DNA of 64,000 nt, from the NCBI GenBank assembly GCA_024281375.1, contig JAJSAD010000096.1, positions 32,867-96,866 on the forward strand, read 5' to 3'. A model generated the notes under the pieces. It was given only the letters and a program-made list of their open reading frames with translations. It had not been told where the DNA came from and ran no database searches. This document shows positions 1 through 64,000 of this stretch, piece by piece (position 1 is the stretch's first letter; each line of letters starts with the position of its first letter). Both the position numbers and the translations under genes were made by a program. The stretch comes from Alphaproteobacteria bacterium. Lineage in GTDB: Bacteria > Pseudomonadota > Alphaproteobacteria > Caedimonadales > UBA9215.

Positions 1-112
1 CCAGCAACTGATCGTTCGTGAGATCAGGTTTTTTTGGGTCTTCTTTTGCAAACACACTGGAAAGGGTCACAGCAAGAAAAATTGAAAAAATAATCAGATG
101 TTTTTTAACCAA
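1..112 (-). CDS. hypothetical exported protein, N-terminal fragment running off the window edge
   Basis: Minus-strand reading from TTG at 110-112 (AGGAA 6 nt upstream) gives VKKHLIIFSIFLAVTLSSVFAKEDPKKPDLTNDQLL, a signal-peptide-like start. Not in the ORF track because the window cuts it. Confidence 0.3.
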   Translation of the reverse strand, partial: MVKKHLIIFSIFLAVTLSSVFAKEDPKKPDLTNDQLL

Positions 113-146
113 GGGGTGTTCCTAATTTTCCTCTTACCTTTACAGT

Positions 147-1646
147 TTACGGGATCAACAACGTATGTCCAGTCATTTGAACGGGTTTTTCAAGGCCCAT
201 AACCTCAAGAACGGTGGGCGCAATATCTGCTAAAATCCCGTCGGACTTCACATTATACTTTTGTGGCCCACACACTAAAAAAGGAACAGGATTTAAAGTA
301 TGAGCCGTATGAACCTTACCTGATTGTGGATCAAGCATGGCCTCAACATTGCCATGATCTGCTGTAATAGCTAGAACGCCGCCCTGATTTTCAACACATT
401 GCCATACCCGTGCTATGCATTTATCCAAAGCCTCAACGGCTAAAATAGCTGCATTTAACTTCCCCGTATGTCCCACCATATCTGCATTAGCATAGTTCAC
501 CACAATCAAATCATAGACTTGAGATTCAATAGCCCCACAGAGTTTATCGGTGACTTCTGAGGCTGACATCTCGGGCTGAAGATCATAGGTCGCTACTTTA
601 GGAGAGGGAACCATGAGGCGATCTTCCTTCTCAAAAGGCTCTTCACGCCCGCCATTTAAAAAGTACGTCACGTGAGCATATTTCTCTGTTTCTGCAAGAC
701 GCAGTTGTGTCAATCCTTGTCGAGACACAACGTCGCCTAACGTCATAGCGTAGCATTGCGCGGGAAATAAAGCTTCCAAACGTTGATCAAGGTCCTTGCT
801 ATAACGCACCATACCCAAAATCTGAGACTCTTTCAAATGGGGGGATTCCACAAAACGCGTGAGAATTTGCCGCACCCGATCCGCTCTGAAATTCGCCATC
901 AAAAGACCATCACCCTCTTGAATACCTTGGTAGCCTTTCTTGACACCAGGTACCACAAATTCATCACTAACATCTTGGTCATAGCTTTGCTGACTATAGT
1001 CTAGGGGATCATCAAACGTGGGTGCCTTAGCCTGAACGATCGCCTCAAAAGCCTGATCAATACGCTCCCAGCGATGATCACGATCCATTCCATAATAACG
1101 CCCCCCGAGACTGGCCAGACTCACCTGAGATAAGTCTTTTATGTCCCTTAGAAAGTCCTTTATATATCCTTTTGCACTTTGAGGAGGCGTATCCCGCCCA
1201 TCCAAAAAGGCATGGATAAATGTCGGCACCCCTGCCCTATTCATAATTTTAGCGAGCTCAACAATATGATTAACATGGGAGTGCACCCCACCAGGAGACA
1301 ACAGCCCCATCAGATGACAAGGTTTCCCTGCTTTTTTCAAAGAGTGTGCGAAATCTTGGAGGGTCTTATCTTGCGCCAACGCCCCTGTTGAAATAGCTTG
1401 ATCAATGCGGGGTAAGTCTTGCAAGACAACGCGCCCTGCCCCTATATTCATATGCCCCACCTCAGAATTTCCCATCTGACCTTGGGGCAACCCAACATCC
1501 TGACCAGAGGCACTCAGTAAACTTTTTTGAAAACGCCCCTTAAGCTCATCCCAACAGGGTGTCTTTGCCTGTGAGATTGCGTTTGACGGAGATTCCCTTC
1601 CGTCTCCCCAACCATCTAAGATACATAAAATAAAAGTCTTCTTCAT
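147..1646 (-). CDS. gpmI: 2,3-bisphosphoglycerate-independent phosphoglycerate mutase
   Basis: 499-aa ORF with ILDGWG, NSEVGHMNIGAGR and ITADHGN motifs typical of cofactor-independent PGM. Confidence 0.95.
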   Translation of the reverse strand: MKKTFILCILDGWGDGRESPSNAISQAKTPCWDELKGRFQKSLLSASGQDVGLPQGQMGNSEVGHMNIGAGRVVLQDLPRIDQAISTGALAQDKTLQDFAHSLKKAGKPCHLMGLLSPGGVHSHVNHIVELAKIMNRAGVPTFIHAFLDGRDTPPQSAKGYIKDFLRDIKDLSQVSLASLGGRYYGMDRDHRWERIDQAFEAIVQAKAPTFDDPLDYSQQSYDQDVSDEFVVPGVKKGYQGIQEGDGLLMANFRADRVRQILTRFVESPHLKESQILGMVRYSKDLDQRLEALFPAQCYAMTLGDVVSRQGLTQLRLAETEKYAHVTYFLNGGREEPFEKEDRLMVPSPKVATYDLQPEMSASEVTDKLCGAIESQVYDLIVVNYANADMVGHTGKLNAAILAVEALDKCIARVWQCVENQGGVLAITADHGNVEAMLDPQSGKVHTAHTLNPVPFLVCGPQKYNVKSDGILADIAPTVLEVMGLEKPVQMTGHTLLIP

Positions 1647-1682
1647 TTTTTAATTTTACTTTTCTAGTTTTTTTTGCCTACA

Positions 1683-2402
1683 ATGAAAAAATTAGTATCA
1701 GGAGTATCAACTATGTGTCGCTATCAACTTACCCTCATACTTTCCCTTATCATACACGGATTTTTTAACAGCGCCAACGCCTCTACATCTGAAGCCTGTA
1801 CCTATGAAGAGACTGAAGAAGCAGACTTTATCAAATTCCATATCACCCATCAAAAACATCCTGGTATGAGAGAACTTGGATATCTTAAACTCAGTCTGTT
1901 TAATGGTGAAACATTCTTTGATTGTCCAACAATGAATATCCATTCTTCAACTACCAAATCTCGAAAAAAATTATTCTCAAAGCTTAAAAAACGACCTGTT
2001 GATGAAAATCGAACACCTATTAATTATGCGCCAGGATCTCTCAGACCTAAAATCTATGAAAAAACCTACAAAGTACCTCGCGCTTACCTTGTATTTGGAG
2101 GTTTCCTTTGCCTGTCCTTTTATCAAGAAAACATCGATTTTAAAGGTATTTTTGACCCAATCAGTGGAAAAATAATACGGCGTGTGACGATGTTTCTCTG
2201 GCAAGACCTGAAAAGGGTCAAAGTTCATAACTTTTCTGATATTCTTGAAAGACATGATGGGAGCTACCTTTATGCTATTTACCTTGATATCGACTGGAAC
2301 CGTTTCGTCCCCATTGATCTTGACAAAATGGACCCAGAAACGGAAACACGGCGAGAATTGTACGATGCTATTAAATTACGTGCCGCCTATGTTAAGCCCT
2401 AG
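1683..2402 (+). CDS. hypothetical exported protein (ORFan)
   Basis: ATG at 1683 is preferred over the track's TTG at 1674. N-terminus MKKLVSGVSTMCRYQLTLILSLIIHGFFNSANA is signal-peptide-like. No recognisable family. Confidence 0.5.
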   Translation: MKKLVSGVSTMCRYQLTLILSLIIHGFFNSANASTSEACTYEETEEADFIKFHITHQKHPGMRELGYLKLSLFNGETFFDCPTMNIHSSTTKSRKKLFSKLKKRPVDENRTPINYAPGSLRPKIYEKTYKVPRAYLVFGGFLCLSFYQENIDFKGIFDPISGKIIRRVTMFLWQDLKRVKVHNFSDILERHDGSYLYAIYLDIDWNRFVPIDLDKMDPETETRRELYDAIKLRAAYVKP

Positions 2403-2432
2403 AAAACCAAGCCCGGTGCCCAGTGTTGAAAA

Positions 2433-2468
2433 TTGATATACCCCCCACTATTGATATACCCCCCACTA
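2433..2468. repeat. perfect 2 x 18-bp tandem repeat TTGATATACCCCCCACTA
   Basis: Read directly: 2433-2450 and 2451-2468 are identical. Lies about 30 nt after the stop of the 1683-2402 ORF. Confidence 0.9.
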
Positions 2469-2479
2469 CCCGTCACTTT

Positions 2480-2700
2480 TTATTTACTTCTTTCCTTCCT
2501 CCTCTTTCTTTTCCTGCCTTTATTTTGCCCATTTTTTGACTAATAGTTATTAATGCTGATAAAAAATGCCTATATGTCAAAAATCGCGCGGGATAAACAG
2601 GAGATTTACGAGAAAAAAAAGGAAGTTTTCTTGGGAAAGGGGAACGAAGGAAGAGCCGGAGGCAGGAGAAACTAAGGTAAGAACCGGAGGCAGGAAGGGT
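2480..2700. repeat. palindromic repeat element, copy 1 (CT-rich arm, conserved ~66-bp core at 2527-2592, AG-rich arm)
   Basis: Core TTTTTGACTAATAGTTATTAATGCTGATAAAAAATGCCTATATGTCAAAAA is ~85% identical to 5311-5378. The left arm (TTCCTTCCTCCTCTTTCTTTTCCTGCC) is roughly complementary to the right arm (GGCAGGAGAAA...GGAGGCAGGAAGGG). Confidence 0.7.
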
Positions 2701-2878
2701 TTATACCTATTCAATTTCGAAGTGTGGGTTTTAAAACAAGGGCTGCCAAAATATTTCATTGGCCGGAGCGTATGTTTTATACGTGAGGAAAACGAAGTCC
2801 CGCCGTTTTGAAAGTCCACAGTTTGAAAGAGGATGGGTATAGATCATACAGCCTTTTTTAAAAAGGGGTGGATAGCGT

Positions 2879-2917
2879 AAAAAAACCCACAGCCTTTTAA
2901 AACTGTGGGACTTTTTT
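2879..2917. terminator. bidirectional Rho-independent terminator downstream of the DEAD-box helicase gene
   Basis: AAAAAAA-CCCACAG-CCTTTTAAAA-CTGTGGG-ACTTTTTT: a 7-bp GC-containing stem flanked by an A-run and a T-run. Sits 24 nt after the helicase stop. Confidence 0.7.
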
Positions 2918-2940
2918 AAATCGATTACAAAAGGCCTTGC

Positions 2941-4824
2941 TTAATAAGCGGATGCGCGAGGTTTTGTGCCCCCTTTTTTCCAGCTACCGCCAGGCTTTCC
3001 CTTTGAAAAAGAAGGCTTCTTGTTAAAGCCACCCCGTGAGTCAGAGCCCCCTCTGGAGCCTGACTTAGAACCTGAAAAGCTTTTCTTTTTATGAAAAGAA
3101 CCACCGTCTCTTTTTGACGCATCACGGTCTCTCCAAGACGATCCTTTTTCTGGAGAACGACGATCATCCCTTGAGTTTTCTCTTGATCCCTCACGGTTTT
3201 CCCAAGTTTTCTTTTTAAAACTTCCCCCTGTATCTCTGTCTCTTCTATCAGAGTCACGGAATGATCCCAGATCATTTCTATTATCCCCGTCGCGATCACC
3301 CCAAGATTTCTTCTTGAAATCTCTACCGCCGTCTCTATCTTTGTCTCGGCGATCACCGTCGCGATCACCCCAAGATTTCTTTTTAAAATCTTGATTGTCA
3401 TTTCTATCTTTTCTATCAGAGTTGCGGAATGATCCCCGATCATTTCTATTATCCCCGTCGCGATCACCCCAAGATTTCTTTTTAAAGTCTCTACCACCAT
3501 CTCTATCTCTGCGATCACCGTCGCGATCACCCCAAGATTTCTTTTTAAAGTCTCTACCGCCGTCTCTATCTCTGTCTCGGCGATCCCCGTCGCGATCACC
3601 CCAAGATTTCTTCTTGAAATCTCTACCGCCATCTCGTCGATCAGAACCTCCGCGAGAACCGCTCCTTGAAAATGACTCACTTTTATTGCGCCTAGCACCT
3701 GCCCGTGACGCATGGCGTTCTCCGGGAGTCTCTGCCTTGGCATTAGGGTCCAAAAGACGCTCAATAGCATACCATTTACCCCGGTCTTGGCGGGTAATAA
3801 AGCTCACAGCAGACCCCTTTTCACCGGCACGACCTGTGCGGCCAATACGGTGAATATAATCTTCGGGACATTGAGGTAAATCATAGTTAATCACGTGGCG
3901 AATATGAGGCACATCAATACCGCGCGCCGCTACATCCGTTGCCACCATGATGCGATATTTTTCATTACGAAAACCCCGTAGAACTGTGTCACGCTTACTT
4001 TGGCGCAAGTCACCATGGATAGCCGCAGATTTGTATTTTTCATCATTCAAACGGCGGGAAAGCTTATCTGCCCCGCGCTTTGTTTTAACAAAAATGATCA
4101 CAGAACCCGCCCGCTGATCTAATTGATCCATCAACTGAGAATACTTTTCAGTATCTTTCACCATCACCGTTTCTTGCTCAATACCTTCCCCCGGAGCAGA
4201 TTGTTGACCAACGCTCACACGGATTGGGTTTGACAAATAACGAGAGGCCATCTTCTCAATTTTACGGGGGAGTGTTGCCGAGAACATCAACGTTTGACGG
4301 CCCTCAGGCATTTGATCGATGATGGTTTCGATTTGAACATCAAAGCCCATATCCAACATTAAATCTGATTCATCCAACACAAGAGAACGCGTTTGACGCA
4401 AATCCAAGGTGCGACGTTTAATGTGATCATTCACACGACCAGGAGTGCCAACAACAACCCGAGGCCTATTGCGCAATTGCCTAAACTGACGATCAATGGA
4501 TTCTCCCCCAATTAAGAGCGCTGTCTTAATAGACTTATCAACGGCCAAAAGCTGACGAAACACAGCAGCAACCTGGGTTGCAAGCTCTCTTGTGGGCGTT
4601 AAAACAATCAAAGATTCTTGGGGGTTATCAATAAGTTTAGCTGCTAGGGGAATAGCAAAAGCACCGGTTTTACCCGTTCCCGTTTGGGCCGTTCCCAAAA
4701 CATCTTTCCCTGTCAAAGCCACGGGAATTGTCTGGGCTTGAATAGGCGTTGGCGTTGTGAATTTCATGTCATCCAATGCTTTTAAAAGCTTGGCTGGTAG
4801 TCCTAGTTCTTGGAAGTTTTCCAT
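2941..4824 (-). CDS. DEAD-box ATP-dependent RNA helicase (RhlE/DeaD-like) with a repeat-rich R/D/G/K C-terminal tail
   Basis: AQTGTGKTGAF Walker A, PTRELA, VLDESD (motif II variant), SAT, HRIGRTGRAG. ATG at 4824 is preferred over GTG at 4842. The last ~245 aa are low-complexity repeats. Confidence 0.9.
   Translation of the reverse strand: MENFQELGLPAKLLKALDDMKFTTPTPIQAQTIPVALTGKDVLGTAQTGTGKTGAFAIPLAAKLIDNPQESLIVLTPTRELATQVAAVFRQLLAVDKSIKTALLIGGESIDRQFRQLRNRPRVVVGTPGRVNDHIKRRTLDLRQTRSLVLDESDLMLDMGFDVQIETIIDQMPEGRQTLMFSATLPRKIEKMASRYLSNPIRVSVGQQSAPGEGIEQETVMVKDTEKYSQLMDQLDQRAGSVIIFVKTKRGADKLSRRLNDEKYKSAAIHGDLRQSKRDTVLRGFRNEKYRIMVATDVAARGIDVPHIRHVINYDLPQCPEDYIHRIGRTGRAGEKGSAVSFITRQDRGKWYAIERLLDPNAKAETPGERHASRAGARRNKSESFSRSGSRGGSDRRDGGRDFKKKSWGDRDGDRRDRDRDGGRDFKKKSWGDRDGDRRDRDGGRDFKKKSWGDRDGDNRNDRGSFRNSDRKDRNDNQDFKKKSWGDRDGDRRDKDRDGGRDFKKKSWGDRDGDNRNDLGSFRDSDRRDRDTGGSFKKKTWENREGSRENSRDDRRSPEKGSSWRDRDASKRDGGSFHKKKSFSGSKSGSRGGSDSRGGFNKKPSFSKGKPGGSWKKGGTKPRASAY
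3240..3660. repeat. intragenic tandem repeats (63-99 bp units) encoding GGRDFKKKSWGDRDGDRRDRD modules
   Basis: CGCGATCACCCCAAGATTTCT recurs at 3291, 3360, 3459, 3522 and 3591. The protein shows 5 near-identical plus ~3 degenerate DFKKKSWGDRDGD units. Confidence 0.9.
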
Positions 4825-5259
4825 AAATATATATTCCCACACGCAAAATTTGTCCCAAAAATAAGGACTGCGTGCTTTTAAGTTTTTTACAAATAATTAG
4901 GGAGTTTATTATCCCGATGCCTCTGATCAACAAGATGCCAATCAGGAACAGCAGATAATTAATGAAGGCGACCTCTTTACAAAGCCGACCAAGAGCACTC
5001 TCCATAACCTACATTTAAGAAGCAGCTTATAAAGAGCTTCTTTTCAGAGTCGTTTGCTAACCTTGTTGCTAGCTGCTTGATTTATATGTTCTCAAGCATA
5101 AACTCTTAAAATCAAAGGTCAGAGCGTTTCCTATTATGGAAATCAAGCTCTACTGGATAAGAGTAATACGATTCTTAAGTCAGAATCTAAATGCTTTTTG
5201 AAGATAAGTCAAGTTTATTAAGAAAGACCTCAACCGCCGAACAAATTTCCCCTCTTGAC

Positions 5260-5455
5260 GATTACTTTTTTACCTTCAATCTTGCATCTTCATTTTTTCA
5301 CCTTCTATTCTGCCGATTTTTTTGACCAATAGTCATTAATACTGATAAAAAATGTCTATGTGTCAAAAAAACGCACGGAAGAGGTACGGGATTTTAAGAG
5401 AGGACGAAAGGAAGGAGACGACGACCCAAAGAGAGTAAAATCCGTAGTGAGAAAG
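5260..5455. repeat. palindromic repeat element, copy 2 (core 5311-5378)
   Basis: Core TTTTTTGACCAATAGTCATTAATACTGATAAAAAATGTCTATGTGTCAAAAAA matches copy 1. It has the same CT-rich left / AG-rich right architecture and the same orientation. Confidence 0.7.
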
Positions 5456-5458
5456 GGA

Positions 5459-6061
5459 TTATAACGTTGCCCTGCCCCAATCTGATGTAGTAAGGGGGTA
5501 ACTCATGTCATTATATTCTACACTATATACATAACGGCAAATAGTTTCATTAAGTTGTTGAAGGAGATGAAGTGCACCACTGGAAGTCCCCAGAGAATTT
5601 TCACAACCATATGCCTCTCTATGATATAAAAACTCTTTTACAGTTGAATGTCCATAAGTCCTATCCTCAAAGGTTCCATTGATAAAATAATACACATCTA
5701 TTGCCTGGTATTTCCAGTCCATAAACCACATTTGTAATGTTGGATCAAAAGAATTGTAGCAGACCTTTAGCATTTCAAAACACTGATCCGACAAGGGGCA
5801 TGTGCCATTATCAACGAGTCCCTCATCATCTGAAGAAAAAGCAAGGTAAGAAGTGGTCACAACGGCTGCCGCGCAAGTCGCCACAACATATTTTCCCGCA
5901 TTTCTTTTAAGGTGCCCTACTGTTCCCTTATAAATCCAAGACCCCCAGCTTTCTTGAGAGCCTTCCTCTTCAGGAAGAGGAGAACAGCTTGCCTCAACAT
6001 TGTTAACGCACAAAGAAAGAATTAAGACCATAGAAGTTAGATAGTTGTTAAGTGAAAACAT
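5459..6061 (-). CDS. hypothetical exported Cys-containing protein (ORFan)
   Basis: Internal ATG at 6061 gives MFSLNNYLTSMVLILSLCVNNVEASCS, a signal peptide. The upstream part of the track ORF (from TTG 6145) looks non-coding. Confidence 0.45.
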   Translation of the reverse strand: MFSLNNYLTSMVLILSLCVNNVEASCSPLPEEEGSQESWGSWIYKGTVGHLKRNAGKYVVATCAAAVVTTSYLAFSSDDEGLVDNGTCPLSDQCFEMLKVCYNSFDPTLQMWFMDWKYQAIDVYYFINGTFEDRTYGHSTVKEFLYHREAYGCENSLGTSSGALHLLQQLNETICRYVYSVEYNDMSYPLTTSDWGRATL

Positions 6062-6151
6062 TGAACCCTCAAGTTTAATTATTAAAAACACATCTTCTAT
6101 GTAGTCAAAAAAAATATCATTGTCAACAACAAATGATATTGACAAAAAAAA

Positions 6152-6667
6152 TTACAGATTTTCAAGGTATATCTCTAGCGCCTTTGGAGAGCGAAAGCGT
6201 TGTACGCGATGGGTATGTCGAGGGTCTTGGAGAAGAGCCCTATAACGACGGCGATTTTTCCAGTGGCTTCCAAAAACCCAAACGAAAATAGAATATTTTG
6301 TGAAAAACTGTTGATACCATGTTTCGTAATTCTCCCCACAACATTTTTCCTTTTTCATTAAGCGGCGGAATGTACGCTTTATCACACGCCAAAGAATCAA
6401 GGGAAAAGGATAATCTAGCCATATCAAATGATCAACTTGATCTATGAGGAGAGCTTGGATGTTGCGATAGTTTCCACAGATCACCCAAGGGCCTTTTTTT
6501 GTCTCTTGCAGAATATCATTTTCAAAATCTTCATCCAGTCGTTTGACCCAATGAGGCTCAAACTGAAAAGCGTCGAGCTCAATATAATGAAGCTTGAAGC
6601 TCTGTGCCAGTTGCTTTGCGAGGGTGCTTTTACCGGCACCTGACGTACCAACAACATATAAGTTCAT
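6152..6667 (-). CDS. P-loop NTPase, adenylate-kinase-fold (FlaR/topology-modulation-like)
   Basis: N-terminal Walker A VVGTSGAGKSTLAKQL. The 171-aa size and layout match small AAA/adenylate-kinase-like kinases. Confidence 0.6.
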   Translation of the reverse strand: MNLYVVGTSGAGKSTLAKQLAQSFKLHYIELDAFQFEPHWVKRLDEDFENDILQETKKGPWVICGNYRNIQALLIDQVDHLIWLDYPFPLILWRVIKRTFRRLMKKEKCCGENYETWYQQFFTKYSIFVWVFGSHWKNRRRYRALLQDPRHTHRVQRFRSPKALEIYLENL

Positions 6668-6737
6668 GGACTTGTCCGTAAAAAAGTTGAATTTTATACA
6701 TACATCATTTATATTGAAAGTTAAAGGAATAGGTTAT

Positions 6738-7283
6738 ATGTTATTTTTTAATATCTTTTTTGCTCTTTTAATTGTTTTTTCTAACACAGCCATGGCCCGT
6801 GTGGCTGTCTCTTCCCCCCATGAGGAAGGTCCAGCGCTAAAGCGTGTGAATCGCGCTGCCGCTCCAGAACACCACGGAGCCGGACAATCTGTTAAAAGAA
6901 AACGTTCTTCTAAGAGTGCTGGCAATCAAGGTAAAGCGACAAGTTCCGCCTATTCTCAAAAAGACTTTACCATTCAAATCGATATCGCAGCGGATGATAG
7001 TGCTGAAAATGTAACAGGTAATGCTGAAGAGGGTAGTACTAGTGCTGAAAGTGGGCCTACTGGTCACCCCAAGTACTCAACGGCCGCAGGATTTGGAGCA
7101 AAACCTATTTCCGCCGCCGCTTTAAATGTTGCCAAAGCAAAACATGAACTCAAAAGAAAACTACAAGCGGAGAATAAAAAGAAATTTCAGCTCCAGGACG
7201 TTTCAGGGGAAAAAGGTCAAAAAGACCCCCGGGAAGAGATCATTAATGAACTGATGAAAGCTTCTCAAGACATCGAAAAATAA
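6738..7283 (+). CDS. hypothetical exported low-complexity protein (ORFan)
   Basis: ATG at 6738 gives MLFFNIFFALLIVFSNTAMA. The longer track ORF (6594) overlaps the convergent P-loop gene. The rest is Ala/Ser/Lys-rich and disordered-looking. Confidence 0.45.
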   Translation: MLFFNIFFALLIVFSNTAMARVAVSSPHEEGPALKRVNRAAAPEHHGAGQSVKRKRSSKSAGNQGKATSSAYSQKDFTIQIDIAADDSAENVTGNAEEGSTSAESGPTGHPKYSTAAGFGAKPISAAALNVAKAKHELKRKLQAENKKKFQLQDVSGEKGQKDPREEIINELMKASQDIEK

Positions 7284-7295
7284 TCTTATTTCGCA

Positions 7296-8192
7296 TTAAA
7301 ATCCTAACATTTCTTCAGCCAACGGCACTTCCGTTCTATCGATAAGATGATTCTGGACGAAAAAACTAATCAAAAGTGGATAGGACTTAGGACTTGGTGT
7401 CCCGTATTTTTCGTTTGCAAGGCGTATATAGTCGCCAATAACAAAAACTGCATTGTCACCTAAGTCTGCCTTACTGTCTGAGTCATCCTCTTTGGTGATT
7501 GAAGGATCGTTAACATATTTGAAGAGGCGATCGGTTTTTTCATGTCTCGTAAAGTCGCAAGATTTCATAACTTGGGCTAATAATATGGGATCATTAGCAT
7601 AGGTCCCCAGAGAAGCTAGCACTGTAAAAGCACTCACCATAACGTGATTATAGACCGGTTGTGTTGTGGTATCTACTTTTTCATATCGGCACATTGCCCT
7701 GGCCCTCAAAAACGCGGGGATTGTCTTTCCTGTTGGGAGTTTTGCTGCGCACCTTGCTTCAACTTGGATTCTGATGGCCGCTAAAAGCGTCCCCTCTTTT
7801 CTAACCATATTAGGGTAGGTAGAGTCTTTCCCATTTCGTCTAAAAAGAACAACTTCACTGCATCCTTCATACTCATCATGGCCAATGAGGTCTAAGCGCA
7901 TCTCGGTATCAGAATCAAAAAAGTACTGATTGCAAACCGGGATACGCCCTTTGAATTCCTTTGTGAAATCTAAAGGAAATTCCAAACCATTGGGCAACCT
8001 AACCGTCATTTTTTTGAGGGCATCCCCAAGGCTTTCTAAGGGGGCTTGGACACTAATACGTACGTGTTGCCCAACGATACAAGCTACCGTTGGGACGGGG
8101 GGCTGATCCATTTCTTGTGATGCCTTAGAAAAAGGGCTTTGGAATGAAAAAATAACAAACAGAGCAATTTTAACAGAGTGGCTTAAGTTCAT
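7296..8192 (-). CDS. hypothetical exported protein (ORFan)
   Basis: 298-aa ORF with N-terminus MNLSHSVKIALFVIFSFQSPFSKA. No recognisable family. Confidence 0.5.
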   Translation of the reverse strand: MNLSHSVKIALFVIFSFQSPFSKASQEMDQPPVPTVACIVGQHVRISVQAPLESLGDALKKMTVRLPNGLEFPLDFTKEFKGRIPVCNQYFFDSDTEMRLDLIGHDEYEGCSEVVLFRRNGKDSTYPNMVRKEGTLLAAIRIQVEARCAAKLPTGKTIPAFLRARAMCRYEKVDTTTQPVYNHVMVSAFTVLASLGTYANDPILLAQVMKSCDFTRHEKTDRLFKYVNDPSITKEDDSDSKADLGDNAVFVIGDYIRLANEKYGTPSPKSYPLLISFFVQNHLIDRTEVPLAEEMLGF

Positions 8193-8357
8193 AGTAGGCC
8201 TCCTAAGAACAGTATCTTTTATAAATTAACAATACATACCTTAATTTAAAATTGACAAGAAGTAAATTTTTTATATTTTCAAAGAAGACCTCTCTTGAAA
8301 GCCATGAGAAAAGCATGGTAATCTTAGGAAAAATAATAAAAGAACAGGAACCTTAAG

Positions 8358-9983
8358 ATGAGTGATGCCCTGGAATTTGATGTCGTGATTGTCGGGGCAG
8401 GACCAGCGGGCTTATCTGCTGCTATTCGTTTGAAGCAACTGGCTGCGGAGCATCAAAAAGAGCTGAGTGTTTGTGTGTTGGAAAAAGGCTCTGAGGTAGG
8501 CGCTCATATTTTGTCGGGAAATGTCTTTGAAACCAGGGCTTTGGATGAACTGCTTCCCAACTGGAAAGAACTTGACGCTCCTTTAAAGGTCAACGTTCAG
8601 CAAGATCATTTTCAGTTTCTAACTTCTCAAAAAGCTTATACCCTTCCCACGCCCCCTCAACTCCATAATAGCGATAATTATATCATTAGCTTGGGTAACC
8701 TGTGCCGTTGGCTGGGAACTCAGGCCGAGAATTTAGGGGTTGAGATTTATCCTGGATTTGCAGTCGAAAAGTGCTTGTTTAATGAGGCAGGCGATGTGTG
8801 TGGTGTTGAGACTATTCCCATGGGCCTGAATGAAAAAGGCGAACAAACAGAACAGTACGAGCCCGGTGTTCAATTAATGGCAAAGCACGTGATGCTGGGA
8901 GAAGGCTGTCGAGGCTCTCTGACCAAAGAGCTGTTTGAGAAGTTTGATCTTGAGGGAGAGCAACCTCAAACCTATGGCATTGGATTAAAAGAAATTTGGG
9001 AAGTTGACCCGGGAAAGCATGAAGAAGGTCTTGTGACCCATACCATTGGTTGGCCGATGGATAGTAAAACCTATGGGGGTTCTTTTCTGTATCATATGGA
9101 AAATAACCAAGTAGCCTATGGCTTTGTGGTGGGGTTGGATTATGAAAATCCTCACCTGAGTCCCTACCATGAATTCCAACGTTTTAAGCATCACCCGAAA
9201 ATCCAGCCCCTTTTCGAAGGTGGACGTCGTGTGGCTTATGGCGCACGCGCTTTAAACGAAGGCGGTTTTCAATCGCTGCCAAAAGTGAGTTTTCCAGGTG
9301 GTTCTTTGATTGGCTGTGCGGCTGGATTTCTAAATGTGCCTAAAATTAAAGGCTCTCACACCGCCATGAAGTCTGGCATGATTGCCGCCGACGTTGCTTT
9401 TGACGCTTTGCGACAGGATGCAAAACCAATGGTAGGTGTGTTTGATCAAAAAGTGCGGGAGAGCTGGGTTGGACAAGAGCTCCATAAGGTACGCAATATT
9501 CGACCCGGCTTTAAATGGGGACTGATACCAGGATTGGTAAATGCAGCTTTCGAGACTTACGTTACCCGGGGAAAGTCTCCGTGGACGTTATCCCATCACA
9601 TAGACCATAAAAGCTTAAAGCTCGCCAGCGAATCTCCGAAAATTGACTACCCAAAACCCGATGGGAAAATATCTTTTGATCGTCTTTCTAATGTATTCTA
9701 CTCTGCAACCAACCATGAAGAAAACCAACCCTGTCATTTATTGCTTAAGGATCCCAGCGTTGCTATTGACATAAACTTAGCCAAATATGATGCGCCAGAA
9801 ACGCGCTATTGCCCGGCGGGTGTGTACGAAATTATAGCCGATGAAAGTAAGGGCACAAAGTCCTTGAAAATTAATTCTCAGAACTGTGTGCATTGCAAAA
9901 CATGTGATATCAAGGACCCTACCCAGAATATTACCTGGGTTGTCCCTCAGGGTGGGGGTGGTCCTAACTACCCTAATATGTAG
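8358..9983 (+). CDS. electron-transfer flavoprotein:ubiquinone oxidoreductase (ETF-QO)
   Basis: FAD fold DVVIVGAGPAGLSAA, a C-terminal 4Fe-4S segment CVHCKTCDIKDP, and a 541-aa length typical of the family. Confidence 0.95.
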   Translation: MSDALEFDVVIVGAGPAGLSAAIRLKQLAAEHQKELSVCVLEKGSEVGAHILSGNVFETRALDELLPNWKELDAPLKVNVQQDHFQFLTSQKAYTLPTPPQLHNSDNYIISLGNLCRWLGTQAENLGVEIYPGFAVEKCLFNEAGDVCGVETIPMGLNEKGEQTEQYEPGVQLMAKHVMLGEGCRGSLTKELFEKFDLEGEQPQTYGIGLKEIWEVDPGKHEEGLVTHTIGWPMDSKTYGGSFLYHMENNQVAYGFVVGLDYENPHLSPYHEFQRFKHHPKIQPLFEGGRRVAYGARALNEGGFQSLPKVSFPGGSLIGCAAGFLNVPKIKGSHTAMKSGMIAADVAFDALRQDAKPMVGVFDQKVRESWVGQELHKVRNIRPGFKWGLIPGLVNAAFETYVTRGKSPWTLSHHIDHKSLKLASESPKIDYPKPDGKISFDRLSNVFYSATNHEENQPCHLLLKDPSVAIDINLAKYDAPETRYCPAGVYEIIADESKGTKSLKINSQNCVHCKTCDIKDPTQNITWVVPQGGGGPNYPNM

Positions 9984-10016
9984 AAAATATAGTCTATAAC
10001 ATAAAGGAAGTTTTTT

Positions 10017-10373
10017 ATGATTTTAATACGTGTATTATCAATTTGTTTTCTAACATTTTGCTCTAATTTGTTGACTGTTAAGGGATCTATCGTTGAGAAA
10101 GAGGAACTGGATTTTAAAACAGTCTATACAAAGGTTTGCGTGAGTTTAATGGGGATGCAAAATAACCCTAATCACGATGGTCTATTACAAAGCTTATATC
10201 AAAATCTTGCTTTAATTAATGCAAGTTATGCCCGCACAGGGGCGACCGATGGCTGGACCCTTAACTTACAACAAAATGTCCCAGATATTCTACAAGCTCT
10301 TTTTACAAAAGTAGAGGAGATGAACCTTTTTTCAGAGAGGCGTTCTCAAAGGCTTTCCGCAACAGGAGGGTAA
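10017..10373 (+). CDS. hypothetical small exported protein (ORFan)
   Basis: 118-aa ORF with N-terminus MILIRVLSICFLTFCSNLLTVKG. Confidence 0.4.
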   Translation: MILIRVLSICFLTFCSNLLTVKGSIVEKEELDFKTVYTKVCVSLMGMQNNPNHDGLLQSLYQNLALINASYARTGATDGWTLNLQQNVPDILQALFTKVEEMNLFSERRSQRLSATGG

Positions 10374-10480
10374 AAGTTATTTTTTCCTATCTTCATCCTT
10401 TTACCCCATTGTCTTCCAGGATAAAATAGGGTATCAAAATGGGATGATAGCGACTCACCGGCTGTCCTTAAAATTTTATT

Positions 10481-10565
10481 GCGGGCGTGGTGAAATTGGT
10501 AGACACGCTAGATTTAGGTTCTAGTGTCGCAAGACGTGGGGGTTCAAGTCCCTCCGCCCGCACCA
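10481..10565 (+). tRNA. tRNA-Leu (anticodon UAG)
   Basis: Acceptor GCGGGCG pairs with CGCCCGC. Anticodon loop is TT-TAG-GT. It has a long variable arm, T-loop GGTTCAAGTCC, and an encoded CCA. Confidence 0.9.
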
Positions 10566-10594
10566 TGAGCAAGAGATAAAAGCGAGATTTTCCG

Positions 10595-11929
10595 ATGGAA
10601 ATTAAAAAAGATACCGTAGATGGTTTAAAGCATACATATCAAGTATCTGTAGCCCCTGAAGCCATTGAAATGCGGGTTAAAACACGTATTCTTGAGTCCG
10701 GTAAAAAAGCTAAAATCCCTGGTTTCCGCCCGGGCAAAGCGCCGTTGCAAGTTTTACAACAACGCTACGAAGGCAATGTGCGTCCTGAGGTCATTCGCAC
10801 CGTTATTGATGAGACGTATCGTAAGCTCTTAGTGGAAAAAAAGTTGCGTCCCGCGGGTCAACCTCAAATTACCGTTGATTCCTATGAGGTTAATCAAGCC
10901 CTTGAATGTACTTACGAATTTGAAGTTCTTCCTGTTATCAAAGATATTGACCTGAAGAAAAAAGTGAAACTTGAAAAAATTGTTGCCGATGTTGACCCTA
11001 AAATGTTGGATGAGGCTGTTGGTCGTATCGCGGATACGAATAAAACCACTGAGCCTTTAACTAAAGACCGGGCTGCTAAAAAAGGCGACATTGTCTTTAT
11101 TGATTTTTCTGGGACCACAAAAGAGGGTCCTATTTCTGGTGGGTCTGGGACGGGCGTTCAATTAGAGCTCGGATCTGGTTATTTCATCCCTGGTTTTGAA
11201 GAGCAAATTGAAGGCATGAAAAAAGGCCAAAATAAAAAGATTAAAGTGTCTTTTCCAAAGGATTACTCGGCAGATGATTTGGCGGGGAAAGACGCAACTT
11301 TTGATTGTACTCTTCAAGATATTCACGCCTCTGTGAAACCTAAAGTTGATGATGCTTTTTGTGATAAAATTGGCTTTAAAAGCTTGAAAAACCTTAAAGT
11401 AGCCATTCAAAAGCAACTGGATGCGGAAAATGAACGGATGTCTTTCTTGATTGCCAAGAAGGATGTGCTTGATGCTCTTGATAAAGAAAAACTCCAGCTC
11501 CCCCTCTCTCTTGTGGATAATGAGCTGAAACAAATTATGCCTGAGGCTGTTATTACTGAGGAAGGCAAAAAAGCGAAAAAGCAAAGCAAAGAGGAAATTG
11601 CTGAGCAAAAGAAAATGCGCTCCCTTGCCGAGCGTCGTGTGCGTTTGGGCCTTATTTTGGCTGAGCTTGGTAATAAAAGTAAGCTTGAAGTCACTCAAAA
11701 GGAACTTCAAGAAGCCATGATCCAACAGGCCAGAAACTATCCTGGTGAAGAGAAAAAAGTCATGGAATATTTCCAAAAGAACCATGACGCACAACAATCA
11801 TTGCGTGCACCGATTTTTGAGGATAAAGTAATAGGGATGATCCTTGATAAAGCGGACGTAAAAGAGAAAAAAGTTTCTCAAAGCGACCTGGAAAAAGCCG
11901 TGAAAAAAGTGACGGATGCTGAAGCCTAA
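10595..11929 (+). CDS. tig: trigger factor
   Basis: 444 aa with ribosome-binding motif GFRPGKAP and a central FKBP-like region. Sits immediately upstream of clpP. Confidence 0.95.
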   Translation: MEIKKDTVDGLKHTYQVSVAPEAIEMRVKTRILESGKKAKIPGFRPGKAPLQVLQQRYEGNVRPEVIRTVIDETYRKLLVEKKLRPAGQPQITVDSYEVNQALECTYEFEVLPVIKDIDLKKKVKLEKIVADVDPKMLDEAVGRIADTNKTTEPLTKDRAAKKGDIVFIDFSGTTKEGPISGGSGTGVQLELGSGYFIPGFEEQIEGMKKGQNKKIKVSFPKDYSADDLAGKDATFDCTLQDIHASVKPKVDDAFCDKIGFKSLKNLKVAIQKQLDAENERMSFLIAKKDVLDALDKEKLQLPLSLVDNELKQIMPEAVITEEGKKAKKQSKEEIAEQKKMRSLAERRVRLGLILAELGNKSKLEVTQKELQEAMIQQARNYPGEEKKVMEYFQKNHDAQQSLRAPIFEDKVIGMILDKADVKEKKVSQSDLEKAVKKVTDAEA

Positions 11930-11995
11930 GTCTTGGTGGACTTGAATAAAAAATAGAGTGTTTTCCCAGCACTCTAAAGATACAGGAGGCCTGAT

Positions 11996-12631
11996 ATGGC
12001 AAGAGACTCTTTAGACATTTACCAAAACACCCTCGTTCCCATGGTTGTTGAACAAACACCTAAGGGGGAGCGTTCCTATGATATTTTTTCAAGACTATTA
12101 AAAGAGCGTATTATCTTTGTAACCGGTGAAGTTAACGATACTATGGCAACGTTAGTGTGTGCGCAGCTTTTGTTCCTCGAAGCTGAAAGTCCGACAAAAG
12201 ATATTTATATGTACATTAATTCTCCAGGGGGGGTTGTGTCTTCTGGATTTGCGATGTATGACACCATGCAATATATTCGCCCTGATGTGGCGACCCTGTG
12301 TGTGGGGCAAGCGGCCTCTATGGGCGCAACGCTTTTATTAGCCGGTCACAAAGGAAAACGCTATTGTTTACCCAATGCCCGTGTCATGATTCACCAACCT
12401 CTTGGAGGATTTCGGGGACAAGCAACGGATATTGAAATCCATGCCAAGGAGATTATTACCTTAAAGCACAAGCTCCATGAAATTTATGCTTCCCATACGG
12501 GGCAAAAAATTAAAACTCTTGAGGATGCTATGGAGCGTGACAATTTCTTGAATGCAGAGGAAGCCCGCAAGTTCGGTATTGTGGATGAAGTCATTACAAA
12601 AGCCCCCACACCTGCCGCTACTGCTGCCTAA
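11996..12631 (+). CDS. clpP: ATP-dependent Clp protease proteolytic subunit
   Basis: Contains GQAASMGA (catalytic Ser) and MIHQPLGG (His). 211 aa, with an AGGAGG SD upstream. Confidence 0.95.
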
Positions 12632-12638
12632 AACTGAA

Positions 12639-12744
12639 ATATAGTGATTCAACAAAGTTCTAGTCTAGGAAAGAGTGATCGACGACTATGCCTTATAGTT
12701 TAGGAACGATTGACGACGTCTGGAACTTTGTTGAATCACTATAT
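12639..12744. repeat. 106-bp MITE-like element with perfect 22-bp terminal inverted repeats
   Basis: ATATAGTGATTCAACAAAGTTC (12639-12660) is the exact reverse complement of 12723-12744. The 62-bp interior holds a ~25-bp direct repeat (TAGTCTAGGA..GATCGACGAC / TAGTTTAGGA..GATTGACGAC). Confidence 0.65.
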
Positions 12745-12858
12745 CATATGTTATTTTAGACAGAGCCTCTATCTTGAGGCTCCTTTTTTAAAAAAAATTG
12801 ACAGTTAATATTTTATTTTGTAATATTTTTAAAAGTTATTATAAAAAAAAATGAACCT

Positions 12859-13662
12859 ATGAAAAAAATATTACTATCACTTGTTCTAACAATTATTATT
12901 TCCTCTTCTGTTTTTGCATCAGCAAAAAATGAGCTTGATCAAGACGTCGGCGATAATCCCATAACAAGAAGTATAATCGGTTTTCACTTGCAAACCCTTG
13001 CCCTTTCTCAATCGTATCGTGACTCCTATCAGTCCTTTGAGTTCTCAGCTAAGTACCTTCCAAACGTTTCCTTGGATATACCTCTTCGAAAATTTTCATG
13101 GTTAAATCCTGATGAACTCCCATCCATCACGACGCATTTAGGATGTAATTTTTGTTCTGAATTATCAAGTGAATCTGATATTTTTAAATTTACAGGGGCT
13201 AACGGAGAGCATTATGAAACGCCATTATGGTCAATCAGTATTGACTCGAGTTGCATGGGATTAAAAGAAACCCATACCCAAAAATTACGAGAATTATACA
13301 GACTTTTCCCACAAAAACATGAATTTTCAATTCCTTCTTATGGTAGACTTGAGGGGATGTTCCATGTGCGGCAAAATCTATGGGAGCTTTTACATCATAA
13401 TCCTTCTTCTTTGTCTAATGCAGATGGTATAAATATACTCTCTGTATCGACACATTACACCTATAATAGTTTTTTAGTCGAGCGCGATTTACCTTGGTAT
13501 AAAATCATCATTCCGATGAATTTTGAATGGCTTGTTGATCAACTTTGGGAATATTATCAATTACATATACCACTAGATGGCCCCCTGGCCGGCTTTTATA
13601 TTTTGAAGCCCCATAAGGATTTCACAGCAAGTTTCTCTTCTTCAATTCTGCGGACAAGCTGA
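12859..13662 (+). CDS. hypothetical exported protein (ORFan)
   Basis: 267-aa ORF with N-terminus MKKILLSLVLTIIISSSVFASA. Confidence 0.5.
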   Translation: MKKILLSLVLTIIISSSVFASAKNELDQDVGDNPITRSIIGFHLQTLALSQSYRDSYQSFEFSAKYLPNVSLDIPLRKFSWLNPDELPSITTHLGCNFCSELSSESDIFKFTGANGEHYETPLWSISIDSSCMGLKETHTQKLRELYRLFPQKHEFSIPSYGRLEGMFHVRQNLWELLHHNPSSLSNADGINILSVSTHYTYNSFLVERDLPWYKIIIPMNFEWLVDQLWEYYQLHIPLDGPLAGFYILKPHKDFTASFSSSILRTS

Positions 13663-13779
13663 CATAGTAAAGTAAGGTCCTCTGGGGGAAGAATCAAACT
13701 TCCCCTAGCCTCTTCAAGTTGAAGCGCTCCTAAAATTCCCACTAAACTGCACACACATAGTATTTTTCTCATTTTCTCT

Positions 13780-16626
13780 TTACTCTAAATAAGGTTTTAA
13801 ATACTGACCGGTATAACTTTTAGAAATTTTCACAACATCTTCAGGAGATCCTTGGGCGATAATTTTTCCCCCACCGGTTCCCCCTTCAGGACCTATATCA
13901 ATAATCCAGTCCGCTGTCTTAATCACCTCCAAGTTATGCTCGATCACGATGATAGTATTACCCTGATCTACAAGGGTATGCAAGACCTCTAAGAGTTTTT
14001 TGACATCCTCAAAGTGCAGACCCGTTGTGGGTTCATCTAAAATATAGAGCGTTTTGCCTGTGGCTCGTTTCGCGAGTTCTTTAGAGAGTTTGACCCGTTG
14101 AGCTTCCCCCCCCGATAGTGTTGTAGCTTGTTGACCGATGTGAATATAGCCTAAGCCTACACGTCCCAAGGTCACAAGTTTATCTCTCACACTGGAAATG
14201 GCTTGAAAAAAGTCAATCCCTTCCTCAACGGTCATATCCAAAATATCTGCAATGGATTTGTCTTTAAAGGTAACCTCAAGGGTCTCGCGGTTATAGCGCT
14301 TGCCTCTACATTGATCACATTGTACATACACATCGGGCAAGAAATGCATCTCAATCTTTAGGACGCCATCTCCGCGACACGCCTCACAACGTCCCCCCTT
14401 CACATTGAAAGAGAAACGTCCTGGAGTATACCCCCTGGTTTTAGATTCAGGCAGGGCCGCGAACCACTCTCGAATAGGCGTAAAAGCCCCCGTATAGGTC
14501 GCTGGGTTAGAGCGAGGTGTGCGACCGATGGGAGATTGATCAATATCAATGATCTTGTCAATGTGCTCAACGCCCTTAATACTGTCATGTTCCCCCGCTT
14601 TTTCGCGCCCCCCATGCATTTGTTGGTTGAGCTCTTTATACAACGTTTCAATCACAAGAGAGGATTTTCCACCCCCAGACACCCCGGTTACCGCAATCAT
14701 TTTGCCTAAGGGAAAATCAACGGAAACATTTTGAAGGTTGTTAACCCTTGCCCCCTTAACAGAGATTTTCTTGCCTTTGTGACCGGGGCGACGTTTTGTG
14801 GGTAGCGCAATGACAGCTTCCCCTCGAAGGTATTTCCCTGTCAGACTATGGGGATGGTTTTCGACCTCTTTGGGTATTCCATGAGCAACGATTTCACCGC
14901 CATGAATCCCAGCGCGCGGCCCCATATCAATGAGGTAATCGGCCGCACGAATGGTATCCTCATCATGTTCCACGACAATCACCGTATTATCAAGGTCCCT
15001 CAAGCGCCGCAGCGTTTCCAGCAATCGATCATTATCTCTCTGGTGTAATCCAATGGAGGGCTCATCCAACACATACAGCACACCGGTCAGACCCGAGCCT
15101 ATTTGGGAGGCAAGGCGAATACGTTGACTTTCTCCTCCACTTAAGGTCCCTGAGGACCTAGATAAAGTTAAGTACCCTAACCCGACACTCAACAAAAAAC
15201 CAAGGCGTTCTTTAATTTCTTTTAAAATACGGTAGGAAATATCCTTCTCTTTTTGAGAGAGCTTTTTCTCTAAAGATCCAAACCACGCAACGGATTCCTC
15301 CACAGAAAACTGAGTAGTTTGAGAGATATGATGCTGATCAATTTTTATGCACAACGCCTCAGGACGCAAGCGATCCCCATGGCAGGCTTCACACACATGC
15401 TCTCGTTGATATTTCGACATATCATCCCGGCGCTTTGCGCTGTCTGTATCGCGCCAACGACGCTCAAGACTCGGGATGATGCCCTCAAAAGGTTTGTCAT
15501 TCTTGTAAGTATGGGCTTTATCTTTAATGGTCGTTGGAATTTTGACTTTACCCGAGCCGTATAAAAGACAGTCCTGTGTTTTTGGCATTAAGTTCTTAAA
15601 TGACAAAGTCGGATCATCGCCGCAATGCTCGATGACGGCTTTCATAATTTGCTGATAATAGAAGGTAAAAGAGCTATCCCATGGCGCAACGGCCCCCTCA
15701 AAAATGGACTTTGTCCGGTCGGGAACAACCAAGTCCTCATCAAAAGTGATACTCACCCCCAACCCATCACAAGACTCACAGGCTCCAAAAGGGCTGTTGA
15801 ACGAAAACAGGCGCGGCTCAATTTCATCCAGGGTAAACCCAGATACGGGACAAGAGAACTTTTCCGAAAAGGTCAGGCGCTCACCGTTTTTAACATCTTC
15901 CGCATACAACAAACCTTCCGATAATTTTAGAGCCGTTTCGATACTATCGGCCAAACGGGTCTGAAGATCAGGTTTAATGACCACACGATCCACCACCACT
16001 TCGATGGTATGTTTTAATTTCTTATCCAGAGGGGGAGCCTCATCAATGGTGCAGAGCTCTCCATCGATTTTTAAGCGTTGAAACCCTCGTTTTTTCATCT
16101 CAGCGATTTCTTTTTTATATTCGCCCTTACGACCTCGAACCAACGGCGCTAGCAAAAGAAGCTTTGTCCCCTCTTCCAACTCCATAAGGCGATCCACCAT
16201 CTGAGATACCGTTTGGCTCTCAATGGGGAGGCCCGTTGCCGGAGAATGGGGCACGCCAATTCTCGCAAAGAGCAAGCGCATATAATCATAGATTTCCGTC
16301 ACCGTTCCCACAATAGAGCGTGGATTTTTAGAAGTGGTTTTTTGTTCAATGGAAATAGCAGGCGACAAACCTTCGATGGATTCAACATCGGGCTTTTGCA
16401 TTAATTGAAGAAATTGTCGTGCATAGGCTGAGAGACTTTCCACATAGCGCCGTTGACCTTCGGCATAAATGGTATCAAAAGCCAGGGAGGATTTGCCAGA
16501 GCCACTTAAACCCGTAATCACCACAAGCTGATTCTTTGGAATATCAATACTGACGTTCTTGAGGTTATGCTCTTTAGCGCCCTTAACATAAATCACTGTT
16601 GTCTTATGGGAAACGGATTGGGTCAT
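13780..16626 (-). CDS. uvrA: excinuclease ABC subunit A
   Basis: 948 aa with two ABC modules ([12 protein letters not shown] and [11 protein letters not shown]), two LSGGE signatures and CxxC zinc modules. Confidence 0.97.
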
Positions 16627-16706
16627 GAAAAACTCTATTACTCAGTTAAGATGGTGACCTCTATATAAAAGGTTTTTGAGGAAAAAGGGAAGGAAAAAGG
16701 TGTTGG

Positions 16707-16765
16707 GAAGTTTTAAGAGTGATAATGGCAGAGACGTTATCAGGATAGTGTCGGCAATGAGGGGG
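16707..16765. repeat. direct repeat R-prime (pairs with 20899-20958)
   Basis: Collinear blocks GAAGTTTT, CGTTATCA and TGTCGGCAAT-GAGG are shared with the 20.9-kb copy at the same spacing (one 1-nt indel). Contains hairpin TGATAA..TTATCA. Confidence 0.65.
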
Positions 16766-16767
16766 CC

Positions 16768-16897
16768 GCCCAAAAGCGATACCCACTTGTGTCGAAAGCG
16801 TGCGCTGAGAGATCTGTGGATTTTTATCCACATGCTCTAGGAGGCGTACCATCACCTCGTTTTCCACGTGCGCCCGAGAGCGTTCAAAAACGGACAT
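16768..16897 (-). pseudogene. 5' fragment (first ~43 codons) of the wHTH EPS-type regulator, a truncated paralogue of 44729-45316
   Basis: MSVFERSRAHVENEVMVRLLEHVDKNPQISQRTLSTQVGIAFG matches residues 9-51 of the 195-aa regulator. Homology stops abruptly at ~16768, where repeat R-prime begins. Confidence 0.75.
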
Positions 16898-16915
16898 TAT
16901 CTAAGCGTTCCTTTT

Positions 16916-16957
16916 ATGATCATGATGTGATCATAGGGATGTGCTAGAGGAAGTCAA
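16916..16957 (-). promoter_or_regulatory. promoter-operator module, copy A
   Basis: On the minus strand: TTGACT (16952-16957), a 16-nt spacer, TATGAT (16930-16935). This overlaps the inverted repeat ATGATC-N7-GATCAT (16916-16934). Confidence 0.6.
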
Positions 16958-16965
16958 GAAAAAAA

Positions 16966-19900
16966 TCATGGCAAAGAAATGCTCTGGCTGAAAAGATTCA
17001 TGTGGCCGCTTTTTCCCCAAAGATCTCGATTTCCTACAATATAAAAGACGCGTTTGGCTCGGGATACGGCAACATTGAGAATATTGACTTGAGTTGTTGC
17101 CCAATTTCGAGCCCCCCCTTGTGCAACATCGGGGGCACCGAGCAAGAAGAAAACGGCTTCAGCCTCTTTGCCTTGAAACGTATGCACTGTACCGACATGG
17201 GTTTTCGCCCAATCGTAGATAGAAATATTATAGCCCTCAAAGAAATCCTTGTTGCTCATAAGGAGTGATCTCATGCCTTGTGCCACAGCTTTAAAGGGAG
17301 AAATGATAAACAAATCTGGCATATGACCAAGCCCTTGGGCCAGGGTCATTAATCTATTTAGAATCTCCACGCCTTCTTCTGGGCACCATTTATCTTCTGC
17401 GGTTCCCGCCACATGAATCCAGTGAGAGTCCCCCAAAATACCTTTAATAGGGGACGCTTTTTCAGCGGTAGCATAAACCATAAGATTGCTGTAGGCGAGA
17501 GCATTAGAAATTCTAAACATGGGATTTTCACAGCGTCGATGCACCAAAAGCGGGACGCCAATACGAACATCCTCAAAGTCTCTTTTAATAACCGTTCCGT
17601 ATGAATTAGCTTTATCAGAAAGGGTTTGAATGGACGCTTGAGGGGCCGTGAATCTTTTGGGATCCACGCCGTGATGGGTGGCTAAGCTGTCAAGTAAGGG
17701 TTTGGGAAGGGAGGTCACAGGAGGGATTTGTAGGGGATCTCCAACGGAGATAACGCATTTTGCGCGGTAAATAGCGCCAGCAGCAGCTTGCTGCGTACCT
17801 TGTCCTGCTTCATCAATAAGAAGCCAGCCAAAACTTTCTTTTCTCATGCCGCGTAACATGCCTGTAACGGAAGCGAAGGTCGTTGAGATCACAGGAACAA
17901 CGAGAAATAAACTGGCCCATAAATCTGGTAAAAGTCGATCTTGATCTGGGCTTAAGGTTTCACCACCTAAGACTTTCATCATGGAGCCTAAGTTTTTCCC
18001 CAATGGTTTTGCCGCTCCATCAATAAAGGCTTTGTGTACTTTAATGGCAGCAACAAAAACATCGTCGCGTATTCGTTGTTCTTTTTCGGTGAAGTTCGGA
18101 GAAAAGAGTTGTTGTTCTTTGAAAGGGCGCTCCCAAAAATCCTATGTAATGAGGTGGTCTTGCAAGTTTTTATAGGATCTAGATATGATACTTTTGCCTT
18201 GTGCTAAGTCTTTTTTGATCTCAGAAATTTCACCTTCTATGCCGTCATATTGGAACTGTAGCACTTTCATTTTTTTGGTGTTGGTATGGATAATGTCTTT
18301 TAAATTTAAAACTTCTCTTTGTTTCTTGGTGAGAGCAAAGATACATTGGTCATATTCTTCTCCCCAGGGGCTTTTCGTATCGTTGATGAATGCTCTTTTG
18401 AGTTTATAACTTCCAACTTCAAAGAGATTGGGCTTAAGATATTGATACTCTTTCTTTTGCTGTTCTAGGGATTTTAGTTGCATCTCGTCGTGTTCGAGAT
18501 CATTTTTAGTGTTTTTTATCTCTGAGTCTAGGATAGATATTTCACTTTTCATATTTGTGATTAAGGGGAGGGAGTGCTCTAATTCAAGCTCCTTTTCATT
18601 CATCTGGTGAAGGATCTGGCGGAGGTCTTGAATGTTGAAAGTGAGATATTCAGATTGCGATAGAGCAATATTGAAATTACTGCAAGACTCATCCCAATCC
18701 CATTCAAGGTCTTGAGAATTTTCGGGAATATCCTCTTGTTGAATAATAAGGGGGACTCGTTGGAATTTCTCACCTGTCTTTTTGTCTTTGATGGTGGCTA
18801 GCGGAACTTCTTCTCCGCGGACTTCTTTTAAATAAGTGCGAAGACTAGTATCGTCATTCCACCAGAATGTATTGGCAAAAGCGCTCCTATTTTTACTGTT
18901 ACCGAGGGCGACGGCTGAGAGCCCCCATGTTGCGTATTTATCCTCAGCTATGGCATCGCTGATGGTTCGAAAATAGCTTAGCTCATCGGTGAGATCTTCT
19001 GCGATTTGAGAAAGTTGAGGAAGTTCTTTGCTGATATTTTCAACGGCATTATTGTTTGAAGAGGCAACGAGAATTTCATGTCCTTTGAGTTTCTCATCAA
19101 GTTCATAAAAATCCCCAACCTTGGTGAAAGCATCTTCAGGGTATTTAAAGGAGCTTAAAGCTTTGGCACGATCGATGATAACAGAGGCAACAATATCACG
19201 GAGCAATGTTGTTTTTCCTGTTCCAGGAGGGCCGTTAATCGAAAATAGACCGCCCTCTTTTAAGGTTGTCGTTGCAATATTTACAGCCGTTTGTTGAAGG
19301 AGAACAAGGGGGTGACGTCCTGCGCTGGGCCAACGTCCAGCAGGGGTGTTATCAGGACTTAGAGTAGATTCCAATAAGTCATGATCTTTTAATAAATCTT
19401 GTAAGTCTGGTGAGGAAATGTCTCCAATATATTGTTGGAGAGCTTTTCCAGCTTCCTTGTCCTTTAGGGCTGTTTGAATCCGTTGTAAATCACTAAGGTA
19501 AAAACTGTTAAGAATAGGAGCATTTGGCGTTTTAGGCTTCTCATCTTTTTTTGGTTTTCTTTTGTATTGTTTGATAGAAAAGGTAGGCGATAAGCAGTCC
19601 TCTTCGGGAACGTTACAATTTTGAACGAGGAAGTTATAGGCATGATAAATTTTTTCCCAATTGAGGGGGAGCTTTTTTCCATCATCATTTGTCTCAAATA
19701 AGATATCGCGAAGACTCTGCTTGATAAGAGTTGCCGCAGTATTCCAACACCTCAGATGCTCGAGCTTGTTATGCAAAGAGCGACCATACGCCCAAGGAAA
19801 GCTTGACAGTGCAAGATCATTTTGATCATCGATGGGCACGCCCTCTTCATTCACGGTCACAACGGCAGTGGCGGCATAGCCACTATTGGAGATACGTTCT

Positions 19901-20640
19901 TGGGTATCGTCCTTATAAAGTTCAAGGAGTTTAGTGCTGGCATTTTTAACATCAATTGCGCCCAGATACACTTGATAGTATACGGTCATGCCCTCAGGAA
20001 TTTTTTGTGTTTTTCCCCACGGGAGGCGCGTTCCTGTTAAAGAAGCAACTTTCTTGGGGTCATTGCAAATATCCGCTGGTTTTTTATAGGAATTTGGGGA
20101 AAGAACTTCCGTTGTAATCCACGAATCAAGAACGTCAGAAGGTTTATTATCAAGGGAACGGTCTTTTCTAAAGGAAGGTTTTTTCTTGAGTTTATTTTTA
20201 AGAACTTCATCCCAGTCAATAAGACTTTCTGAGAGTGAGGGGAGTTTCTGATTTATTTGTTTTGGGAGGATATTTGCTCGATGGGCAACATTATTCTCAT
20301 TTTGAGGATGCCGAATAAGTTTTTCAATATGAGCGTCACTAAGCCCAGTTACTTCTTTGATACTGTCAACGGATAGGTTTGTTACTGAGATGTTTTCTAG
20401 AATATCATTGGCATAATCTGCGCCTGATACAAGGTAGTCGGCAAAGCAAAGCAGGATTGTATCTTCGCTGGTTGTCGCCCCTTTTTTGTGCTGGCCATCG
20501 TGCACAAATTTCCAGGTGCCATCTGTCTTATAGATTGTTGCGGAGATTTTAGAATTGTAATGATTACCATTGGGGCGCACCTCCCATTTACTGGATATTT
20601 CTTCGATTTCTCTAAGAATGGCTAGCGATGCGTCTTTCAT
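16966..20640 (-). pseudogene. Upf1/DNA2-like superfamily-1 helicase (~1,223 sense codons) interrupted by one in-frame TAG at 18142-18144
   Basis: Track ORFs 18142-20640 and 16966-18003 share a frame, and the 46 codons between them have no stop. Walker A GPPGTGKTT is in the upstream piece. LLIDEAGQ, VGDPLQIPPV, TVHTFQGKEAEAV and VAVSRAKR are in the downstream piece. Confidence 0.8.
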
Positions 20641-20797
20641 TTAAATTCCCTGCAAAATAGATAAGCAATTGAATTATTAAATATTTAAGCCGATTTGTCT
20701 ATGGGGGAAAGTAAGTGTAGGCTTTTATGAGACCATATAAGAAGAAAATGATAAGTACCCCCTAAAGTGGAGGAGACCCGGAAACCGTTGGTAGGGG

Positions 20798-20848
20798 TGG
20801 TGCCGGTTGAGAGACTCGAACTCCCGACCTACTGATTACAAATCAGAG
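20798..20848 (-). pseudogene. orphan 3' half of tRNA-Thr (UGU): anticodon arm, T-arm, acceptor 3' strand and CCA
   Basis: The minus strand reads CTCTGATTTGTAATCAGTAGGTCGGGAGTTCGAGTCTCTCAACCGGCACCA. T-loop TTCGAGT and anticodon loop TT-TGT-AA are present. No matching 5' acceptor strand or D-arm lies upstream. Confidence 0.75.
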
Positions 20849-20898
20849 TGGACTGGAGTGGTTGATGTGGCCTGGGGGATTGGTATGAAAGGGATTGA

Positions 20899-20958
20899 GA
20901 AGTTTTGAGGATGGTGACGATGAGGCGTTATCACCATATTGTCGGCAATTGAGGAGGA
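20899..20958. repeat. direct repeat R (pairs with 16707-16765)
   Basis: GAAGTTTTGAGGATGGTGACGATGAGGCGTTATCACCATATTGTCGGCAATTGAGGAGG, with hairpin ATGGTGA..TCACCAT. It abuts the stop of the last glycan-operon gene. Confidence 0.65.
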
Positions 20959-21798
20959 TTATTTTTTCAATCTGATGGTTATCAAGCGAGAAATTTCTTT
21001 TATAAAGAAGGATGGGCTATAAAAGAGAACATAGAAAAAATAAAAATGACGAAGGGGGTTGTAGATATCTCTTGCCCTTAAATAAGCATAAAATTTCGCA
21101 GATTTCTTCCGTGTTTTTACAAAATGAGGGTAGTATTTTTTTTGTATCCCAATGCCCTTAGCAATGATTTCTGCTTCATGATTGTTTGATAAAGTATCTG
21201 AGTGAAAACGATATCGATACAATGCTTTTTCCAAGGGTTGAATAAGGGTCAAAGTGGCGATTCTTAACCAGTACTCGTAGTCCTCACATAAAAAATCATC
21301 TTCAGAGTAGGGACCTACTTCTTGAGCAACTGGTGCTCGGTATAAAAAACAGGCTCCGACGACATTCCTAAGAATGAGATCTTGTGCAGGGCCGGCCTGA
21401 ATTTCCCCCGTTTTTTGTCCTTGTTCGTCAATAAGTTCCATACTTGTATATGTAAGGCCAATAGAAGGATCATTATCCAAAATCTGGAGCATTTCGTCTA
21501 ATGCATGAGGGAGATAAGCATTGTCACAGGATGTCCAAGTCCAGTACTTACCAGAAGCCTGTGTAAAACCTTTGTTTAAAGCGCCGGGTATTTTAAGGTT
21601 TTTCTCATTTCGTATATAAGTAATACGGGTGTCTTGTGATGCATATTTCTGCGCAATAGAGGCGGTATTATCTGAGGAATAATCGTCTACGATAATGAGT
21701 TCAAAGTCTTTGAACGTTTGTCCTAGAACGGACTCAATGGATTCAGCTAAATAGGGTTCACCATTATAGACAGGAAGAACAATTGAGATTTTAGGCAT
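20959..21798 (-). CDS. family-2 glycosyltransferase
   Basis: ISIVLPVYNGEPYLAESIESVLGQTFKDFELIIVDDYSSDNT shows the GT-A fold. The internal ATG at 21798 avoids overlap with the upstream gene. Confidence 0.85.
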   Translation of the reverse strand: MPKISIVLPVYNGEPYLAESIESVLGQTFKDFELIIVDDYSSDNTASIAQKYASQDTRITYIRNEKNLKIPGALNKGFTQASGKYWTWTSCDNAYLPHALDEMLQILDNDPSIGLTYTSMELIDEQGQKTGEIQAGPAQDLILRNVVGACFLYRAPVAQEVGPYSEDDFLCEDYEYWLRIATLTLIQPLEKALYRYRFHSDTLSNNHEAEIIAKGIGIQKKYYPHFVKTRKKSAKFYAYLRARDIYNPLRHFYFFYVLFYSPSFFIKEISRLITIRLKK

Positions 21799-23287
21799 GG
21801 GTGGTTTTTTTTCCAATCCAGGCACAAATGGGCGGGCCATCCGTTGTAATTAACTCTTGTACTTCAACTGTAAGGTTACTTTTTTCCATGAGGCGTGCAA
21901 CATAGTCCGCATCAAACCATTGTTCCCAAGCTTCTAAACGAATATTTTTCTGACGTTTAGAGTCTTTATCAATGATTAGGACAGTCCCCCCGGCTTTGCA
22001 GACTCTAGCAAGTTCTTTAATAGCAGCTTCGATATTTACAGCGTGCTCTAAGACTTCACAGCAGAAAATAATGTTGTAAGTTTCATTTTCTAGGGGAATC
22101 TGACATATATTTCCAACTTTTTTTTGCGCTGATTCTGGAAGATAGTCAAATAGGGCATCAGATATATCCATACCAGTCATCGAGAGGTTTAGTCCGTCGT
22201 TAATAAGTGCATGCATAAAACGCCCTTTACCGCACCCGATATCGAGTAATGTTACATTTTTTGTAGGAATATTTTTTTCTGATCTAACAATATTAGCAAG
22301 GCATTTATAACGACCATCTGAGTTATCAATTGCTTTTAGGAAGCTTTCTGCCCGATTGGTTTCAGCAAACTCCAATTGTAATTTTAGGTGAATAGCATCC
22401 AGTAAATATTTAACGGGCCAACTTATTTCCGACGTTTTAAAATAAGAAACAAAGCAGCCAGATCCGCCTCGAAAACCACCAGAAGCACGTTGTTTTTTTA
22501 TAGCATAATCGAGGCAAAGATTTCCTTCTTCTAACATTCCTAACTTATAAAAACAAACAGCATACTGGAGCATTGCCGTTAGGCAAACCCACCTTACATT
22601 TGGAAAAGCAGGAATGGCTCCACTTCGACGTTGGTATTTTTGTATGGAGCGCAAAGCAGTCAAAGCGCGTTCTTTTTCTCCAAGGTCAATGAGTGCCTCC
22701 ACAACATAGGCATGAAAATGAGTGATGACTTTAAATTCTGTTAAATCACTTTGAGCAAGATAGTAGTTGAGCGCACGCTGAACACCGTCTAGATAATCTT
22801 GTCGGTTATATTTCTCGGCAGCTAGTTTTAAGGGCTCAATAGCATAAAGGTGGATATATTCATTACCAATGGCCGTAATTTTAGACATTGTGGGTGTGTG
22901 AATGCGACCGTCTGAATCAATTTGCGAGAGTAGCCAATCACAACCTTTGAGAAAGGATCCCTCATATTTTTCGCCAAAGGGAATCAACTCATAAAGACCT
23001 TTAAGAATTTGCCCTGTATCAAAAGTATAGATTGTTTCAAGTTCTAAGTCTTGCCAAGCTCCTTCAGGCGTTTGAATAGAAAGGAGCCAATCTCCATAAG
23101 AAAGCGCTCGTTCTTTTTCTCCCCATTTTAAAAGAGTTGGGATATAATAACCGGTTACTTCTGGATAGGGTTTCTGCAGCTCGGACCCATGAGCAATACC
23201 ACCGTCAATCGTATTATCTTTGATCCACGCTCGAGCCTTTTCAAAAGAATCTAAAATGTATGAGGGACTTTGTTTATTGAAAATCAT
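21791..23287 (-). CDS. two-domain protein: N-terminal alpha/alpha-toroid-like region fused to a class I SAM methyltransferase
   Basis: The C-terminus has LLDIGCGKGRF (motif I) and VLEHAVNIEAAIKELARVCKAGGTVLIIDK. The N-terminal ~300 aa (GYYIPTLLKWGE, EGAWQD, DSDGRI) resemble prenyltransferase/terpene-cyclase-type repeats, but only weakly. Confidence 0.55.
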   Translation of the reverse strand: MIFNKQSPSYILDSFEKARAWIKDNTIDGGIAHGSELQKPYPEVTGYYIPTLLKWGEKERALSYGDWLLSIQTPEGAWQDLELETIYTFDTGQILKGLYELIPFGEKYEGSFLKGCDWLLSQIDSDGRIHTPTMSKITAIGNEYIHLYAIEPLKLAAEKYNRQDYLDGVQRALNYYLAQSDLTEFKVITHFHAYVVEALIDLGEKERALTALRSIQKYQRRSGAIPAFPNVRWVCLTAMLQYAVCFYKLGMLEEGNLCLDYAIKKQRASGGFRGGSGCFVSYFKTSEISWPVKYLLDAIHLKLQLEFAETNRAESFLKAIDNSDGRYKCLANIVRSEKNIPTKNVTLLDIGCGKGRFMHALINDGLNLSMTGMDISDALFDYLPESAQKKVGNICQIPLENETYNIIFCCEVLEHAVNIEAAIKELARVCKAGGTVLIIDKDSKRQKNIRLEAWEQWFDADYVARLMEKSNLTVEVQELITTDGPPICAWIGKKTTHA

Positions 23288-23290
23288 TTT

Positions 23291-25147
23291 TTAGGCCTGC
23301 AACTTTCGTTTGATTTTTTCAGAGAGGGGCTTTACTTTTTTTGCGATTAAATGAATTCTGTTTTTAATTCTATTTTTTAGGAACTTTTGGTCATTCTTAT
23401 TTTCTATATATGTATTATGCGGCAGTTGTTTCAATCCATTCATTTTATTATAAAATTCAGGAAAGGTGCTTTTAAAGGAAGGGTCAATAAGGTCAAAAAT
23501 ACTAATGATGGAATGGTAGTCATTCCATTCTAAGGGGGCTTGGTTGTTCGGTTCTCCAAGTAAATACAATGTTGTTAAATCAGAGTCGACATAAGATTCT
23601 TTTTTTATAACCACTTCTCGGGTATCAATCATATACTCATAATCTATAATATAAACTTTGGAGTTTTGTGTAATCAAAATGTTGGATGGATCTAAATCGC
23701 GATGAATAAACCCACTTTCAGAGAAAGCTATTAGTAGACTTTCTAAGGATTTCAATAATTTTATTTTTTTTGTTTGATTAAGGGACCCCCAGATATCTTT
23801 AGATAAATACTCTCCTTCGATAAATTCTGTGATAAGAAACTGATAGCCATGTGCGGATGTAGCATAAGAATGAGGAGCGGGAAAAAGATCAGGGTGTTTC
23901 CCATTGAAAAAAGATAGTAACTCGAATTCTTTTTTGACTTTTTTAGAACCATTGAACAAAAATTTAATAAAAACTTTTTGACCCGTTTTTGTTTTTGCTA
24001 AAAAGAATTTCGCGCCTTTGTCAGCCTTCCATAAATCAACCTTGTAGGCAGTTAAGTCAGATAGTTGCAGGTAAGAAAGGTGGTCTTTTGCAAGATCATA
24101 GTAAATGTCTGTGGATTGACGTTCATAAAAGGAGTTGAAAGATTGGTAATTTTTATCATGTAGGAATTTTTTTGTTTTATCGAGGTAAACATCAAATATT
24201 TTAGGCTGACTATCGCCGTAAATTTCGGTGCTTAGTTCTTCTAGTATGCGATGGTATTTGGCCTTCACTGAAAGTTTAAGAAAGTATAATTGATAGACGA
24301 GAAGGAAAAATTGATCTTTTATAGCAGGGATAAATGTTCCAGATTTTCCTTTTATTTTTGTCTTTAAAATATTTAGGAGCCATTTTGCTGGGATATATTG
24401 GTAGCTATGCAGATGAAAAGGAATAGACTCTTTCTTAATAATAACATTAAACATATAAGTATTTAGAACAGCGTCAAATTCTTTTGTGGCATTTAAGATA
24501 TAGCTGGCTGCATGGAGAGATGACTCATCTACAAGTAGATCAATGTCACTTTCTCGGCCGAGGTCTTTGGGGTGGGTTTTGTAGTCCCTGAGCATCACAT
24601 AGGAAAGTGTTTCATTTAGAATATAAAAAACCTGTTCTCGAGATGCCCAAGGTTTTTCTCCAATAAGTTCTTGCTCTATAACACGGTAGTTGCCCTGAGA
24701 TGTTTTATCGGGATTATAAGTCAGAAGGTAGTCATCAACACTAATCCCCAAAAGCATTGCAAGGTTATGGCGAGATTCCACTGGTGTGACCGTGCTATGG
24801 ATTACAAAAGGATCACCTGCCCATGTTCTGTACCGTTCTTTGCTATTGAGCATATTTATATTGATATGTGAATACCCGCTAGATGTAAGGCATGTTTCAT
24901 ATTTTGGTGATAAATCTTTCACGAGTACAAGTAAAAATGGCGCATTCCCTCGACGTTTTAAGTCCATTCCATTGGCTCGAAAATCTAGGCCATAAAAACG
25001 ACACATGTTCTTATGAAATAAATCAGAAGACCATTTTATTTCAATGGTTTCTAAAAGTTGGAATCTGCTTTTTATATCAGCAAGGATTTTCTCTTCTTCA
25101 TGACGAGCATTTGACCAAATAATAAATAAATGAAACTCAGGGGACAT
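23291..25147 (-). CDS. three-part protein with a C-terminal protein-kinase-like (PKL) fold domain
   Basis: Catalytic-loop-like FIHRDLDPSNILI followed by YIIDYEY. The mid region has SDIDLLVDES (nucleotidyltransferase-like?). The N-terminal ~150 aa are unrecognised. Confidence 0.5.
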   Translation of the reverse strand: MSPEFHLFIIWSNARHEEEKILADIKSRFQLLETIEIKWSSDLFHKNMCRFYGLDFRANGMDLKRRGNAPFLLVLVKDLSPKYETCLTSSGYSHININMLNSKERYRTWAGDPFVIHSTVTPVESRHNLAMLLGISVDDYLLTYNPDKTSQGNYRVIEQELIGEKPWASREQVFYILNETLSYVMLRDYKTHPKDLGRESDIDLLVDESSLHAASYILNATKEFDAVLNTYMFNVIIKKESIPFHLHSYQYIPAKWLLNILKTKIKGKSGTFIPAIKDQFFLLVYQLYFLKLSVKAKYHRILEELSTEIYGDSQPKIFDVYLDKTKKFLHDKNYQSFNSFYERQSTDIYYDLAKDHLSYLQLSDLTAYKVDLWKADKGAKFFLAKTKTGQKVFIKFLFNGSKKVKKEFELLSFFNGKHPDLFPAPHSYATSAHGYQFLITEFIEGEYLSKDIWGSLNQTKKIKLLKSLESLLIAFSESGFIHRDLDPSNILITQNSKVYIIDYEYMIDTREVVIKKESYVDSDLTTLYLLGEPNNQAPLEWNDYHSIISIFDLIDPSFKSTFPEFYNKMNGLKQLPHNTYIENKNDQKFLKNRIKNRIHLIAKKVKPLSEKIKRKLQA

Positions 25148-27435
25148 TATTTAAGATCTCTTTGTGGCATTATTCGATTAGAATACATCGTATCGCCTAT
25201 AATTTGATAATTTATTAAAAATTCTCTATGCAGTTCATCTATATCTTTCTTTATTTCTTTATTATCAATGAGGTTTAGGTGTTTATCTTTTCTAAAATTA
25301 TATATTTCATAAACGTTATTAACATCAACACGTGCAATGTATGGGTCTAATACGAATACCAGATAGCCATCCCAGTTAGGTAAAATCATTCCCCTTTTTT
25401 TTGCTTTTTTAACAGGGGCATGTAAGTTTCTACCAAAAGAAGTATACTCACCACCAAAGTTTAAAATGTTTAATAGCGTTGGCCCGACATCAATTTGAAA
25501 AGCAGGTTGATCTACTTTTTGAGGGGATAGGATACCGGGGGCATGTATTAAAAAGGGGATATGGTAGTGATCGTAAAGCGATAGCTTGCGATCGATGGAG
25601 GTATGGTCAGAAATTAATACAAAAATCGTATTTTCATAGACAGGGTTCTTTTTAACTTTATCAAAAAATTCCCTCAAGGCAAAATCTGCATAACGGGTAC
25701 TATAATAAAACCTTTCTTCGGTTGTGAGTGGATGATCAGGTCTGTGTCCTCTAGGTATTGGGACATGAGGGTGAGAGCTTTCAGTATGGGTGACGATAAA
25801 AAATGGTTTTTCAGCAGAAATCATTTTCTTGTAAAGTTTGTCATAGCCATATTCGTCATGGACATACCAAACACCATGGATTCGTCCATCTGTTTTTTCA
25901 GCACCGGTATCTCCTAGGTTGATATCTGGGTCTAAATCATCGTAACTTAGAAAGTTATCAAACAGAGGTGATATGTTTTCAATTCCCGCAATCATAAAAG
26001 GTAAACTGTAAAAATCGACATTTGTTTTAAATCGATCCTTATTTATAGGAAATAATGATAAAAATAATTTTTGATAGCGTGTAAGGATATTGGCTGTCGA
26101 ATCCCAGGTTGTTGAAAATTCTGACGAGTAGCCACGTTTCTTCAAAATTTTTAAATAACTGGAGCTCAGAGAGTGTGTTATTAAGCCTGTGTTTTTAGCA
26201 CTAACAACTCCCCAAATTGGAAGAGAACTACTAATCGCTGACTCCCCCTCATATGATGCCTCTGAGTTTGCAAAACAATGTTCGCAATATAAACTGTCCT
26301 TTTTGAGTTCCTCAATAAACTTAAGAGGGGTCTCCCTTCCTTTAAATGAGTCGCTTGTAGATTCCTCAAGTGTTTCAAGTACAATAACAACAACATTAGG
26401 CTTTTTAGATGTATCCCCTGCTTCTTTGAAACGAAAAGCAGGAAAGTCTTTAGATATAATTTTTTCATCCGAGGCCAAATTTTGTTGAATATAATTTTCA
26501 ATTTCTGTTTTTGATAAATTTAAATTTGGCCGAACAAAAAATGGAAGAAGGCGCTTCTCTTGACCAAAGCCCTTTATTCTCAGGTATTCAGAAAGAGAAT
26601 TAGATAAAAAATATTGAAGAGGGTTTTTGTTAAAGGAGTCTCTTTCGACTAAATCATTGTATTTTAAAGTGTATTTTCCATTTTCATATAAGTTGTTATT
26701 TTCTTTATAGTTTTGTATCCCAGAAGTTAAATGAAAAGTTATTATTAGAGCCGGTGGTAAAATAAAAATTGCTAAAACATTTTGGAATGTTTCTTTTTTA
26801 TAGGATATGTCTTGAGAGTGGAAAACACGATGATATAAAAAAGGGCTTATTAAGAAAAATATAACTAAGTATGCATAGTCATAAGATATATCTTTCATGT
26901 CTCTCAAATAAAGAAATTCTAAACCAACAGGCTTGTTGATGGCTGGGTACCACCCCCAGAGAAAGGCAATAAATGCAACAAATAATAGCGAAAGGGTTGT
27001 GTAAATTCTTATATCAGAGAGTTTTTTCCCCTTAATATTAAAAAAAGATGAAATAAGAAATGCTGTTTGTATCATTACTAATATTGGGAAGGCAAATCGT
27101 AAGGAGGAAAAATCATTTAATAAAAATGTGAAACTATTAAATGGGACGTTATATATAAGGATGGTGTATATCCGAAAACACATCGAAAACGTTAAATACG
27201 TTAATAAAAAGAAAATCATTCCTTTTAGATGTATATTATTACCCGTAGTCGGCCTATCTTTTCGGTCCCTGATAAAGTTTGCGATCATAATGATTACGTT
27301 GAAAGCTAATATATACACGAGTAGATTCATGCTTTGAGTTTTTATCACAGAGAAAGATAAATATACAGCCGTAAGAATTACAGCTATATAGGCTACTGTT
27401 TTTGAAAATTTATTTTGTAGAAATTTTATAAACAT
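25147..27435 (-). CDS. polytopic membrane protein with C-terminal LtaS/sulfatase-type (alkaline-phosphatase superfamily) transferase domain
   Basis: About 10 hydrophobic segments, then PNVVVIVLETLEEST, HTESSHPHVPIP and FVLISDHTS. The start is uncertain (ATG 27435, ATG 27483 or TTG 27498). Confidence 0.65.
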   Translation of the reverse strand: MFIKFLQNKFSKTVAYIAVILTAVYLSFSVIKTQSMNLLVYILAFNVIIMIANFIRDRKDRPTTGNNIHLKGMIFFLLTYLTFSMCFRIYTILIYNVPFNSFTFLLNDFSSLRFAFPILVMIQTAFLISSFFNIKGKKLSDIRIYTTLSLLFVAFIAFLWGWYPAINKPVGLEFLYLRDMKDISYDYAYLVIFFLISPFLYHRVFHSQDISYKKETFQNVLAIFILPPALIITFHLTSGIQNYKENNNLYENGKYTLKYNDLVERDSFNKNPLQYFLSNSLSEYLRIKGFGQEKRLLPFFVRPNLNLSKTEIENYIQQNLASDEKIISKDFPAFRFKEAGDTSKKPNVVVIVLETLEESTSDSFKGRETPLKFIEELKKDSLYCEHCFANSEASYEGESAISSSLPIWGVVSAKNTGLITHSLSSSYLKILKKRGYSSEFSTTWDSTANILTRYQKLFLSLFPINKDRFKTNVDFYSLPFMIAGIENISPLFDNFLSYDDLDPDINLGDTGAEKTDGRIHGVWYVHDEYGYDKLYKKMISAEKPFFIVTHTESSHPHVPIPRGHRPDHPLTTEERFYYSTRYADFALREFFDKVKKNPVYENTIFVLISDHTSIDRKLSLYDHYHIPFLIHAPGILSPQKVDQPAFQIDVGPTLLNILNFGGEYTSFGRNLHAPVKKAKKRGMILPNWDGYLVFVLDPYIARVDVNNVYEIYNFRKDKHLNLIDNKEIKKDIDELHREFLINYQIIGDTMYSNRIMPQRDLK

Positions 27436-28765
27436 TTGGAAAAATTCTTTTGATTTTAATTTTAATTTTAAGAGGGTCAACATCCTCAAAAAGGGCAAGC
27501 TTTTTGGATAAGTCTTTTTTTGTAAAAGGAGTCAATGTTTCAGCTGTGGCTTGATCTACATTATAGTGAAGAGGTAAAAAACGTCGCCCCAGCAGTTTTA
27601 GTTTTTGGAATAAGGTTCGAGAATCTGTAAGTTTATATGACCCTTTGTTTTATAATAATGGCTTGGCGTCCTTAACAATAAAATCAACAAACTCTTTGGT
27701 GCTGGTGCCAATATTATGGAAATAATCTTTTAGTTTTTTGTGAGCTTGTTGGTCTATCTTAGACTGTGTTTTGCTATCCCATTTTTTATTCTTTAAAAGG
27801 TAGTCAATCATTTCTTTGGCTTCTTCCAAGGTTTGAGGAACCTCTCCAAATGCTAGAGCCCATTTGTGACTGCTATGGCTATTTCCCTTTTGAAGCGAAA
27901 GAACTGGAATACTGGTTAGGTAACCTTGCATAGCAGTGGTGCAATCTTTATGTAATATAATTTTTGCACCTGACATTGCTTGGTTTATATCCCCCTTTTT
28001 TGATATGGTAACATTGGGGTAATGTTTAAATATTTCATCGTATTTTTCTTGAATTTCTACAGGGTGAGGTCTAATAAGAAATTGTTCATTTGGGTAACTT
28101 ATTATGAGTTCTTCTAAAATACCTTTGAAATCAATAAAGTGTGTTTTTTCTTCCTGATAACTATCTTTAAAGAGTTTCAAAGTGGTCGGGCTGATAAGGG
28201 AACAAGCCTTCAATTGTTCCTTTAGGGAATACCCCATAAAGCAGCCAAAGTTAGTATTAACTAAGATATATGACTGCGGGAGTGTTTTAATCTTAAGGGC
28301 CTGATAAAATGATTTATATCGTGCCGTTGAAAGATCAAAAGCAGGCGTTCCCATTATTATATATTTATTTTCAAGCCCTGAATTAGGATTGCGTGAAATA
28401 AGATCTACTTTTTGATTGCTACCCCATAAAAAAATTTTGCGCATACAGTGTAATGATTTTATAGCTGGTTCATGGGTTATTGCATAGACAGGGTTAGTGG
28501 CACCCTCGTCTGAAAGGTCATATAGGTAGATCCCTTTTTGCATTAGATGTTTATAATATGCCGGGTCTGGGTTGACACCTTTTTCTAAAAAGACTCCTCT
28601 ATAATTTTTATATTTTAATTCATCACGGATATAAGGTGGATTTCCTAAAATAACATCAAAACCAGCCTTGCAGAAATGCCTTGCTAAATTAAGTTTATAA
28701 TCAAGCTCACGTTTTGGAGACTCAATGGGAAGGAAGAGGGTAGGTTTTTCTAAACTTAAAGCCAT
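27410..28765 (-). pseudogene. surface-carbohydrate-biosynthesis-type protein; 371-aa ORF followed, after an in-frame TAA (27650-27652), by 79 further open codons
   Basis: The same frame stays open from 27649 to the TAA at 27410-27412 (NKGSYKLTDSRTLFQKLKLLGRRFLPLHYNVDQATAETLTPF...). This fills the only ~150-bp gap in an otherwise abutting operon. The family call is from memory of similar proteins in nonulosonic-acid loci. Confidence 0.45.
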
Positions 28766-28789
28766 TATAGATAATTAGTTAACTCAGTA

Positions 28790-29344
28790 TTATTCTGTGG
28801 TAAATTTTTCATAATCTTCGTATAGCAATCCAAATATTAGCAGTGAAGTGAAATGTTCCTTATATGGGAACATTTCCCTTAAGCAACCTTCTTCTTTAAA
28901 ACCACTTTTTTTTAATATTTTAACGCTTCCTTCATTAGCTCCATAACACCCTGCACATAATTTTCTTAACTTGAGTGAGGTAAAAGCAAACTGGCAAACG
29001 AGGGCAATGGCCTCTTTTGCCAGACCACGTCCTTGGGATGATTTTTTTCCTATAAAATAACTAATGTCAGCATATTTATATTTTGAATGTATGGGGCCTA
29101 ATTTTATATTTCCTATGTGTAACATAGTATCTTTTTCATATATGCCAAACAAAAAAACATTTGGATTGTTTTCTTGTTCTTCAACGAAATCTTGAACAGC
29201 AAGAAGGGAGTGAAGTGTATGTCGAATTTCTAGGTATTGGTTAATTTCTTCATCATTGAGCCACTGAACATACTCCGCATGGCAATCATGAGGGGTAAGA
29301 ATTTTTAATATTAGCCGGTCTGACTTTAAAACTATGTTATCCAC
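28790..29344 (-). CDS. GNAT-family N-acetyltransferase (RimJ/PseH-like)
   Basis: LKSDRLILKILTPHDCHAEYVQWLNDEEINQYLE and a QGRGLAKEA acetyl-CoA loop. A probable GTG start at 29344, 8 nt after the hisH-like stop, is preferred over the overlapping track start at 29455. Confidence 0.7.
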   Translation of the reverse strand: MDNIVLKSDRLILKILTPHDCHAEYVQWLNDEEINQYLEIRHTLHSLLAVQDFVEEQENNPNVFLFGIYEKDTMLHIGNIKLGPIHSKYKYADISYFIGKKSSQGRGLAKEAIALVCQFAFTSLKLRKLCAGCYGANEGSVKILKKSGFKEEGCLREMFPYKEHFTSLLIFGLLYEDYEKFTTE

Positions 29345-29352
29345 AATACAGC

Positions 29353-29973
29353 CTATAAATTGAGAAAATATTTCAAATGTCTTAGTCCGACAGTACCACT
29401 TTTTTCTGGGTGATACTGCAAACCAATGCAGTTGTTTTTTTGAATTATAGCGCAAATATTTTTGTCACCGTAAGGAATCGTTGCAACGATATCATCGGAT
29501 TCATCTATGAAGGCAAAAGAATGGACAAAATAGAGTTCTTCCGAAGGGGTTTCTGGCAACTTTATATTAGTATTTTTTTTATAATTAAGAGATTGCCAAT
29601 TAATATTTGGGAGTTTTTCACCAGGAAATGTTGGTAGCTTCTTTATGGTTCCCTTAATTATACCCAATCCGTCCGATAAGCCAAATTCCTCAGACTGTTG
29701 AAACAAAAGTTGCATCCCCACACAAATGCCTAAAAAGGGTCGGTCACTTTGAAGGAATTCCAATATACTTTCATGAAAATTTCGTTTTTTCAGGGCATCC
29801 ACGGCTACTTTAAAAGAGCCGACACCAGGCAAAATGAGGCGGTTGGCAGAGCGGATATCTGCGTCAGTTTGGGCGATATGAACGGTGGCACCACTATATT
29901 CAAGAGCTCTTATAAGGCTCAAAATATTATTGCAACCATAATCAATTATTGTAATATCGGATGAAACTAGCAA
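29353..29973 (-). CDS. HisH-like glutamine amidotransferase subunit (WbuY-type)
   Basis: ITIIDYGCNNILS, GICVGMQLLF (catalytic Cys) and LQYHPEKSG. Paired with a HisF-like gene in a glycan locus. Confidence 0.85.
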   Translation of the reverse strand: MLVSSDITIIDYGCNNILSLIRALEYSGATVHIAQTDADIRSANRLILPGVGSFKVAVDALKKRNFHESILEFLQSDRPFLGICVGMQLLFQQSEEFGLSDGLGIIKGTIKKLPTFPGEKLPNINWQSLNYKKNTNIKLPETPSEELYFVHSFAFIDESDDIVATIPYGDKNICAIIQKNNCIGLQYHPEKSGTVGLRHLKYFLNL

Positions 29974-30731
29974 TTTCTTACCTTAATTTTGTTAGAAGCT
30001 AATTCTTTTTTTATATTTTGAATGTTATTTTCTGCCCAATGGAGAATATGTGCCATCGAGGCACCAGTAACCTCAGTGTTTTTTATAAGACTTAGAAGAT
30101 GGTCATTTGTTCCCATACCTCCACTTGCAATTACAGGAATAATCCTATACTCAGAGATCTCTTGAGTAAGTGTAATATCATAACCATTTTTCATTCCTTC
30201 ATGATCTACGGAGGTCAATAATATTTCGCCTGCACCACGACTTTCCGCCTCTTTACTCCATTCTATGGGATCTTTATAAGTATGTTCACGCCCATTTTCT
30301 ATAAAGCACTCCCACAGATTGTTTTTTATTTTTTTAGCCTCAATAGATATGACTATACATTGTGAGCCAAAGCGAGTTGCTAGTTGATTAATCAGGTCAG
30401 GATTTTTGATAGCAGCTGTATTAATAGCTACTTTTTCCGCGCCAGCTAAAAGAGCCGTTTCAACATCACCAGCGTTTCTGATCCCACCACCAAGGGTTAT
30501 TGGAATAAAAATATTTTGTGTAGCCCTTTTTATAGTATCAAAAAGGTTGTTTTTCCCATATAGGCTGGCAACAGCATCCATAAAAAGAAGTTCATCAGCA
30601 CCGTCTTGATAGTACTTTTGTGCAAATACTAAGGGATCGCCAACTTTTCGAAGCCCTTCTAGGTTGATGCCCTTTATAAGATGCTGGCCCTTTATATCAA
30701 GCCTAGGTATGATCCTTACTTTACGGGGCAT
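29967..30731 (-). CDS. HisF-like cyclase subunit (WbuZ-type)
   Basis: RIIPRLDIKGQHLIKGINLEGLRKVGDP and GADELLFMD. The start is ATG 30731 or GTG 30752. Confidence 0.85.
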   Translation of the reverse strand: MPRKVRIIPRLDIKGQHLIKGINLEGLRKVGDPLVFAQKYYQDGADELLFMDAVASLYGKNNLFDTIKRATQNIFIPITLGGGIRNAGDVETALLAGAEKVAINTAAIKNPDLINQLATRFGSQCIVISIEAKKIKNNLWECFIENGREHTYKDPIEWSKEAESRGAGEILLTSVDHEGMKNGYDITLTQEISEYRIIPVIASGGMGTNDHLLSLIKNTEVTGASMAHILHWAENNIQNIKKELASNKIKVRNC

Positions 30732-32056
30732 ATTTGTGATCTTAGCTCCCACTTACCATTATTATTTTGCCAAATATGAGGTGATCTAAAGGAGTCAGCC
30801 AAGTTATCAAAATATTCTCTGCTAATAATGGGGGACTCAAAATTCTCACTTGCGACTGGGAATGTTTTTGAGTCAATACTTAAATATTTAAAAATTTCAT
30901 CTATAAATCTATCAGGGAATTCTCCATCAAATTTTTTTACAAGCGCCACACCATCCTCACGGGTAATATCATTTGAGCGAATTTCTTGGGAAGCATCACA
31001 ACTTGCCCGCCCAAAACCAAACTTAATAAACATTGAATAATAAAAAAGATCATCTATTTTATCATCTATGCTATTGTATTTACTGTAAGTTCCTGGAGTT
31101 CTTTCAGGGGATGGTTGAAAACCTCCATGTTCAACAGAATAGTAGTAACAACTCTGAGGGTGCCACTTAAGGTAATAACCTAGGTAATGAACAGCAATAT
31201 CATTCTTCTCAATAACTTCTGGGTTTACAGGAAGGTATAAATTTAGATCATTCTGAGTTAAGCCATAGTTCTCTTTTAATTCTAAAATAGATGTTCCACC
31301 AAGGTGCACATCATCAGGGTCAGATTCTGTAAAAAACTTCCAATCTCTTTGGGCCGATGTATTATCCTGTATAGGGTTATTATACTCTGCATCATTCTCA
31401 CCATAAAAAACTAATGGAATATCATGTTGAGCTGCTACTTTAGGGGCAAGTGCTTTTTGCCCAATGATAAAGGGTTGAAATGGATGGAATAAATTCTCGA
31501 GAGCCAGTCTTGTTAAGAGTCGATGAGTCTTTCCATTGGGGGTGCATAGCCAATTATCAAAGCCAGCATGAATCCACGACTGAAAATTTTTCCATCCCCA
31601 ATCTGTATACATGTTAGGAGCCCAGGTCATTGTGAGGGGGTTCATTCCAAATTCATATTTTAAAATATGGGCGGCATAAAAACTATCTTTCCCGCCAGAG
31701 CCGGGGACTAATACATCATATCTGCCATCGGAACGACGGTACCTATCACAAACTTCTTGTAGCTCCTTGCGCCTATCCTCCCAATTAATAGAATTGTTTT
31801 TTATGAAGGAAAATTTGCAGGGGTCACAAATGCCATCATCATTAAATGGAATTGTTGATTTCTTTGAACTTGCTTTATGTCGAAATTCCACTGTAGAGCT
31901 GGGGTATTGATTTGACATAGCGCAATTGCGGCAAAAAAGAACTTGCTCTGGTGAACCATAGCGGATTTCTCTATCAGTTAAGTTTGGAGCAAATTTATTT
32001 TTATCTATATATTTTTCTTTTTTATACATATGAGTATGATCCTTTTGAATTTCCAT
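30716..32056 (-). CDS. N-acetyl-sugar amidotransferase (PP-loop; PseA/PtmG/WbpG-like)
   Basis: PP-loop VLVPGSGGKDSFYAAHIL and an N-terminal Cys cluster CRNCAMSN..CDPC. Adjacent to the hisH/hisF-like pair. Confidence 0.8.
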   Translation of the reverse strand: MEIQKDHTHMYKKEKYIDKNKFAPNLTDREIRYGSPEQVLFCRNCAMSNQYPSSTVEFRHKASSKKSTIPFNDDGICDPCKFSFIKNNSINWEDRRKELQEVCDRYRRSDGRYDVLVPGSGGKDSFYAAHILKYEFGMNPLTMTWAPNMYTDWGWKNFQSWIHAGFDNWLCTPNGKTHRLLTRLALENLFHPFQPFIIGQKALAPKVAAQHDIPLVFYGENDAEYNNPIQDNTSAQRDWKFFTESDPDDVHLGGTSILELKENYGLTQNDLNLYLPVNPEVIEKNDIAVHYLGYYLKWHPQSCYYYSVEHGGFQPSPERTPGTYSKYNSIDDKIDDLFYYSMFIKFGFGRASCDASQEIRSNDITREDGVALVKKFDGEFPDRFIDEIFKYLSIDSKTFPVASENFESPIISREYFDNLADSFRSPHIWQNNNGKWELRSQICPVK

Positions 32057-33363
32057 TATCCTTTCCTTACCGTAAAAACAGGTTCAAGGATAGGGGATTC
32101 TAAGCGCTCGATGAGGTTTTTTTCCTTTAAGGATAAAGCCATTTTAGGAAGGATTTTCTCATAAGCATTTTTAATTTTTTGAAAGTCCTTTTCATCAAAA
32201 GAGAGCGTAATATTATGACTAGAAAGAATAAAAATTCCCTCATTAATCATTTCTTTTTGAAAAAACGTTCTTAAGGCATTTTGGGAGATTTGTGGCGTTT
32301 CTTTAAAGCTAATGATGACCCAGGGAGCCAGGCCTCTTAATACCATAACATATCCCAAGTCATGTTTGTCAATTATAGTCTGAACGGCGTCTTTGAGCTT
32401 CTCGCCATAGGCCCAAGTGTACTCGAGAACTTTCTTATCTCGGAGTTTTTTTATAGTGACAATGGAGGCCGCTAGGGATAAAGATTCAGCACCAAAAGTG
32501 CTTGAAAAAAAGACTTCCTCAATATGTTTCATATACTTTTCTTTACCAACTAAGACTGAAATAGGCATGCCATTTCCCATAGCCTTTCCAAAGATGGCAA
32601 GATCTGGTGTCACATTAAAAAGCTCCTGCGCCCCCCCCAAGGCAAAACGAAAACCCGTGATGACTTCATCAAAGATAAAAAGAGCACCATGCTTATGGGT
32701 AAGATCTTTAACTTTTTGAAGAAAGTCATCTTTCGGTTCATCAGAATTCATAGGTTCCATAATAATGGCAGCGAATTCCTCAGGGTATTTTTTAAATAAC
32801 GCCTCTAAGGAGCTAATGTCATTATATCTGAAAGCATGTGTTAGCTCTTTTACGGCTAGGGGAATACCACCATCCATGCTAGTTGAAGCCACATACCACT
32901 CATGCCAACCATGATAACCGCAAACCGCAACACGCTCTTTTTTAGTAATGTGACGCGCGAGGCTGATGGCACCTGTTGTGCAGTCTGAGCCATTTTTCCC
33001 ATAGCGCACCATTTCCGCACAGGGGATCAAGTCCACAAGGAGCGCTGCTAATTCTAGTTCAAGCTCTGTGGAAAGGCTGAATGTTATGCCTTTGGACAAT
33101 TGATCTTTTATAGCTGAGTCAACATCTGGGTCTTGATAGCCAAGAATGACAGAGTTAAGACCTGAAAGCATATCAATATATTCATTTCCGTCTACATCCC
33201 AAATCTTACTTCCTTTTCCTTTTGTGGCAAAGAGCGGGGAATGCCCTTCTGGAAACTGAGTGTGGCTTCTGGAAAAGGTTTGAGCACCTAAAGGGATAAG
33301 TCTTAGAGCATTTCTTAAGGCAGATTGAGACTTTTGAAACTTTGGATTAGCTTTGTTTAACAC
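32056..33363 (-). CDS. class III PLP aminotransferase (glutamate-1-semialdehyde aminomutase-like)
   Basis: GSKIWDVDGNEYIDMLSG, FIFDEVITGFR and FGKAMGNG (PLP Lys). 435 aa. Confidence 0.8.
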   Translation of the reverse strand: MLNKANPKFQKSQSALRNALRLIPLGAQTFSRSHTQFPEGHSPLFATKGKGSKIWDVDGNEYIDMLSGLNSVILGYQDPDVDSAIKDQLSKGITFSLSTELELELAALLVDLIPCAEMVRYGKNGSDCTTGAISLARHITKKERVAVCGYHGWHEWYVASTSMDGGIPLAVKELTHAFRYNDISSLEALFKKYPEEFAAIIMEPMNSDEPKDDFLQKVKDLTHKHGALFIFDEVITGFRFALGGAQELFNVTPDLAIFGKAMGNGMPISVLVGKEKYMKHIEEVFFSSTFGAESLSLAASIVTIKKLRDKKVLEYTWAYGEKLKDAVQTIIDKHDLGYVMVLRGLAPWVIISFKETPQISQNALRTFFQKEMINEGIFILSSHNITLSFDEKDFQKIKNAYEKILPKMALSLKEKNLIERLESPILEPVFTVRKG

Positions 33364-34160
33364 TGGGTATACCCTCCATCAACAACAAGATTGTGTCCTG
33401 TCATATAGGATGACTGATCGGAAAGAAGAAAGAGAACAGCCTCGGCAATTTCATTGTTTTTAGCCATGCGCCCCAGAGGCACTTTAGAACTATAATTCTG
33501 AGTAAAAATATCATTTTGCCCGCTTTCTACACCGCCCGGAGTAACCGTGTTAACACGAATGTTTTTTGGTCCCCAGTAGCCGGCTAAATAACGCGATAGG
33601 GCAATAACGCCCCCCTTTGAGGCAGCATAAACGGCGGGTGTATTGATAGGCGTCCCCATATATTCGGACCCCTCATAGATACGATTGTCAGGGGCTCTAA
33701 GTCCGTAAATGGATGCTGTGTGAACAATGGACCCTTTTTTTTGCTTGACCATTTGTGAGCCAAAAACTTGATCAACAAGCATAACAGAATCTAAATTGAC
33801 AGAAAAAATTTCCTGCCATGTCTCCAGCTTGTAGTCTTCGAAGGGAGTAAAAAAATCCTCTAAATTTTTGCCTTTCCAGGCGGCATTGTTGTGTAGCCCA
33901 TCTAATTGTGCCCAACGAGAAATGATCTGGGATAGTGCGTGGTCCAAGGCATTTCGATTGCGCACGTCACATTGGATGTAAAATAGATTTTCTACATGTT
34001 CTTTAGGAAGATTTTCCTTTAATGCTGTGATATTATTGTCAGAGATATCAATGGCTGCAATTTTTGCCCCTTGTAAAAGAGCTAATCGGCAAACCTCCAA
34101 GCCAATGATTCCATTGGCTCCTGTGACGGCAATCACTTTATTCTCTAGGTTATTTTGCAT
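33357..34160 (-). CDS. short-chain dehydrogenase/reductase (PtmA-like)
   Basis: VTGANGIIG cofactor motif and the YAASKGG catalytic motif. Adjacent to the CMP-sugar synthetase, as in Campylobacter ptmA-ptmB. Confidence 0.8.
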   Translation of the reverse strand: MQNNLENKVIAVTGANGIIGLEVCRLALLQGAKIAAIDISDNNITALKENLPKEHVENLFYIQCDVRNRNALDHALSQIISRWAQLDGLHNNAAWKGKNLEDFFTPFEDYKLETWQEIFSVNLDSVMLVDQVFGSQMVKQKKGSIVHTASIYGLRAPDNRIYEGSEYMGTPINTPAVYAASKGGVIALSRYLAGYWGPKNIRVNTVTPGGVESGQNDIFTQNYSSKVPLGRMAKNNEIAEAVLFLLSDQSSYMTGHNLVVDGGYTQC

Positions 34161-34848
34161 TTTTATCCATTAACATTTCTGCGTATATAAAGTCCAGTTC
34201 TTCGTCAATCTCTATAGAGCGCTCATGGGGCATAATATAGAGGCCTGTTTGTTCATTGTAAAGGGAGTCACTTTCCATGAGGGTTTTGCGATTCCAGACA
34301 TAAATAGAGGCATTGAGGTCATAAGTATCTGGTGTGTCTTGGCGTCGATGTATAGGGTTATTGGGAACACAGCAAGGTTTTACGCGCCAATCTAAATCAT
34401 GCTCAACAACATCAAAGTAAGGGGAGCGCCTAGCTGGTGTAACGCTAAATATATTACTGTGATTATGGCTACGCAATAAGTCGATGGCAGCAATAATATC
34501 ATCAGACGTTCGAAGGGGGGAGGTGCAGTCTAAGTCGACAAATATATCAAATGTATTCTCCGAAAGCTTTTCAACTTCTTGTGCGCAGTGGCGAATTGCA
34601 GGAATTTTGGGAGCTGTGTCAGAGGATAGATCATCTGGGCGTTTAATTAGAAAATCAACACCTTCTTTTTTTGCAGCATCTAAAATGTCCCTCGAGTCAC
34701 TACTAACAGCAATATAGTTAAAGACACCAGAGTCTTTTGCATGTTGAATCGTGTGAGCAATCAAAGGCCTTCCCATCAGAGGGAGAATGTTTTTATTCTT
34801 AAGTCCCCTGGAGCCACCACGTGCACAGATTGTACATAAAATTTTCAT
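34150..34848 (-). CDS. neuA: acylneuraminate cytidylyltransferase family (CMP-nonulosonic acid synthetase, LegF/PtmB/NeuA-like)
   Basis: N-terminus ICARGGSRGLKNKNILPLMGRPLIAHTI. 232 aa. Confidence 0.85.
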   Translation of the reverse strand: MKILCTICARGGSRGLKNKNILPLMGRPLIAHTIQHAKDSGVFNYIAVSSDSRDILDAAKKEGVDFLIKRPDDLSSDTAPKIPAIRHCAQEVEKLSENTFDIFVDLDCTSPLRTSDDIIAAIDLLRSHNHSNIFSVTPARRSPYFDVVEHDLDWRVKPCCVPNNPIHRRQDTPDTYDLNASIYVWNRKTLMESDSLYNEQTGLYIMPHERSIEIDEELDFIYAEMLMDKNAK

Positions 34849-34850
34849 GC

Positions 34851-35924
34851 CTATTGATGGCCTTCTTGTTCAGAAAAATAAGTTTTGTAGTCTTGTTGGG
34901 CCTGGGCAAAATCTTCTTTTTGTCCTATATCTAGCCAATATTCATGGATAGGAAAAGTTTTCACAGAGTTCCCTTTTGACATGAGATCTTCTCAAAGAGT
35001 TGTCATATTATAGAAAGTATCCTGTGGCACAAAAGTCAGGGCTTCAGGGCTAATGACATAAAGTCCCGCGCTGACAAACATCCTATTAATAGGTTTTTCC
35101 TTTAATTGAACAAGGTTTAGGCCATCTAGTTCTACAACACCATAGGGAACTTGATAATCGTACTCACGGACACATAATGTTGCCATCCCGGAATTTTGTA
35201 TATGAAAATCTAATAGGGCGGAATAGTTAATATTTGTGAGTAGGTCCCCATTGATTATTAATAAAGGATTGGCTATCTCATTTTGTAAAAGGGATAAGCA
35301 CCCAGCTGTTCCGAGGGGCTTTTCTTCTTCGAGGTATGAAATGGAAACGTTCCAGCGACTTCCATCTCCAAAAAAATCTTTAATATTTTTTGATAAATAA
35401 TTTACAGAGAAGTAAAAAATTGAAAATCCATCTTGAATAAGGGTTTCAAAAATAGTTTGTAAGATTGGCTTATCACCCACTGTAAGCAAAGGTTTTGGTG
35501 TATTTTCGGTGAGGGGAAAAAGCCGCTCACCTTTTCCGCCAGCCATAATTAACACGGGGCTTTTATGCTTTTTTTTCTGTGTTAACTCGTCCGATGTGTG
35601 GATATCCACAATATGTTCATCTGTATCTAGAACTGGAATAATTGTGACTTGATTGTCACGCATTAATTCTGGAAAAGATTCTTCATTTGCACCACGGGTG
35701 CATGATAGAGGGGACTTGTTCATAGCCTCTGTTACTAATGAATCTAAGGTCTTGTTTTTTAAAAGTGCGCGTCGAACATCGCCATCGGTTAAGGTGCCGA
35801 GAAGCTTATAATGAGGGCCAGATACGATAGCAATTTTTTCAGGGTACTTATTGATAACCTCAATTGCTTCTAATATAGAAGCTGTGGGAGAAATTAACAA
35901 ACGATTCCAGAGTTCTTTTTTCAT
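34851..35924 (-). pseudogene. CBS-domain sugar-phosphate nucleotidyltransferase (PtmE-like) with in-frame TGA at 34992-34994
   Basis: The 310-aa ORF ends ...YNMTTL-TGA. The same frame continues EDLMSKGNSVKTFPIHEYWLDIGQKEDFAQAQQDY...TAG at 34851. The tail carries the conserved NTP-transferase C-terminal HEYWLDIG motif. Confidence 0.8.
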
Positions 35925-35936
35925 ATCATTTTCTAC

Positions 35937-36611
35937 TTATATATTGTATTTGCTATGATTTAACGGTACTTCAAAACGAGTGTTTTGAAATTCAATATAC
36001 GCCCCTGGATATCCTGGAAAACTAGTGGCTTTTACTCGAAGGGTGACTTCTTTTTCATCCATATCTAAAGTAATATGACAAAGCTCATTGAGCTGCTTTC
36101 TTGTATATGGTTTTCTCGCCCATTTTTCATTAGAAACAGGGATGTCCCTCTTCTTAAAGTATGTACTCATGACGTCCATAAATAACGAGTACATATTGAA
36201 ATAACAGCGGTCAGTTAGAGTTTCAACAGAGTCGGCTTCAAAGATAGGAAAACGACGAACCATTACTACGGGGCCAGCATCAACTTTTTCATACATATGA
36301 TGGCAAGTTACACCAAATTCTTTTTCCTCATTATAAATAGCAAAGTTTGTACAACCAATTCCAGGATACTCTGGAGGACCCGGATGGAAATTTAAGGCGG
36401 CAACTTTAGCTTTTTTTAATAACGAAGCAGGGATTATCCAAGGACTCGAAAATGATATTAGTATATCAAAGCTCGTTTTTTCGCACTCCTCAGGAAAAGC
36501 ATCCCCGCGTTCACCAATATAAGCATCAACTTGAAGGTTCATATTTTTTAAAAATTCCAAACATTTTCTAGTTAAATAATTGTTTTTTTTTCCAAAAAAA
36601 AGGATGTTCAT
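35937..36611 (-). CDS. formyltransferase-family protein
   Basis: ALNFHPGPPEYPGIG and HHMYEKVDAGPVV match the formyl-transferase catalytic-core layout. 224 aa. Confidence 0.6.
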   Translation of the reverse strand: MNILFFGKKNNYLTRKCLEFLKNMNLQVDAYIGERGDAFPEECEKTSFDILISFSSPWIIPASLLKKAKVAALNFHPGPPEYPGIGCTNFAIYNEEKEFGVTCHHMYEKVDAGPVVMVRRFPIFEADSVETLTDRCYFNMYSLFMDVMSTYFKKRDIPVSNEKWARKPYTRKQLNELCHITLDMDEKEVTLRVKATSFPGYPGAYIEFQNTRFEVPLNHSKYNI

Positions 36612-36650
36612 ATTGTTCTCATTAAAAGTTGTGTGTGAGGCATTTTTATT

Positions 36651-37334
36651 CTACTTTTTTACTCTAAAGATAAGTGTTGCGGTTGCGATGTCATTTTTGA
36701 AAAGAGGGTCAATATCTTGCTGAAAGTAAATGAAATCAATATGACCGTCAAAAGCTTCTTTGATACTATCAAGAGAATTAAATCTTTTTTTATTGACGGT
36801 GCCATAACTTTCAGCAACATCTAAATCTGGAGTATTATCATAGGAGGCTGTAACTGCGACGGTCCCATTGTTCTTAGAGACTCGAACTATTTCTTGAGCG
36901 GCTTTCTTAGGGTTGTCACTATAGACGATTACCCAACCTGCCATCACAATGTCACGAGAGCTAGAATCAAAAGGCATATCATGCATATCTCCTACTTGGA
37001 TATGTTTTGAATATGATAAAATATCCAGACCCTTAATATTTTTAAGCTTAAATCCATAAGCCCACAAGTTAAAAATTTCAGCCTCAGTTCTAGGCCCAAT
37101 AGAGAGAACCGTTAATTTGTTTTGAGTGCGAAGAATTTTTTCAATGCTAACAAGGGGTCTAATGAGCTGGTGTGTTCTCTCCCCTCCAGTCTCTTTTAAA
37201 CCGAGTAAATTTTGACGCAATGTTCGATTCGAAATATCTACTATATTATCAAGGCCATCTAAAACCTTTAGATTTCGTTTTAGGAAAAAGTACCTTATAT
37301 AACAAAAAATATTTCTTAATAGATCGATTTGCAT
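36651..37334 (-). CDS. class I SAM-dependent methyltransferase (weak)
   Basis: VLSIGPRTEAE (motif I-like), DMHDMPFDSSSRDIVMAGWVIVY and AAQEIVRVSKNNGTVAV. Confidence 0.5.
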   Translation of the reverse strand: MQIDLLRNIFCYIRYFFLKRNLKVLDGLDNIVDISNRTLRQNLLGLKETGGERTHQLIRPLVSIEKILRTQNKLTVLSIGPRTEAEIFNLWAYGFKLKNIKGLDILSYSKHIQVGDMHDMPFDSSSRDIVMAGWVIVYSDNPKKAAQEIVRVSKNNGTVAVTASYDNTPDLDVAESYGTVNKKRFNSLDSIKEAFDGHIDFIYFQQDIDPLFKNDIATATLIFRVKK

Positions 37335-37439
37335 GATTTGCTTTGGAGCCGTTGTAACAAGGCGAATTAATTTATTTTTTTTAGCATTTGTCTTTCTTTC
37401 TATGGGTCTATATATAGGTTCTTTCTCGCTTAAAGAGGC

Positions 37440-38303
37440 CTAGTATCTTTTATTTTCTTCTTCGATTGCACGAGAAATATCATTCTTTGTTTCTTGTGAT
37501 GAAATATCCAACTTTATAGAAGAGGATTGAAATTCAAAAATTAATATATCTCTTTGACAATTCTTTTCTGGAATGCCCGCCATATGAAGACAAGTGGCTG
37601 TGTCACAAATAACGGCAGAACCCATTTTCCCGATGAAAGTTTTTTTCTTTTCACTCTCATTAATCAAATTCTCAGCATTGCCATAGTCATCTCTTTCTTT
37701 GTAACCTTTTTTTAACAATGTTCTGGAAAAATTTTTATCAAAAAATGAAAGGGGACCATCTTTTATTGTAATATCGGATAGGGCAACGAAGAGTTTTAAA
37801 GTATCTACTGGATGACGATCATAGTGCAGCTTGTAAGCATATACTTCGCGTGAAGTCTCAGGGTGGGTAATATGCTTGGTGCGATATGCGGAAACATGAG
37901 AAATTTTAAAGTGTGCGCCATAATATTGGTATATTTTTTCTAGAACATCTGGGGTTAATATTTCTAATACACTTGGCACCTCTTTCAATATATTTTTTAT
38001 CATGAAAAAAGACTTTGGATCTCCTTCTTTTCCTTTGTAAAGGTTATCCTTATTTTCAAATATTATTTTTTCATATTTTTCTTTGATTTCTTGTAGTGCC
38101 TTTTTATTTGAAATCTCAAGAAAGTGGTAACCTAGTGGAAAATGTCTTTTGTTATCGTTTGAATATTTTTCATTAGCTTTCCAACGGTCAAGGCCTAATT
38201 TATTGAGGTGAAAACCCACTCTGTTTTTATATAGTATTTCACCCAAAAAAATATCAAATTTGAATTTATTTCTAAAACAAAGATCTTTAAAATTATTTAA
38301 CAT
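37440..38303 (-). CDS. hypothetical protein, possibly PhyH-like Fe(II)/2-oxoglutarate oxygenase
   Basis: Spacing of HYDRH ... KDGPLSFF ... CLHMAG resembles an HxD...H facial triad. This is a weak call. Confidence 0.3.
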   Translation of the reverse strand: MLNNFKDLCFRNKFKFDIFLGEILYKNRVGFHLNKLGLDRWKANEKYSNDNKRHFPLGYHFLEISNKKALQEIKEKYEKIIFENKDNLYKGKEGDPKSFFMIKNILKEVPSVLEILTPDVLEKIYQYYGAHFKISHVSAYRTKHITHPETSREVYAYKLHYDRHPVDTLKLFVALSDITIKDGPLSFFDKNFSRTLLKKGYKERDDYGNAENLINESEKKKTFIGKMGSAVICDTATCLHMAGIPEKNCQRDILIFEFQSSSIKLDISSQETKNDISRAIEEENKRY

Positions 38304-38340
38304 TTATTAATATTCCTTCTGGTTTAATGAAATAAAAAAA

Positions 38341-39420
38341 CTAGGCAATTTTAGTGCCTTTTTTAAAGTTATTTTGAGAAATAGATCCTAACATTTTCCA
38401 TAATTGCATAGGACTTATGCCATCTCCGGCACGCTGAGTTGTCAAATTATCTAGACTATATAGATCACCTTCTTTAATGTCTTGACGTGCTATAATAGTC
38501 TTACGCACAAGACGTACAGTTTTCTCTTCTGCTCGTGTGCGGAATTTAATAGGAGAGCCTAAAGCTTCTTCTGTTTGGCGGATGGATGTGATCATTTTTT
38601 TTAATTCTTCAGGTGAAAGGGAAGCTTTATGATCTGGACCAGGAAGATTTTTATCTATAGTGAAGTGCTTTTCAATAATGCGGGCTCCACGGGCAACAGC
38701 AGCAATAGAAACAACCTCTCCTTGTGTGTGATCTGAGTAACCGACACGAACATTAAAGGCTTGTGCAAGGGTATCCATGGCGCGTAGGTTGACATGTTTG
38801 AAGGCAGCAGGATAGTCGCTTGTGCAGTGAAGAACAGATACTTTTTCTGAAATGATATCTTGTGCGTCTTGGTTGGCCCAGTTTTGTTGAATTGTTTCAT
38901 TGGTTGGGATGGCGTCGGGGTTCAGGTATCCAAATGCTAGAACCATTAAAGCTTGCTCTACCTCGCCGAGGGTTGCCATACCTGTTGATAAAATAACTTT
39001 TGAGCCTGTTTTTGAGACGTCAAATAGAAGGGGAGCATTGGTGATTTCACCAGAAGGTATTTTGAAAAAATCCATTTCCAAGGAAGATAGAAAAGGAACG
39101 TCATTATGGTCAAAAACACTGGACATAAAGCCGATATTTTTTTCCTTACAACGGGTCAAAAGAGGGGCATAAAAATCTAAGGGGAGCTCTAAACGTTTCA
39201 ACATAGCGTGTTGAGACTCAGCCGACCCACAATTGTTTTTTTGATAATCAGCCTTATCAACGTTGCTTGACGCAAGCTTGTCCGCTGAAAATGTTTGAAA
39301 TTTTACAACATTAGCCCCAGCTTCGGCGGCAATATCAATGAGCTCTAAGCCTAAGTCTAGAGATCCATTATGATTCACGCCAGCTTCAGCAATAATAAGA
39401 GTGTGATCTTTAACAGGCAT
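38341..39420 (-). CDS. neuB: N-acetylneuraminate/legionaminic acid synthase (NeuB/LegI family)
   Basis: IIAEAGVNHNGSLDLGLELIDIAAEAGANVVKFQTF and a C-terminal SAF-type domain. 359 aa. Confidence 0.9.
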   Translation of the reverse strand: MPVKDHTLIIAEAGVNHNGSLDLGLELIDIAAEAGANVVKFQTFSADKLASSNVDKADYQKNNCGSAESQHAMLKRLELPLDFYAPLLTRCKEKNIGFMSSVFDHNDVPFLSSLEMDFFKIPSGEITNAPLLFDVSKTGSKVILSTGMATLGEVEQALMVLAFGYLNPDAIPTNETIQQNWANQDAQDIISEKVSVLHCTSDYPAAFKHVNLRAMDTLAQAFNVRVGYSDHTQGEVVSIAAVARGARIIEKHFTIDKNLPGPDHKASLSPEELKKMITSIRQTEEALGSPIKFRTRAEEKTVRLVRKTIIARQDIKEGDLYSLDNLTTQRAGDGISPMQLWKMLGSISQNNFKKGTKIA

Positions 39421-40561
39421 ATTTCAACTCCACGAATTTCTTTTTGAGGGGAAGTTTCTGTTTGAAAATAGTCTCTAGGGTCTGTGCAATTTTTGTTGAT
39501 GCATTTCCGCTACCATAGGGGCAAGTAATATCAGATCGGTCAAAATTGAAGGCCACCTCTAGAGCATGCTCAATAGAAGTATTATCTGTGCCGCAGTTAA
39601 TAACACTATTCCCCTGAGGGCGCCCTTCTTGGCGGTCTCCAATATTTATGGAAGGAATTTTAAAATAAGGTGCTTCCATTAAAGCGCTGGAGGAATTTCC
39701 CATCACCACATCTACCTTGTTTAGCAAACTAAAGTATTTATGCGTCCCCAAGGAATCAAAAATCCAAGTGTTTTTTTCGGAGCTAACAAAATCATCCAGT
39801 AAATGGTTGAAATCTTGATTGCCACTATCTACATTGGGCCGTGTTATAAAGATATTTGTTTCTTTAAGAGAAGATAAAACATCTAAAGAATTGCGGAGGC
39901 CCTGTGTACCTAAGTCTTCTTCGAAAGTGACGGGGTGAAATGTAAATAGTATGTTTTTCTTATTAAAATTAATGCCCAGTGTCGACTCTAATTCGTTAGA
40001 ACTCAATAGGTTGAATTCTTTTAGGTTGTCTAAGGCTGTGTGGCCTGTGTTGAAAACAGTACTTGAGGATTCACCAAGTTGTCTAACGCGGTCATATGAC
40101 TCTTTATTTGTCACAAAATGAATGGTTGAAAGCTTTGTTATGGCATGGCGAATTGATTCATCAATAGCGCCAAAGGTTAAATCACCACCACACATATGGG
40201 CAATAGGGATACCTAAAAGATAAGCAGGTGTTACAATCCCCATTAATTCAAACCGATCTCCTAAAATGAGGAGGAGGTCAGGCCTGCTTTCATTAAAGAA
40301 TTTTGAAAATTTTTCAGTGGCAGTAGCAATTGATAGGGCATGTGAAAGTTTTGAATCATCGTCATGGAAAATTTCAATGACTTTAGCAATGGAGACTTTG
40401 TCAGTCTCTATTTCTGATATTGATTGGTGGGTACTGTTTATATGGGAACCTGTTACGACTAAATTAAGCTCGAAGTATTTTGAGGCTTCAACCTTTCGAA
40501 TAACAGGCCTTAGTAAGCCATAATCAGCTCGTGATGTTGTAACAATACAGATTTTTTTCAT
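39410..40561 (-). CDS. neuC: hydrolysing UDP/GDP-N-acetylhexosamine 2-epimerase (NeuC/LegG family)
   Basis: MKKICIVTTSRADYGLLRPVI and HMCGGD. 383 aa. Confidence 0.9.
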   Translation of the reverse strand: MKKICIVTTSRADYGLLRPVIRKVEASKYFELNLVVTGSHINSTHQSISEIETDKVSIAKVIEIFHDDDSKLSHALSIATATEKFSKFFNESRPDLLLILGDRFELMGIVTPAYLLGIPIAHMCGGDLTFGAIDESIRHAITKLSTIHFVTNKESYDRVRQLGESSSTVFNTGHTALDNLKEFNLLSSNELESTLGINFNKKNILFTFHPVTFEEDLGTQGLRNSLDVLSSLKETNIFITRPNVDSGNQDFNHLLDDFVSSEKNTWIFDSLGTHKYFSLLNKVDVVMGNSSSALMEAPYFKIPSINIGDRQEGRPQGNSVINCGTDNTSIEHALEVAFNFDRSDITCPYGSGNASTKIAQTLETIFKQKLPLKKKFVELKYAC

Positions 40562-41730
40562 GTATGTGTGACCTCAAAAAAATCAAGGAGGGCAGTCCTG
40601 ATACGCATCATCTCATCATCACTGAGCCCTGTAGAGCTTGGTAGGATAATGACTCTTTCATAGAGAGAATCAATATAGGTTTGGGCCGTTTGTAAAGCTT
40701 TTTCATAAGGGGGGTTTTTATGAAGTGGTTTCCAGAAATGGCGTGCTTGTATGTTGTTTTTTTCTAGGTACTGTATTAATTTGTTGACTTGGTCTGCATT
40801 GGGCAGGACAAGGCCAGAAAGCCAGCAATTTTTTTCAGATTGAGGAGGAACGGGAAAAGTATCAACATTGCTTAGCCGCTTTACAAGCTGACCATAGAAA
40901 GTTGCGATCTTCTTTTTCTTATCAACGAAATCAGATAGCTTTTCAAGTTGTGCAAGGCCGACGGCTGCTTCAAGATTGGTGATTCTGTAATTATAGGCAA
41001 CTTTATCGTGTGTATAATCGGTTCCTAAACGAGCGGTTGAGCTCAAGTGGCGAATATTTTGAGCAAGTTTTTGATCATTAGTTAGAACGCAACCACCACC
41101 ACCTGAAGTGATAATCTTGTTACCATTAAAAGATAAAATTGAAGCATCGACTGGAAGTTGTCCAATCTCCTGCTCACCCACCTTAGATCCAAGAGCCCCA
41201 GCGGCGTCTAATAGAATAGGCAAGTTGTAGGAATCTGCAATTTTTCTGAGGTTTTTAAGGCAATAAGGAATGCCTAAGGCGAACACGGGTAATATTGCTG
41301 CAATTCTTTTTCCTAAAATTTTGTGAATCAAAGAGCCATTTGAACAGGTGGTTTCGGCCTCTAAAGTCTTTTTTAATAAATTTTCATCTAACCCCCATAT
41401 TTCCGGGGAAACATCAAACAACCATGGCTCGGCGCCGCAATAACTAATAGCATTAGCCGTTGCAATAAAGGTAAAAGACGGTGTGATAACAATATCACCG
41501 GGTGACACCCCCAAGGCTCTTAATGTGACATGTAAAGCAGATGTGCCACTGCAAGTAGAAACAGCATGGGAAGCTTGTGTAGCTTTAGAGATCAGCTCTT
41601 CAAAGCGTGCCACAAAAGGTCCGATAGACGATACAAAGTTAGTTTGAATGCATTCCTCCAGGTACTTTGATTCATTTCCCTGAAGGAAAGGAACGCTAAG
41701 GGGAATTGTATTTTCTCTATTAGCAGACAT
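40558..41730 (-). CDS. DegT/DnrJ/EryC1-type PLP sugar aminotransferase (LegC/PglE-like)
   Basis: PLSVPFLQGNESKYLEECI, SGTSALHV and SFNGNKIITSGGGG (PLP Lys). The ATG at 41730 is preferred over 41781. Confidence 0.85.
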   Translation of the reverse strand: MSANRENTIPLSVPFLQGNESKYLEECIQTNFVSSIGPFVARFEELISKATQASHAVSTCSGTSALHVTLRALGVSPGDIVITPSFTFIATANAISYCGAEPWLFDVSPEIWGLDENLLKKTLEAETTCSNGSLIHKILGKRIAAILPVFALGIPYCLKNLRKIADSYNLPILLDAAGALGSKVGEQEIGQLPVDASILSFNGNKIITSGGGGCVLTNDQKLAQNIRHLSSTARLGTDYTHDKVAYNYRITNLEAAVGLAQLEKLSDFVDKKKKIATFYGQLVKRLSNVDTFPVPPQSEKNCWLSGLVLPNADQVNKLIQYLEKNNIQARHFWKPLHKNPPYEKALQTAQTYIDSLYERVIILPSSTGLSDDEMMRIRTALLDFFEVTHT

Positions 41731-42718
41731 AGGAATCAATAGAATATTTTTCCAAGTTTTGAGGGTCTGTAAACCACTCAATTGTTTTCTTTAGGCCATT
41801 TTTAAATCCTTCTGTGCCTGCAAATTCTGCTTGCCAATTCAAAAGTTTTCTTGCTTTGTTCGGGTCGCAAAATAGACGTTCAACCTCACTTTTTTCGGGG
41901 CGAATGCGTTGGTTTTCTTGGAGAATATCAATATCAACACTCATGATCTCAGAAATCAATTTCACTGTATCACCAATGGAAATTTCAAAGCCACTGCCCA
42001 GGTTAATTACTTCCCCTATGGATTCTGGAGACTCTAGGATTTTCAAAATCCCCCTAGTTGTATCCTTAACAAAATTGAAGTCCCTTGTGGGGGTGAGAGA
42101 GCCTAATTTAATTGAACGCTCTCCCTTAGATATTTGGCTAATAATTGTTGGAATGACGGCACGATTAGATTGCCGTGGCCCATAGGTATTAAAAGGTCTA
42201 GCAATAGAAATAGGTAAGTCAAAAGATCTATGGTAAGAGAGGGCTAATTGATCTGCAGCAATTTTCGTAGCAGCATAAGGCGATTGCGCATTTAAGGGGT
42301 GCTGTTCATCTATAGGAACATATTGTGCTGTGCCATAAACTTCGCTGGTGGAGGTGTGTATAATTTTCTCTGTTCCTAAAATACGAGCATTTTCCAGGAG
42401 GTTGAGAGTGCCCTTTATGTTTGTATCGACATAGGATTCTGGCGCTGAATAAGAGTATGGGATTGCTATTAAAGCGGCTAAGTTAATTACAGCATCACAC
42501 CCACGCATTGCCTCTATTAGCGCGCTTCTGTCACGAATATCTCCGTTAATAACTTCAATATTTTTCAAGACATCTGATCTTATAGAGTCTAACCACCCTC
42601 TGTAGCCAAAAGAGTTATAGAGAAACATTGCACGGACATCGTACCCTTCATTGCACAGTAACTCACAGAGGTGTGATCCAATAAAACCCTCGGAGCCAGT
42701 TATCAATATTTTTTTCAT
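41720..42718 (-). CDS. NAD-dependent nucleotide-sugar 4,6-dehydratase (LegB-like, extended SDR)
   Basis: KILITGSEGFIGSHL, SPYAATK catalytic YxxxK, STSEVYG. Confidence 0.85.
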   Translation of the reverse strand: MKKILITGSEGFIGSHLCELLCNEGYDVRAMFLYNSFGYRGWLDSIRSDVLKNIEVINGDIRDRSALIEAMRGCDAVINLAALIAIPYSYSAPESYVDTNIKGTLNLLENARILGTEKIIHTSTSEVYGTAQYVPIDEQHPLNAQSPYAATKIAADQLALSYHRSFDLPISIARPFNTYGPRQSNRAVIPTIISQISKGERSIKLGSLTPTRDFNFVKDTTRGILKILESPESIGEVINLGSGFEISIGDTVKLISEIMSVDIDILQENQRIRPEKSEVERLFCDPNKARKLLNWQAEFAGTEGFKNGLKKTIEWFTDPQNLEKYSIDSYVC

Positions 42719-44466
42719 ATCTTACTCACTTTGGTATTTTTATCACCAATACTTTCTAAACACCCATCTTTCAGTTCAATAATTTTATTGCACCTTGAAA
42801 GGGTGCTGAGGCGGTGGGCGATCATGATGACGGTGTAGTCTTTTGAAATTTCATTGATGGTCTTCATAAGTCTTGATTCTGTTTCTGTATCAAGCGCCGA
42901 TGTTGCCTCATCAAAGATCAGGACTTCTGGTTGACGATAGAGGGCTCTGGCAATGGCGATGCGTTGACGTTCTCCACCAGAGAGGCGTACTCCACGTTCC
43001 CCGACCAGGGTTTTAGTTCCGTCATCAAGGCTTGAAATAAGCTTGTCTAGTTGGGCTGCGTTGATGGCTTTGGTAAGACGCTCTTGATCAATGGTGTCTT
43101 CGCCAAAAGCAATGTTGGCTTCGATAGTATCGTCAATGAGATAAATAGATTGGGGAACATACCCAATCTTTTGATGCCACTGTTTCGAGGCAACAGTAAA
43201 TTTATGATCGATTAAAATTTCACCTTGAGTTGGTTTTAGCAATCCCAATATCAAGTCCACGAGGGTTGACTTACCCGATCCTGTTTCGCCAACAATACCC
43301 ACGCAGTCACCTTTTTGAACTTCAAAGGAAATGCCTTTCAAAGCTGTTTGGCTTTCTTGAGAGTAAGTAAAGGAAACTGATTTTAAAAGAAGGCTTTGTT
43401 TGAATGAAAAATTCGGAACGTCTAAGATTTCTTTTCCTTGTGTCTGTGTGAAAAAATCATTGTGAATACGATTAATAAAGGGGATAACAGATTTGAGAAT
43501 ACTCAGCTGGCTGATAATGCGATTTAAACCAGGCATCACTCGAAAGCCTAAGTATAAATACCCCCCCATAACTCCCATCATTTCTTGGGGTTGATTATGT
43601 TGTAAGCTCATATAGGCAATGGCAAAGACAAAAATTCCAACAAATAAAACCTCAATTACCATACGGGGTAAACTATTAACTGTTTTATGGATGGCTTGAA
43701 CCTTCCCATTGGCTTGCGCATATGTATAGTATGAATTAATAAATGGTTCCTGTTTGCCGAATAGAATGATTTCTTTAAAGCCATGAAAGAATTGCATCAA
43801 TTTTTCTATTCCAAGCACCTGTGACTTTTGTAATTTTTCTCCCCACTGATAAAATGCGGGTAAAAGAAACTTATAAATTATAAGGGCAAAAATTAATGAG
43901 ATAGCAAAAAGGTATCCTGCAAGAAAGGGGGACATATAAACGATCATTCCAATAAGAAGAAAAAAGACCATGGATTCAGAAAGAATTATTGCAAGCGATA
44001 AAACCCCCCCTGTAAACATTTGATCTGTTTCTGCTCCGGTAATTGAAATGCTGTGGGAAGAATTACGCGTCAGTTGTAAGGCGTAATCCATCTGAGTATA
44101 TTTATGGAGAAGCCTTTTTTTAAATTGATAATTCATACGTTGTACTGTGAAATTCTGGAAGAGGACTTCTGCTGCGGCAAAAATATTTTTAACGAGATAG
44201 ATGACACCAACGCTAATGGCGATATAAAAGATAATGCGCCCCGAAGATACATCCCCCTCAACTCCAAGGTACTTGAGGTACTTCAGCGAGCTTTGAGGGT
44301 CTGTCATAGAGCTCGCGAAAACAACGATTACCGAGGCTGTGATAACTTCTAAAACAGAAGCCACAACGGCAAAGCCCATGATACTTGCCCACTCCCACTT
44401 TTCCTGCCTGGAAAGGAGGGATCGGATCTTTTGAACAGCTGAAAAGATGGAGGGTGTTTTAGACAT
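42715..44466 (-). CDS. ABC exporter, fused permease/ATPase (MsbA-like)
   Basis: Six-helix N-terminal half, then GETGSGKST, LSGGERQRIAIARA and LIFDEATSALD. First gene of the glycan operon. Confidence 0.9.
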   Translation of the reverse strand: MSKTPSIFSAVQKIRSLLSRQEKWEWASIMGFAVVASVLEVITASVIVVFASSMTDPQSSLKYLKYLGVEGDVSSGRIIFYIAISVGVIYLVKNIFAAAEVLFQNFTVQRMNYQFKKRLLHKYTQMDYALQLTRNSSHSISITGAETDQMFTGGVLSLAIILSESMVFFLLIGMIVYMSPFLAGYLFAISLIFALIIYKFLLPAFYQWGEKLQKSQVLGIEKLMQFFHGFKEIILFGKQEPFINSYYTYAQANGKVQAIHKTVNSLPRMVIEVLFVGIFVFAIAYMSLQHNQPQEMMGVMGGYLYLGFRVMPGLNRIISQLSILKSVIPFINRIHNDFFTQTQGKEILDVPNFSFKQSLLLKSVSFTYSQESQTALKGISFEVQKGDCVGIVGETGSGKSTLVDLILGLLKPTQGEILIDHKFTVASKQWHQKIGYVPQSIYLIDDTIEANIAFGEDTIDQERLTKAINAAQLDKLISSLDDGTKTLVGERGVRLSGGERQRIAIARALYRQPEVLIFDEATSALDTETESRLMKTINEISKDYTVIMIAHRLSTLSRCNKIIELKDGCLESIGDKNTKVSKI

Positions 44467-44728
44467 TAAGTGTGTTTTATACCTATTAAAATAGTAGACT
44501 TATTCTATTTTGGATCGTGGCTTTGGAAACAAGGGCCGAGTGAGCTGATTGTATGTTGTATACATGACACTCACGAGGTCTCGCTGCTTTCAAAGATCAC
44601 GGTTCAAAAGAAGATGAGTCTAAACGGCTACCGCACTGGTGGGTGATAACCCAACAGCGCATTTTTGTGAAATTTACGGATAATCTAGCAAAAACTGCCT
44701 CGTTTATCCAATTAATTAATAACGCTTT

Positions 44729-45316
44729 TTAGCGTTTAATATGCAGCACTCCAAGGGCAAAAACCCTCTCGGCTGCAAGTGCCTTTATGGCACGGTCGTA
44801 AACTGTTTGCGGGTCGTGAAGATCCGCAATAAAGACCGCATCGTACCCTTTCAAATCACTGTCAACTGACACAAGGTGTAGATCAAAGATATAGGCTTGG
44901 GCCACCAGTTGAATGATCTCAGCAAGGTCTCCCGTGCCCACAATAGCGATTGTTTGATAGCCCCGTTGTTGCGCTTCTGTGAAAAAGACATCCGCTTGGG
45001 CGCGAGCTTCTCGAAAAAGGGAGAGGGAGTGGCTCATGTAATCCTTCACCATACGCGTTTTCTCGATCATGCCCTGGGGCGTTACAAAATAGGCATAGCG
45101 TTTTGGGGAAATATTTTTGACTCGGATCCAGCCTTTTTCAACGGAACGCTTAAGGTAGGTGTTCACTAATCCAAAAGCAATGCCTACTTGTGTGGATAGA
45201 GCGCGCTGAGAAACCTGCGGGTTTTCATCCACATGCTCTAGGAGGCGTACCATGACCTCGTTTTCTACGTGCGCCCGAGAGCGTTCAAAAGCAGACAAAT
45301 TAATATCCAATTTCAT
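44729..45316 (-). CDS. winged-helix (MarR/EPS-associated type) transcriptional regulator with C-terminal Rossmann-like domain
   Basis: ENEVMVRLLEHVDENPQVSQRALSTQVGIAFGLVNTYLKRSVEKGWI (wHTH) and TIAIVGTGDLAEI. Sits directly upstream of the glycan operon. Confidence 0.7.
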   Translation of the reverse strand: MKLDINLSAFERSRAHVENEVMVRLLEHVDENPQVSQRALSTQVGIAFGLVNTYLKRSVEKGWIRVKNISPKRYAYFVTPQGMIEKTRMVKDYMSHSLSLFREARAQADVFFTEAQQRGYQTIAIVGTGDLAEIIQLVAQAYIFDLHLVSVDSDLKGYDAVFIADLHDPQTVYDRAIKALAAERVFALGVLHIKR

Positions 45317-45318
45317 TA

Positions 45319-45360
45319 ATGATCATGCTGCGATCATAGGCATCTTGATTTGAAAGTCAA
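45319..45360 (-). promoter_or_regulatory. promoter-operator module, copy B
   Basis: Minus strand: TTGACT (45355-45360), 16 nt, TATGAT (45333-45338). Inverted repeat ATGATC-N7-GATCAT at 45319-45337. Confidence 0.6.
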
Positions 45361-45451
45361 GATTTTTTTAAAAGGTAAGTAATATGATCTGTGAAAAGAA
45401 ATTATTGAAATGTTTATAAGGCGCGCAGATACGTTGCCGGTGAACGGGCTT

Positions 45452-45868
45452 CTAACCCCGAGCTAGTGCCACAAGGGCATCCGTTTGGTGAGGGATTTTT
45501 GCGACGATATCATTAACCACGAGCTTGCGCCAAATCCAGCTGAGAGGGCCGGTTATAGTCATGGTTATCACCAAACACAGGCCATCACTTTCCGCAACAA
45601 TTTTATGGGATCCATACATGGTGGCACCAGGGAACTTTGTGCAGTCTGTGAAGGACGTCCCCACGGTGACTTCGACCAGTGTGAGTTGTGCTTTCGGGCC
45701 TTTTTTTGGGGTGAGAGTAAAGGCTTGTCCTTGTTCAAAGGGCCCATCGAGTTCACAAGAAGCAAGCATAGGATTCCAGCGCGGCCAGTTATTGATGTCC
45801 GTCCACAGGCGCCAGATAGCGTCTTTTTTCACCCCTTGATAAGTCTTTGAGTACGTCTTTTCCCACAT
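45452..45868 (-). CDS. SRPBCC-superfamily (START/polyketide-cyclase-like) protein
   Basis: 138 aa. N-terminus KDAIWRLWTDINNWPRWNP is typical of SRPBCC ligand-binding proteins. A GGGGAGGA SD lies upstream. Confidence 0.65.
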   Translation of the reverse strand: MWEKTYSKTYQGVKKDAIWRLWTDINNWPRWNPMLASCELDGPFEQGQAFTLTPKKGPKAQLTLVEVTVGTSFTDCTKFPGATMYGSHKIVAESDGLCLVITMTITGPLSWIWRKLVVNDIVAKIPHQTDALVALARG

Positions 45869-45911
45869 AGCAGTTCCTCCCCAGAGCAGACAATATCAAC
45901 TCATTCCATTA

Positions 45912-45953
45912 ATGATCCTGATGCGATCATAAGCATGTGCTAGGCGAAGTCAA
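45912..45953 (-). promoter_or_regulatory. promoter-operator module, copy C
   Basis: Minus strand: TTGACT (45948-45953), 16 nt, TATGAT (45926-45931). Inverted repeat ATGATC-N7-GATCAT at 45912-45930. Confidence 0.6.
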
Positions 45954-46000
45954 GATTTTTTAAGAGGTGTGCACGTTCAGGTATTGGCGGCTTTCATGGC

Positions 46001-46495
46001 CTAATTTTTCAATAATATATCTAGCGCTGACATAGGAAGAACGAGCTTTGTAGGTGTGGAATGGAGCCGTTTAAAGCCAAAACCCTCATAAAAAGAGGCT
46101 GCTTTTTGGTTTTTCGCCTCTACGATCATTCCATAAATGCCAATGTTTTTTGCCATCTCCGATGTCTTCACAAAGGCATCAAAGATCAATGTGTCCCCGT
46201 ACCCTTTTCCTTGATAGTTTTTATCAACGGCCAGGCGACCCAGTAAAAGGAAGGGAAGATCATCATACCCACTAATTTTAATATCTTCCGGAAGATAGTC
46301 CCGTAAGACGGAATGAGCGCTCAAGGAATAATATCCTATAATAAGGTTGCTATCAGCAACCAACACATAAACCCGTGTCAATGAGCGTTTTTGGTCTTGA
46401 TTTGCATATTTAGATAGGTATGTATTCAAAGGTTCCACACCACAATCAAAGTTTTTACGGTCATGTTTTTTGGGATCAAGGGGTTCAAACTTCAT
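46001..46495 (-). CDS. GNAT-family toxin (TacT/KacT-like) of a type II TA pair
   Basis: FDCGVEPLNTYLSKYANQDQKR, LLLGRLAVDKNYQGKGYG. Its start lies 1 nt after the upstream DUF1778 gene stop. Confidence 0.8.
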   Translation of the reverse strand: MKFEPLDPKKHDRKNFDCGVEPLNTYLSKYANQDQKRSLTRVYVLVADSNLIIGYYSLSAHSVLRDYLPEDIKISGYDDLPFLLLGRLAVDKNYQGKGYGDTLIFDAFVKTSEMAKNIGIYGMIVEAKNQKAASFYEGFGFKRLHSTPTKLVLPMSALDILLKN

Positions 46496-46496
46496 T

Positions 46497-46775
46497 TTAT
46501 TTGGTAAGGTCCTTATGTTTTTGAAATGCCTTCTTCATGCGAAGCGTTGGCGCATTAGGCTTGTCGATCATACTGAAGAACCTATACCAATCATCCTTTG
46601 AAAAAATTGTTTTTTCATGTTGGGCTATGACAGCTGTCGCTTTTTCACGAATGCTTTGCCGAATGAACTTACTTTTATCAATCCCAATATAATTCTGAGC
46701 ACGCGCCATTAGCTCTTCTGTAGGAATATCAATCCGAAATTTTATAGCGTGGTTCTTATTTTCGATCTCTCTCAT
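46497..46775 (-). CDS. DUF1778 (TacA-like RHH) antitoxin
   Basis: 92 aa. IKFRIDIPTEELMARAQNYIGIDKSKFIRQSI, with tail PNAPTLRMKKAF typical of DUF1778. Confidence 0.75.
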   Translation of the reverse strand: MREIENKNHAIKFRIDIPTEELMARAQNYIGIDKSKFIRQSIREKATAVIAQHEKTIFSKDDWYRFFSMIDKPNAPTLRMKKAFQKHKDLTK

Positions 46776-47059
46776 ATCATTAACTCATCTCTCGTTTATA
46801 TTTTTATTGTACCCACAAATGTACCCACTGTCAATAGTTTTTTTGAGGGAAAAAATACATAGAGGAGGAATGAAAACATTTTTTTAGTAAGAGTATTTTC
46901 TTTCCCTATTGACGCTTCCTGTGATGCTTTGCCATTTTTCTTCTTCCTGAAAACAAAAAAATGTAAAATTCCAAAGGTCCAAAAAAGTTTTTCAAAAACT
47001 TGATAGGCGCGTTTACATGTTGCCTTCAGAACAGTGAAATTGCTCCGTCGCAAGCAGCG

Positions 47060-49260
47060 GTGTGACACGAAGTTGTTATGTAGAATGTTTAAGGGATATA
47101 ATCGTGGAAGACTGATTCCATGAATAGTGTACCCCAAGAACCGACTTTTTCGCAAGGGTGTCCCTATCCAGATGTGCAAAGAGAGTAATTTTTTTTGCAA
47201 AGCTCTGGTGACAATGTAGCCGCAGGAAGTCCTGTAGGATTTGATCGTGAGAAAGAATCTGAAACTGCCAGTATCAGGTGGTGAGGAACTAGGGAAGCAG
47301 AATAGGGAGAACATATGTGAACTTTTTAAAATGTCGTGAGCGACACAGAGTGAAAGATACTGTAACACTCTCGCCAAAAGGCATTGCAATTGGGAATGAA
47401 GGTGTCGTTGCTACTTCATCGCGAACCATAAAATTGCCGGCATAAAGAAAGCTCCTAAGTTCTGCGCTAAGTCTACATAATAGAACGTGGAAAACCTGTA
47501 AACCTCCTAGCAATAGGAAAGCAAACCGTAAGGTTTTGCCCATGGGTTTGCAGGCACAGGATGTGATAAAAAGCAAATGTCTTTCTGTAATGGAGAGAAT
47601 ACAGGGCTATCCCTGGCGTGAAAACGAGCCCACTTATCACTGGTCTTTTGTCGTAAGAGACTTTGAAGAATCGTGTAAGGAATAAACGCAAATGACAATA
47701 GCTTTGCCTATTGGTGCCTCTTCCAATCAACTGCTCCTAAATTCCTGGGATGCTATCCCCTGGAAAAAGGCGGACAAAGTGATTAAACGACTTCAGATGC
47801 GTATTGCGAAGGCCACAAGAGAACAGAAGATGGAAAAGGTTAACGCCTTACAACGTCTTCTTACCTCCTCTTTTTACGGTAAATGCTTAGCCGTTAAAAG
47901 AGTTGTTCAAAGTAAAGGAGGTAAAACCCCTGGGGTAGATGGGGTTACTTGGCAAACATCTAAACAAAGGATGCAAGCTGTTGGTGCGCTAAAATGGCGG
48001 GGGTATACTTCTCAACCGTTGAAGCGCATTTATATCCCCAAGAAAGATGGACGAAAACGCCCTCTTTCAATTCCCACTCTCTACGATCGTGCTCAACAAG
48101 CTTTGTGGAAATTAGCCTTAGAGCCTGTCGCTGAGGAGCGGGCAGATCTGAATGCGTATGGGTTTCGTCCTATGCGCTCCACAGCTGATGCTATACAACA
48201 ATGTCATATAGCTTTGTCCCAAAAGACATCAGCAACATGGATTCTGGAAGGGGATATAGAGGCTTGTTTTGATAGGATTGACCATAATTGGCTAATGGAA
48301 AATATACCCATGGATAAAACCATCCTGGGAAAGTTTCTAAAAGCTGGATTTATGGAAAGTCAGCAGGTTTTTCCGACAACAATGGGAACACCTCAAGGTG
48401 GCGTGATCTCTCCCACTCTTGCTCTTATGGCTCTAAGTGGTTTGGAAAGATATATTAGAACTCAATTCAAATCACGGTCATCTAGCAAGGTTAATATTGT
48501 TACCTACTACGATGATTTCATCATTACGGCAGATACAAAAGAGATCCTCCAGCAAAAGATTTTTCCAATGGTTGTCGATTTTCTTAGGGAACGAGGATTA
48601 ACGTTATCCCCGAGTAAAACGAGAATTACCAATATCAAAGAAGGCTTTGATTTCTTAGGCCATACGATTAAACGGTATGACTGTGGGAAGGTGCTTATAA
48701 CACCTTCTAAAGACAATACTGAGACATTGATCAAAAACCTGAGAGAAACAGTGAAATCCATGCGAAGCGTGACGGCGGAAAGGCTCATTTACACTTTAAA
48801 TCCTAAGATACGGGGTTGGTGTAATTATTTCCGTCATATAGCGTCCAGCAGAACGTTTACCAAGGTCGATTATCACGTCTATCAAATGTTGGCCCGATGG
48901 GCCTGTCGAAGACATCCAAACAAATCTAAAGCTTGGTCTTTAAGAAAATACTTTAAAAGCCAGGGAAATAGAAATTGGGTGTTTAGTGATACAGTGACTC
49001 ACAAAGAGAAGATGAAAACGATCTCGCTTTTTGCGGCTCACAAGGTATCTATTCGACGTCGCATTAAAGTTAAAGGAGCGGCGCATCCCTTTGACCATGA
49101 GTTCAAAGACTATTTTGAACTTAGGAAAAAGAGTTTGAACATATTATGGTCGGGCGAGAAAAACTCGCCTTAACAAAGGCTTGAGCCGTATGATGGGAAA
49201 CTATCACGTACGGTTCTTAAGGGACGGGGGAACAGTAATGTTCCCCTGTTACCTGACTAC
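47060..49260 (+). mobile_element. group II intron (ribozyme plus intron-encoded protein); boundaries approximate
   Basis: 5' GTGTGACACG at 47060. Domain V GAGCCGTATGATGGGAAACTATCACGTACGGTTC at 49183-49216. Domain VI helix at 49221-49253 with bulged A at 49251. The RT ORF sits in domain IV. Confidence 0.8.
47692..49173 (+). CDS. group II intron reverse transcriptase/maturase (no endonuclease domain evident)
   Basis: RIYIPKKDGRKRPLSIPTLYDRAQQ (RT1-2), TPQGGVISP, YYDDFII (YxDD) and maturase X motif RGWCNYFRH. 493 aa, intact. Confidence 0.95.
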   Translation: MTIALPIGASSNQLLLNSWDAIPWKKADKVIKRLQMRIAKATREQKMEKVNALQRLLTSSFYGKCLAVKRVVQSKGGKTPGVDGVTWQTSKQRMQAVGALKWRGYTSQPLKRIYIPKKDGRKRPLSIPTLYDRAQQALWKLALEPVAEERADLNAYGFRPMRSTADAIQQCHIALSQKTSATWILEGDIEACFDRIDHNWLMENIPMDKTILGKFLKAGFMESQQVFPTTMGTPQGGVISPTLALMALSGLERYIRTQFKSRSSSKVNIVTYYDDFIITADTKEILQQKIFPMVVDFLRERGLTLSPSKTRITNIKEGFDFLGHTIKRYDCGKVLITPSKDNTETLIKNLRETVKSMRSVTAERLIYTLNPKIRGWCNYFRHIASSRTFTKVDYHVYQMLARWACRRHPNKSKAWSLRKYFKSQGNRNWVFSDTVTHKEKMKTISLFAAHKVSIRRRIKVKGAAHPFDHEFKDYFELRKKSLNILWSGEKNSP

Positions 49261-49446
49261 CCTCACTCTCAATAAAACATTCAGAAAGTATTGCGAAATA
49301 GCCTAAGCGAAGCGGTTTTGCGGCGATTTTGTTCTTTTTCATTTTGAGACTCCGCAGTGTACGTTTGGTACATGAAGGAAGGATCAAAATAAAAAAGGGC
49401 AAAAAGAGCCCAAAAGAGGCATTTCCCAGACTTTACACGGAGTTCA

Positions 49447-50596
49447 ATGGCCCTAGCCCACACCAAGACTTAAAGTATTTTCACGTTCTTCGAGGAGAAC
49501 AGTTGGTTCCCTTGCTTATCGAGCAGGGGTGTGTTTGCTGGATAAAGAAACGGGCGAGATTCACGATTACAGCAAGAAGCAAGTTCAGTCCGTCGATTTG
49601 CTACTTCCCGAAGATGCGCCACAGTGGGCGAAGGATTTACAAAAGAAGATTTCTGAGAACCGGACTGCTGGCGTTCAAGAGGTTTCCGATATTGCTGAGG
49701 CTGCTGAAAAGCGCAAAGACTCCCAAGTGTATCGTGAATATGAGTTCTCTTTGCACCGCGAATTAACCGATGCTCAGAACAAAGAATTGGCCTTAAAATT
49801 CCTTCAAGAACAGTTCTGTTCTAGGGGGATGATGGTCAAAGCAAACTTCCACTTTGATGTTGATAAAGAGGGAAACAGAAAACCCCATTGCCATGCTGTG
49901 ATGCTGACAAGGCGCCTTGAAGAAAATGGCCTTTCCAAGATGAAAGATCGGAGCTGGAACCACAAAGATTTGGCCACAGAATGGCGCAAAGAATTTTGCA
50001 ATTATTCCAATGCTGCCTTTAAAAAACTTGGCCTTGATATCGTGCTGGATCCACGTACCTATGCAGAGCAAGGCATTAACATTGAACCCCAAACAAAGCT
50101 GAGTCGAAATACCCTTGAAATCGAACAACGTCATGGGGCAAATCCTAAAAATATTCTCTCGACACCAGTAACGACTCGCGGTCAGGATTTCCAACAAATT
50201 ACCTTACGCAATCTTTATAAAATCATCGATAACCCCAAGATCGTTTTGGAAGATATCTCGAAGCAACAAATGACCTTTATGTGGGGAGATGTTGTTAAGT
50301 TTTTGGCGCGTCATATCGATGATCAAGCCTTGTTTGAACGTGTGTGTTTAAAGCTTCAAAACTCTGAGGAACTCGTTTGCGTCAAAGCAGGAGGCTCTTT
50401 ATCCCAACGGGTCTTTACAACGAAAACACGTCTTGAGGAAGAAACACGTTTTGTTGAGGGCGTACGTTCTTTAAAAGATAGTCAGACACATGCTGTTGAT
50501 ACTGAGGTGGCTCAGTCTGTGATTGAGTCTACGAACCACAAGCCTTTCAAGAGCGATATAAGGATCCTGAGGCTTCTTTCTCCGATGATCAGGTAA
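49447..50596 (+). pseudogene. traA: Ti-type TraA (MOBQ) relaxase domain, with a frameshift at ~49462 and terminated by an in-frame TAA
   Basis: ATG 49447 gives MALAH, then the frame shifts by 1 nt into ...RLKVFSRSSRRTVGSLAYRAG (catalytic Tyr motif). HFDVDKEGNRKPHCHAVM is the His triad. The TAA at 50594-50596 is in frame with the next ORF. Confidence 0.8.
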
Positions 50597-50611
50597 GATC
50601 AAATCCACCAT

Positions 50612-52909
50612 ATGGCGTCATCAAATCAGTTGAGCTTTATCGAGGGCTATGCGGGGGCTGGTAAGACCACCGTGATGCGCGGCATGAAAGAAATCTGGGA
50701 AGCCAGTGGTTTTAAAGTTTATGGGCTTGCTCCCACAGGGCGCGCAACGGATAACCTTGCGGACTGCGGCATTCGTTCACAAACTGTTGATCGCTTTTTA
50801 CGATCCTATGAACATGGCCAAAACCAGCTCAGCTCTAAGAGCGTTCTGGTGCTCGATGAAGCGGGTATGGTGAGCAGTAAGAATTTCACTGCGCTCATTG
50901 GTGTGACGAAAGAACTAGGTGTTAAGCTGGTAGCTTGTGGAGATCGAGGGCAACTTTCTCCCGTCGAAGCTGGTGCGCCTTTTAGGCTTTCTATTAATGA
51001 AATCGGGAAAGCGGATTTAACCACAGTTTTACGTCAAAAAGTTCCTTGGCAATCACAAGCAACGTCTCTCTTTGGAGAAGGCAAAACAGAGGATGCTTTG
51101 CGCCTTTATGGAGATCATGGCCGCATTAAGTTTGTTGAAGAATCACTGCCTCTGAATGTTGTTGAGCAATACAATCTCTCTCGTCGTATTACGGGAAATA
51201 TCGCCCATGAAATGAATCAAGATATTGAGCGGGCGAAAGACAATAAAGTTCTTGGGGGCGAAGAGCTTACCTTCAAAAAACACCACGATTACGCTTTATT
51301 CATAGACTGGAAAAACACACGGGATGCCTGCACAAAAGAAATCTTTCTGAACATAAGAACCTATCAACCCGTTATGAAGGAAATGGGTGTTGACGGCGTT
51401 GATTTCTGTAACAAGGTTATTAATCACCCTCATAAGATCACCCAAGACTACGACAAATATCGTCTTGCCAAGGCGCTCGGCATCGATTGGCGCATTGACG
51501 TTACCCACACCTGTGATCCGCGTCTTGAAACCAAAAAAGAGCTCATGAGCGATTGGTTTAAATCCACCCAAGATCATCCCGATGCCAAACAAGCCATGAT
51601 GGCCTATAGCAACAAGGATGTGCTTCACCTCAATATGATGGCCCGTCAGCTTAAAAAAGAATCCGGCGAGATCGGAAAAGAGGAATTTACTTATATCATC
51701 GAGCGTAATGCCAATGGTGCGTTAGGGGAAGAACTAGGAAATCGCAAAACCCTTCTTGAAGAACGAACCTTTAGCAAAGGGGATCAAATTGTCTTCACGG
51801 AAAACAACACAGGACTTGGGGTAAGGAATGGGACTTTGGGCCAAATTACGTCCCTTGATAAATCAAAAATCACAGCCACCTTTAAAGAGGAGGGCCTTGA
51901 GAAAGAGGTTTCCTTCGCTCCGAATCTGTACAAACGATTTGATAATGGTTGGGCTCTGACCATTCACAAAAACCAAGGGGCTACCGTTGATCTGTCCTTT
52001 ACTCTAGCCAGCTTTGAGCAATTTAGAAACCTAAGCTATGTGAGTATGACGCGCCATGAAAAGGACGCTAAACTCTACGGATCTGATTTTGATTTCTATC
52101 GTGAGGAGAAAATCTATGATCGTTTGGGGCGCCATCAAGATAAGCTGTCTTCCCTAGATTATTTGAGTCCTGAGGATTCTGAAAAACTTCTCAGATCTGA
52201 ACGGGAGCAGCTCAACAAGACCTTTGAAGCCGTCGGGCGTAAGCTTGACGCAGTGGGTTATGTGGGAGGCAGAGCATGGGGGCAGGTTTGCGATAAATTC
52301 CTGGGAAGAACCCCAGAGAGCAACCTCATTCGTGTTGATTATGAAGCCCTTCATTACCATAAGACAGAAGCCACCAGAGCTGATGAAGTTCTTCGAGGCG
52401 TTAAGTATGACGACTCTATTTTGCCTCGTGATGTTATTCCCAAGGTTACTGCTGAGGCTTCTGATGCGAAAGAAACACAGAAAAAACCTGACCCCAAAGT
52501 CGAAGAGGCTGCCCCTGTTACACCATCTAAAGTAGCCCCTAAAGAAGCTCATCAAGCTCAAGCGAAACAAGTTCCCCCTACACCCCCAGTGGAGACGGTT
52601 GTTCATACGGCGCCTGAGGTGAAGGAAAAGCAAGAAACAGCAGGCCTTCAAAAAGAACAAACCATTGTTATAGAGGCCCCTCGTAAACAACAACGCCCCC
52701 GTAAACAACAAAAACAACAACGTCCCCGCAAACAGAAACTACCCACGCAAGACTTCCAAAAGTTTGTAAGGGATGTCGAAAGTTCCATTCGTATTGAAGA
52801 CCTAGCAAAGGATATTTTGGGAGCTCAGAATCTTAATACGAGCTTGTCTAATTCTTCCCAATTAAGGTTTGGTCGCAATGGAAGTTTGTCTGTTGAGTTG
52901 AAAGGGTAA
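50612..52909 (+). CDS. traA: TraA RecD-like helicase portion (possibly non-functional fragment)
   Basis: EGYAGAGKTTVM Walker A, VLVLDEAGMV Walker B, and WALTIHKNQGATVD / SYVSMTRHEKD C-terminal motifs. Same frame as the ORFs on both sides. Confidence 0.8.
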   Translation: MASSNQLSFIEGYAGAGKTTVMRGMKEIWEASGFKVYGLAPTGRATDNLADCGIRSQTVDRFLRSYEHGQNQLSSKSVLVLDEAGMVSSKNFTALIGVTKELGVKLVACGDRGQLSPVEAGAPFRLSINEIGKADLTTVLRQKVPWQSQATSLFGEGKTEDALRLYGDHGRIKFVEESLPLNVVEQYNLSRRITGNIAHEMNQDIERAKDNKVLGGEELTFKKHHDYALFIDWKNTRDACTKEIFLNIRTYQPVMKEMGVDGVDFCNKVINHPHKITQDYDKYRLAKALGIDWRIDVTHTCDPRLETKKELMSDWFKSTQDHPDAKQAMMAYSNKDVLHLNMMARQLKKESGEIGKEEFTYIIERNANGALGEELGNRKTLLEERTFSKGDQIVFTENNTGLGVRNGTLGQITSLDKSKITATFKEEGLEKEVSFAPNLYKRFDNGWALTIHKNQGATVDLSFTLASFEQFRNLSYVSMTRHEKDAKLYGSDFDFYREEKIYDRLGRHQDKLSSLDYLSPEDSEKLLRSEREQLNKTFEAVGRKLDAVGYVGGRAWGQVCDKFLGRTPESNLIRVDYEALHYHKTEATRADEVLRGVKYDDSILPRDVIPKVTAEASDAKETQKKPDPKVEEAAPVTPSKVAPKEAHQAQAKQVPPTPPVETVVHTAPEVKEKQETAGLQKEQTIVIEAPRKQQRPRKQQKQQRPRKQKLPTQDFQKFVRDVESSIRIEDLAKDILGAQNLNTSLSNSSQLRFGRNGSLSVELKG

Positions 52910-54529
52910 TATGCTGGTTCTTGGAAAAATTGGGAAAGCAATGAAAAAGGCTGGCCATTAAAACTTATTCAAAATGAAAAGGGGTTAGATTTTAATGGGT
53001 CTCTTGCATTTGCCTCAAGCTATTGCCGTGGGAGTATTTCTAACGATATCGATGCGTTCTTAAAGGGCAAAAAATTGAGGGAAATTTCTCCAGCAGAACG
53101 TCAAGCACAAAACGCGGAATATAAAGCTGAACGCCTTAAGCAAGCGGCAGAAACAAAGCGCATTAACGATGCAAAGGTTCACGACGTCCAAACACTCGTT
53201 TCAAAGGCACAGCCTATTGCAGGCACGCCCGCTGAGACTTATTTGTGCAAAGAACGCGGCATTCAAGGAGACCTTCCAGATTCTTTAAGATATATCCCAC
53301 CGCAAACTCTTTTCTCTTATAAGGGAAATAAGATCCCCATAAAGAGTGGTGCATTACTATCCGTTGCAACAGATCATGATGGTGAGGTTAAAGCGATTCA
53401 ACTAACACAGCTCACAGAAAGTGGGCAAAAGGCTGTTGGCTTTGATGGATCAACATTACCAAAGAAAACCTATGGCGTTCAAAAAGGTTCTTTTGTGGAG
53501 CTTCAAAAAGGAAGCAATAAAGATCCCATCATTCTAGCGGAAGGTATTGAAACTGCCCTCTCTGTGAAAGAAACGGGTATCAAAGGAACAGTTCTGTGTT
53601 CCCTTGGCACGTCTAATATTGGTAACCTTGATGTGAAAAACCGAGAGGTTATTATTGCAGCCGATTGGGATGGCAGCTTTGAGGTACAGTCCTGGAAAAC
53701 AACGGAAAAAGCCAAAGGGAATCTTGAAGCTAAAGGAAATAGTGTTTCCATTGTTCTGCCCGTTGAAAATACAAAATTAACGGATCGGAAAGTAGATTTT
53801 AACGATCTTTTAAAACAAGAAGGTGTAGACTCAGTCATAGATCGTGTATCAGAGCAAGCCCCTGGGGTTTTTGGCCACGTGTCATCCTCCAGGGACTTTC
53901 AACTTGAGGATTCCCATGAAAGACAAGAAGATCATAACGTTTCCGAAAAGCAACCTGCTGACCCTGGGCTTAACCCATCAACAGATCACGCCGAAAACAC
54001 GGGGCAGCTTTTGGCGCAAATGGATAAGAAAGCGGACGAAAAAACTTTTCAAGACGCGGCCTTAAAAGATAATATTCTTGCGTATTTCGAGCAAGAACTT
54101 GCAAAGCCAGAAAATAGAAACTGGAACAAAGACCACGTCCTAGAAGACGTTCAACGCGATCCTCTTGATGCCCTCAATTGGTGGAAAAAAGAATGTGGCG
54201 GTGGTGCTTTTGATCCTAGTAAACCCCTTAGTGAGCAGCCTTCAAGTTTACAGGTTGATATCACTCTGACTGACACGTCGAAAACCTCTGAAGGTGATTT
54301 CGCGAAAGACTTCGCTAAAGAGCTTAAGAACCTGGATGACAGTATCGAACGCGTCGCTAATAAACAGGACTACCAAGGCGCCCTCGCCAACTACACCCAA
54401 CAACGCGAAGACCTCCTAAAAGGCCTTGATGACACAAAAATTCAAGACCTCAAATCCCAGGAGCCAGACCTTGCCCACCGCGTCGAAGAACATCAAAACA
54501 GCAAGAAAATAACCGAGGATCGGGCTTAG
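52910..54529 (+). CDS. Toprim/primase-like module, in frame with the TraA helicase ORF across the TAA at 52907-52909
   Basis: 55 open codons link the stop to the track ORF (YAGSWKNWESNEKGWPLKLIQNEKGLDFNGSLAFA...). Toprim signatures ILAEGIETALSV and IIAADWDG are present. Confidence 0.7.
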   Translation, partial: YAGSWKNWESNEKGWPLKLIQNEKGLDFNGSLAFASSYCRGSISNDIDAFLKGKKLREISPAERQAQNAEYKAERLKQAAETKRINDAKVHDVQTLVSKAQPIAGTPAETYLCKERGIQGDLPDSLRYIPPQTLFSYKGNKIPIKSGALLSVATDHDGEVKAIQLTQLTESGQKAVGFDGSTLPKKTYGVQKGSFVELQKGSNKDPIILAEGIETALSVKETGIKGTVLCSLGTSNIGNLDVKNREVIIAADWDGSFEVQSWKTTEKAKGNLEAKGNSVSIVLPVENTKLTDRKVDFNDLLKQEGVDSVIDRVSEQAPGVFGHVSSSRDFQLEDSHERQEDHNVSEKQPADPGLNPSTDHAENTGQLLAQMDKKADEKTFQDAALKDNILAYFEQELAKPENRNWNKDHVLEDVQRDPLDALNWWKKECGGGAFDPSKPLSEQPSSLQVDITLTDTSKTSEGDFAKDFAKELKNLDDSIERVANKQDYQGALANYTQQREDLLKGLDDTKIQDLKSQEPDLAHRVEEHQNSKKITEDRA

Positions 54530-54558
54530 GAATTTAAGTCTAGTAACCTGTTCCTCTT

Positions 54559-55962
54559 TTACGAATATAACTCTTTCCTATTTTCCAAATATTTCTTCAA
54601 AAAGAAATGGGCTCTTAACGTAGGGTCTACTTTTTCAGAATTAAATTGAAGATCATGTTCATCTACCTCACTAGTATCTACACCAGAGTTCATTTTTTCA
54701 ATATCGCTGTAAGTAAGGCCAAGTTTCTTCATTAAGCGTTCCAGATAGAGAAAAGTGTTCTGGTAAGACCTAGGGTTATCAAAAGTAAAATCTCTATTCA
54801 GTAATAAAAGAGCTCCTATCAATTCCCTTGTCCCTAATTTTTCAGTGCGCCATATTTTATAAAAAAGCAAATCAGATAAACGCTGACCAAAATATGGGTT
54901 GTATGAGACTTCATTTCTCTTAGTGGTCCAATTATTAGTTAGTAAGTATTTTCCAAGTGCTCTTTGCACATCATCTGAAAAACCAAAGGATCGATAGTTT
55001 GATAATAAATATGACTGTGTTTCATGAAAGTTATGCCTCCCTGCCCTCATAGAATGAATTGGCTCTCCTCTCCTATTGTCACCGCCACTTCCCCAAACTG
55101 CAAAAACAGAATCAGGAATCATTGATGATATATGATCGATATATGAAATACTGGAATGGGTGAGTATACCTGTTCCCTCCAAAGACACGCCAGGAGGATA
55201 TAAAGCAGCATGTTGAAACACACTATGGTGATCATCGACAGAGTTAATTTGATGAGGTTTTCCTGATTCCCCCCTTGTTAAGAGGGCAACGGGGTCGTTA
55301 TCAAAATAAAAGCGTGTATGGGCAGATCGACAAAACCTAAGATTTAACACTTTACATAATTCTGCTCCTAAAATGGGAGGGGCTCCAAGGGTCAATAGAG
55401 AGCAAAATCCCTCAGGAAATTTGTGAGGGTTGTGATCATGCATAGCAATCAAATCTAAAGCAGCTAAATTTGTAACAGCTCCTCCCAAACTGTGCCCAGA
55501 TAAAACAAGGAATTGATCTTCATCAAGGTGATCAAAATGTTCAACGGGATCCAAAAACTCGTAATAATCAAAAATACCTTTATGAACAACACTTTCAGGA
55601 AAATTAGGAAAGCACACTTTGGTTGAAGCTCTGACGGCTGTCAAATCTGCAACAGCATGACCATAACTATCCGTCCCCTTAAATGAAATGACTTTTAAGG
55701 GGCCATTGTTGGCTTCAATGCCATATTGATAACCGTCATGGTTTCGTAAACTCACAATATCCCAACCAGCCTCTTCTAAGCCAGAAGTATATTTGCTCTC
55801 CTCTATGCCATAAGCTACATGGCACAGTTGCGTCATCTCTTTAACGTCTTGGTGGTCGTAAGTGTTTAATAGGTTACTTATCTCTCTGCTTTCAGTTGAA
55901 GCTAATAATGTATTGCTAACAAAGCAAAGAGTTATAGCTACAAGGTGTTTGAATTTCATCAT
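54559..55962 (-). CDS. secreted class-3 lipase-family alpha/beta hydrolase
   Basis: Signal peptide MMKFKHLVAITLCFVSNTLLAST and nucleophile elbow LSGHSLGGAV. Confidence 0.7.
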   Translation of the reverse strand: MMKFKHLVAITLCFVSNTLLASTESREISNLLNTYDHQDVKEMTQLCHVAYGIEESKYTSGLEEAGWDIVSLRNHDGYQYGIEANNGPLKVISFKGTDSYGHAVADLTAVRASTKVCFPNFPESVVHKGIFDYYEFLDPVEHFDHLDEDQFLVLSGHSLGGAVTNLAALDLIAMHDHNPHKFPEGFCSLLTLGAPPILGAELCKVLNLRFCRSAHTRFYFDNDPVALLTRGESGKPHQINSVDDHHSVFQHAALYPPGVSLEGTGILTHSSISYIDHISSMIPDSVFAVWGSGGDNRRGEPIHSMRAGRHNFHETQSYLLSNYRSFGFSDDVQRALGKYLLTNNWTTKRNEVSYNPYFGQRLSDLLFYKIWRTEKLGTRELIGALLLLNRDFTFDNPRSYQNTFLYLERLMKKLGLTYSDIEKMNSGVDTSEVDEHDLQFNSEKVDPTLRAHFFLKKYLENRKELYS

Positions 55963-56075
55963 AGAGTCTTCCTGTAAAGTGTTATCTCTGATAACGTATC
56001 ACAAAAAAAAGAGTGAGGTAAACTTCAGATTTGAAAAGTGGCAGAAAGTTTAAAGATCACGGTCGTGCTGCTGCT

Positions 56076-56681
56076 TTAGGGATTTAAACAATTTGTAAAG
56101 AAGCTTTCCATTTCTGCTCTTTTATCTTTAGGTAATGGTCCATTGGGTGAGGTGTTATTTTGGATGCGCCATATTTTTTTCAATCCTACATCCCATTTTT
56201 TTGGTGTAGCTCTTAGAGCAACAGCCCATAAATGGTGCACATAGGCTTTTTTGCTCTCATTAGGATACAAGTCTAATGCAGAAAAAAGCCTTTTAAATTT
56301 CTTCAGCCCTTTCCCTCCCTCAAGATCAGCATTAACTTTTTGGCAATTCACAAAGGTTTTTCCAATGCACTCATCAATGTATTTGCCTAGTTCATGGGTA
56401 GCTGACTTATTTGATTGGCGTGAATATGGGCTTATCAGCCTTAAGGTTTTATAATGAACTCTGACTGTCGAATCGATTTTTTCAGCCTCAGCATAAATTT
56501 CTTCAAGAATCTCATCAAACCTCTTTTTTGAATCTTCAAAAACTGCAGTTTTTAAAAATTCAAATTTGGACGGTTTTTTTATATACTTATAGTCTGCATC
56601 AAGTATCATATAACTTAATGTCCGAGGTGTTCCACTATCCCAGCGAATAGCTAATATTGCGTTTTTTTTCTTTTTCATCAT
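56076..56681 (-). CDS. hypothetical cytoplasmic protein (third gene of a three-gene cassette)
   Basis: 201-aa ORF. N-terminal ILAIRWDSGTPRTLSYMILD is faintly RNase-H/RuvC-like. No confident family. Confidence 0.4.
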   Translation of the reverse strand: MMKKKKNAILAIRWDSGTPRTLSYMILDADYKYIKKPSKFEFLKTAVFEDSKKRFDEILEEIYAEAEKIDSTVRVHYKTLRLISPYSRQSNKSATHELGKYIDECIGKTFVNCQKVNADLEGGKGLKKFKRLFSALDLYPNESKKAYVHHLWAVALRATPKKWDVGLKKIWRIQNNTSPNGPLPKDKRAEMESFFTNCLNP

Positions 56682-56710
56682 ATTACCCCTATAATTATTT
56701 TCGGAAAATT

Positions 56711-57214
56711 CTATAGCTTATCTTTTGAAGCGATTATTAATTCATTGAAATGAGCTTTGAGCTCTCTTTTCATATGTTTAACCCGGATTTTTTTACCATC
56801 TTGAGTTGCAATTGTTCCTTTAACGACTGTTCGCTTTAAGCTATTGTGATCCAAATTCAAAGCAGATAGATCATCACCAGAGATATAAAATCGTTGGCTG
56901 TTTTTAGGAAGAATTGTGAAGTCTTCAGGTGATTCTGCAATATTACCAAAGAAAATTCTATGCATTTGGTTGAAATTGCTTTTAATGGAAAAATGGTTAT
57001 CGATATATACTGGAAGCAAACCACGATTTTGAACCTCAATGAACAAGTGTGTGGCAAATGGCTCGCCATCACTAAACGAATAAGAGACCCTCATTAATTT
57101 TGCGCGTGCCTTTGTTTTATTTTGTCGAACTGCCACTACAGAAACCAAAAAAGTAGCTAAAACACCTAGCGCTAATAAGGAATGTTGGTAACTTTCAAAA
57201 AATGCTTCCACCAT
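56711..57214 (-). CDS. hypothetical single-pass membrane protein
   Basis: 167 aa with N-terminal helix LLALGVLATFLVSVVAV followed by a beta-rich-looking domain. Starts 4 nt after the upstream gene. Confidence 0.4.
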   Translation of the reverse strand: MVEAFFESYQHSLLALGVLATFLVSVVAVRQNKTKARAKLMRVSYSFSDGEPFATHLFIEVQNRGLLPVYIDNHFSIKSNFNQMHRIFFGNIAESPEDFTILPKNSQRFYISGDDLSALNLDHNSLKRTVVKGTIATQDGKKIRVKHMKRELKAHFNELIIASKDKL

Positions 57215-57218
57215 ATTA

Positions 57219-57608
57219 TTATAACCTCACATCACTCAAAAGGTATTGTATTAGTGCAAAAAACCATATAATCCCTAACTTGAAAATTAAATCAAATCCA
57301 GGGTATATAAAAATTGATGCTGACATGATAAATAAGGATAAAGCTGCAGAGTGAAATATAATTTGACGTTTTTGATCGGTCATTGCCCTTACATGCACAT
57401 TGTATTTTTTTGTGAAAAAATACAATACGACAAAATAAGTGGCGTACAGCACTATAATTCTTCCAGCTTCACCGCGGCTTCCAAAATCAAAACGTAAATC
57501 ATGGTATCCAAAAAGAAGAACGTCTTTTTGGCTTTTTATCCAAGTAGATAAGTAAAAAAGAAGCGGAGACCATAATATAAATATGGGTGACTTCAATATA
57601 TTTAACAT
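57219..57608 (-). CDS. hypothetical 4-TM membrane protein
   Basis: About 129 aa from ATG 57608 (TTG 57620 in the track), with four hydrophobic segments. Confidence 0.4.
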   Translation of the reverse strand: MLNILKSPIFILWSPLLFYLSTWIKSQKDVLLFGYHDLRFDFGSRGEAGRIIVLYATYFVVLYFFTKKYNVHVRAMTDQKRQIIFHSAALSLFIMSASIFIYPGFDLIFKLGIIWFFALIQYLLSDVRL

Positions 57609-57828
57609 AACATTTTCCAAAAAGATGTTTATTATTTTATTTTAACAAAAATTTATTAAATAACTGTTAACGTTGTAAAGTCTCCTCATAGTAGGTATTG
57701 GACCGTGATCTGTGCTGTGAACCACCATAATGATTTCAAAACACACCTTTAGGCCTTACATAGCAAGGATTTACGAGGTTTTTCTCTTATCCGACAAAAC
57801 AGAAGCTGCGACAAGCAGCATAACCGTT

Positions 57829-58551
57829 CTACTTTTGAGCCCCCGTATAAATGGGGGGATTACCGTTCTCCCACCACATAAAGGGTATATCTAAATTTAT
57901 TAATTCATCCTTTCGTTCTTTTGAAAAAATAGAACTATAAATTTCTTTATATATATTGTCGTCTGGATCAACTTGCAAGATTTCTTCGAGTGTAGCACAG
58001 CCTGATCGTGCATAGAATTCTTTCCCTGATAAATACCCTGGAAAAATTGAGTTATAAATTTTCTCGTAAGAACTCTCCCTATCTCGGTGCTGTTCTAGAA
58101 TATTCATAATTCTATAAATCCTTGGCCTTAAAGATTTATAAAGAATACCAATGTAGTAAAAATACATCAAATACGCTGTTAAAATTCTTAGGGCAAAAAA
58201 GACGCTCCACTGATTTATCTCAATTAGAGAGTGATTTAACAAGACTTTGCTATCTACACATAGAAGCCTTTTTTTACCTCCCACTCCCATTTCTTCCCTT
58301 CTCATGCGCATGAGATCACAGTCTTGAGATTCAAAATCCTTCAGTTGAAGATTATGCCAACGAACCATTGTTCCCATAAAACTTCCTAACTTATGTACTG
58401 ATATATCATTTGCTTCTAAAAGTGCTGGCATGTCAGCAACAACTGACATTGCAAAGTTAGTTTCTAGCAAACTAAGGTCTTCAAGCGTTGCATTCTTTAA
58501 ATAAGTTTCAAAGAATTTTAACCTTGATCTGGTTCTAAAATATTGAAACAT
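57829..58551 (-). CDS. hypothetical protein
   Basis: 240-aa ORF with one central hydrophobic stretch (WSVFFALRILTAYLMYFYYIGILY). No recognisable family. Confidence 0.35.
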   Translation of the reverse strand: MFQYFRTRSRLKFFETYLKNATLEDLSLLETNFAMSVVADMPALLEANDISVHKLGSFMGTMVRWHNLQLKDFESQDCDLMRMRREEMGVGGKKRLLCVDSKVLLNHSLIEINQWSVFFALRILTAYLMYFYYIGILYKSLRPRIYRIMNILEQHRDRESSYEKIYNSIFPGYLSGKEFYARSGCATLEEILQVDPDDNIYKEIYSSIFSKERKDELINLDIPFMWWENGNPPIYTGAQK

Positions 58552-58613
58552 CCTCTTATGTCCTAAAAAATGAGCCGCATATTCAAGTATATCAAAATTT
58601 TATTAAGTAACTG

Positions 58614-59177
58614 TTAATTTTGCATAATTTCCTCATAATATCCTTTCCAGGAGTCGCCCATTTTGGCCCTAAGTTTTTCCTGTTCCTGAGGTAGTAGTTT
58701 TTTGAAAGCATGTCGGAACATGATGCCTTCTCGAAGGTAGTCAAAGTGGCGTTGGCTGAGGGAGTAGTTGGTTTGTTGGGGAAAGAAGTACCAGAGGCTG
58801 GCTCCGCTGAGAAGGCTTCCAAGGCAAAAGGCTACGCAGATATACAGACTCGTTTTTTTAAGTTTTCGCTCTTGGTATTGGTGGGAGGACTTAAGCTCTT
58901 GCATGAGCCCATCCAGGCTTCCAGAAAGCTTTAAAAACTGTTTTGAAAGAGACGTCGTCATCAAGCCCACCAATTCAGGGTGTGATGCTTTTGTGGTCTC
59001 ACGGATTGTTTCCTCAAGGGTTTTTCGACAGCCATTCAGCTCACTAACTTCGTCTTGAAGGGATATTTTCAACCCAGCCAGCTCTTTTTTAAGCTGGATC
59101 GTTTCATCAATTTTATTTTGAAAAATTGTCGTGTTGCGATCGAATTTTCGCAGGGCGTCTTTGAGGTCTGTTTCCAT
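58614..59177 (-). CDS. hypothetical coiled-coil protein with one TM segment
   Basis: 187 aa. The N-terminal ~100 aa are heptad-like, followed by TSLYICVAFCLGSLLSGASLWYFF. Lies immediately downstream of traD. Confidence 0.4.
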   Translation of the reverse strand: METDLKDALRKFDRNTTIFQNKIDETIQLKKELAGLKISLQDEVSELNGCRKTLEETIRETTKASHPELVGLMTTSLSKQFLKLSGSLDGLMQELKSSHQYQERKLKKTSLYICVAFCLGSLLSGASLWYFFPQQTNYSLSQRHFDYLREGIMFRHAFKKLLPQEQEKLRAKMGDSWKGYYEEIMQN

Positions 59178-59188
59178 AAAAAGGCTCC

Positions 59189-60391
59189 TTAGTTTTTTAG
59201 ATCAAATGAGGGATGAAGGGATTTGCGCTCGTGATAGTGCATCTTTAATTTTGAGATGGGGAATTTCCCAGGGAGCTTGAGGTAACAGGTGAGGTCTGGC
59301 AGTAGGGCCACTTCCGTTGGGAGCACAAGGCGCCGTCTGCTCTTTTGCTTATTTAGGGAAATACCATCACGCATTTGGTGTGCTCCATAAGAAAGACTTT
59401 CTTTGGCTTCCTCTATTTCTTCCTCCCCCAGCCATTTTGAAATTTGCTCACAGGCTTGGGATTCTTCGCTCCTAAAAAAGAACTTCGTGTTAAACAGGTT
59501 GAGAATTGTTTTAGAGCCATTGTGGCCGTAAATTTCGTCAAACTGGGACATGCTCTGAAGACCCGCAAACAGGCAGGCCCCATATTTGCGCCCTTTGGAG
59601 AGGAGGGCCTGAAGAGACTGTAACTTCTGAATGGCTGGGAGCTCATCCATGATAAACCAAACCCGCCTCGTTTGTGATTCACTCTGTGACATGAGGAGTG
59701 TGGCCGTGGAATTAAACACAGCGGCTATGAGGGGGTTCAACGTATGAAGCATATCCTCATTAGCCGTCACGAAAATCCAGTTTTCTTTGGTCTCGTCCCT
59801 GATCCAATCTGAAATAGAAAACCCCTTATCACCCCTTCCTAGATGTTTTAAAAACTGAACACTGCTGCTAAGAGTTGACCTGAAACTTAAGGTTGTTCGC
59901 TCACCTGCTGGATCCGCAAAAGGATAGGCATCGGTTCCCCAGAAAAAAGCTCCAAACTCTTTTAAGGAGGATTTAATCAAAATTCGGTGAAGTTCTTTGG
60001 GTGAAATATCCCGCTGTTGTGCTTTTTGAAGCCCGACGGAAAAGAGCTTCGCTGATCCGTTTTGCCACAGAGGATCTGAATGTTCTCCGTTCTTGGGCAC
60101 AATAGATTTTGCAAGATGATCAAACTGATATTCATGGGAACATTCATGGACGATGTCCCAATTTGACGAACGTTCATCAAAGGGATTGATAATAATATCG
60201 CCCCGATCAGGGTTGTAATATTTTGAAATAATATCTCCTGTGGTATCGATCACGAGGGCGCGTTGTGTTGCCTTGGCTATTTGAGGCAGAAGATCATTAT
60301 AGAGATTTGTTTTACCAGAACCGGTGGTTCCAACGGCGAGGATATGTTTTGTCTCAGAGTCTTTAATAAGGGGGAGTTTTTCAATGGTCAA
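59189..60391 (-). pseudogene. traD: F-type TraD / type IV coupling protein, N-terminally truncated
   Basis: VGTTGSGKT Walker A lies 20 aa from the start, and WFIMDELP is the Walker B. No TM region. The frame closes 16 codons upstream. The TTG start overlaps the TGA of the traG fragment. Confidence 0.7.
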
Positions 60392-61293
60392 ATGGGATGC
60401 CTTTTGATGGGGTTGATTGTTTTTTTCTCTGCATGATCAATTTTGTTTTGCACAATATCTCGCCCTGTTTTGTTAATGGTAGGAACATCTGATAGGAATC
60501 TTTGGATTTCTCCCTTATTCAACACATGATCGATATTGCCAACCCTTGCACGCAATATTTCTTCTTTCCCCTTCATAAAACCAGTCTTCAGGCCATCAAC
60601 TTCTTGCCCTCCCTTGTTTAAGAACGGTACAATATCAGCCTTAGACAACCCTGTTTGTTTAGATACATAATTAAGGAAGGGATCATTTTCATTTGCCGTA
60701 CTTCCCACATGGTTTTGTTGCGCAATAGACCTTGAAGCCACTGCTTCATTAAAGAAGTTCTGATTGCCCATGGAGACATTGCCATCGGCAGCTTCTCCAG
60801 AAAACTTACCCGAAAGGCCTTGAAGGCCTGAGGTTAATCCGCCAACAATTGTGGACATCACATAGGGGGAACCACTCACAACACCCCATGCTAAGACGGG
60901 CACCATGAGTTGCATTCCTGCTACCCAGGAGCCTACAGACCAAGCTGCATCTGAACGCCCCGATATTGTGGCGATTGTGAAACCTTCAATTCCTTGCAAA
61001 GCATCTTCGGAAGATTTCTTAAGCCAAAACAAAGAAAGGGAATTAAGCATTGACGATAACACGGGCCAAAGCTGGAAACTGAATATCAGTTTTACAAATA
61101 ACCAAAATTTAGTGATCCCCCCTGGCATAAAATAAAACCCAACAATCACAACAAAAAGCATGCATAACAAACCGATCATGGTGGCTTGAAGAAGAGGCAT
61201 AGTTACTGAGGACGTGAAGGCGCTCATCATGCCGGTCATACCTTGAGTTTCAAGGGCCCTTGCAGCATTCATGGAAACAAGTTCTGGGTGCAA
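60388..61293 (-). pseudogene. traG: F-type TraG (TraG_N-like) internal fragment
   Basis: 301 aa with several TM helices (LLCMLFVVIVGFYF, FSFQLWPVLSSML, MQLMVPVLAWGV), against ~900 aa for full-length TraG. Position between traN and traD matches F-type order. Confidence 0.5.
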
Positions 61294-61315
61294 ACGTGGG
61301 TATAAAGGGTATCCA

Positions 61316-61582
61316 TTAAATAGCTCCTTCCAGATCGTAGTTAGCCCGCATCTCGTCTTCCTTTGAACGAATGAGCTTATCGATCATCCAGATTTCACGA
61401 CCATCCAGGGTTGCCATTTTTTGTTGAAGGCGTGTTCTGGCTAGCTCTAGACGTTTCTTAAACTCTTGAGTGACGGTGGTATCAAATTGAACGGACTCTA
61501 AAACAGAAACGGCTTGTAAAACTTCTGCCGCAGCTTCCTCAAATTGCTTTAAGAGGATCGTCTTCCGTGAACCGGAAATCAT
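61316..61582 (-). CDS. hypothetical coiled-coil ORF, uncertain
   Basis: 88-aa ORF overlapping the end of the traN fragment in another frame. No family recognised. Confidence 0.2.
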   Translation of the reverse strand: MISGSRKTILLKQFEEAAAEVLQAVSVLESVQFDTTVTQEFKKRLELARTRLQQKMATLDGREIWMIDKLIRSKEDEMRANYDLEGAI

Positions 61583-61868
61583 GTTCTAGGCATTCCCGTT
61601 GACTATTAATGACCGCTGAGCCTGTTTTGTTTTCAGGATCATGGATCATGCCTGTGGCGGCATCCCCCATTTTATGAAAGTTGTCTCGGTAATCTCTTTC
61701 TGGAACATTTTGCCCTTTATAAAAGGGAACGTCGTCAGTGTTTAAGGACTCAGGCCCTTGAATTATATTCCCGCCAAAACTTTTACCATCGGCATAAGAA
61801 AGTTTGTCATTTGCGAGGGAAGGGAGAGGAAAAGATAAAACAATAATAAGCGCTGCAAACTGATTCAT
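61539..61868 (-). pseudogene. traN: F-type TraN N-terminal fragment (109 aa of ~600)
   Basis: Signal peptide, then SYADGKSFGGNIIQGPESLNTDDVPFYKG, resembling the start of F TraN as I recall it. The Cys-rich body is absent. Confidence 0.45.
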
Positions 61869-62557
61869 CCTTGTGCATCCCTTCTCTTTTGAAGCAGGGC
61901 TTTTGCGGGCTCTACCAACTCCCCTTCTATAGCAAATAATTCAAGGGCAGACCTCACAGAGACATTACCCGTGACCTTGTCATAGGGGCCTTGAATGTCA
62001 CCGTCTTTGATTTCCGTTAACACAAAGGTCGGGATGCGTTTAACGTCAAATCGTTCAAATAAGGTTGGGTCAATATCAATGGGAATGCTAAGCTCTCTCA
62101 TGCGCTTTTGTGTTTCTTTGAAAGAGTTATTAACGAGCCCCTGGATCACAAGGTTAGCACCCAGATCTTTGGCTTGTTGGGAAAGGGTCTTGAGGGTTTT
62201 ATCTGGAAGGGAAAGGCTCACAAGAATATAGAGCCCACTATCTCCTTGATATCGTGCTTTTGGAATATCTGATCCCATCTTTGCTGTACGACAGGTTTTG
62301 CCATATTCTTTAGGTTGAAGAACCTCATTTCTTTTTAAAATAGGCTCCTTTTTTGTGTCATCGAATCCAAAGAAAGACGGATACTTTTGATTCTTTGTGC
62401 TTTCGATAAACCGTCGAGCTTCACCTATAGAAGCATCCCGTTGGGGAACAGACTCGCGCGCGATTTCTTGGGCCATACGCGTATAGTCTGTAGCTTGAAC
62501 AGGTAAAAAATTGAAAATCAGTCCAACAAAAACCCTTGACGTAAACTTGTTAAACAT
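61865..62557 (-). CDS. trbC: F-type pilus assembly protein TrbC
   Basis: LYILVSLSLPDKTLKTLSQQAKDLGANLVIQGLVNNSFKET...IDIDPTLFERFDVKRIPTFVL parallels F TrbC. The ATG at 62557 is preferred over the track's longer ORF. Confidence 0.75.
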   Translation of the reverse strand: MFNKFTSRVFVGLIFNFLPVQATDYTRMAQEIARESVPQRDASIGEARRFIESTKNQKYPSFFGFDDTKKEPILKRNEVLQPKEYGKTCRTAKMGSDIPKARYQGDSGLYILVSLSLPDKTLKTLSQQAKDLGANLVIQGLVNNSFKETQKRMRELSIPIDIDPTLFERFDVKRIPTFVLTEIKDGDIQGPYDKVTGNVSVRSALELFAIEGELVEPAKALLQKRRDAQG

Positions 62558-62589
62558 GTTATGCTTGTTATATAAAATGGAGATTAGAT

Positions 62590-62814
62590 GTGACAACCCT
62601 TGGTATCCGCATTCCCGATGAGATGCAAAAAACACTGGATGGCATTTGTTCTTTAAGCAAAAGGTCAAAGACGTCCATCGTGAAAGAAATCCTCGAAGAC
62701 CACCTTCAAGATGTACACGACTATTATATGACCCTAGAAGCTTTTGATCGTCACCAAAAATCTGGAGGAAAAACAACCTCCTTAAAGGATATAAAAGAAG
62801 AAAATGGTCTCTAA
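62590..62814 (+). CDS. ribbon-helix-helix antitoxin (RelB/ParD-like), copy 1
   Basis: 74 aa: LGIRIPDEMQKTLDGICSLSKRSKTSIVKEILEDHL. Overlaps the downstream relE-like start by 11 nt. Confidence 0.7.
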   Translation: MTTLGIRIPDEMQKTLDGICSLSKRSKTSIVKEILEDHLQDVHDYYMTLEAFDRHQKSGGKTTSLKDIKEENGL

Positions 62815-63080
62815 ACCCAAATGGCGTATTGAATTTTCTCAGGAATCCCGAAAACTTTTTAGGAAACTTGATAAGCCCATAAAAAAACGTATTAGTGACT
62901 ACCTTGAAAATAAAGTTGCGTTTCTCGATAATCCCAAAGACCTTGGAAGGAAACTTTAAAGGATTTTGGTGTTACCGTGTGGCACGTGATTATAGGGTCA
63001 TGTGTGATATACAAAATGATACACTCGTTTTTTTGGTTGTTCTTCTTGGACATAGAAAAAATATTTATGACACGCATTAA
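62804..63080 (+). pseudogene. RelE/ParE-family toxin with a 1-nt frameshift near 62957
   Basis: Frame 1 reads MVSKPKWRIEFSQESRKLFRKLDKPIKKRISDYLENKVAFLDNPKDLGRKL-stop. Frame 2 continues KGFWCYRVARDYRVMCDIQNDTLVFLVVLLGHRKNIY. Deleting one T of the CTTT run restores a ~91-aa RelE. Confidence 0.75.
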
Positions 63081-63112
63081 TTTGCCCTTTAAAAACTTCA
63101 AGAGATCCTGAG

Positions 63113-63346
63113 ATGAAAATTGAAATTCCAGACGCCCTTGTCGACGAGTTAATCCGACTAAGTAAAAAGGCGGATAAAACGCCAGAGCGTGTTGTGCATG
63201 AAGCTCTTGCTGAACACCTAGAAGATTTAGATGATTATTTTTGTGCCCTTGAGGCCATCGAGGAAAATAAAAAGGCTGGCGGGAAGACCTACACATTGGA
63301 AGAAGTAAAAAAAGAGCTAGGTCTTGAGGACGAAGATATTTCATAA
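63113..63346 (+). CDS. ribbon-helix-helix antitoxin, copy 2 (orphan; no toxin gene follows)
   Basis: 77 aa: KIEIPDALVDELIRLSKKADKTPERVVHEALAEHLEDLDDYFCALEAIEENKKAGGKT. Parallels copy 1 (EILEDHLQDVHDYYMTLEAFDRHQKSGGKT). Confidence 0.65.
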   Translation: MKIEIPDALVDELIRLSKKADKTPERVVHEALAEHLEDLDDYFCALEAIEENKKAGGKTYTLEEVKKELGLEDEDIS

Positions 63347-63521
63347 TAAGCAGCAGTCCCTTTTTCGCCAAATGAGATACCCAAAGTCTTCCCCTTGGAA
63401 GGGATATTCATGACCTGGTTGCCAGAACATTTCCGTCGCGCCAAAGGCGGACGTACTGCATAGCAGTAGAGTGAGCCGTTTATTTTTCATCTTTAATCTC
63501 CTTTAAAGTTCTGACGGCCAC

Positions 63522-63788
63522 TTAGCCACGGGATAGGATTTTCCACCCCAGGGAAAATTTCTTTTGCGTCGTAACGGGGCTTTTGCTCTTGCCAAAATAA
63601 GACAGGAATTTCCCTTCAATAATGAGTTCGTTTTTTGAGCGATCTATATGGGCTTTCTCAGGATAAAAGGCTGTGCTGATGTTGTCTTTCTTTAAGGACT
63701 TTGCGGTGGCCTCAAGGTCTTTATAATTTAATTGCTTATCAATTATTATATTTTGAGTTGGAAAATAAAATAAGGGTATCCTATTCAT
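63522..63788 (-). CDS. hypothetical protein
   Basis: 88-aa ORF only. No family recognised. Confidence 0.2.
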   Translation of the reverse strand: MNRIPLFYFPTQNIIIDKQLNYKDLEATAKSLKKDNISTAFYPEKAHIDRSKNELIIEGKFLSYFGKSKSPVTTQKKFSLGWKILSRG

Positions 63789-63854
63789 TCAGGCGTTCTT
63801 AAAACCTATAAAGTTCTAGTTGCTCTACTTCTATGTCATTTTTTTAAAAAAAGT

Positions 63855-63896
63855 GCCCAGGTGATGTACTGATTAAACAAGAAACATCACCTGGGC
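63855..63896 (-). terminator. strong hairpin, probable Rho-independent terminator for a minus-strand transcript entering from the right edge
   Basis: A perfect 13-bp stem GCCCAGGTGATGT / ACATCACCTGGGC with a 16-nt loop. On the minus strand it is followed by ACTTTTTTT. Confidence 0.5.
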
Positions 63897-64000
63897 CAGT
63901 CAGGGTGGAAAACAGTCACGGGGTTACAAGCCGGCTGTATTTCCTATTTGCACCCCATAAAACAGGGGAAAAATAGGGTGCAAAACTATTGGCACTGGCT

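Follow-up and report, generated by a model that had tools for sequence, protein, structure and literature searches.

A probable, recently inactivated Ti-type traA gene beside an intron-bearing oriT-like region in an uncultured alphaproteobacterium

The window, i.e. the 64,000-nt stretch of DNA analysed here, comes from an uncultured alphaproteobacterium; its relatives carry the label Holosporales. Positions 49447–54537 (+ strand) very probably represent a recently inactivated gene for a MOBQ-class, Ti-type relaxase/SF1B helicase/DUF7146-Toprim primase, which is a remnant of an integrated conjugative element; we put the probability of this reading at roughly 0.85. Gene calling yields three unrelated 'AAA family ATPase/hypothetical' proteins at this locus. 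Five small changes account for the three called proteins, and the locus should therefore be marked as one traA pseudogene that ends at position 54537. A preliminary description of this DNA had already joined the three open reading frames 49529–50596, 50612–52909 and 53075–54529, which are all in one frame (coordinate mod 3 = 2), into a TraA frame of ~1,690 codons. This is borne out, as five edits give a single open reading frame of 1,695 codons.

The traA gene and its homologues

The ancestral product was a single chain. Pfam matches to the three pieces show the domain order MobA/MobL relaxase, RecD-like helicase and DUF7146/Toprim primase (MobA_MobL, 6e-36; AAA_30, 8e-49; DUF7146, 1e-14; Toprim_3, 3e-13). 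The relaxase part scores 124.8 bits with PF03389, above the cut-off of 26.7, and matches the NES (PDB 4ht4, 6e-27) and MobA (2ns6) structures. The motifs that define MOBQ relaxases, an N-terminal Tyr and an HxD...PHxH His triad, are both present, as had been noticed from the sequence. The catalytic Tyr codon (49517–49519, +; Y24 of the repaired protein) lies in the motif GSLAYRAG, in a column of alignment A1 that hardly varies. The His-triad motif HFDVDKEGNRKPHCH (49850–49894, +) is within the MobA/MobL domain, and H135, H147 and H149 are invariant in the same alignment. The helicase module (50612–52906, +) is of the SF1B, RecD/TraI-like type and includes a low-complexity Pro/Lys/Gln linker. 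It matches AAA_30 (7.6e-49) and SH3_13 in Pfam, TraA_Ti and RecD2 in NCBIfam, and TraI and RecD2 in PDB; Walker A is at 50645–50671 and the DEAG motif at 50843–50872. The primase module (53180–53827, +), defined by Pfam DUF7146 and Toprim_3, has EGIETALS at 53540–53563 and AADWDGS at 53657–53677, and alignment A1 shows no variation at the Toprim E/G and DxD columns.

The repaired protein aligns with the TIGR02768 (TraA_Ti) profile from profile position 1, with a score of 562.4 bits (E = 1.6e-168). Because this is slightly short of the equivalog cut-off of 590.45 bits, the gene is termed Ti-type or TraA_Ti-like and equivalog membership is not claimed. Alignment of the bridged translation with full-length fusion proteins gives hundreds of matches with E = 0, and chance is thereby excluded as the source of the traA reading. 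MAGs that bear the labels Holosporales, Simkaniaceae and Alphaproteobacteria commonly encode single-chain homologues of 1,500–1,950 aa with MobA_MobL, AAA_30, DUF7146 and Toprim_3 in this order, and the window traA is colinear with more than 40 single-chain homologues that carry PF03389, PF13604, PF23639 and PF13362. The nearest genome relative (L004; 85% nucleotide identity) has an uninterrupted gene of 1,699 codons. The contig of a second relative (L002/L003) begins within the gene, which is unbroken over the part covered. A DNA search of the traA region against plasmids, near and distant, gave no match. The MobA/L relaxase, SF1B helicase and Toprim domains follow one another in one gene, as in the Rickettsia TraA_Ti-I type, and traA is an ordinary example of a known giant enzyme type that combines nickase, helicase and primase.

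Lesions in the reading frame

Lesions were mapped by nucleotide alignment to two relatives (L001/L004 and L002/L003), which have ~82–85% DNA identity to the window and read through at every position they cover. The lesions number five (four small indels plus a single nonsense codon), in place of the one frameshift and two in-frame ochre codons first described. Lesion 1 is one extra A at 49464–49465 (+), where the window has AA and the relatives have A (CACACC-AGACTT, DNA alignment to L001). The start codon ATG 49447 was correctly judged to be out of frame, but the site of the shift, placed at ~49462, is corrected by this alignment. Lesion 1 shifts the frame after codon 6. The frame from ATG 49447 consequently gives MALAHTKT and a stop, compared with MALAHTRLKVF in P0002, and the start codon is severed from the catalytic Tyr. 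From the frame-2 stop at 49454 up to the Tyr codon there is no ATG, GTG or TTG, and the largest relaxase open reading frame opens at GTG 49529, downstream of the catalytic Tyr. As the remaining frame has no start codon before this residue, lesion 1 alone would abolish nicking.

Lesions 2 and 3 (50537–50601, +; alignment to L001 and L002) are a +2 insertion of CA at ~50537–8 and a +1 insertion of A at ~50599–50601. The 64-nt stretch between them is out of frame, and frame 1 there reads AFQERYKDPEASFSDDQVR, which matches the relatives. The TAA at 50594–50596 is within this out-of-frame stretch, and is therefore a by-product of the two insertions and not a point nonsense mutation; it is present as reported, but not as an in-frame ochre mutation. 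The suggestion that the ~60 nt before it are more TraA-like in another frame ('AFQERYKDPEASFSDDQVRS') and that compensating indels are involved is confirmed by the +2 and +1 insertions. Lesion 4 is the sole true nonsense change in traA. It is a CAA to TAA change at 52907–52909 (+), a stop that had been seen to interrupt the frame; both relatives have CAA (Gln), and P0001 reads ...SVELKGQHAGFWKNWESNEKG. Lesion 5, which had been missed, is a 1-nt deletion at 54497–54498 (+), where the relatives have CAAAAGCAG and the window CAAAACAG, and where the other frame follows L003 and L004 codon by codon. It changes the last ~12 codons to ...NSKKITEDRA (stop at 54527–54529) from the conserved ...NRGSGLGI (stop at 54535–54537). 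Thus the TAG at 54529, formerly taken as the end of the gene, is due to the deletion, and the ancestral stop is the TAA at 54535–54537.

The form of these lesions raises the question of whether they are sequencing or assembly errors, with an undamaged gene in the organism itself. Four of the five are 1–2-nt indels, which is the typical form of long-read errors, and a single 1-nt deletion separates L001 from L004 over 5.3 kb, which shows that isolated changes of this kind are found in assemblies or populations. However, the indel contexts are short (A to AA, CA to CACA, AA to AAA, and loss of a G), with no long homopolymers, and one lesion is a substitution. In addition, ~40 other long open reading frames (~45 kb) of the housekeeping and sugar-cluster regions appear unbroken, where the indel rate of traA would predict ~35 breaks. 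The other damaged genes are all in the mobile element, whose oriT likewise carries mutations and an interruption. Sequencing error is regarded as improbable because the housekeeping and sugar-cluster frames appear unbroken while other genes of the element are damaged.

Values of dN/dS for the window traA against the intact relatives are 0.120 and 0.133, and the value between these two relatives is 0.126. The family alignment has more than 150 invariant columns, and the window traA keeps all of them. At columns that are invariant in the other proteins, the window traA deviates in 4 of 190, compared with 0–22 for intact proteins. The decay of traA is considered recent because its dN/dS matches that between intact relatives and the catalytic motifs are all kept; traA was the latest part of a dying element to be lost. 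This agrees with the original view of a mega-protein in early decay, to which the common single-chain homologues and the intact L004 gene also point. The locus is in effect a dated snapshot, where the selective signature and catalytic motifs are intact yet five disabling hits are present, and it parallels RAGE decay in the Rickettsiales. An unrelaxed dN/dS is as compatible with an undamaged gene in the cell as with a very recent inactivation; to this extent the indistinguishable dN/dS values favour the sequencing-error explanation as well.

Expression as separate modules had been offered as an alternative to decay. This does not apply to the relaxase, which has no start codon before its catalytic Tyr, but a dead relaxase might be accompanied by a helicase (open reading frame 50612–52909) and/or a primase (53075–54529) that are expressed separately and retain function. 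The ATG of the helicase frame is just before Walker A and all helicase motifs are kept, and the third frame retains DUF7146 and Toprim. Also, the Toprim part (TraI) is separate from TraA_Ti in Orientia RAGEs (PMC10732058), many homologues of ~1,100 aa have no primase, and at two loci (L036 and L066) a Toprim-like match is found apart from traA. On the other hand, a Shine-Dalgarno-like sequence is absent at the usual spacing before ATG 50612 and TTG 53075, the interval between the intron and traA has no promoter-like site, and the third frame does not have ~55 conserved residues that precede it in relatives. The break points of the window recur in none of the 80 related genome loci, and the partner type IV secretion system (T4SS) and oriT are degraded. 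Retained function of separate modules is thus unlikely, if slightly less so than sequencing error.

Programmed recoding, by ribosomal frameshifting or by stop readthrough or reassignment, is a further way in which a full-length protein might be made. By inspection, a +1 shift at the TAA after MALAHTKT would lead to a protein of ancestral length, and the TAA at 52907 aligns with Gln. Yet no site is conserved, and the closest relatives are plainly in frame wherever they are covered. Slippery heptamers are absent, as is a CUU-UGA context like that of prfB. TAA, the commonest genuine stop, ends 29 of the 48 open reading frames in the window, and the one further in-frame stop of the window, a TAG, aligns with Ala. 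Four separate frameshifts and one readthrough would be needed together. Sequence comparison with relatives effectively refutes programmed recoding.

The element and related systems

The locus is considered a chromosomal remnant of an integrated conjugative element, similar in kind to the RAGEs of Rickettsiales, on the basis of the broken traA, the mutated and separated oriT, and the truncated transfer genes. A degraded F-type T4SS remnant is at 59189–62776 (−), with Pfam matches to TraD_F (59189–60391), a TraG fragment (60388–61293) and TrbC (61865–62776); these are the only F-type T4SS genes up to the window end. The TraD_F coupling protein has lost its first ~160 residues (TraD_Ftype profile positions 163–561 of 566; 399 bits, below the NCBIfam cut-off of 521), and the TraG remnant is 301 aa and covers profile positions 311–482 of 922 (NCBIfam). 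The aforementioned TAG opposite Ala is in an AAA_11/12 helicase gene of the element. No integrase family match was detected among the open reading frames scanned in the window, which takes in all but 35 kb of its contig, and TraD_Ti was not found there. The sole tRNA in the window (Leu, 10481–10565) is followed by tig and clpP, with no integrase-at-tRNA arrangement. Housekeeping and polysaccharide genes are long open reading frames with Pfam matches that are mostly of full model length. A long minus-strand operon at 18–44 kb was considered as a T4SS and rejected, since its genes form a nonulosonic-acid/polysaccharide cluster; what is left of the T4SS lies downstream, at 59–63 kb.

Established knowledge of Ti TraA, RSF1010 MobA and F TraI suggests how the intact ancestor would have worked. 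TraA would bind the upstream oriT and nick one strand, with covalent attachment via Tyr24, and the helicase would unwind the transferred strand. An F-type coupling protein would pass TraA to the secretion system, and TraA would bring its own primase into the recipient, where complementary-strand synthesis would start.

A close likeness by description is with TraA_Ti-I of Rickettsia bellii and R. buchneri RAGEs, where the MobA/L relaxase, ATPase/UvrD-type helicase and Toprim are also in one chain (PMC4564193, PMC10732058); the Toprim primase of R. bellii TraA_Ti is C-terminal (PMC4564193). The Rickettsia RAGE is an integrated element with an F-type T4SS (traG, traD_F, trbC) in an intracellular alphaproteobacterium (PMC4564193, PMC10732058), and the element of the window, with its remnants of TraG, TraD_F and TrbC, is probably comparable. 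The window differs in that its gene is a pseudogene, in the absence of a detected integrase and TraD_Ti, and in a host whose relatives are not labelled Rickettsiales. In Orientia tsutsugamushi, more than 50% of RAGE transfer genes are pseudogenes, Ti-type relaxase genes decay by frameshift and truncation in degraded F-T4SS elements, and the relaxase-helicase part is separated by a break from the Toprim part, all of which resembles the window (PMC10732058). However, the TraA_Ti/TraI split of Orientia is a fixed, recurrent gene structure, whereas the breaks in the window are private and are absent from the closest relatives.

TraA of the Agrobacterium Ti plasmid (Class I Dtr) has a MOBQ relaxase, with an MAxAH start, Tyr motif and His triad, and a RecD-like helicase, as does the window traA, and the window TraA is ~35% identical to plasmid TraA proteins. 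On the Ti plasmid, oriT is directly upstream of traA, has an IncQ-like core, and its nic is located on the complementary strand (PMC4700958). Ti TraA differs in having no primase; moreover, the window system is F-type and not P-type, and the divergent traC/traD are absent from the window. RSF1010 MobA also joins a MOBQ relaxase domain (the PDB 2ns6 match) to a primase, but this is RepB'-type and not Toprim, and MobA has no helicase. The primase of RSF1010 MobA probably accompanies the transferred DNA.

The oriT-like region and its group II intron

The 5' part of an oriT-like region (copy B) is at 47005–47059 (+) and consists of the core AGGCGCG-TTTACATGTTGC, then hairpin H1, and then hairpin H2 (GTCGCAAGCAGCG). 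The number of matches to this pattern expected by chance is 0, and the region aligns with 55 related oriT-like regions, in which H1 and H2 covary. The conserved architecture comprises a core AAGCGCGCTTATACRTT, covarying hairpin H1, GCGCTT and covarying hairpin H2, an order that can also be written AAGCGCGCTTATAC-H1-GCGCTT-H2. A core GCGCGCTTATACGT with a hairpin and GCGCTT is also found upstream of the annotated TraA_Ti on a Gluconobacter plasmid, and as judged by sequence the architecture appears common to elements from Acetobacteraceae plasmids through symbiont-like genomes. Copy B is degenerate. Its GCGCGC core lacks one C, only 4 bp of the perfect H1 stem are left, and the H2 stem contains one mismatch and one T-G pair. 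Copy B and traA are 2.4 kb apart and are separated by a group II intron and 158 nt. The interval 49261–49446, where an oriT had been sought, is therefore not the oriT; the motif is upstream of the intron. A truncated fragment (copy A) at 45408–45437 (+), AAGGCGCGCAGATACGTTGC, is identical to the L004 oriT core in 27 of 30 positions (blastn E = 2.6e-5). A tblastn search of the window with the small open reading frames upstream of L004 traA detected no divergent traC/traD, and the Ti-type Dtr arrangement, with oriT immediately upstream of traA and divergent traC/traD, is not found in the window.

The group II intron (47060–49257, +, the traA strand) is 2.2 kb in length and directly 3' of H2. Its RNA matches the Rfam families group-II-D1D4-7 (RF02012, 86 bits) and Intron_gpII (RF00029, 66 bits), and the intron-encoded protein (47692–49173, +) has Pfam RVT_N, RVT_1 and GIIM domains and no HNH match. 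The 5' end is GTGTG at 47060, and the empty site in L004 is GTCGCAAGCGACG/TACCCTCAC. The predicted spliced junction in the window is GCAAGCAGCG/TACCCTCAC. Domain V/VI RNA, a 5' GUGYG, a reverse transcriptase and maturase protein and an empty site are thus all present, as in mobile group II introns. The 3' flank TACCCTCAC (49258–49266, +) continues the oriT-like sequence of L004. Next comes a foreign stretch of 158 nt (49267–49424, +) at a place where L004 has 4 nt; similarity to L004 returns at 49425, for the final 22 nt upstream of the traA ATG. The 158 nt match nothing else in the window and none of the loci compared.

The intron in the transfer origin is the single unusual detail of an otherwise ordinary traA locus. 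A known counterpart is Ll.LtrB (ltrB, Lactococcus pRS01), also a mobile group II intron in a conjugative DNA-processing module and in the same orientation as the relaxase gene, where relaxase and intron interact functionally (PMC4256276, PMC1874635). Unlike Ll.LtrB, the window intron lies outside the coding sequence, among the oriT-like hairpins that precede traA, and its host relaxase is dead. Full introns between the oriT core and the traA start, in traA sense orientation, are present in 3 of ~72 traA loci, i.e. the window, L025 and L067, and traA is intact in the last two. The window intron (D1D4-7) and the L025 intron (D1D4-6) belong to unrelated Rfam classes, and both are 0–3 nt from the 3' base of H2. 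Among the Zimmerly classes of group II introns, class C is known for insertion downstream of hairpins. Perhaps group II introns favour the oriT hairpin region of Ti-type traA elements as a landing site, but this suggestion is tentative and rather doubtful. If there is targeting and not accident, the introns would use a DNA structure that turns single-stranded in conjugation, and they could travel with the element or gate its transfer, as a counterpart of Ll.LtrB at a different position. The oriT-like architecture with group II introns beside it offers a testable link between retroelements and conjugative origins, and is a more useful result than traA itself.

A metagenome scan with the intron-encoded protein found nothing, and a scan for the oriT core followed by H2 and GTGYG found the L025 element again and two high-GC chance matches, with no independent case. 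We presume nic to be in the core, on the bottom strand, by analogy with the Ti oriT; the predicted cut is GTATAAGCG/CGC. Use of the oriT nick as a primer for intron cDNA was considered, but simple nick-primed retrohoming does not fit because the 3'-OH predicted from this presumed nic is upstream of the intron sites. EBS/IBS pairing of the window intron (candidate EBS1 CGTTGCT at 47406 and EBS2 GCGAC at 47340) is only weakly significant and was not relied upon, and alignment of the D1 region showed no matching EBS1 in L067. A clean insertion in L067 at TTATACGTT/GTGCGAC was dropped as a candidate. The sequence GTGCGACAAAAGGCGCTT is native oriT sequence in the paralogues L015 and L066, and any 5' intron boundary in L067 is therefore provisional. 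In L067 the oriT sequence is partly duplicated and is found on both sides of the intron.

A traA fusion gene interrupted by small lesions

Three open reading frames on the + strand, 49529-50596, 50612-52909 and 53075-54529, share one common reading frame, as the preliminary description had stated, and the peptide MALAHTKT-stop, read from the ATG at 49447, is one base off that frame. The first piece matches MobA_MobL (Pfam, 6e-36), the second AAA_30, AAA_19 and the RecD-like SH3 domain, and the third DUF7146 and Toprim_3; NCBIfam names pieces one and two Ti-type TraA. The NCBI contig annotation calls the three as separate proteins. A protein search with the bridged translation returned hundreds of homologues (E = 0), and over 40 of those listed are single proteins of ~1,500-1,950 aa with the identical four-domain order, from MAGs labelled Holosporales, Simkaniaceae and Alphaproteobacteria. 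The proposal of a single relaxase-helicase-primase protein is borne out by these colinear full-length fusions. Shared frame, domain matches and single-chain homologues together make the observation real and far beyond chance.

The window gene passes the MobA/MobL Pfam threshold and has the catalytic motifs and domain order, and it narrowly misses the TIGR02768 equivalog cut-off (562 vs 590 bits). It lacks an intact open reading frame and an adjacent functional oriT with traC/traD. The protein type, a Ti-type and Rickettsia-like TraA fusion, is already known, and the locus is filed as a pseudogene of it. RSF1010 MobA is a relaxase-primase fusion. The TraA_Ti of R. bellii has the same relaxase-helicase-Toprim layout as the window gene (PMC4564193).

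Lesions were mapped by a three-way nucleotide alignment with the closest relatives, with every non-triplet difference listed. The relatives are L001 and L004 (~85% nucleotide identity; L004 is JAACSN010000010.1, Alphaproteobacteria bacterium CG_2015-10_43_21) and L002/L003 (Holosporales bacterium UBA9215; ~82%). The traA of L004 is uninterrupted over 1,699 codons, and that of L003 is unbroken across the 1,568 codons present on its contig. At 49464-5 the window has an extra A where L001 reads CACACC-AGACTT, encoding MALAHTRLKVF; this is the one frameshift described earlier, to which three further indels must be added. Two extra bases at ~50537-8 (relatives AAC--CAC) and an extra A at ~50601 cancel out, leaving the 64 nt between them out of frame, and the presence of such compensating indels had been suspected. 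The TAA at 50594 sits in the wrong frame of this stretch, which in the correct frame reads AFQERYKDPEASFSDDQVR, as in relatives. Thus, of two ochre codons thought to be in frame, the one at 50594 is not a point mutation, because it was created by the insertion pair; the other, at 52907, is a true C to T change of CAA (Gln) to TAA. The remaining lesion, found by 3'-end comparison with L003 and L004, is a 1-nt deletion at 54497/8 that gives the annotated frame the end NSKKITEDRA-stop. The alternative frame ends in NRGSGLGI, with its stop at 54535-7, and agrees codon by codon with L003 (NRGAGLGI) and L004 (EIGLGL); the G-L-x-x C-terminus is also found in more distant homologues. Repair (four bases out, one in, T back to C) yields a 1,695-codon reading frame, 49447-54537.

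The L001 sequence, an ENA metagenome contig, matches the intact gene of L004 at 99.98% identity, bar a 1-nt deletion (GGGGCGCCAC to GGGGCG-CAC, window coordinate ~52132) that splits it into 974 and 770 aa. The deletion may be a variant in the population or an error of assembly; either way it illustrates how easily a 5-kb traA gene is reported in pieces.

Age and nature of the damage

No invariant column of a 14-sequence family alignment is lost in the repaired protein; among those kept are the His triad H135/H147/H149, Walker A G399-K405, and Toprim E1364/G1365 and D1405/D1407; the column of the catalytic Y24 is nearly invariant. Among 190 columns without variation in all the other sequences, it deviates at only 4; intact proteins deviate at 0-22. 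The dN/dS ratio (Nei-Gojobori) is 0.120 against L004 and 0.133 against L003, compared with 0.126 between L003 and L004, both intact; for the relaxase and helicase parts it is ~0.06 in all three comparisons. With motifs kept and ratios like those of the intact pair, a period of relaxed constraint is thus not detectable, and the lesions are recent relative to a dS of ~0.8, in agreement with the early decay first suggested.

Sequencing error is an unlikely explanation: the indels lie in short contexts and not in long homopolymers, and ~40 other long window reading frames appear unbroken, with Pfam matches mostly of model length. These include iPGM, DEAD helicase, ETF-QO, Tig, ClpP, UvrA and a ~24-kb sugar/nonulosonic-acid cluster. 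The only other damaged genes in the window are those of the mobile element, and this restriction of damage argues for real decay. Stop reassignment and programmed recoding are excluded, since TAA is the usual stop (29 of 48 long window reading frames terminate in it) and the traA lesions are missing from relatives.

The preliminary description also allowed that the pieces are expressed as separate modules. For the relaxase this fails: from the frame-2 stop at 49454 up to the Tyr codon (49517) the sequence has no ATG, GTG or TTG, so that a relaxase carrying its catalytic Tyr cannot be made, whatever happens downstream. For the helicase and primase pieces it is improbable. In Orientia a separate TraI carries the Toprim part (PMC10732058), and a large number of homologues are without it, but no ribosome-binding or promoter-like signals were found for these two pieces, and none of the relatives is split at the window's break points, as three separate genes with the same boundaries would be. 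The reading as early decay stands. Orientia offers well-documented examples of such genes decaying within elements that have proliferated or are dying (PMC10732058).

The oriT-like block and group II introns

A conserved block is found upstream of traA in 56 of 70 loci with sufficient flank. It consists of a core AAGCGCGCTTATACRTT, hairpin H1, GCGCTT, hairpin H2 and a loose trailing motif (GCAGACC in many loci). For H1, 39 distinct 5' arms were counted, and the mean perfect stem is 5.9 bp, vs 3.5 bp in shuffles. H2 is a 12-nt palindromic hairpin, N4-GC-NN-GC-N4', with 98.4% of cells paired, 54 double-sided changes and a covariation score reached by none of 500 shuffles. On a MOBQ-typed plasmid of Gluconobacter oxydans the same core and hairpin lie between divergent 'TraD' genes and a traA annotated as Ti-type, and the IncQ-like oriT of Ti plasmids is at this same position (PMC4700958). 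On these two placements the block is read as the putative oriT of this traA family. By analogy with Ti and RSF1010, the nick would presumably fall within the core, on the strand opposite to that of traA. In one oriT sub-lineage, seen in L015 and L066, H1 is unusually short, GTC-GTGC-GAC, with AAAAG behind it.

The window has this block at 47005-47059, as a single pattern match with none expected by chance, and in degenerate form. The core lacks one C of GCGCGC, H1 has two 3'-arm substitutions that reduce its perfect stem to 4 bp, and H2 has one mismatch and one T-G, where relatives have only 4 of 255 cells unpaired. The interval 49261-49446, in which a nick region had been anticipated, does not contain it: homology to L004 begins only at 49425, 22 nt ahead of the traA ATG.

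Directly after H2, at its 3' base, is a 2,198-nt group II intron in traA sense (47060-49257, +), with the 5' end GTGTG and Rfam matches to D1D4-7 (86 bits) and domain V/VI (66 bits). Its intron-encoded protein (47692-49173) is intact, with 493 aa and RT and maturase domains; no HNH domain match was found in it. The flanks GTCGCAAGCAGCG and TACCCTCAC rebuild the empty site of L004, GTCGCAAGCGACG TACCCTCAC. By sequence the intron is apparently intact. Between its 3' flank and the last 22 nt of the L004-like traA leader stand 158 nt (49267-49424; only 4 nt in L004) with no match in the window or any fetched locus. A second, truncated core, AAGGCGCGCAGATACGTTGC, is at 45408-45437 (+), 1.6 kb upstream of the copy that bears the intron; GNAT and polyketide-cyclase-like genes stand between the two. 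It is 27/30 identical to L004, closer than the copy at 47005-47059, and suggests a rearrangement or the former presence of two elements. Because of the unmatched 158 nt and the second core, a single simple insertion does not account for the history of the region.

Four RT-bearing group II introns were found in 80 genome loci (909 kb), two of them, in L025 and L067, between an oriT core and an intact traA and in traA orientation. The L025 intron (2583-4505 of L025; Caedibacter sp. 38-128) is of the Rfam D1D4-6 class, without nucleotide similarity to the window intron. It is inserted at GACGCAAGCGTC/GTGCG, again the 3' base of H2, and the empty site is seen in its paralogue L027. The L025 element also occurs as metagenome copies, L085 and L087. 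The L067 intron (~2150-4354 of L067) is of the window intron's class; its junctions are not clean, with oriT sequence partly duplicated on both sides. A clean 5' junction at GTGCGAC was rejected on comparison of L067 2148-2166 with the H1 of L015 and L066, which mimics a group II 5' end by chance.

The oriT blocks make up ~0.5% of the sequence searched and hold three of five introns, well beyond random placement, although by a post hoc test. A strict pattern scan of metagenomes gave no new independent case. Group II introns within conjugation modules are already known; one example is Ll.LtrB, located in a relaxase gene whose product stimulates the mobility of the intron (PMC4256276). An oriT-hairpin site was not found in the literature searched, and the intron-in-oriT pattern is the one lead that could be new.

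Host and remainder of the element

The host, an uncultured alphaproteobacterium, has a trigger factor with 77% identity to a protein labelled 'MAG: Alphaproteobacteria bacterium' and ~42% to one of a MAG labelled Holosporales. A superfamily-1 helicase gene (AAA_11/AAA_12; 16984-20208, -), in which one in-frame TAG near 18140 divides the reading frame, is another pseudogene, with 37% identity to a 1,166-aa gene downstream of traA in L004. Profile matches reveal an F-type T4SS remnant (TraD_F, TraG fragment, TrbC; 59189-62776, -). TraD spans only profile positions 163-561 of 566, its first ~160 residues gone, and the 301-aa TraG fragment (positions 311-482 of 922) overlaps TraD_F by 4 nt. The gap between trbC and traG is only ~570 nt; in the F-type gene order, traN, traF and traH would be expected there.

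The sugar/nonulosonic-acid cluster (20959-44466, -) encodes NeuB, UDP-GlcNAc 2-epimerase, DegT aminotransferases, CMP-transferase-like, glycosyltransferase, sulfatase-like and kinase-like proteins and an ABC exporter. Its GC falls to 0.32-0.40, vs ~0.43 elsewhere, and it may therefore have been acquired horizontally. A class-3 lipase gene (54559-55962, -; 467 aa, signal-peptide-like N-terminus) converges on the traA 3' end and begins 22 nt past the ancestral traA stop codon. At this position L004 has other cargo, a helicase and a deaminase.
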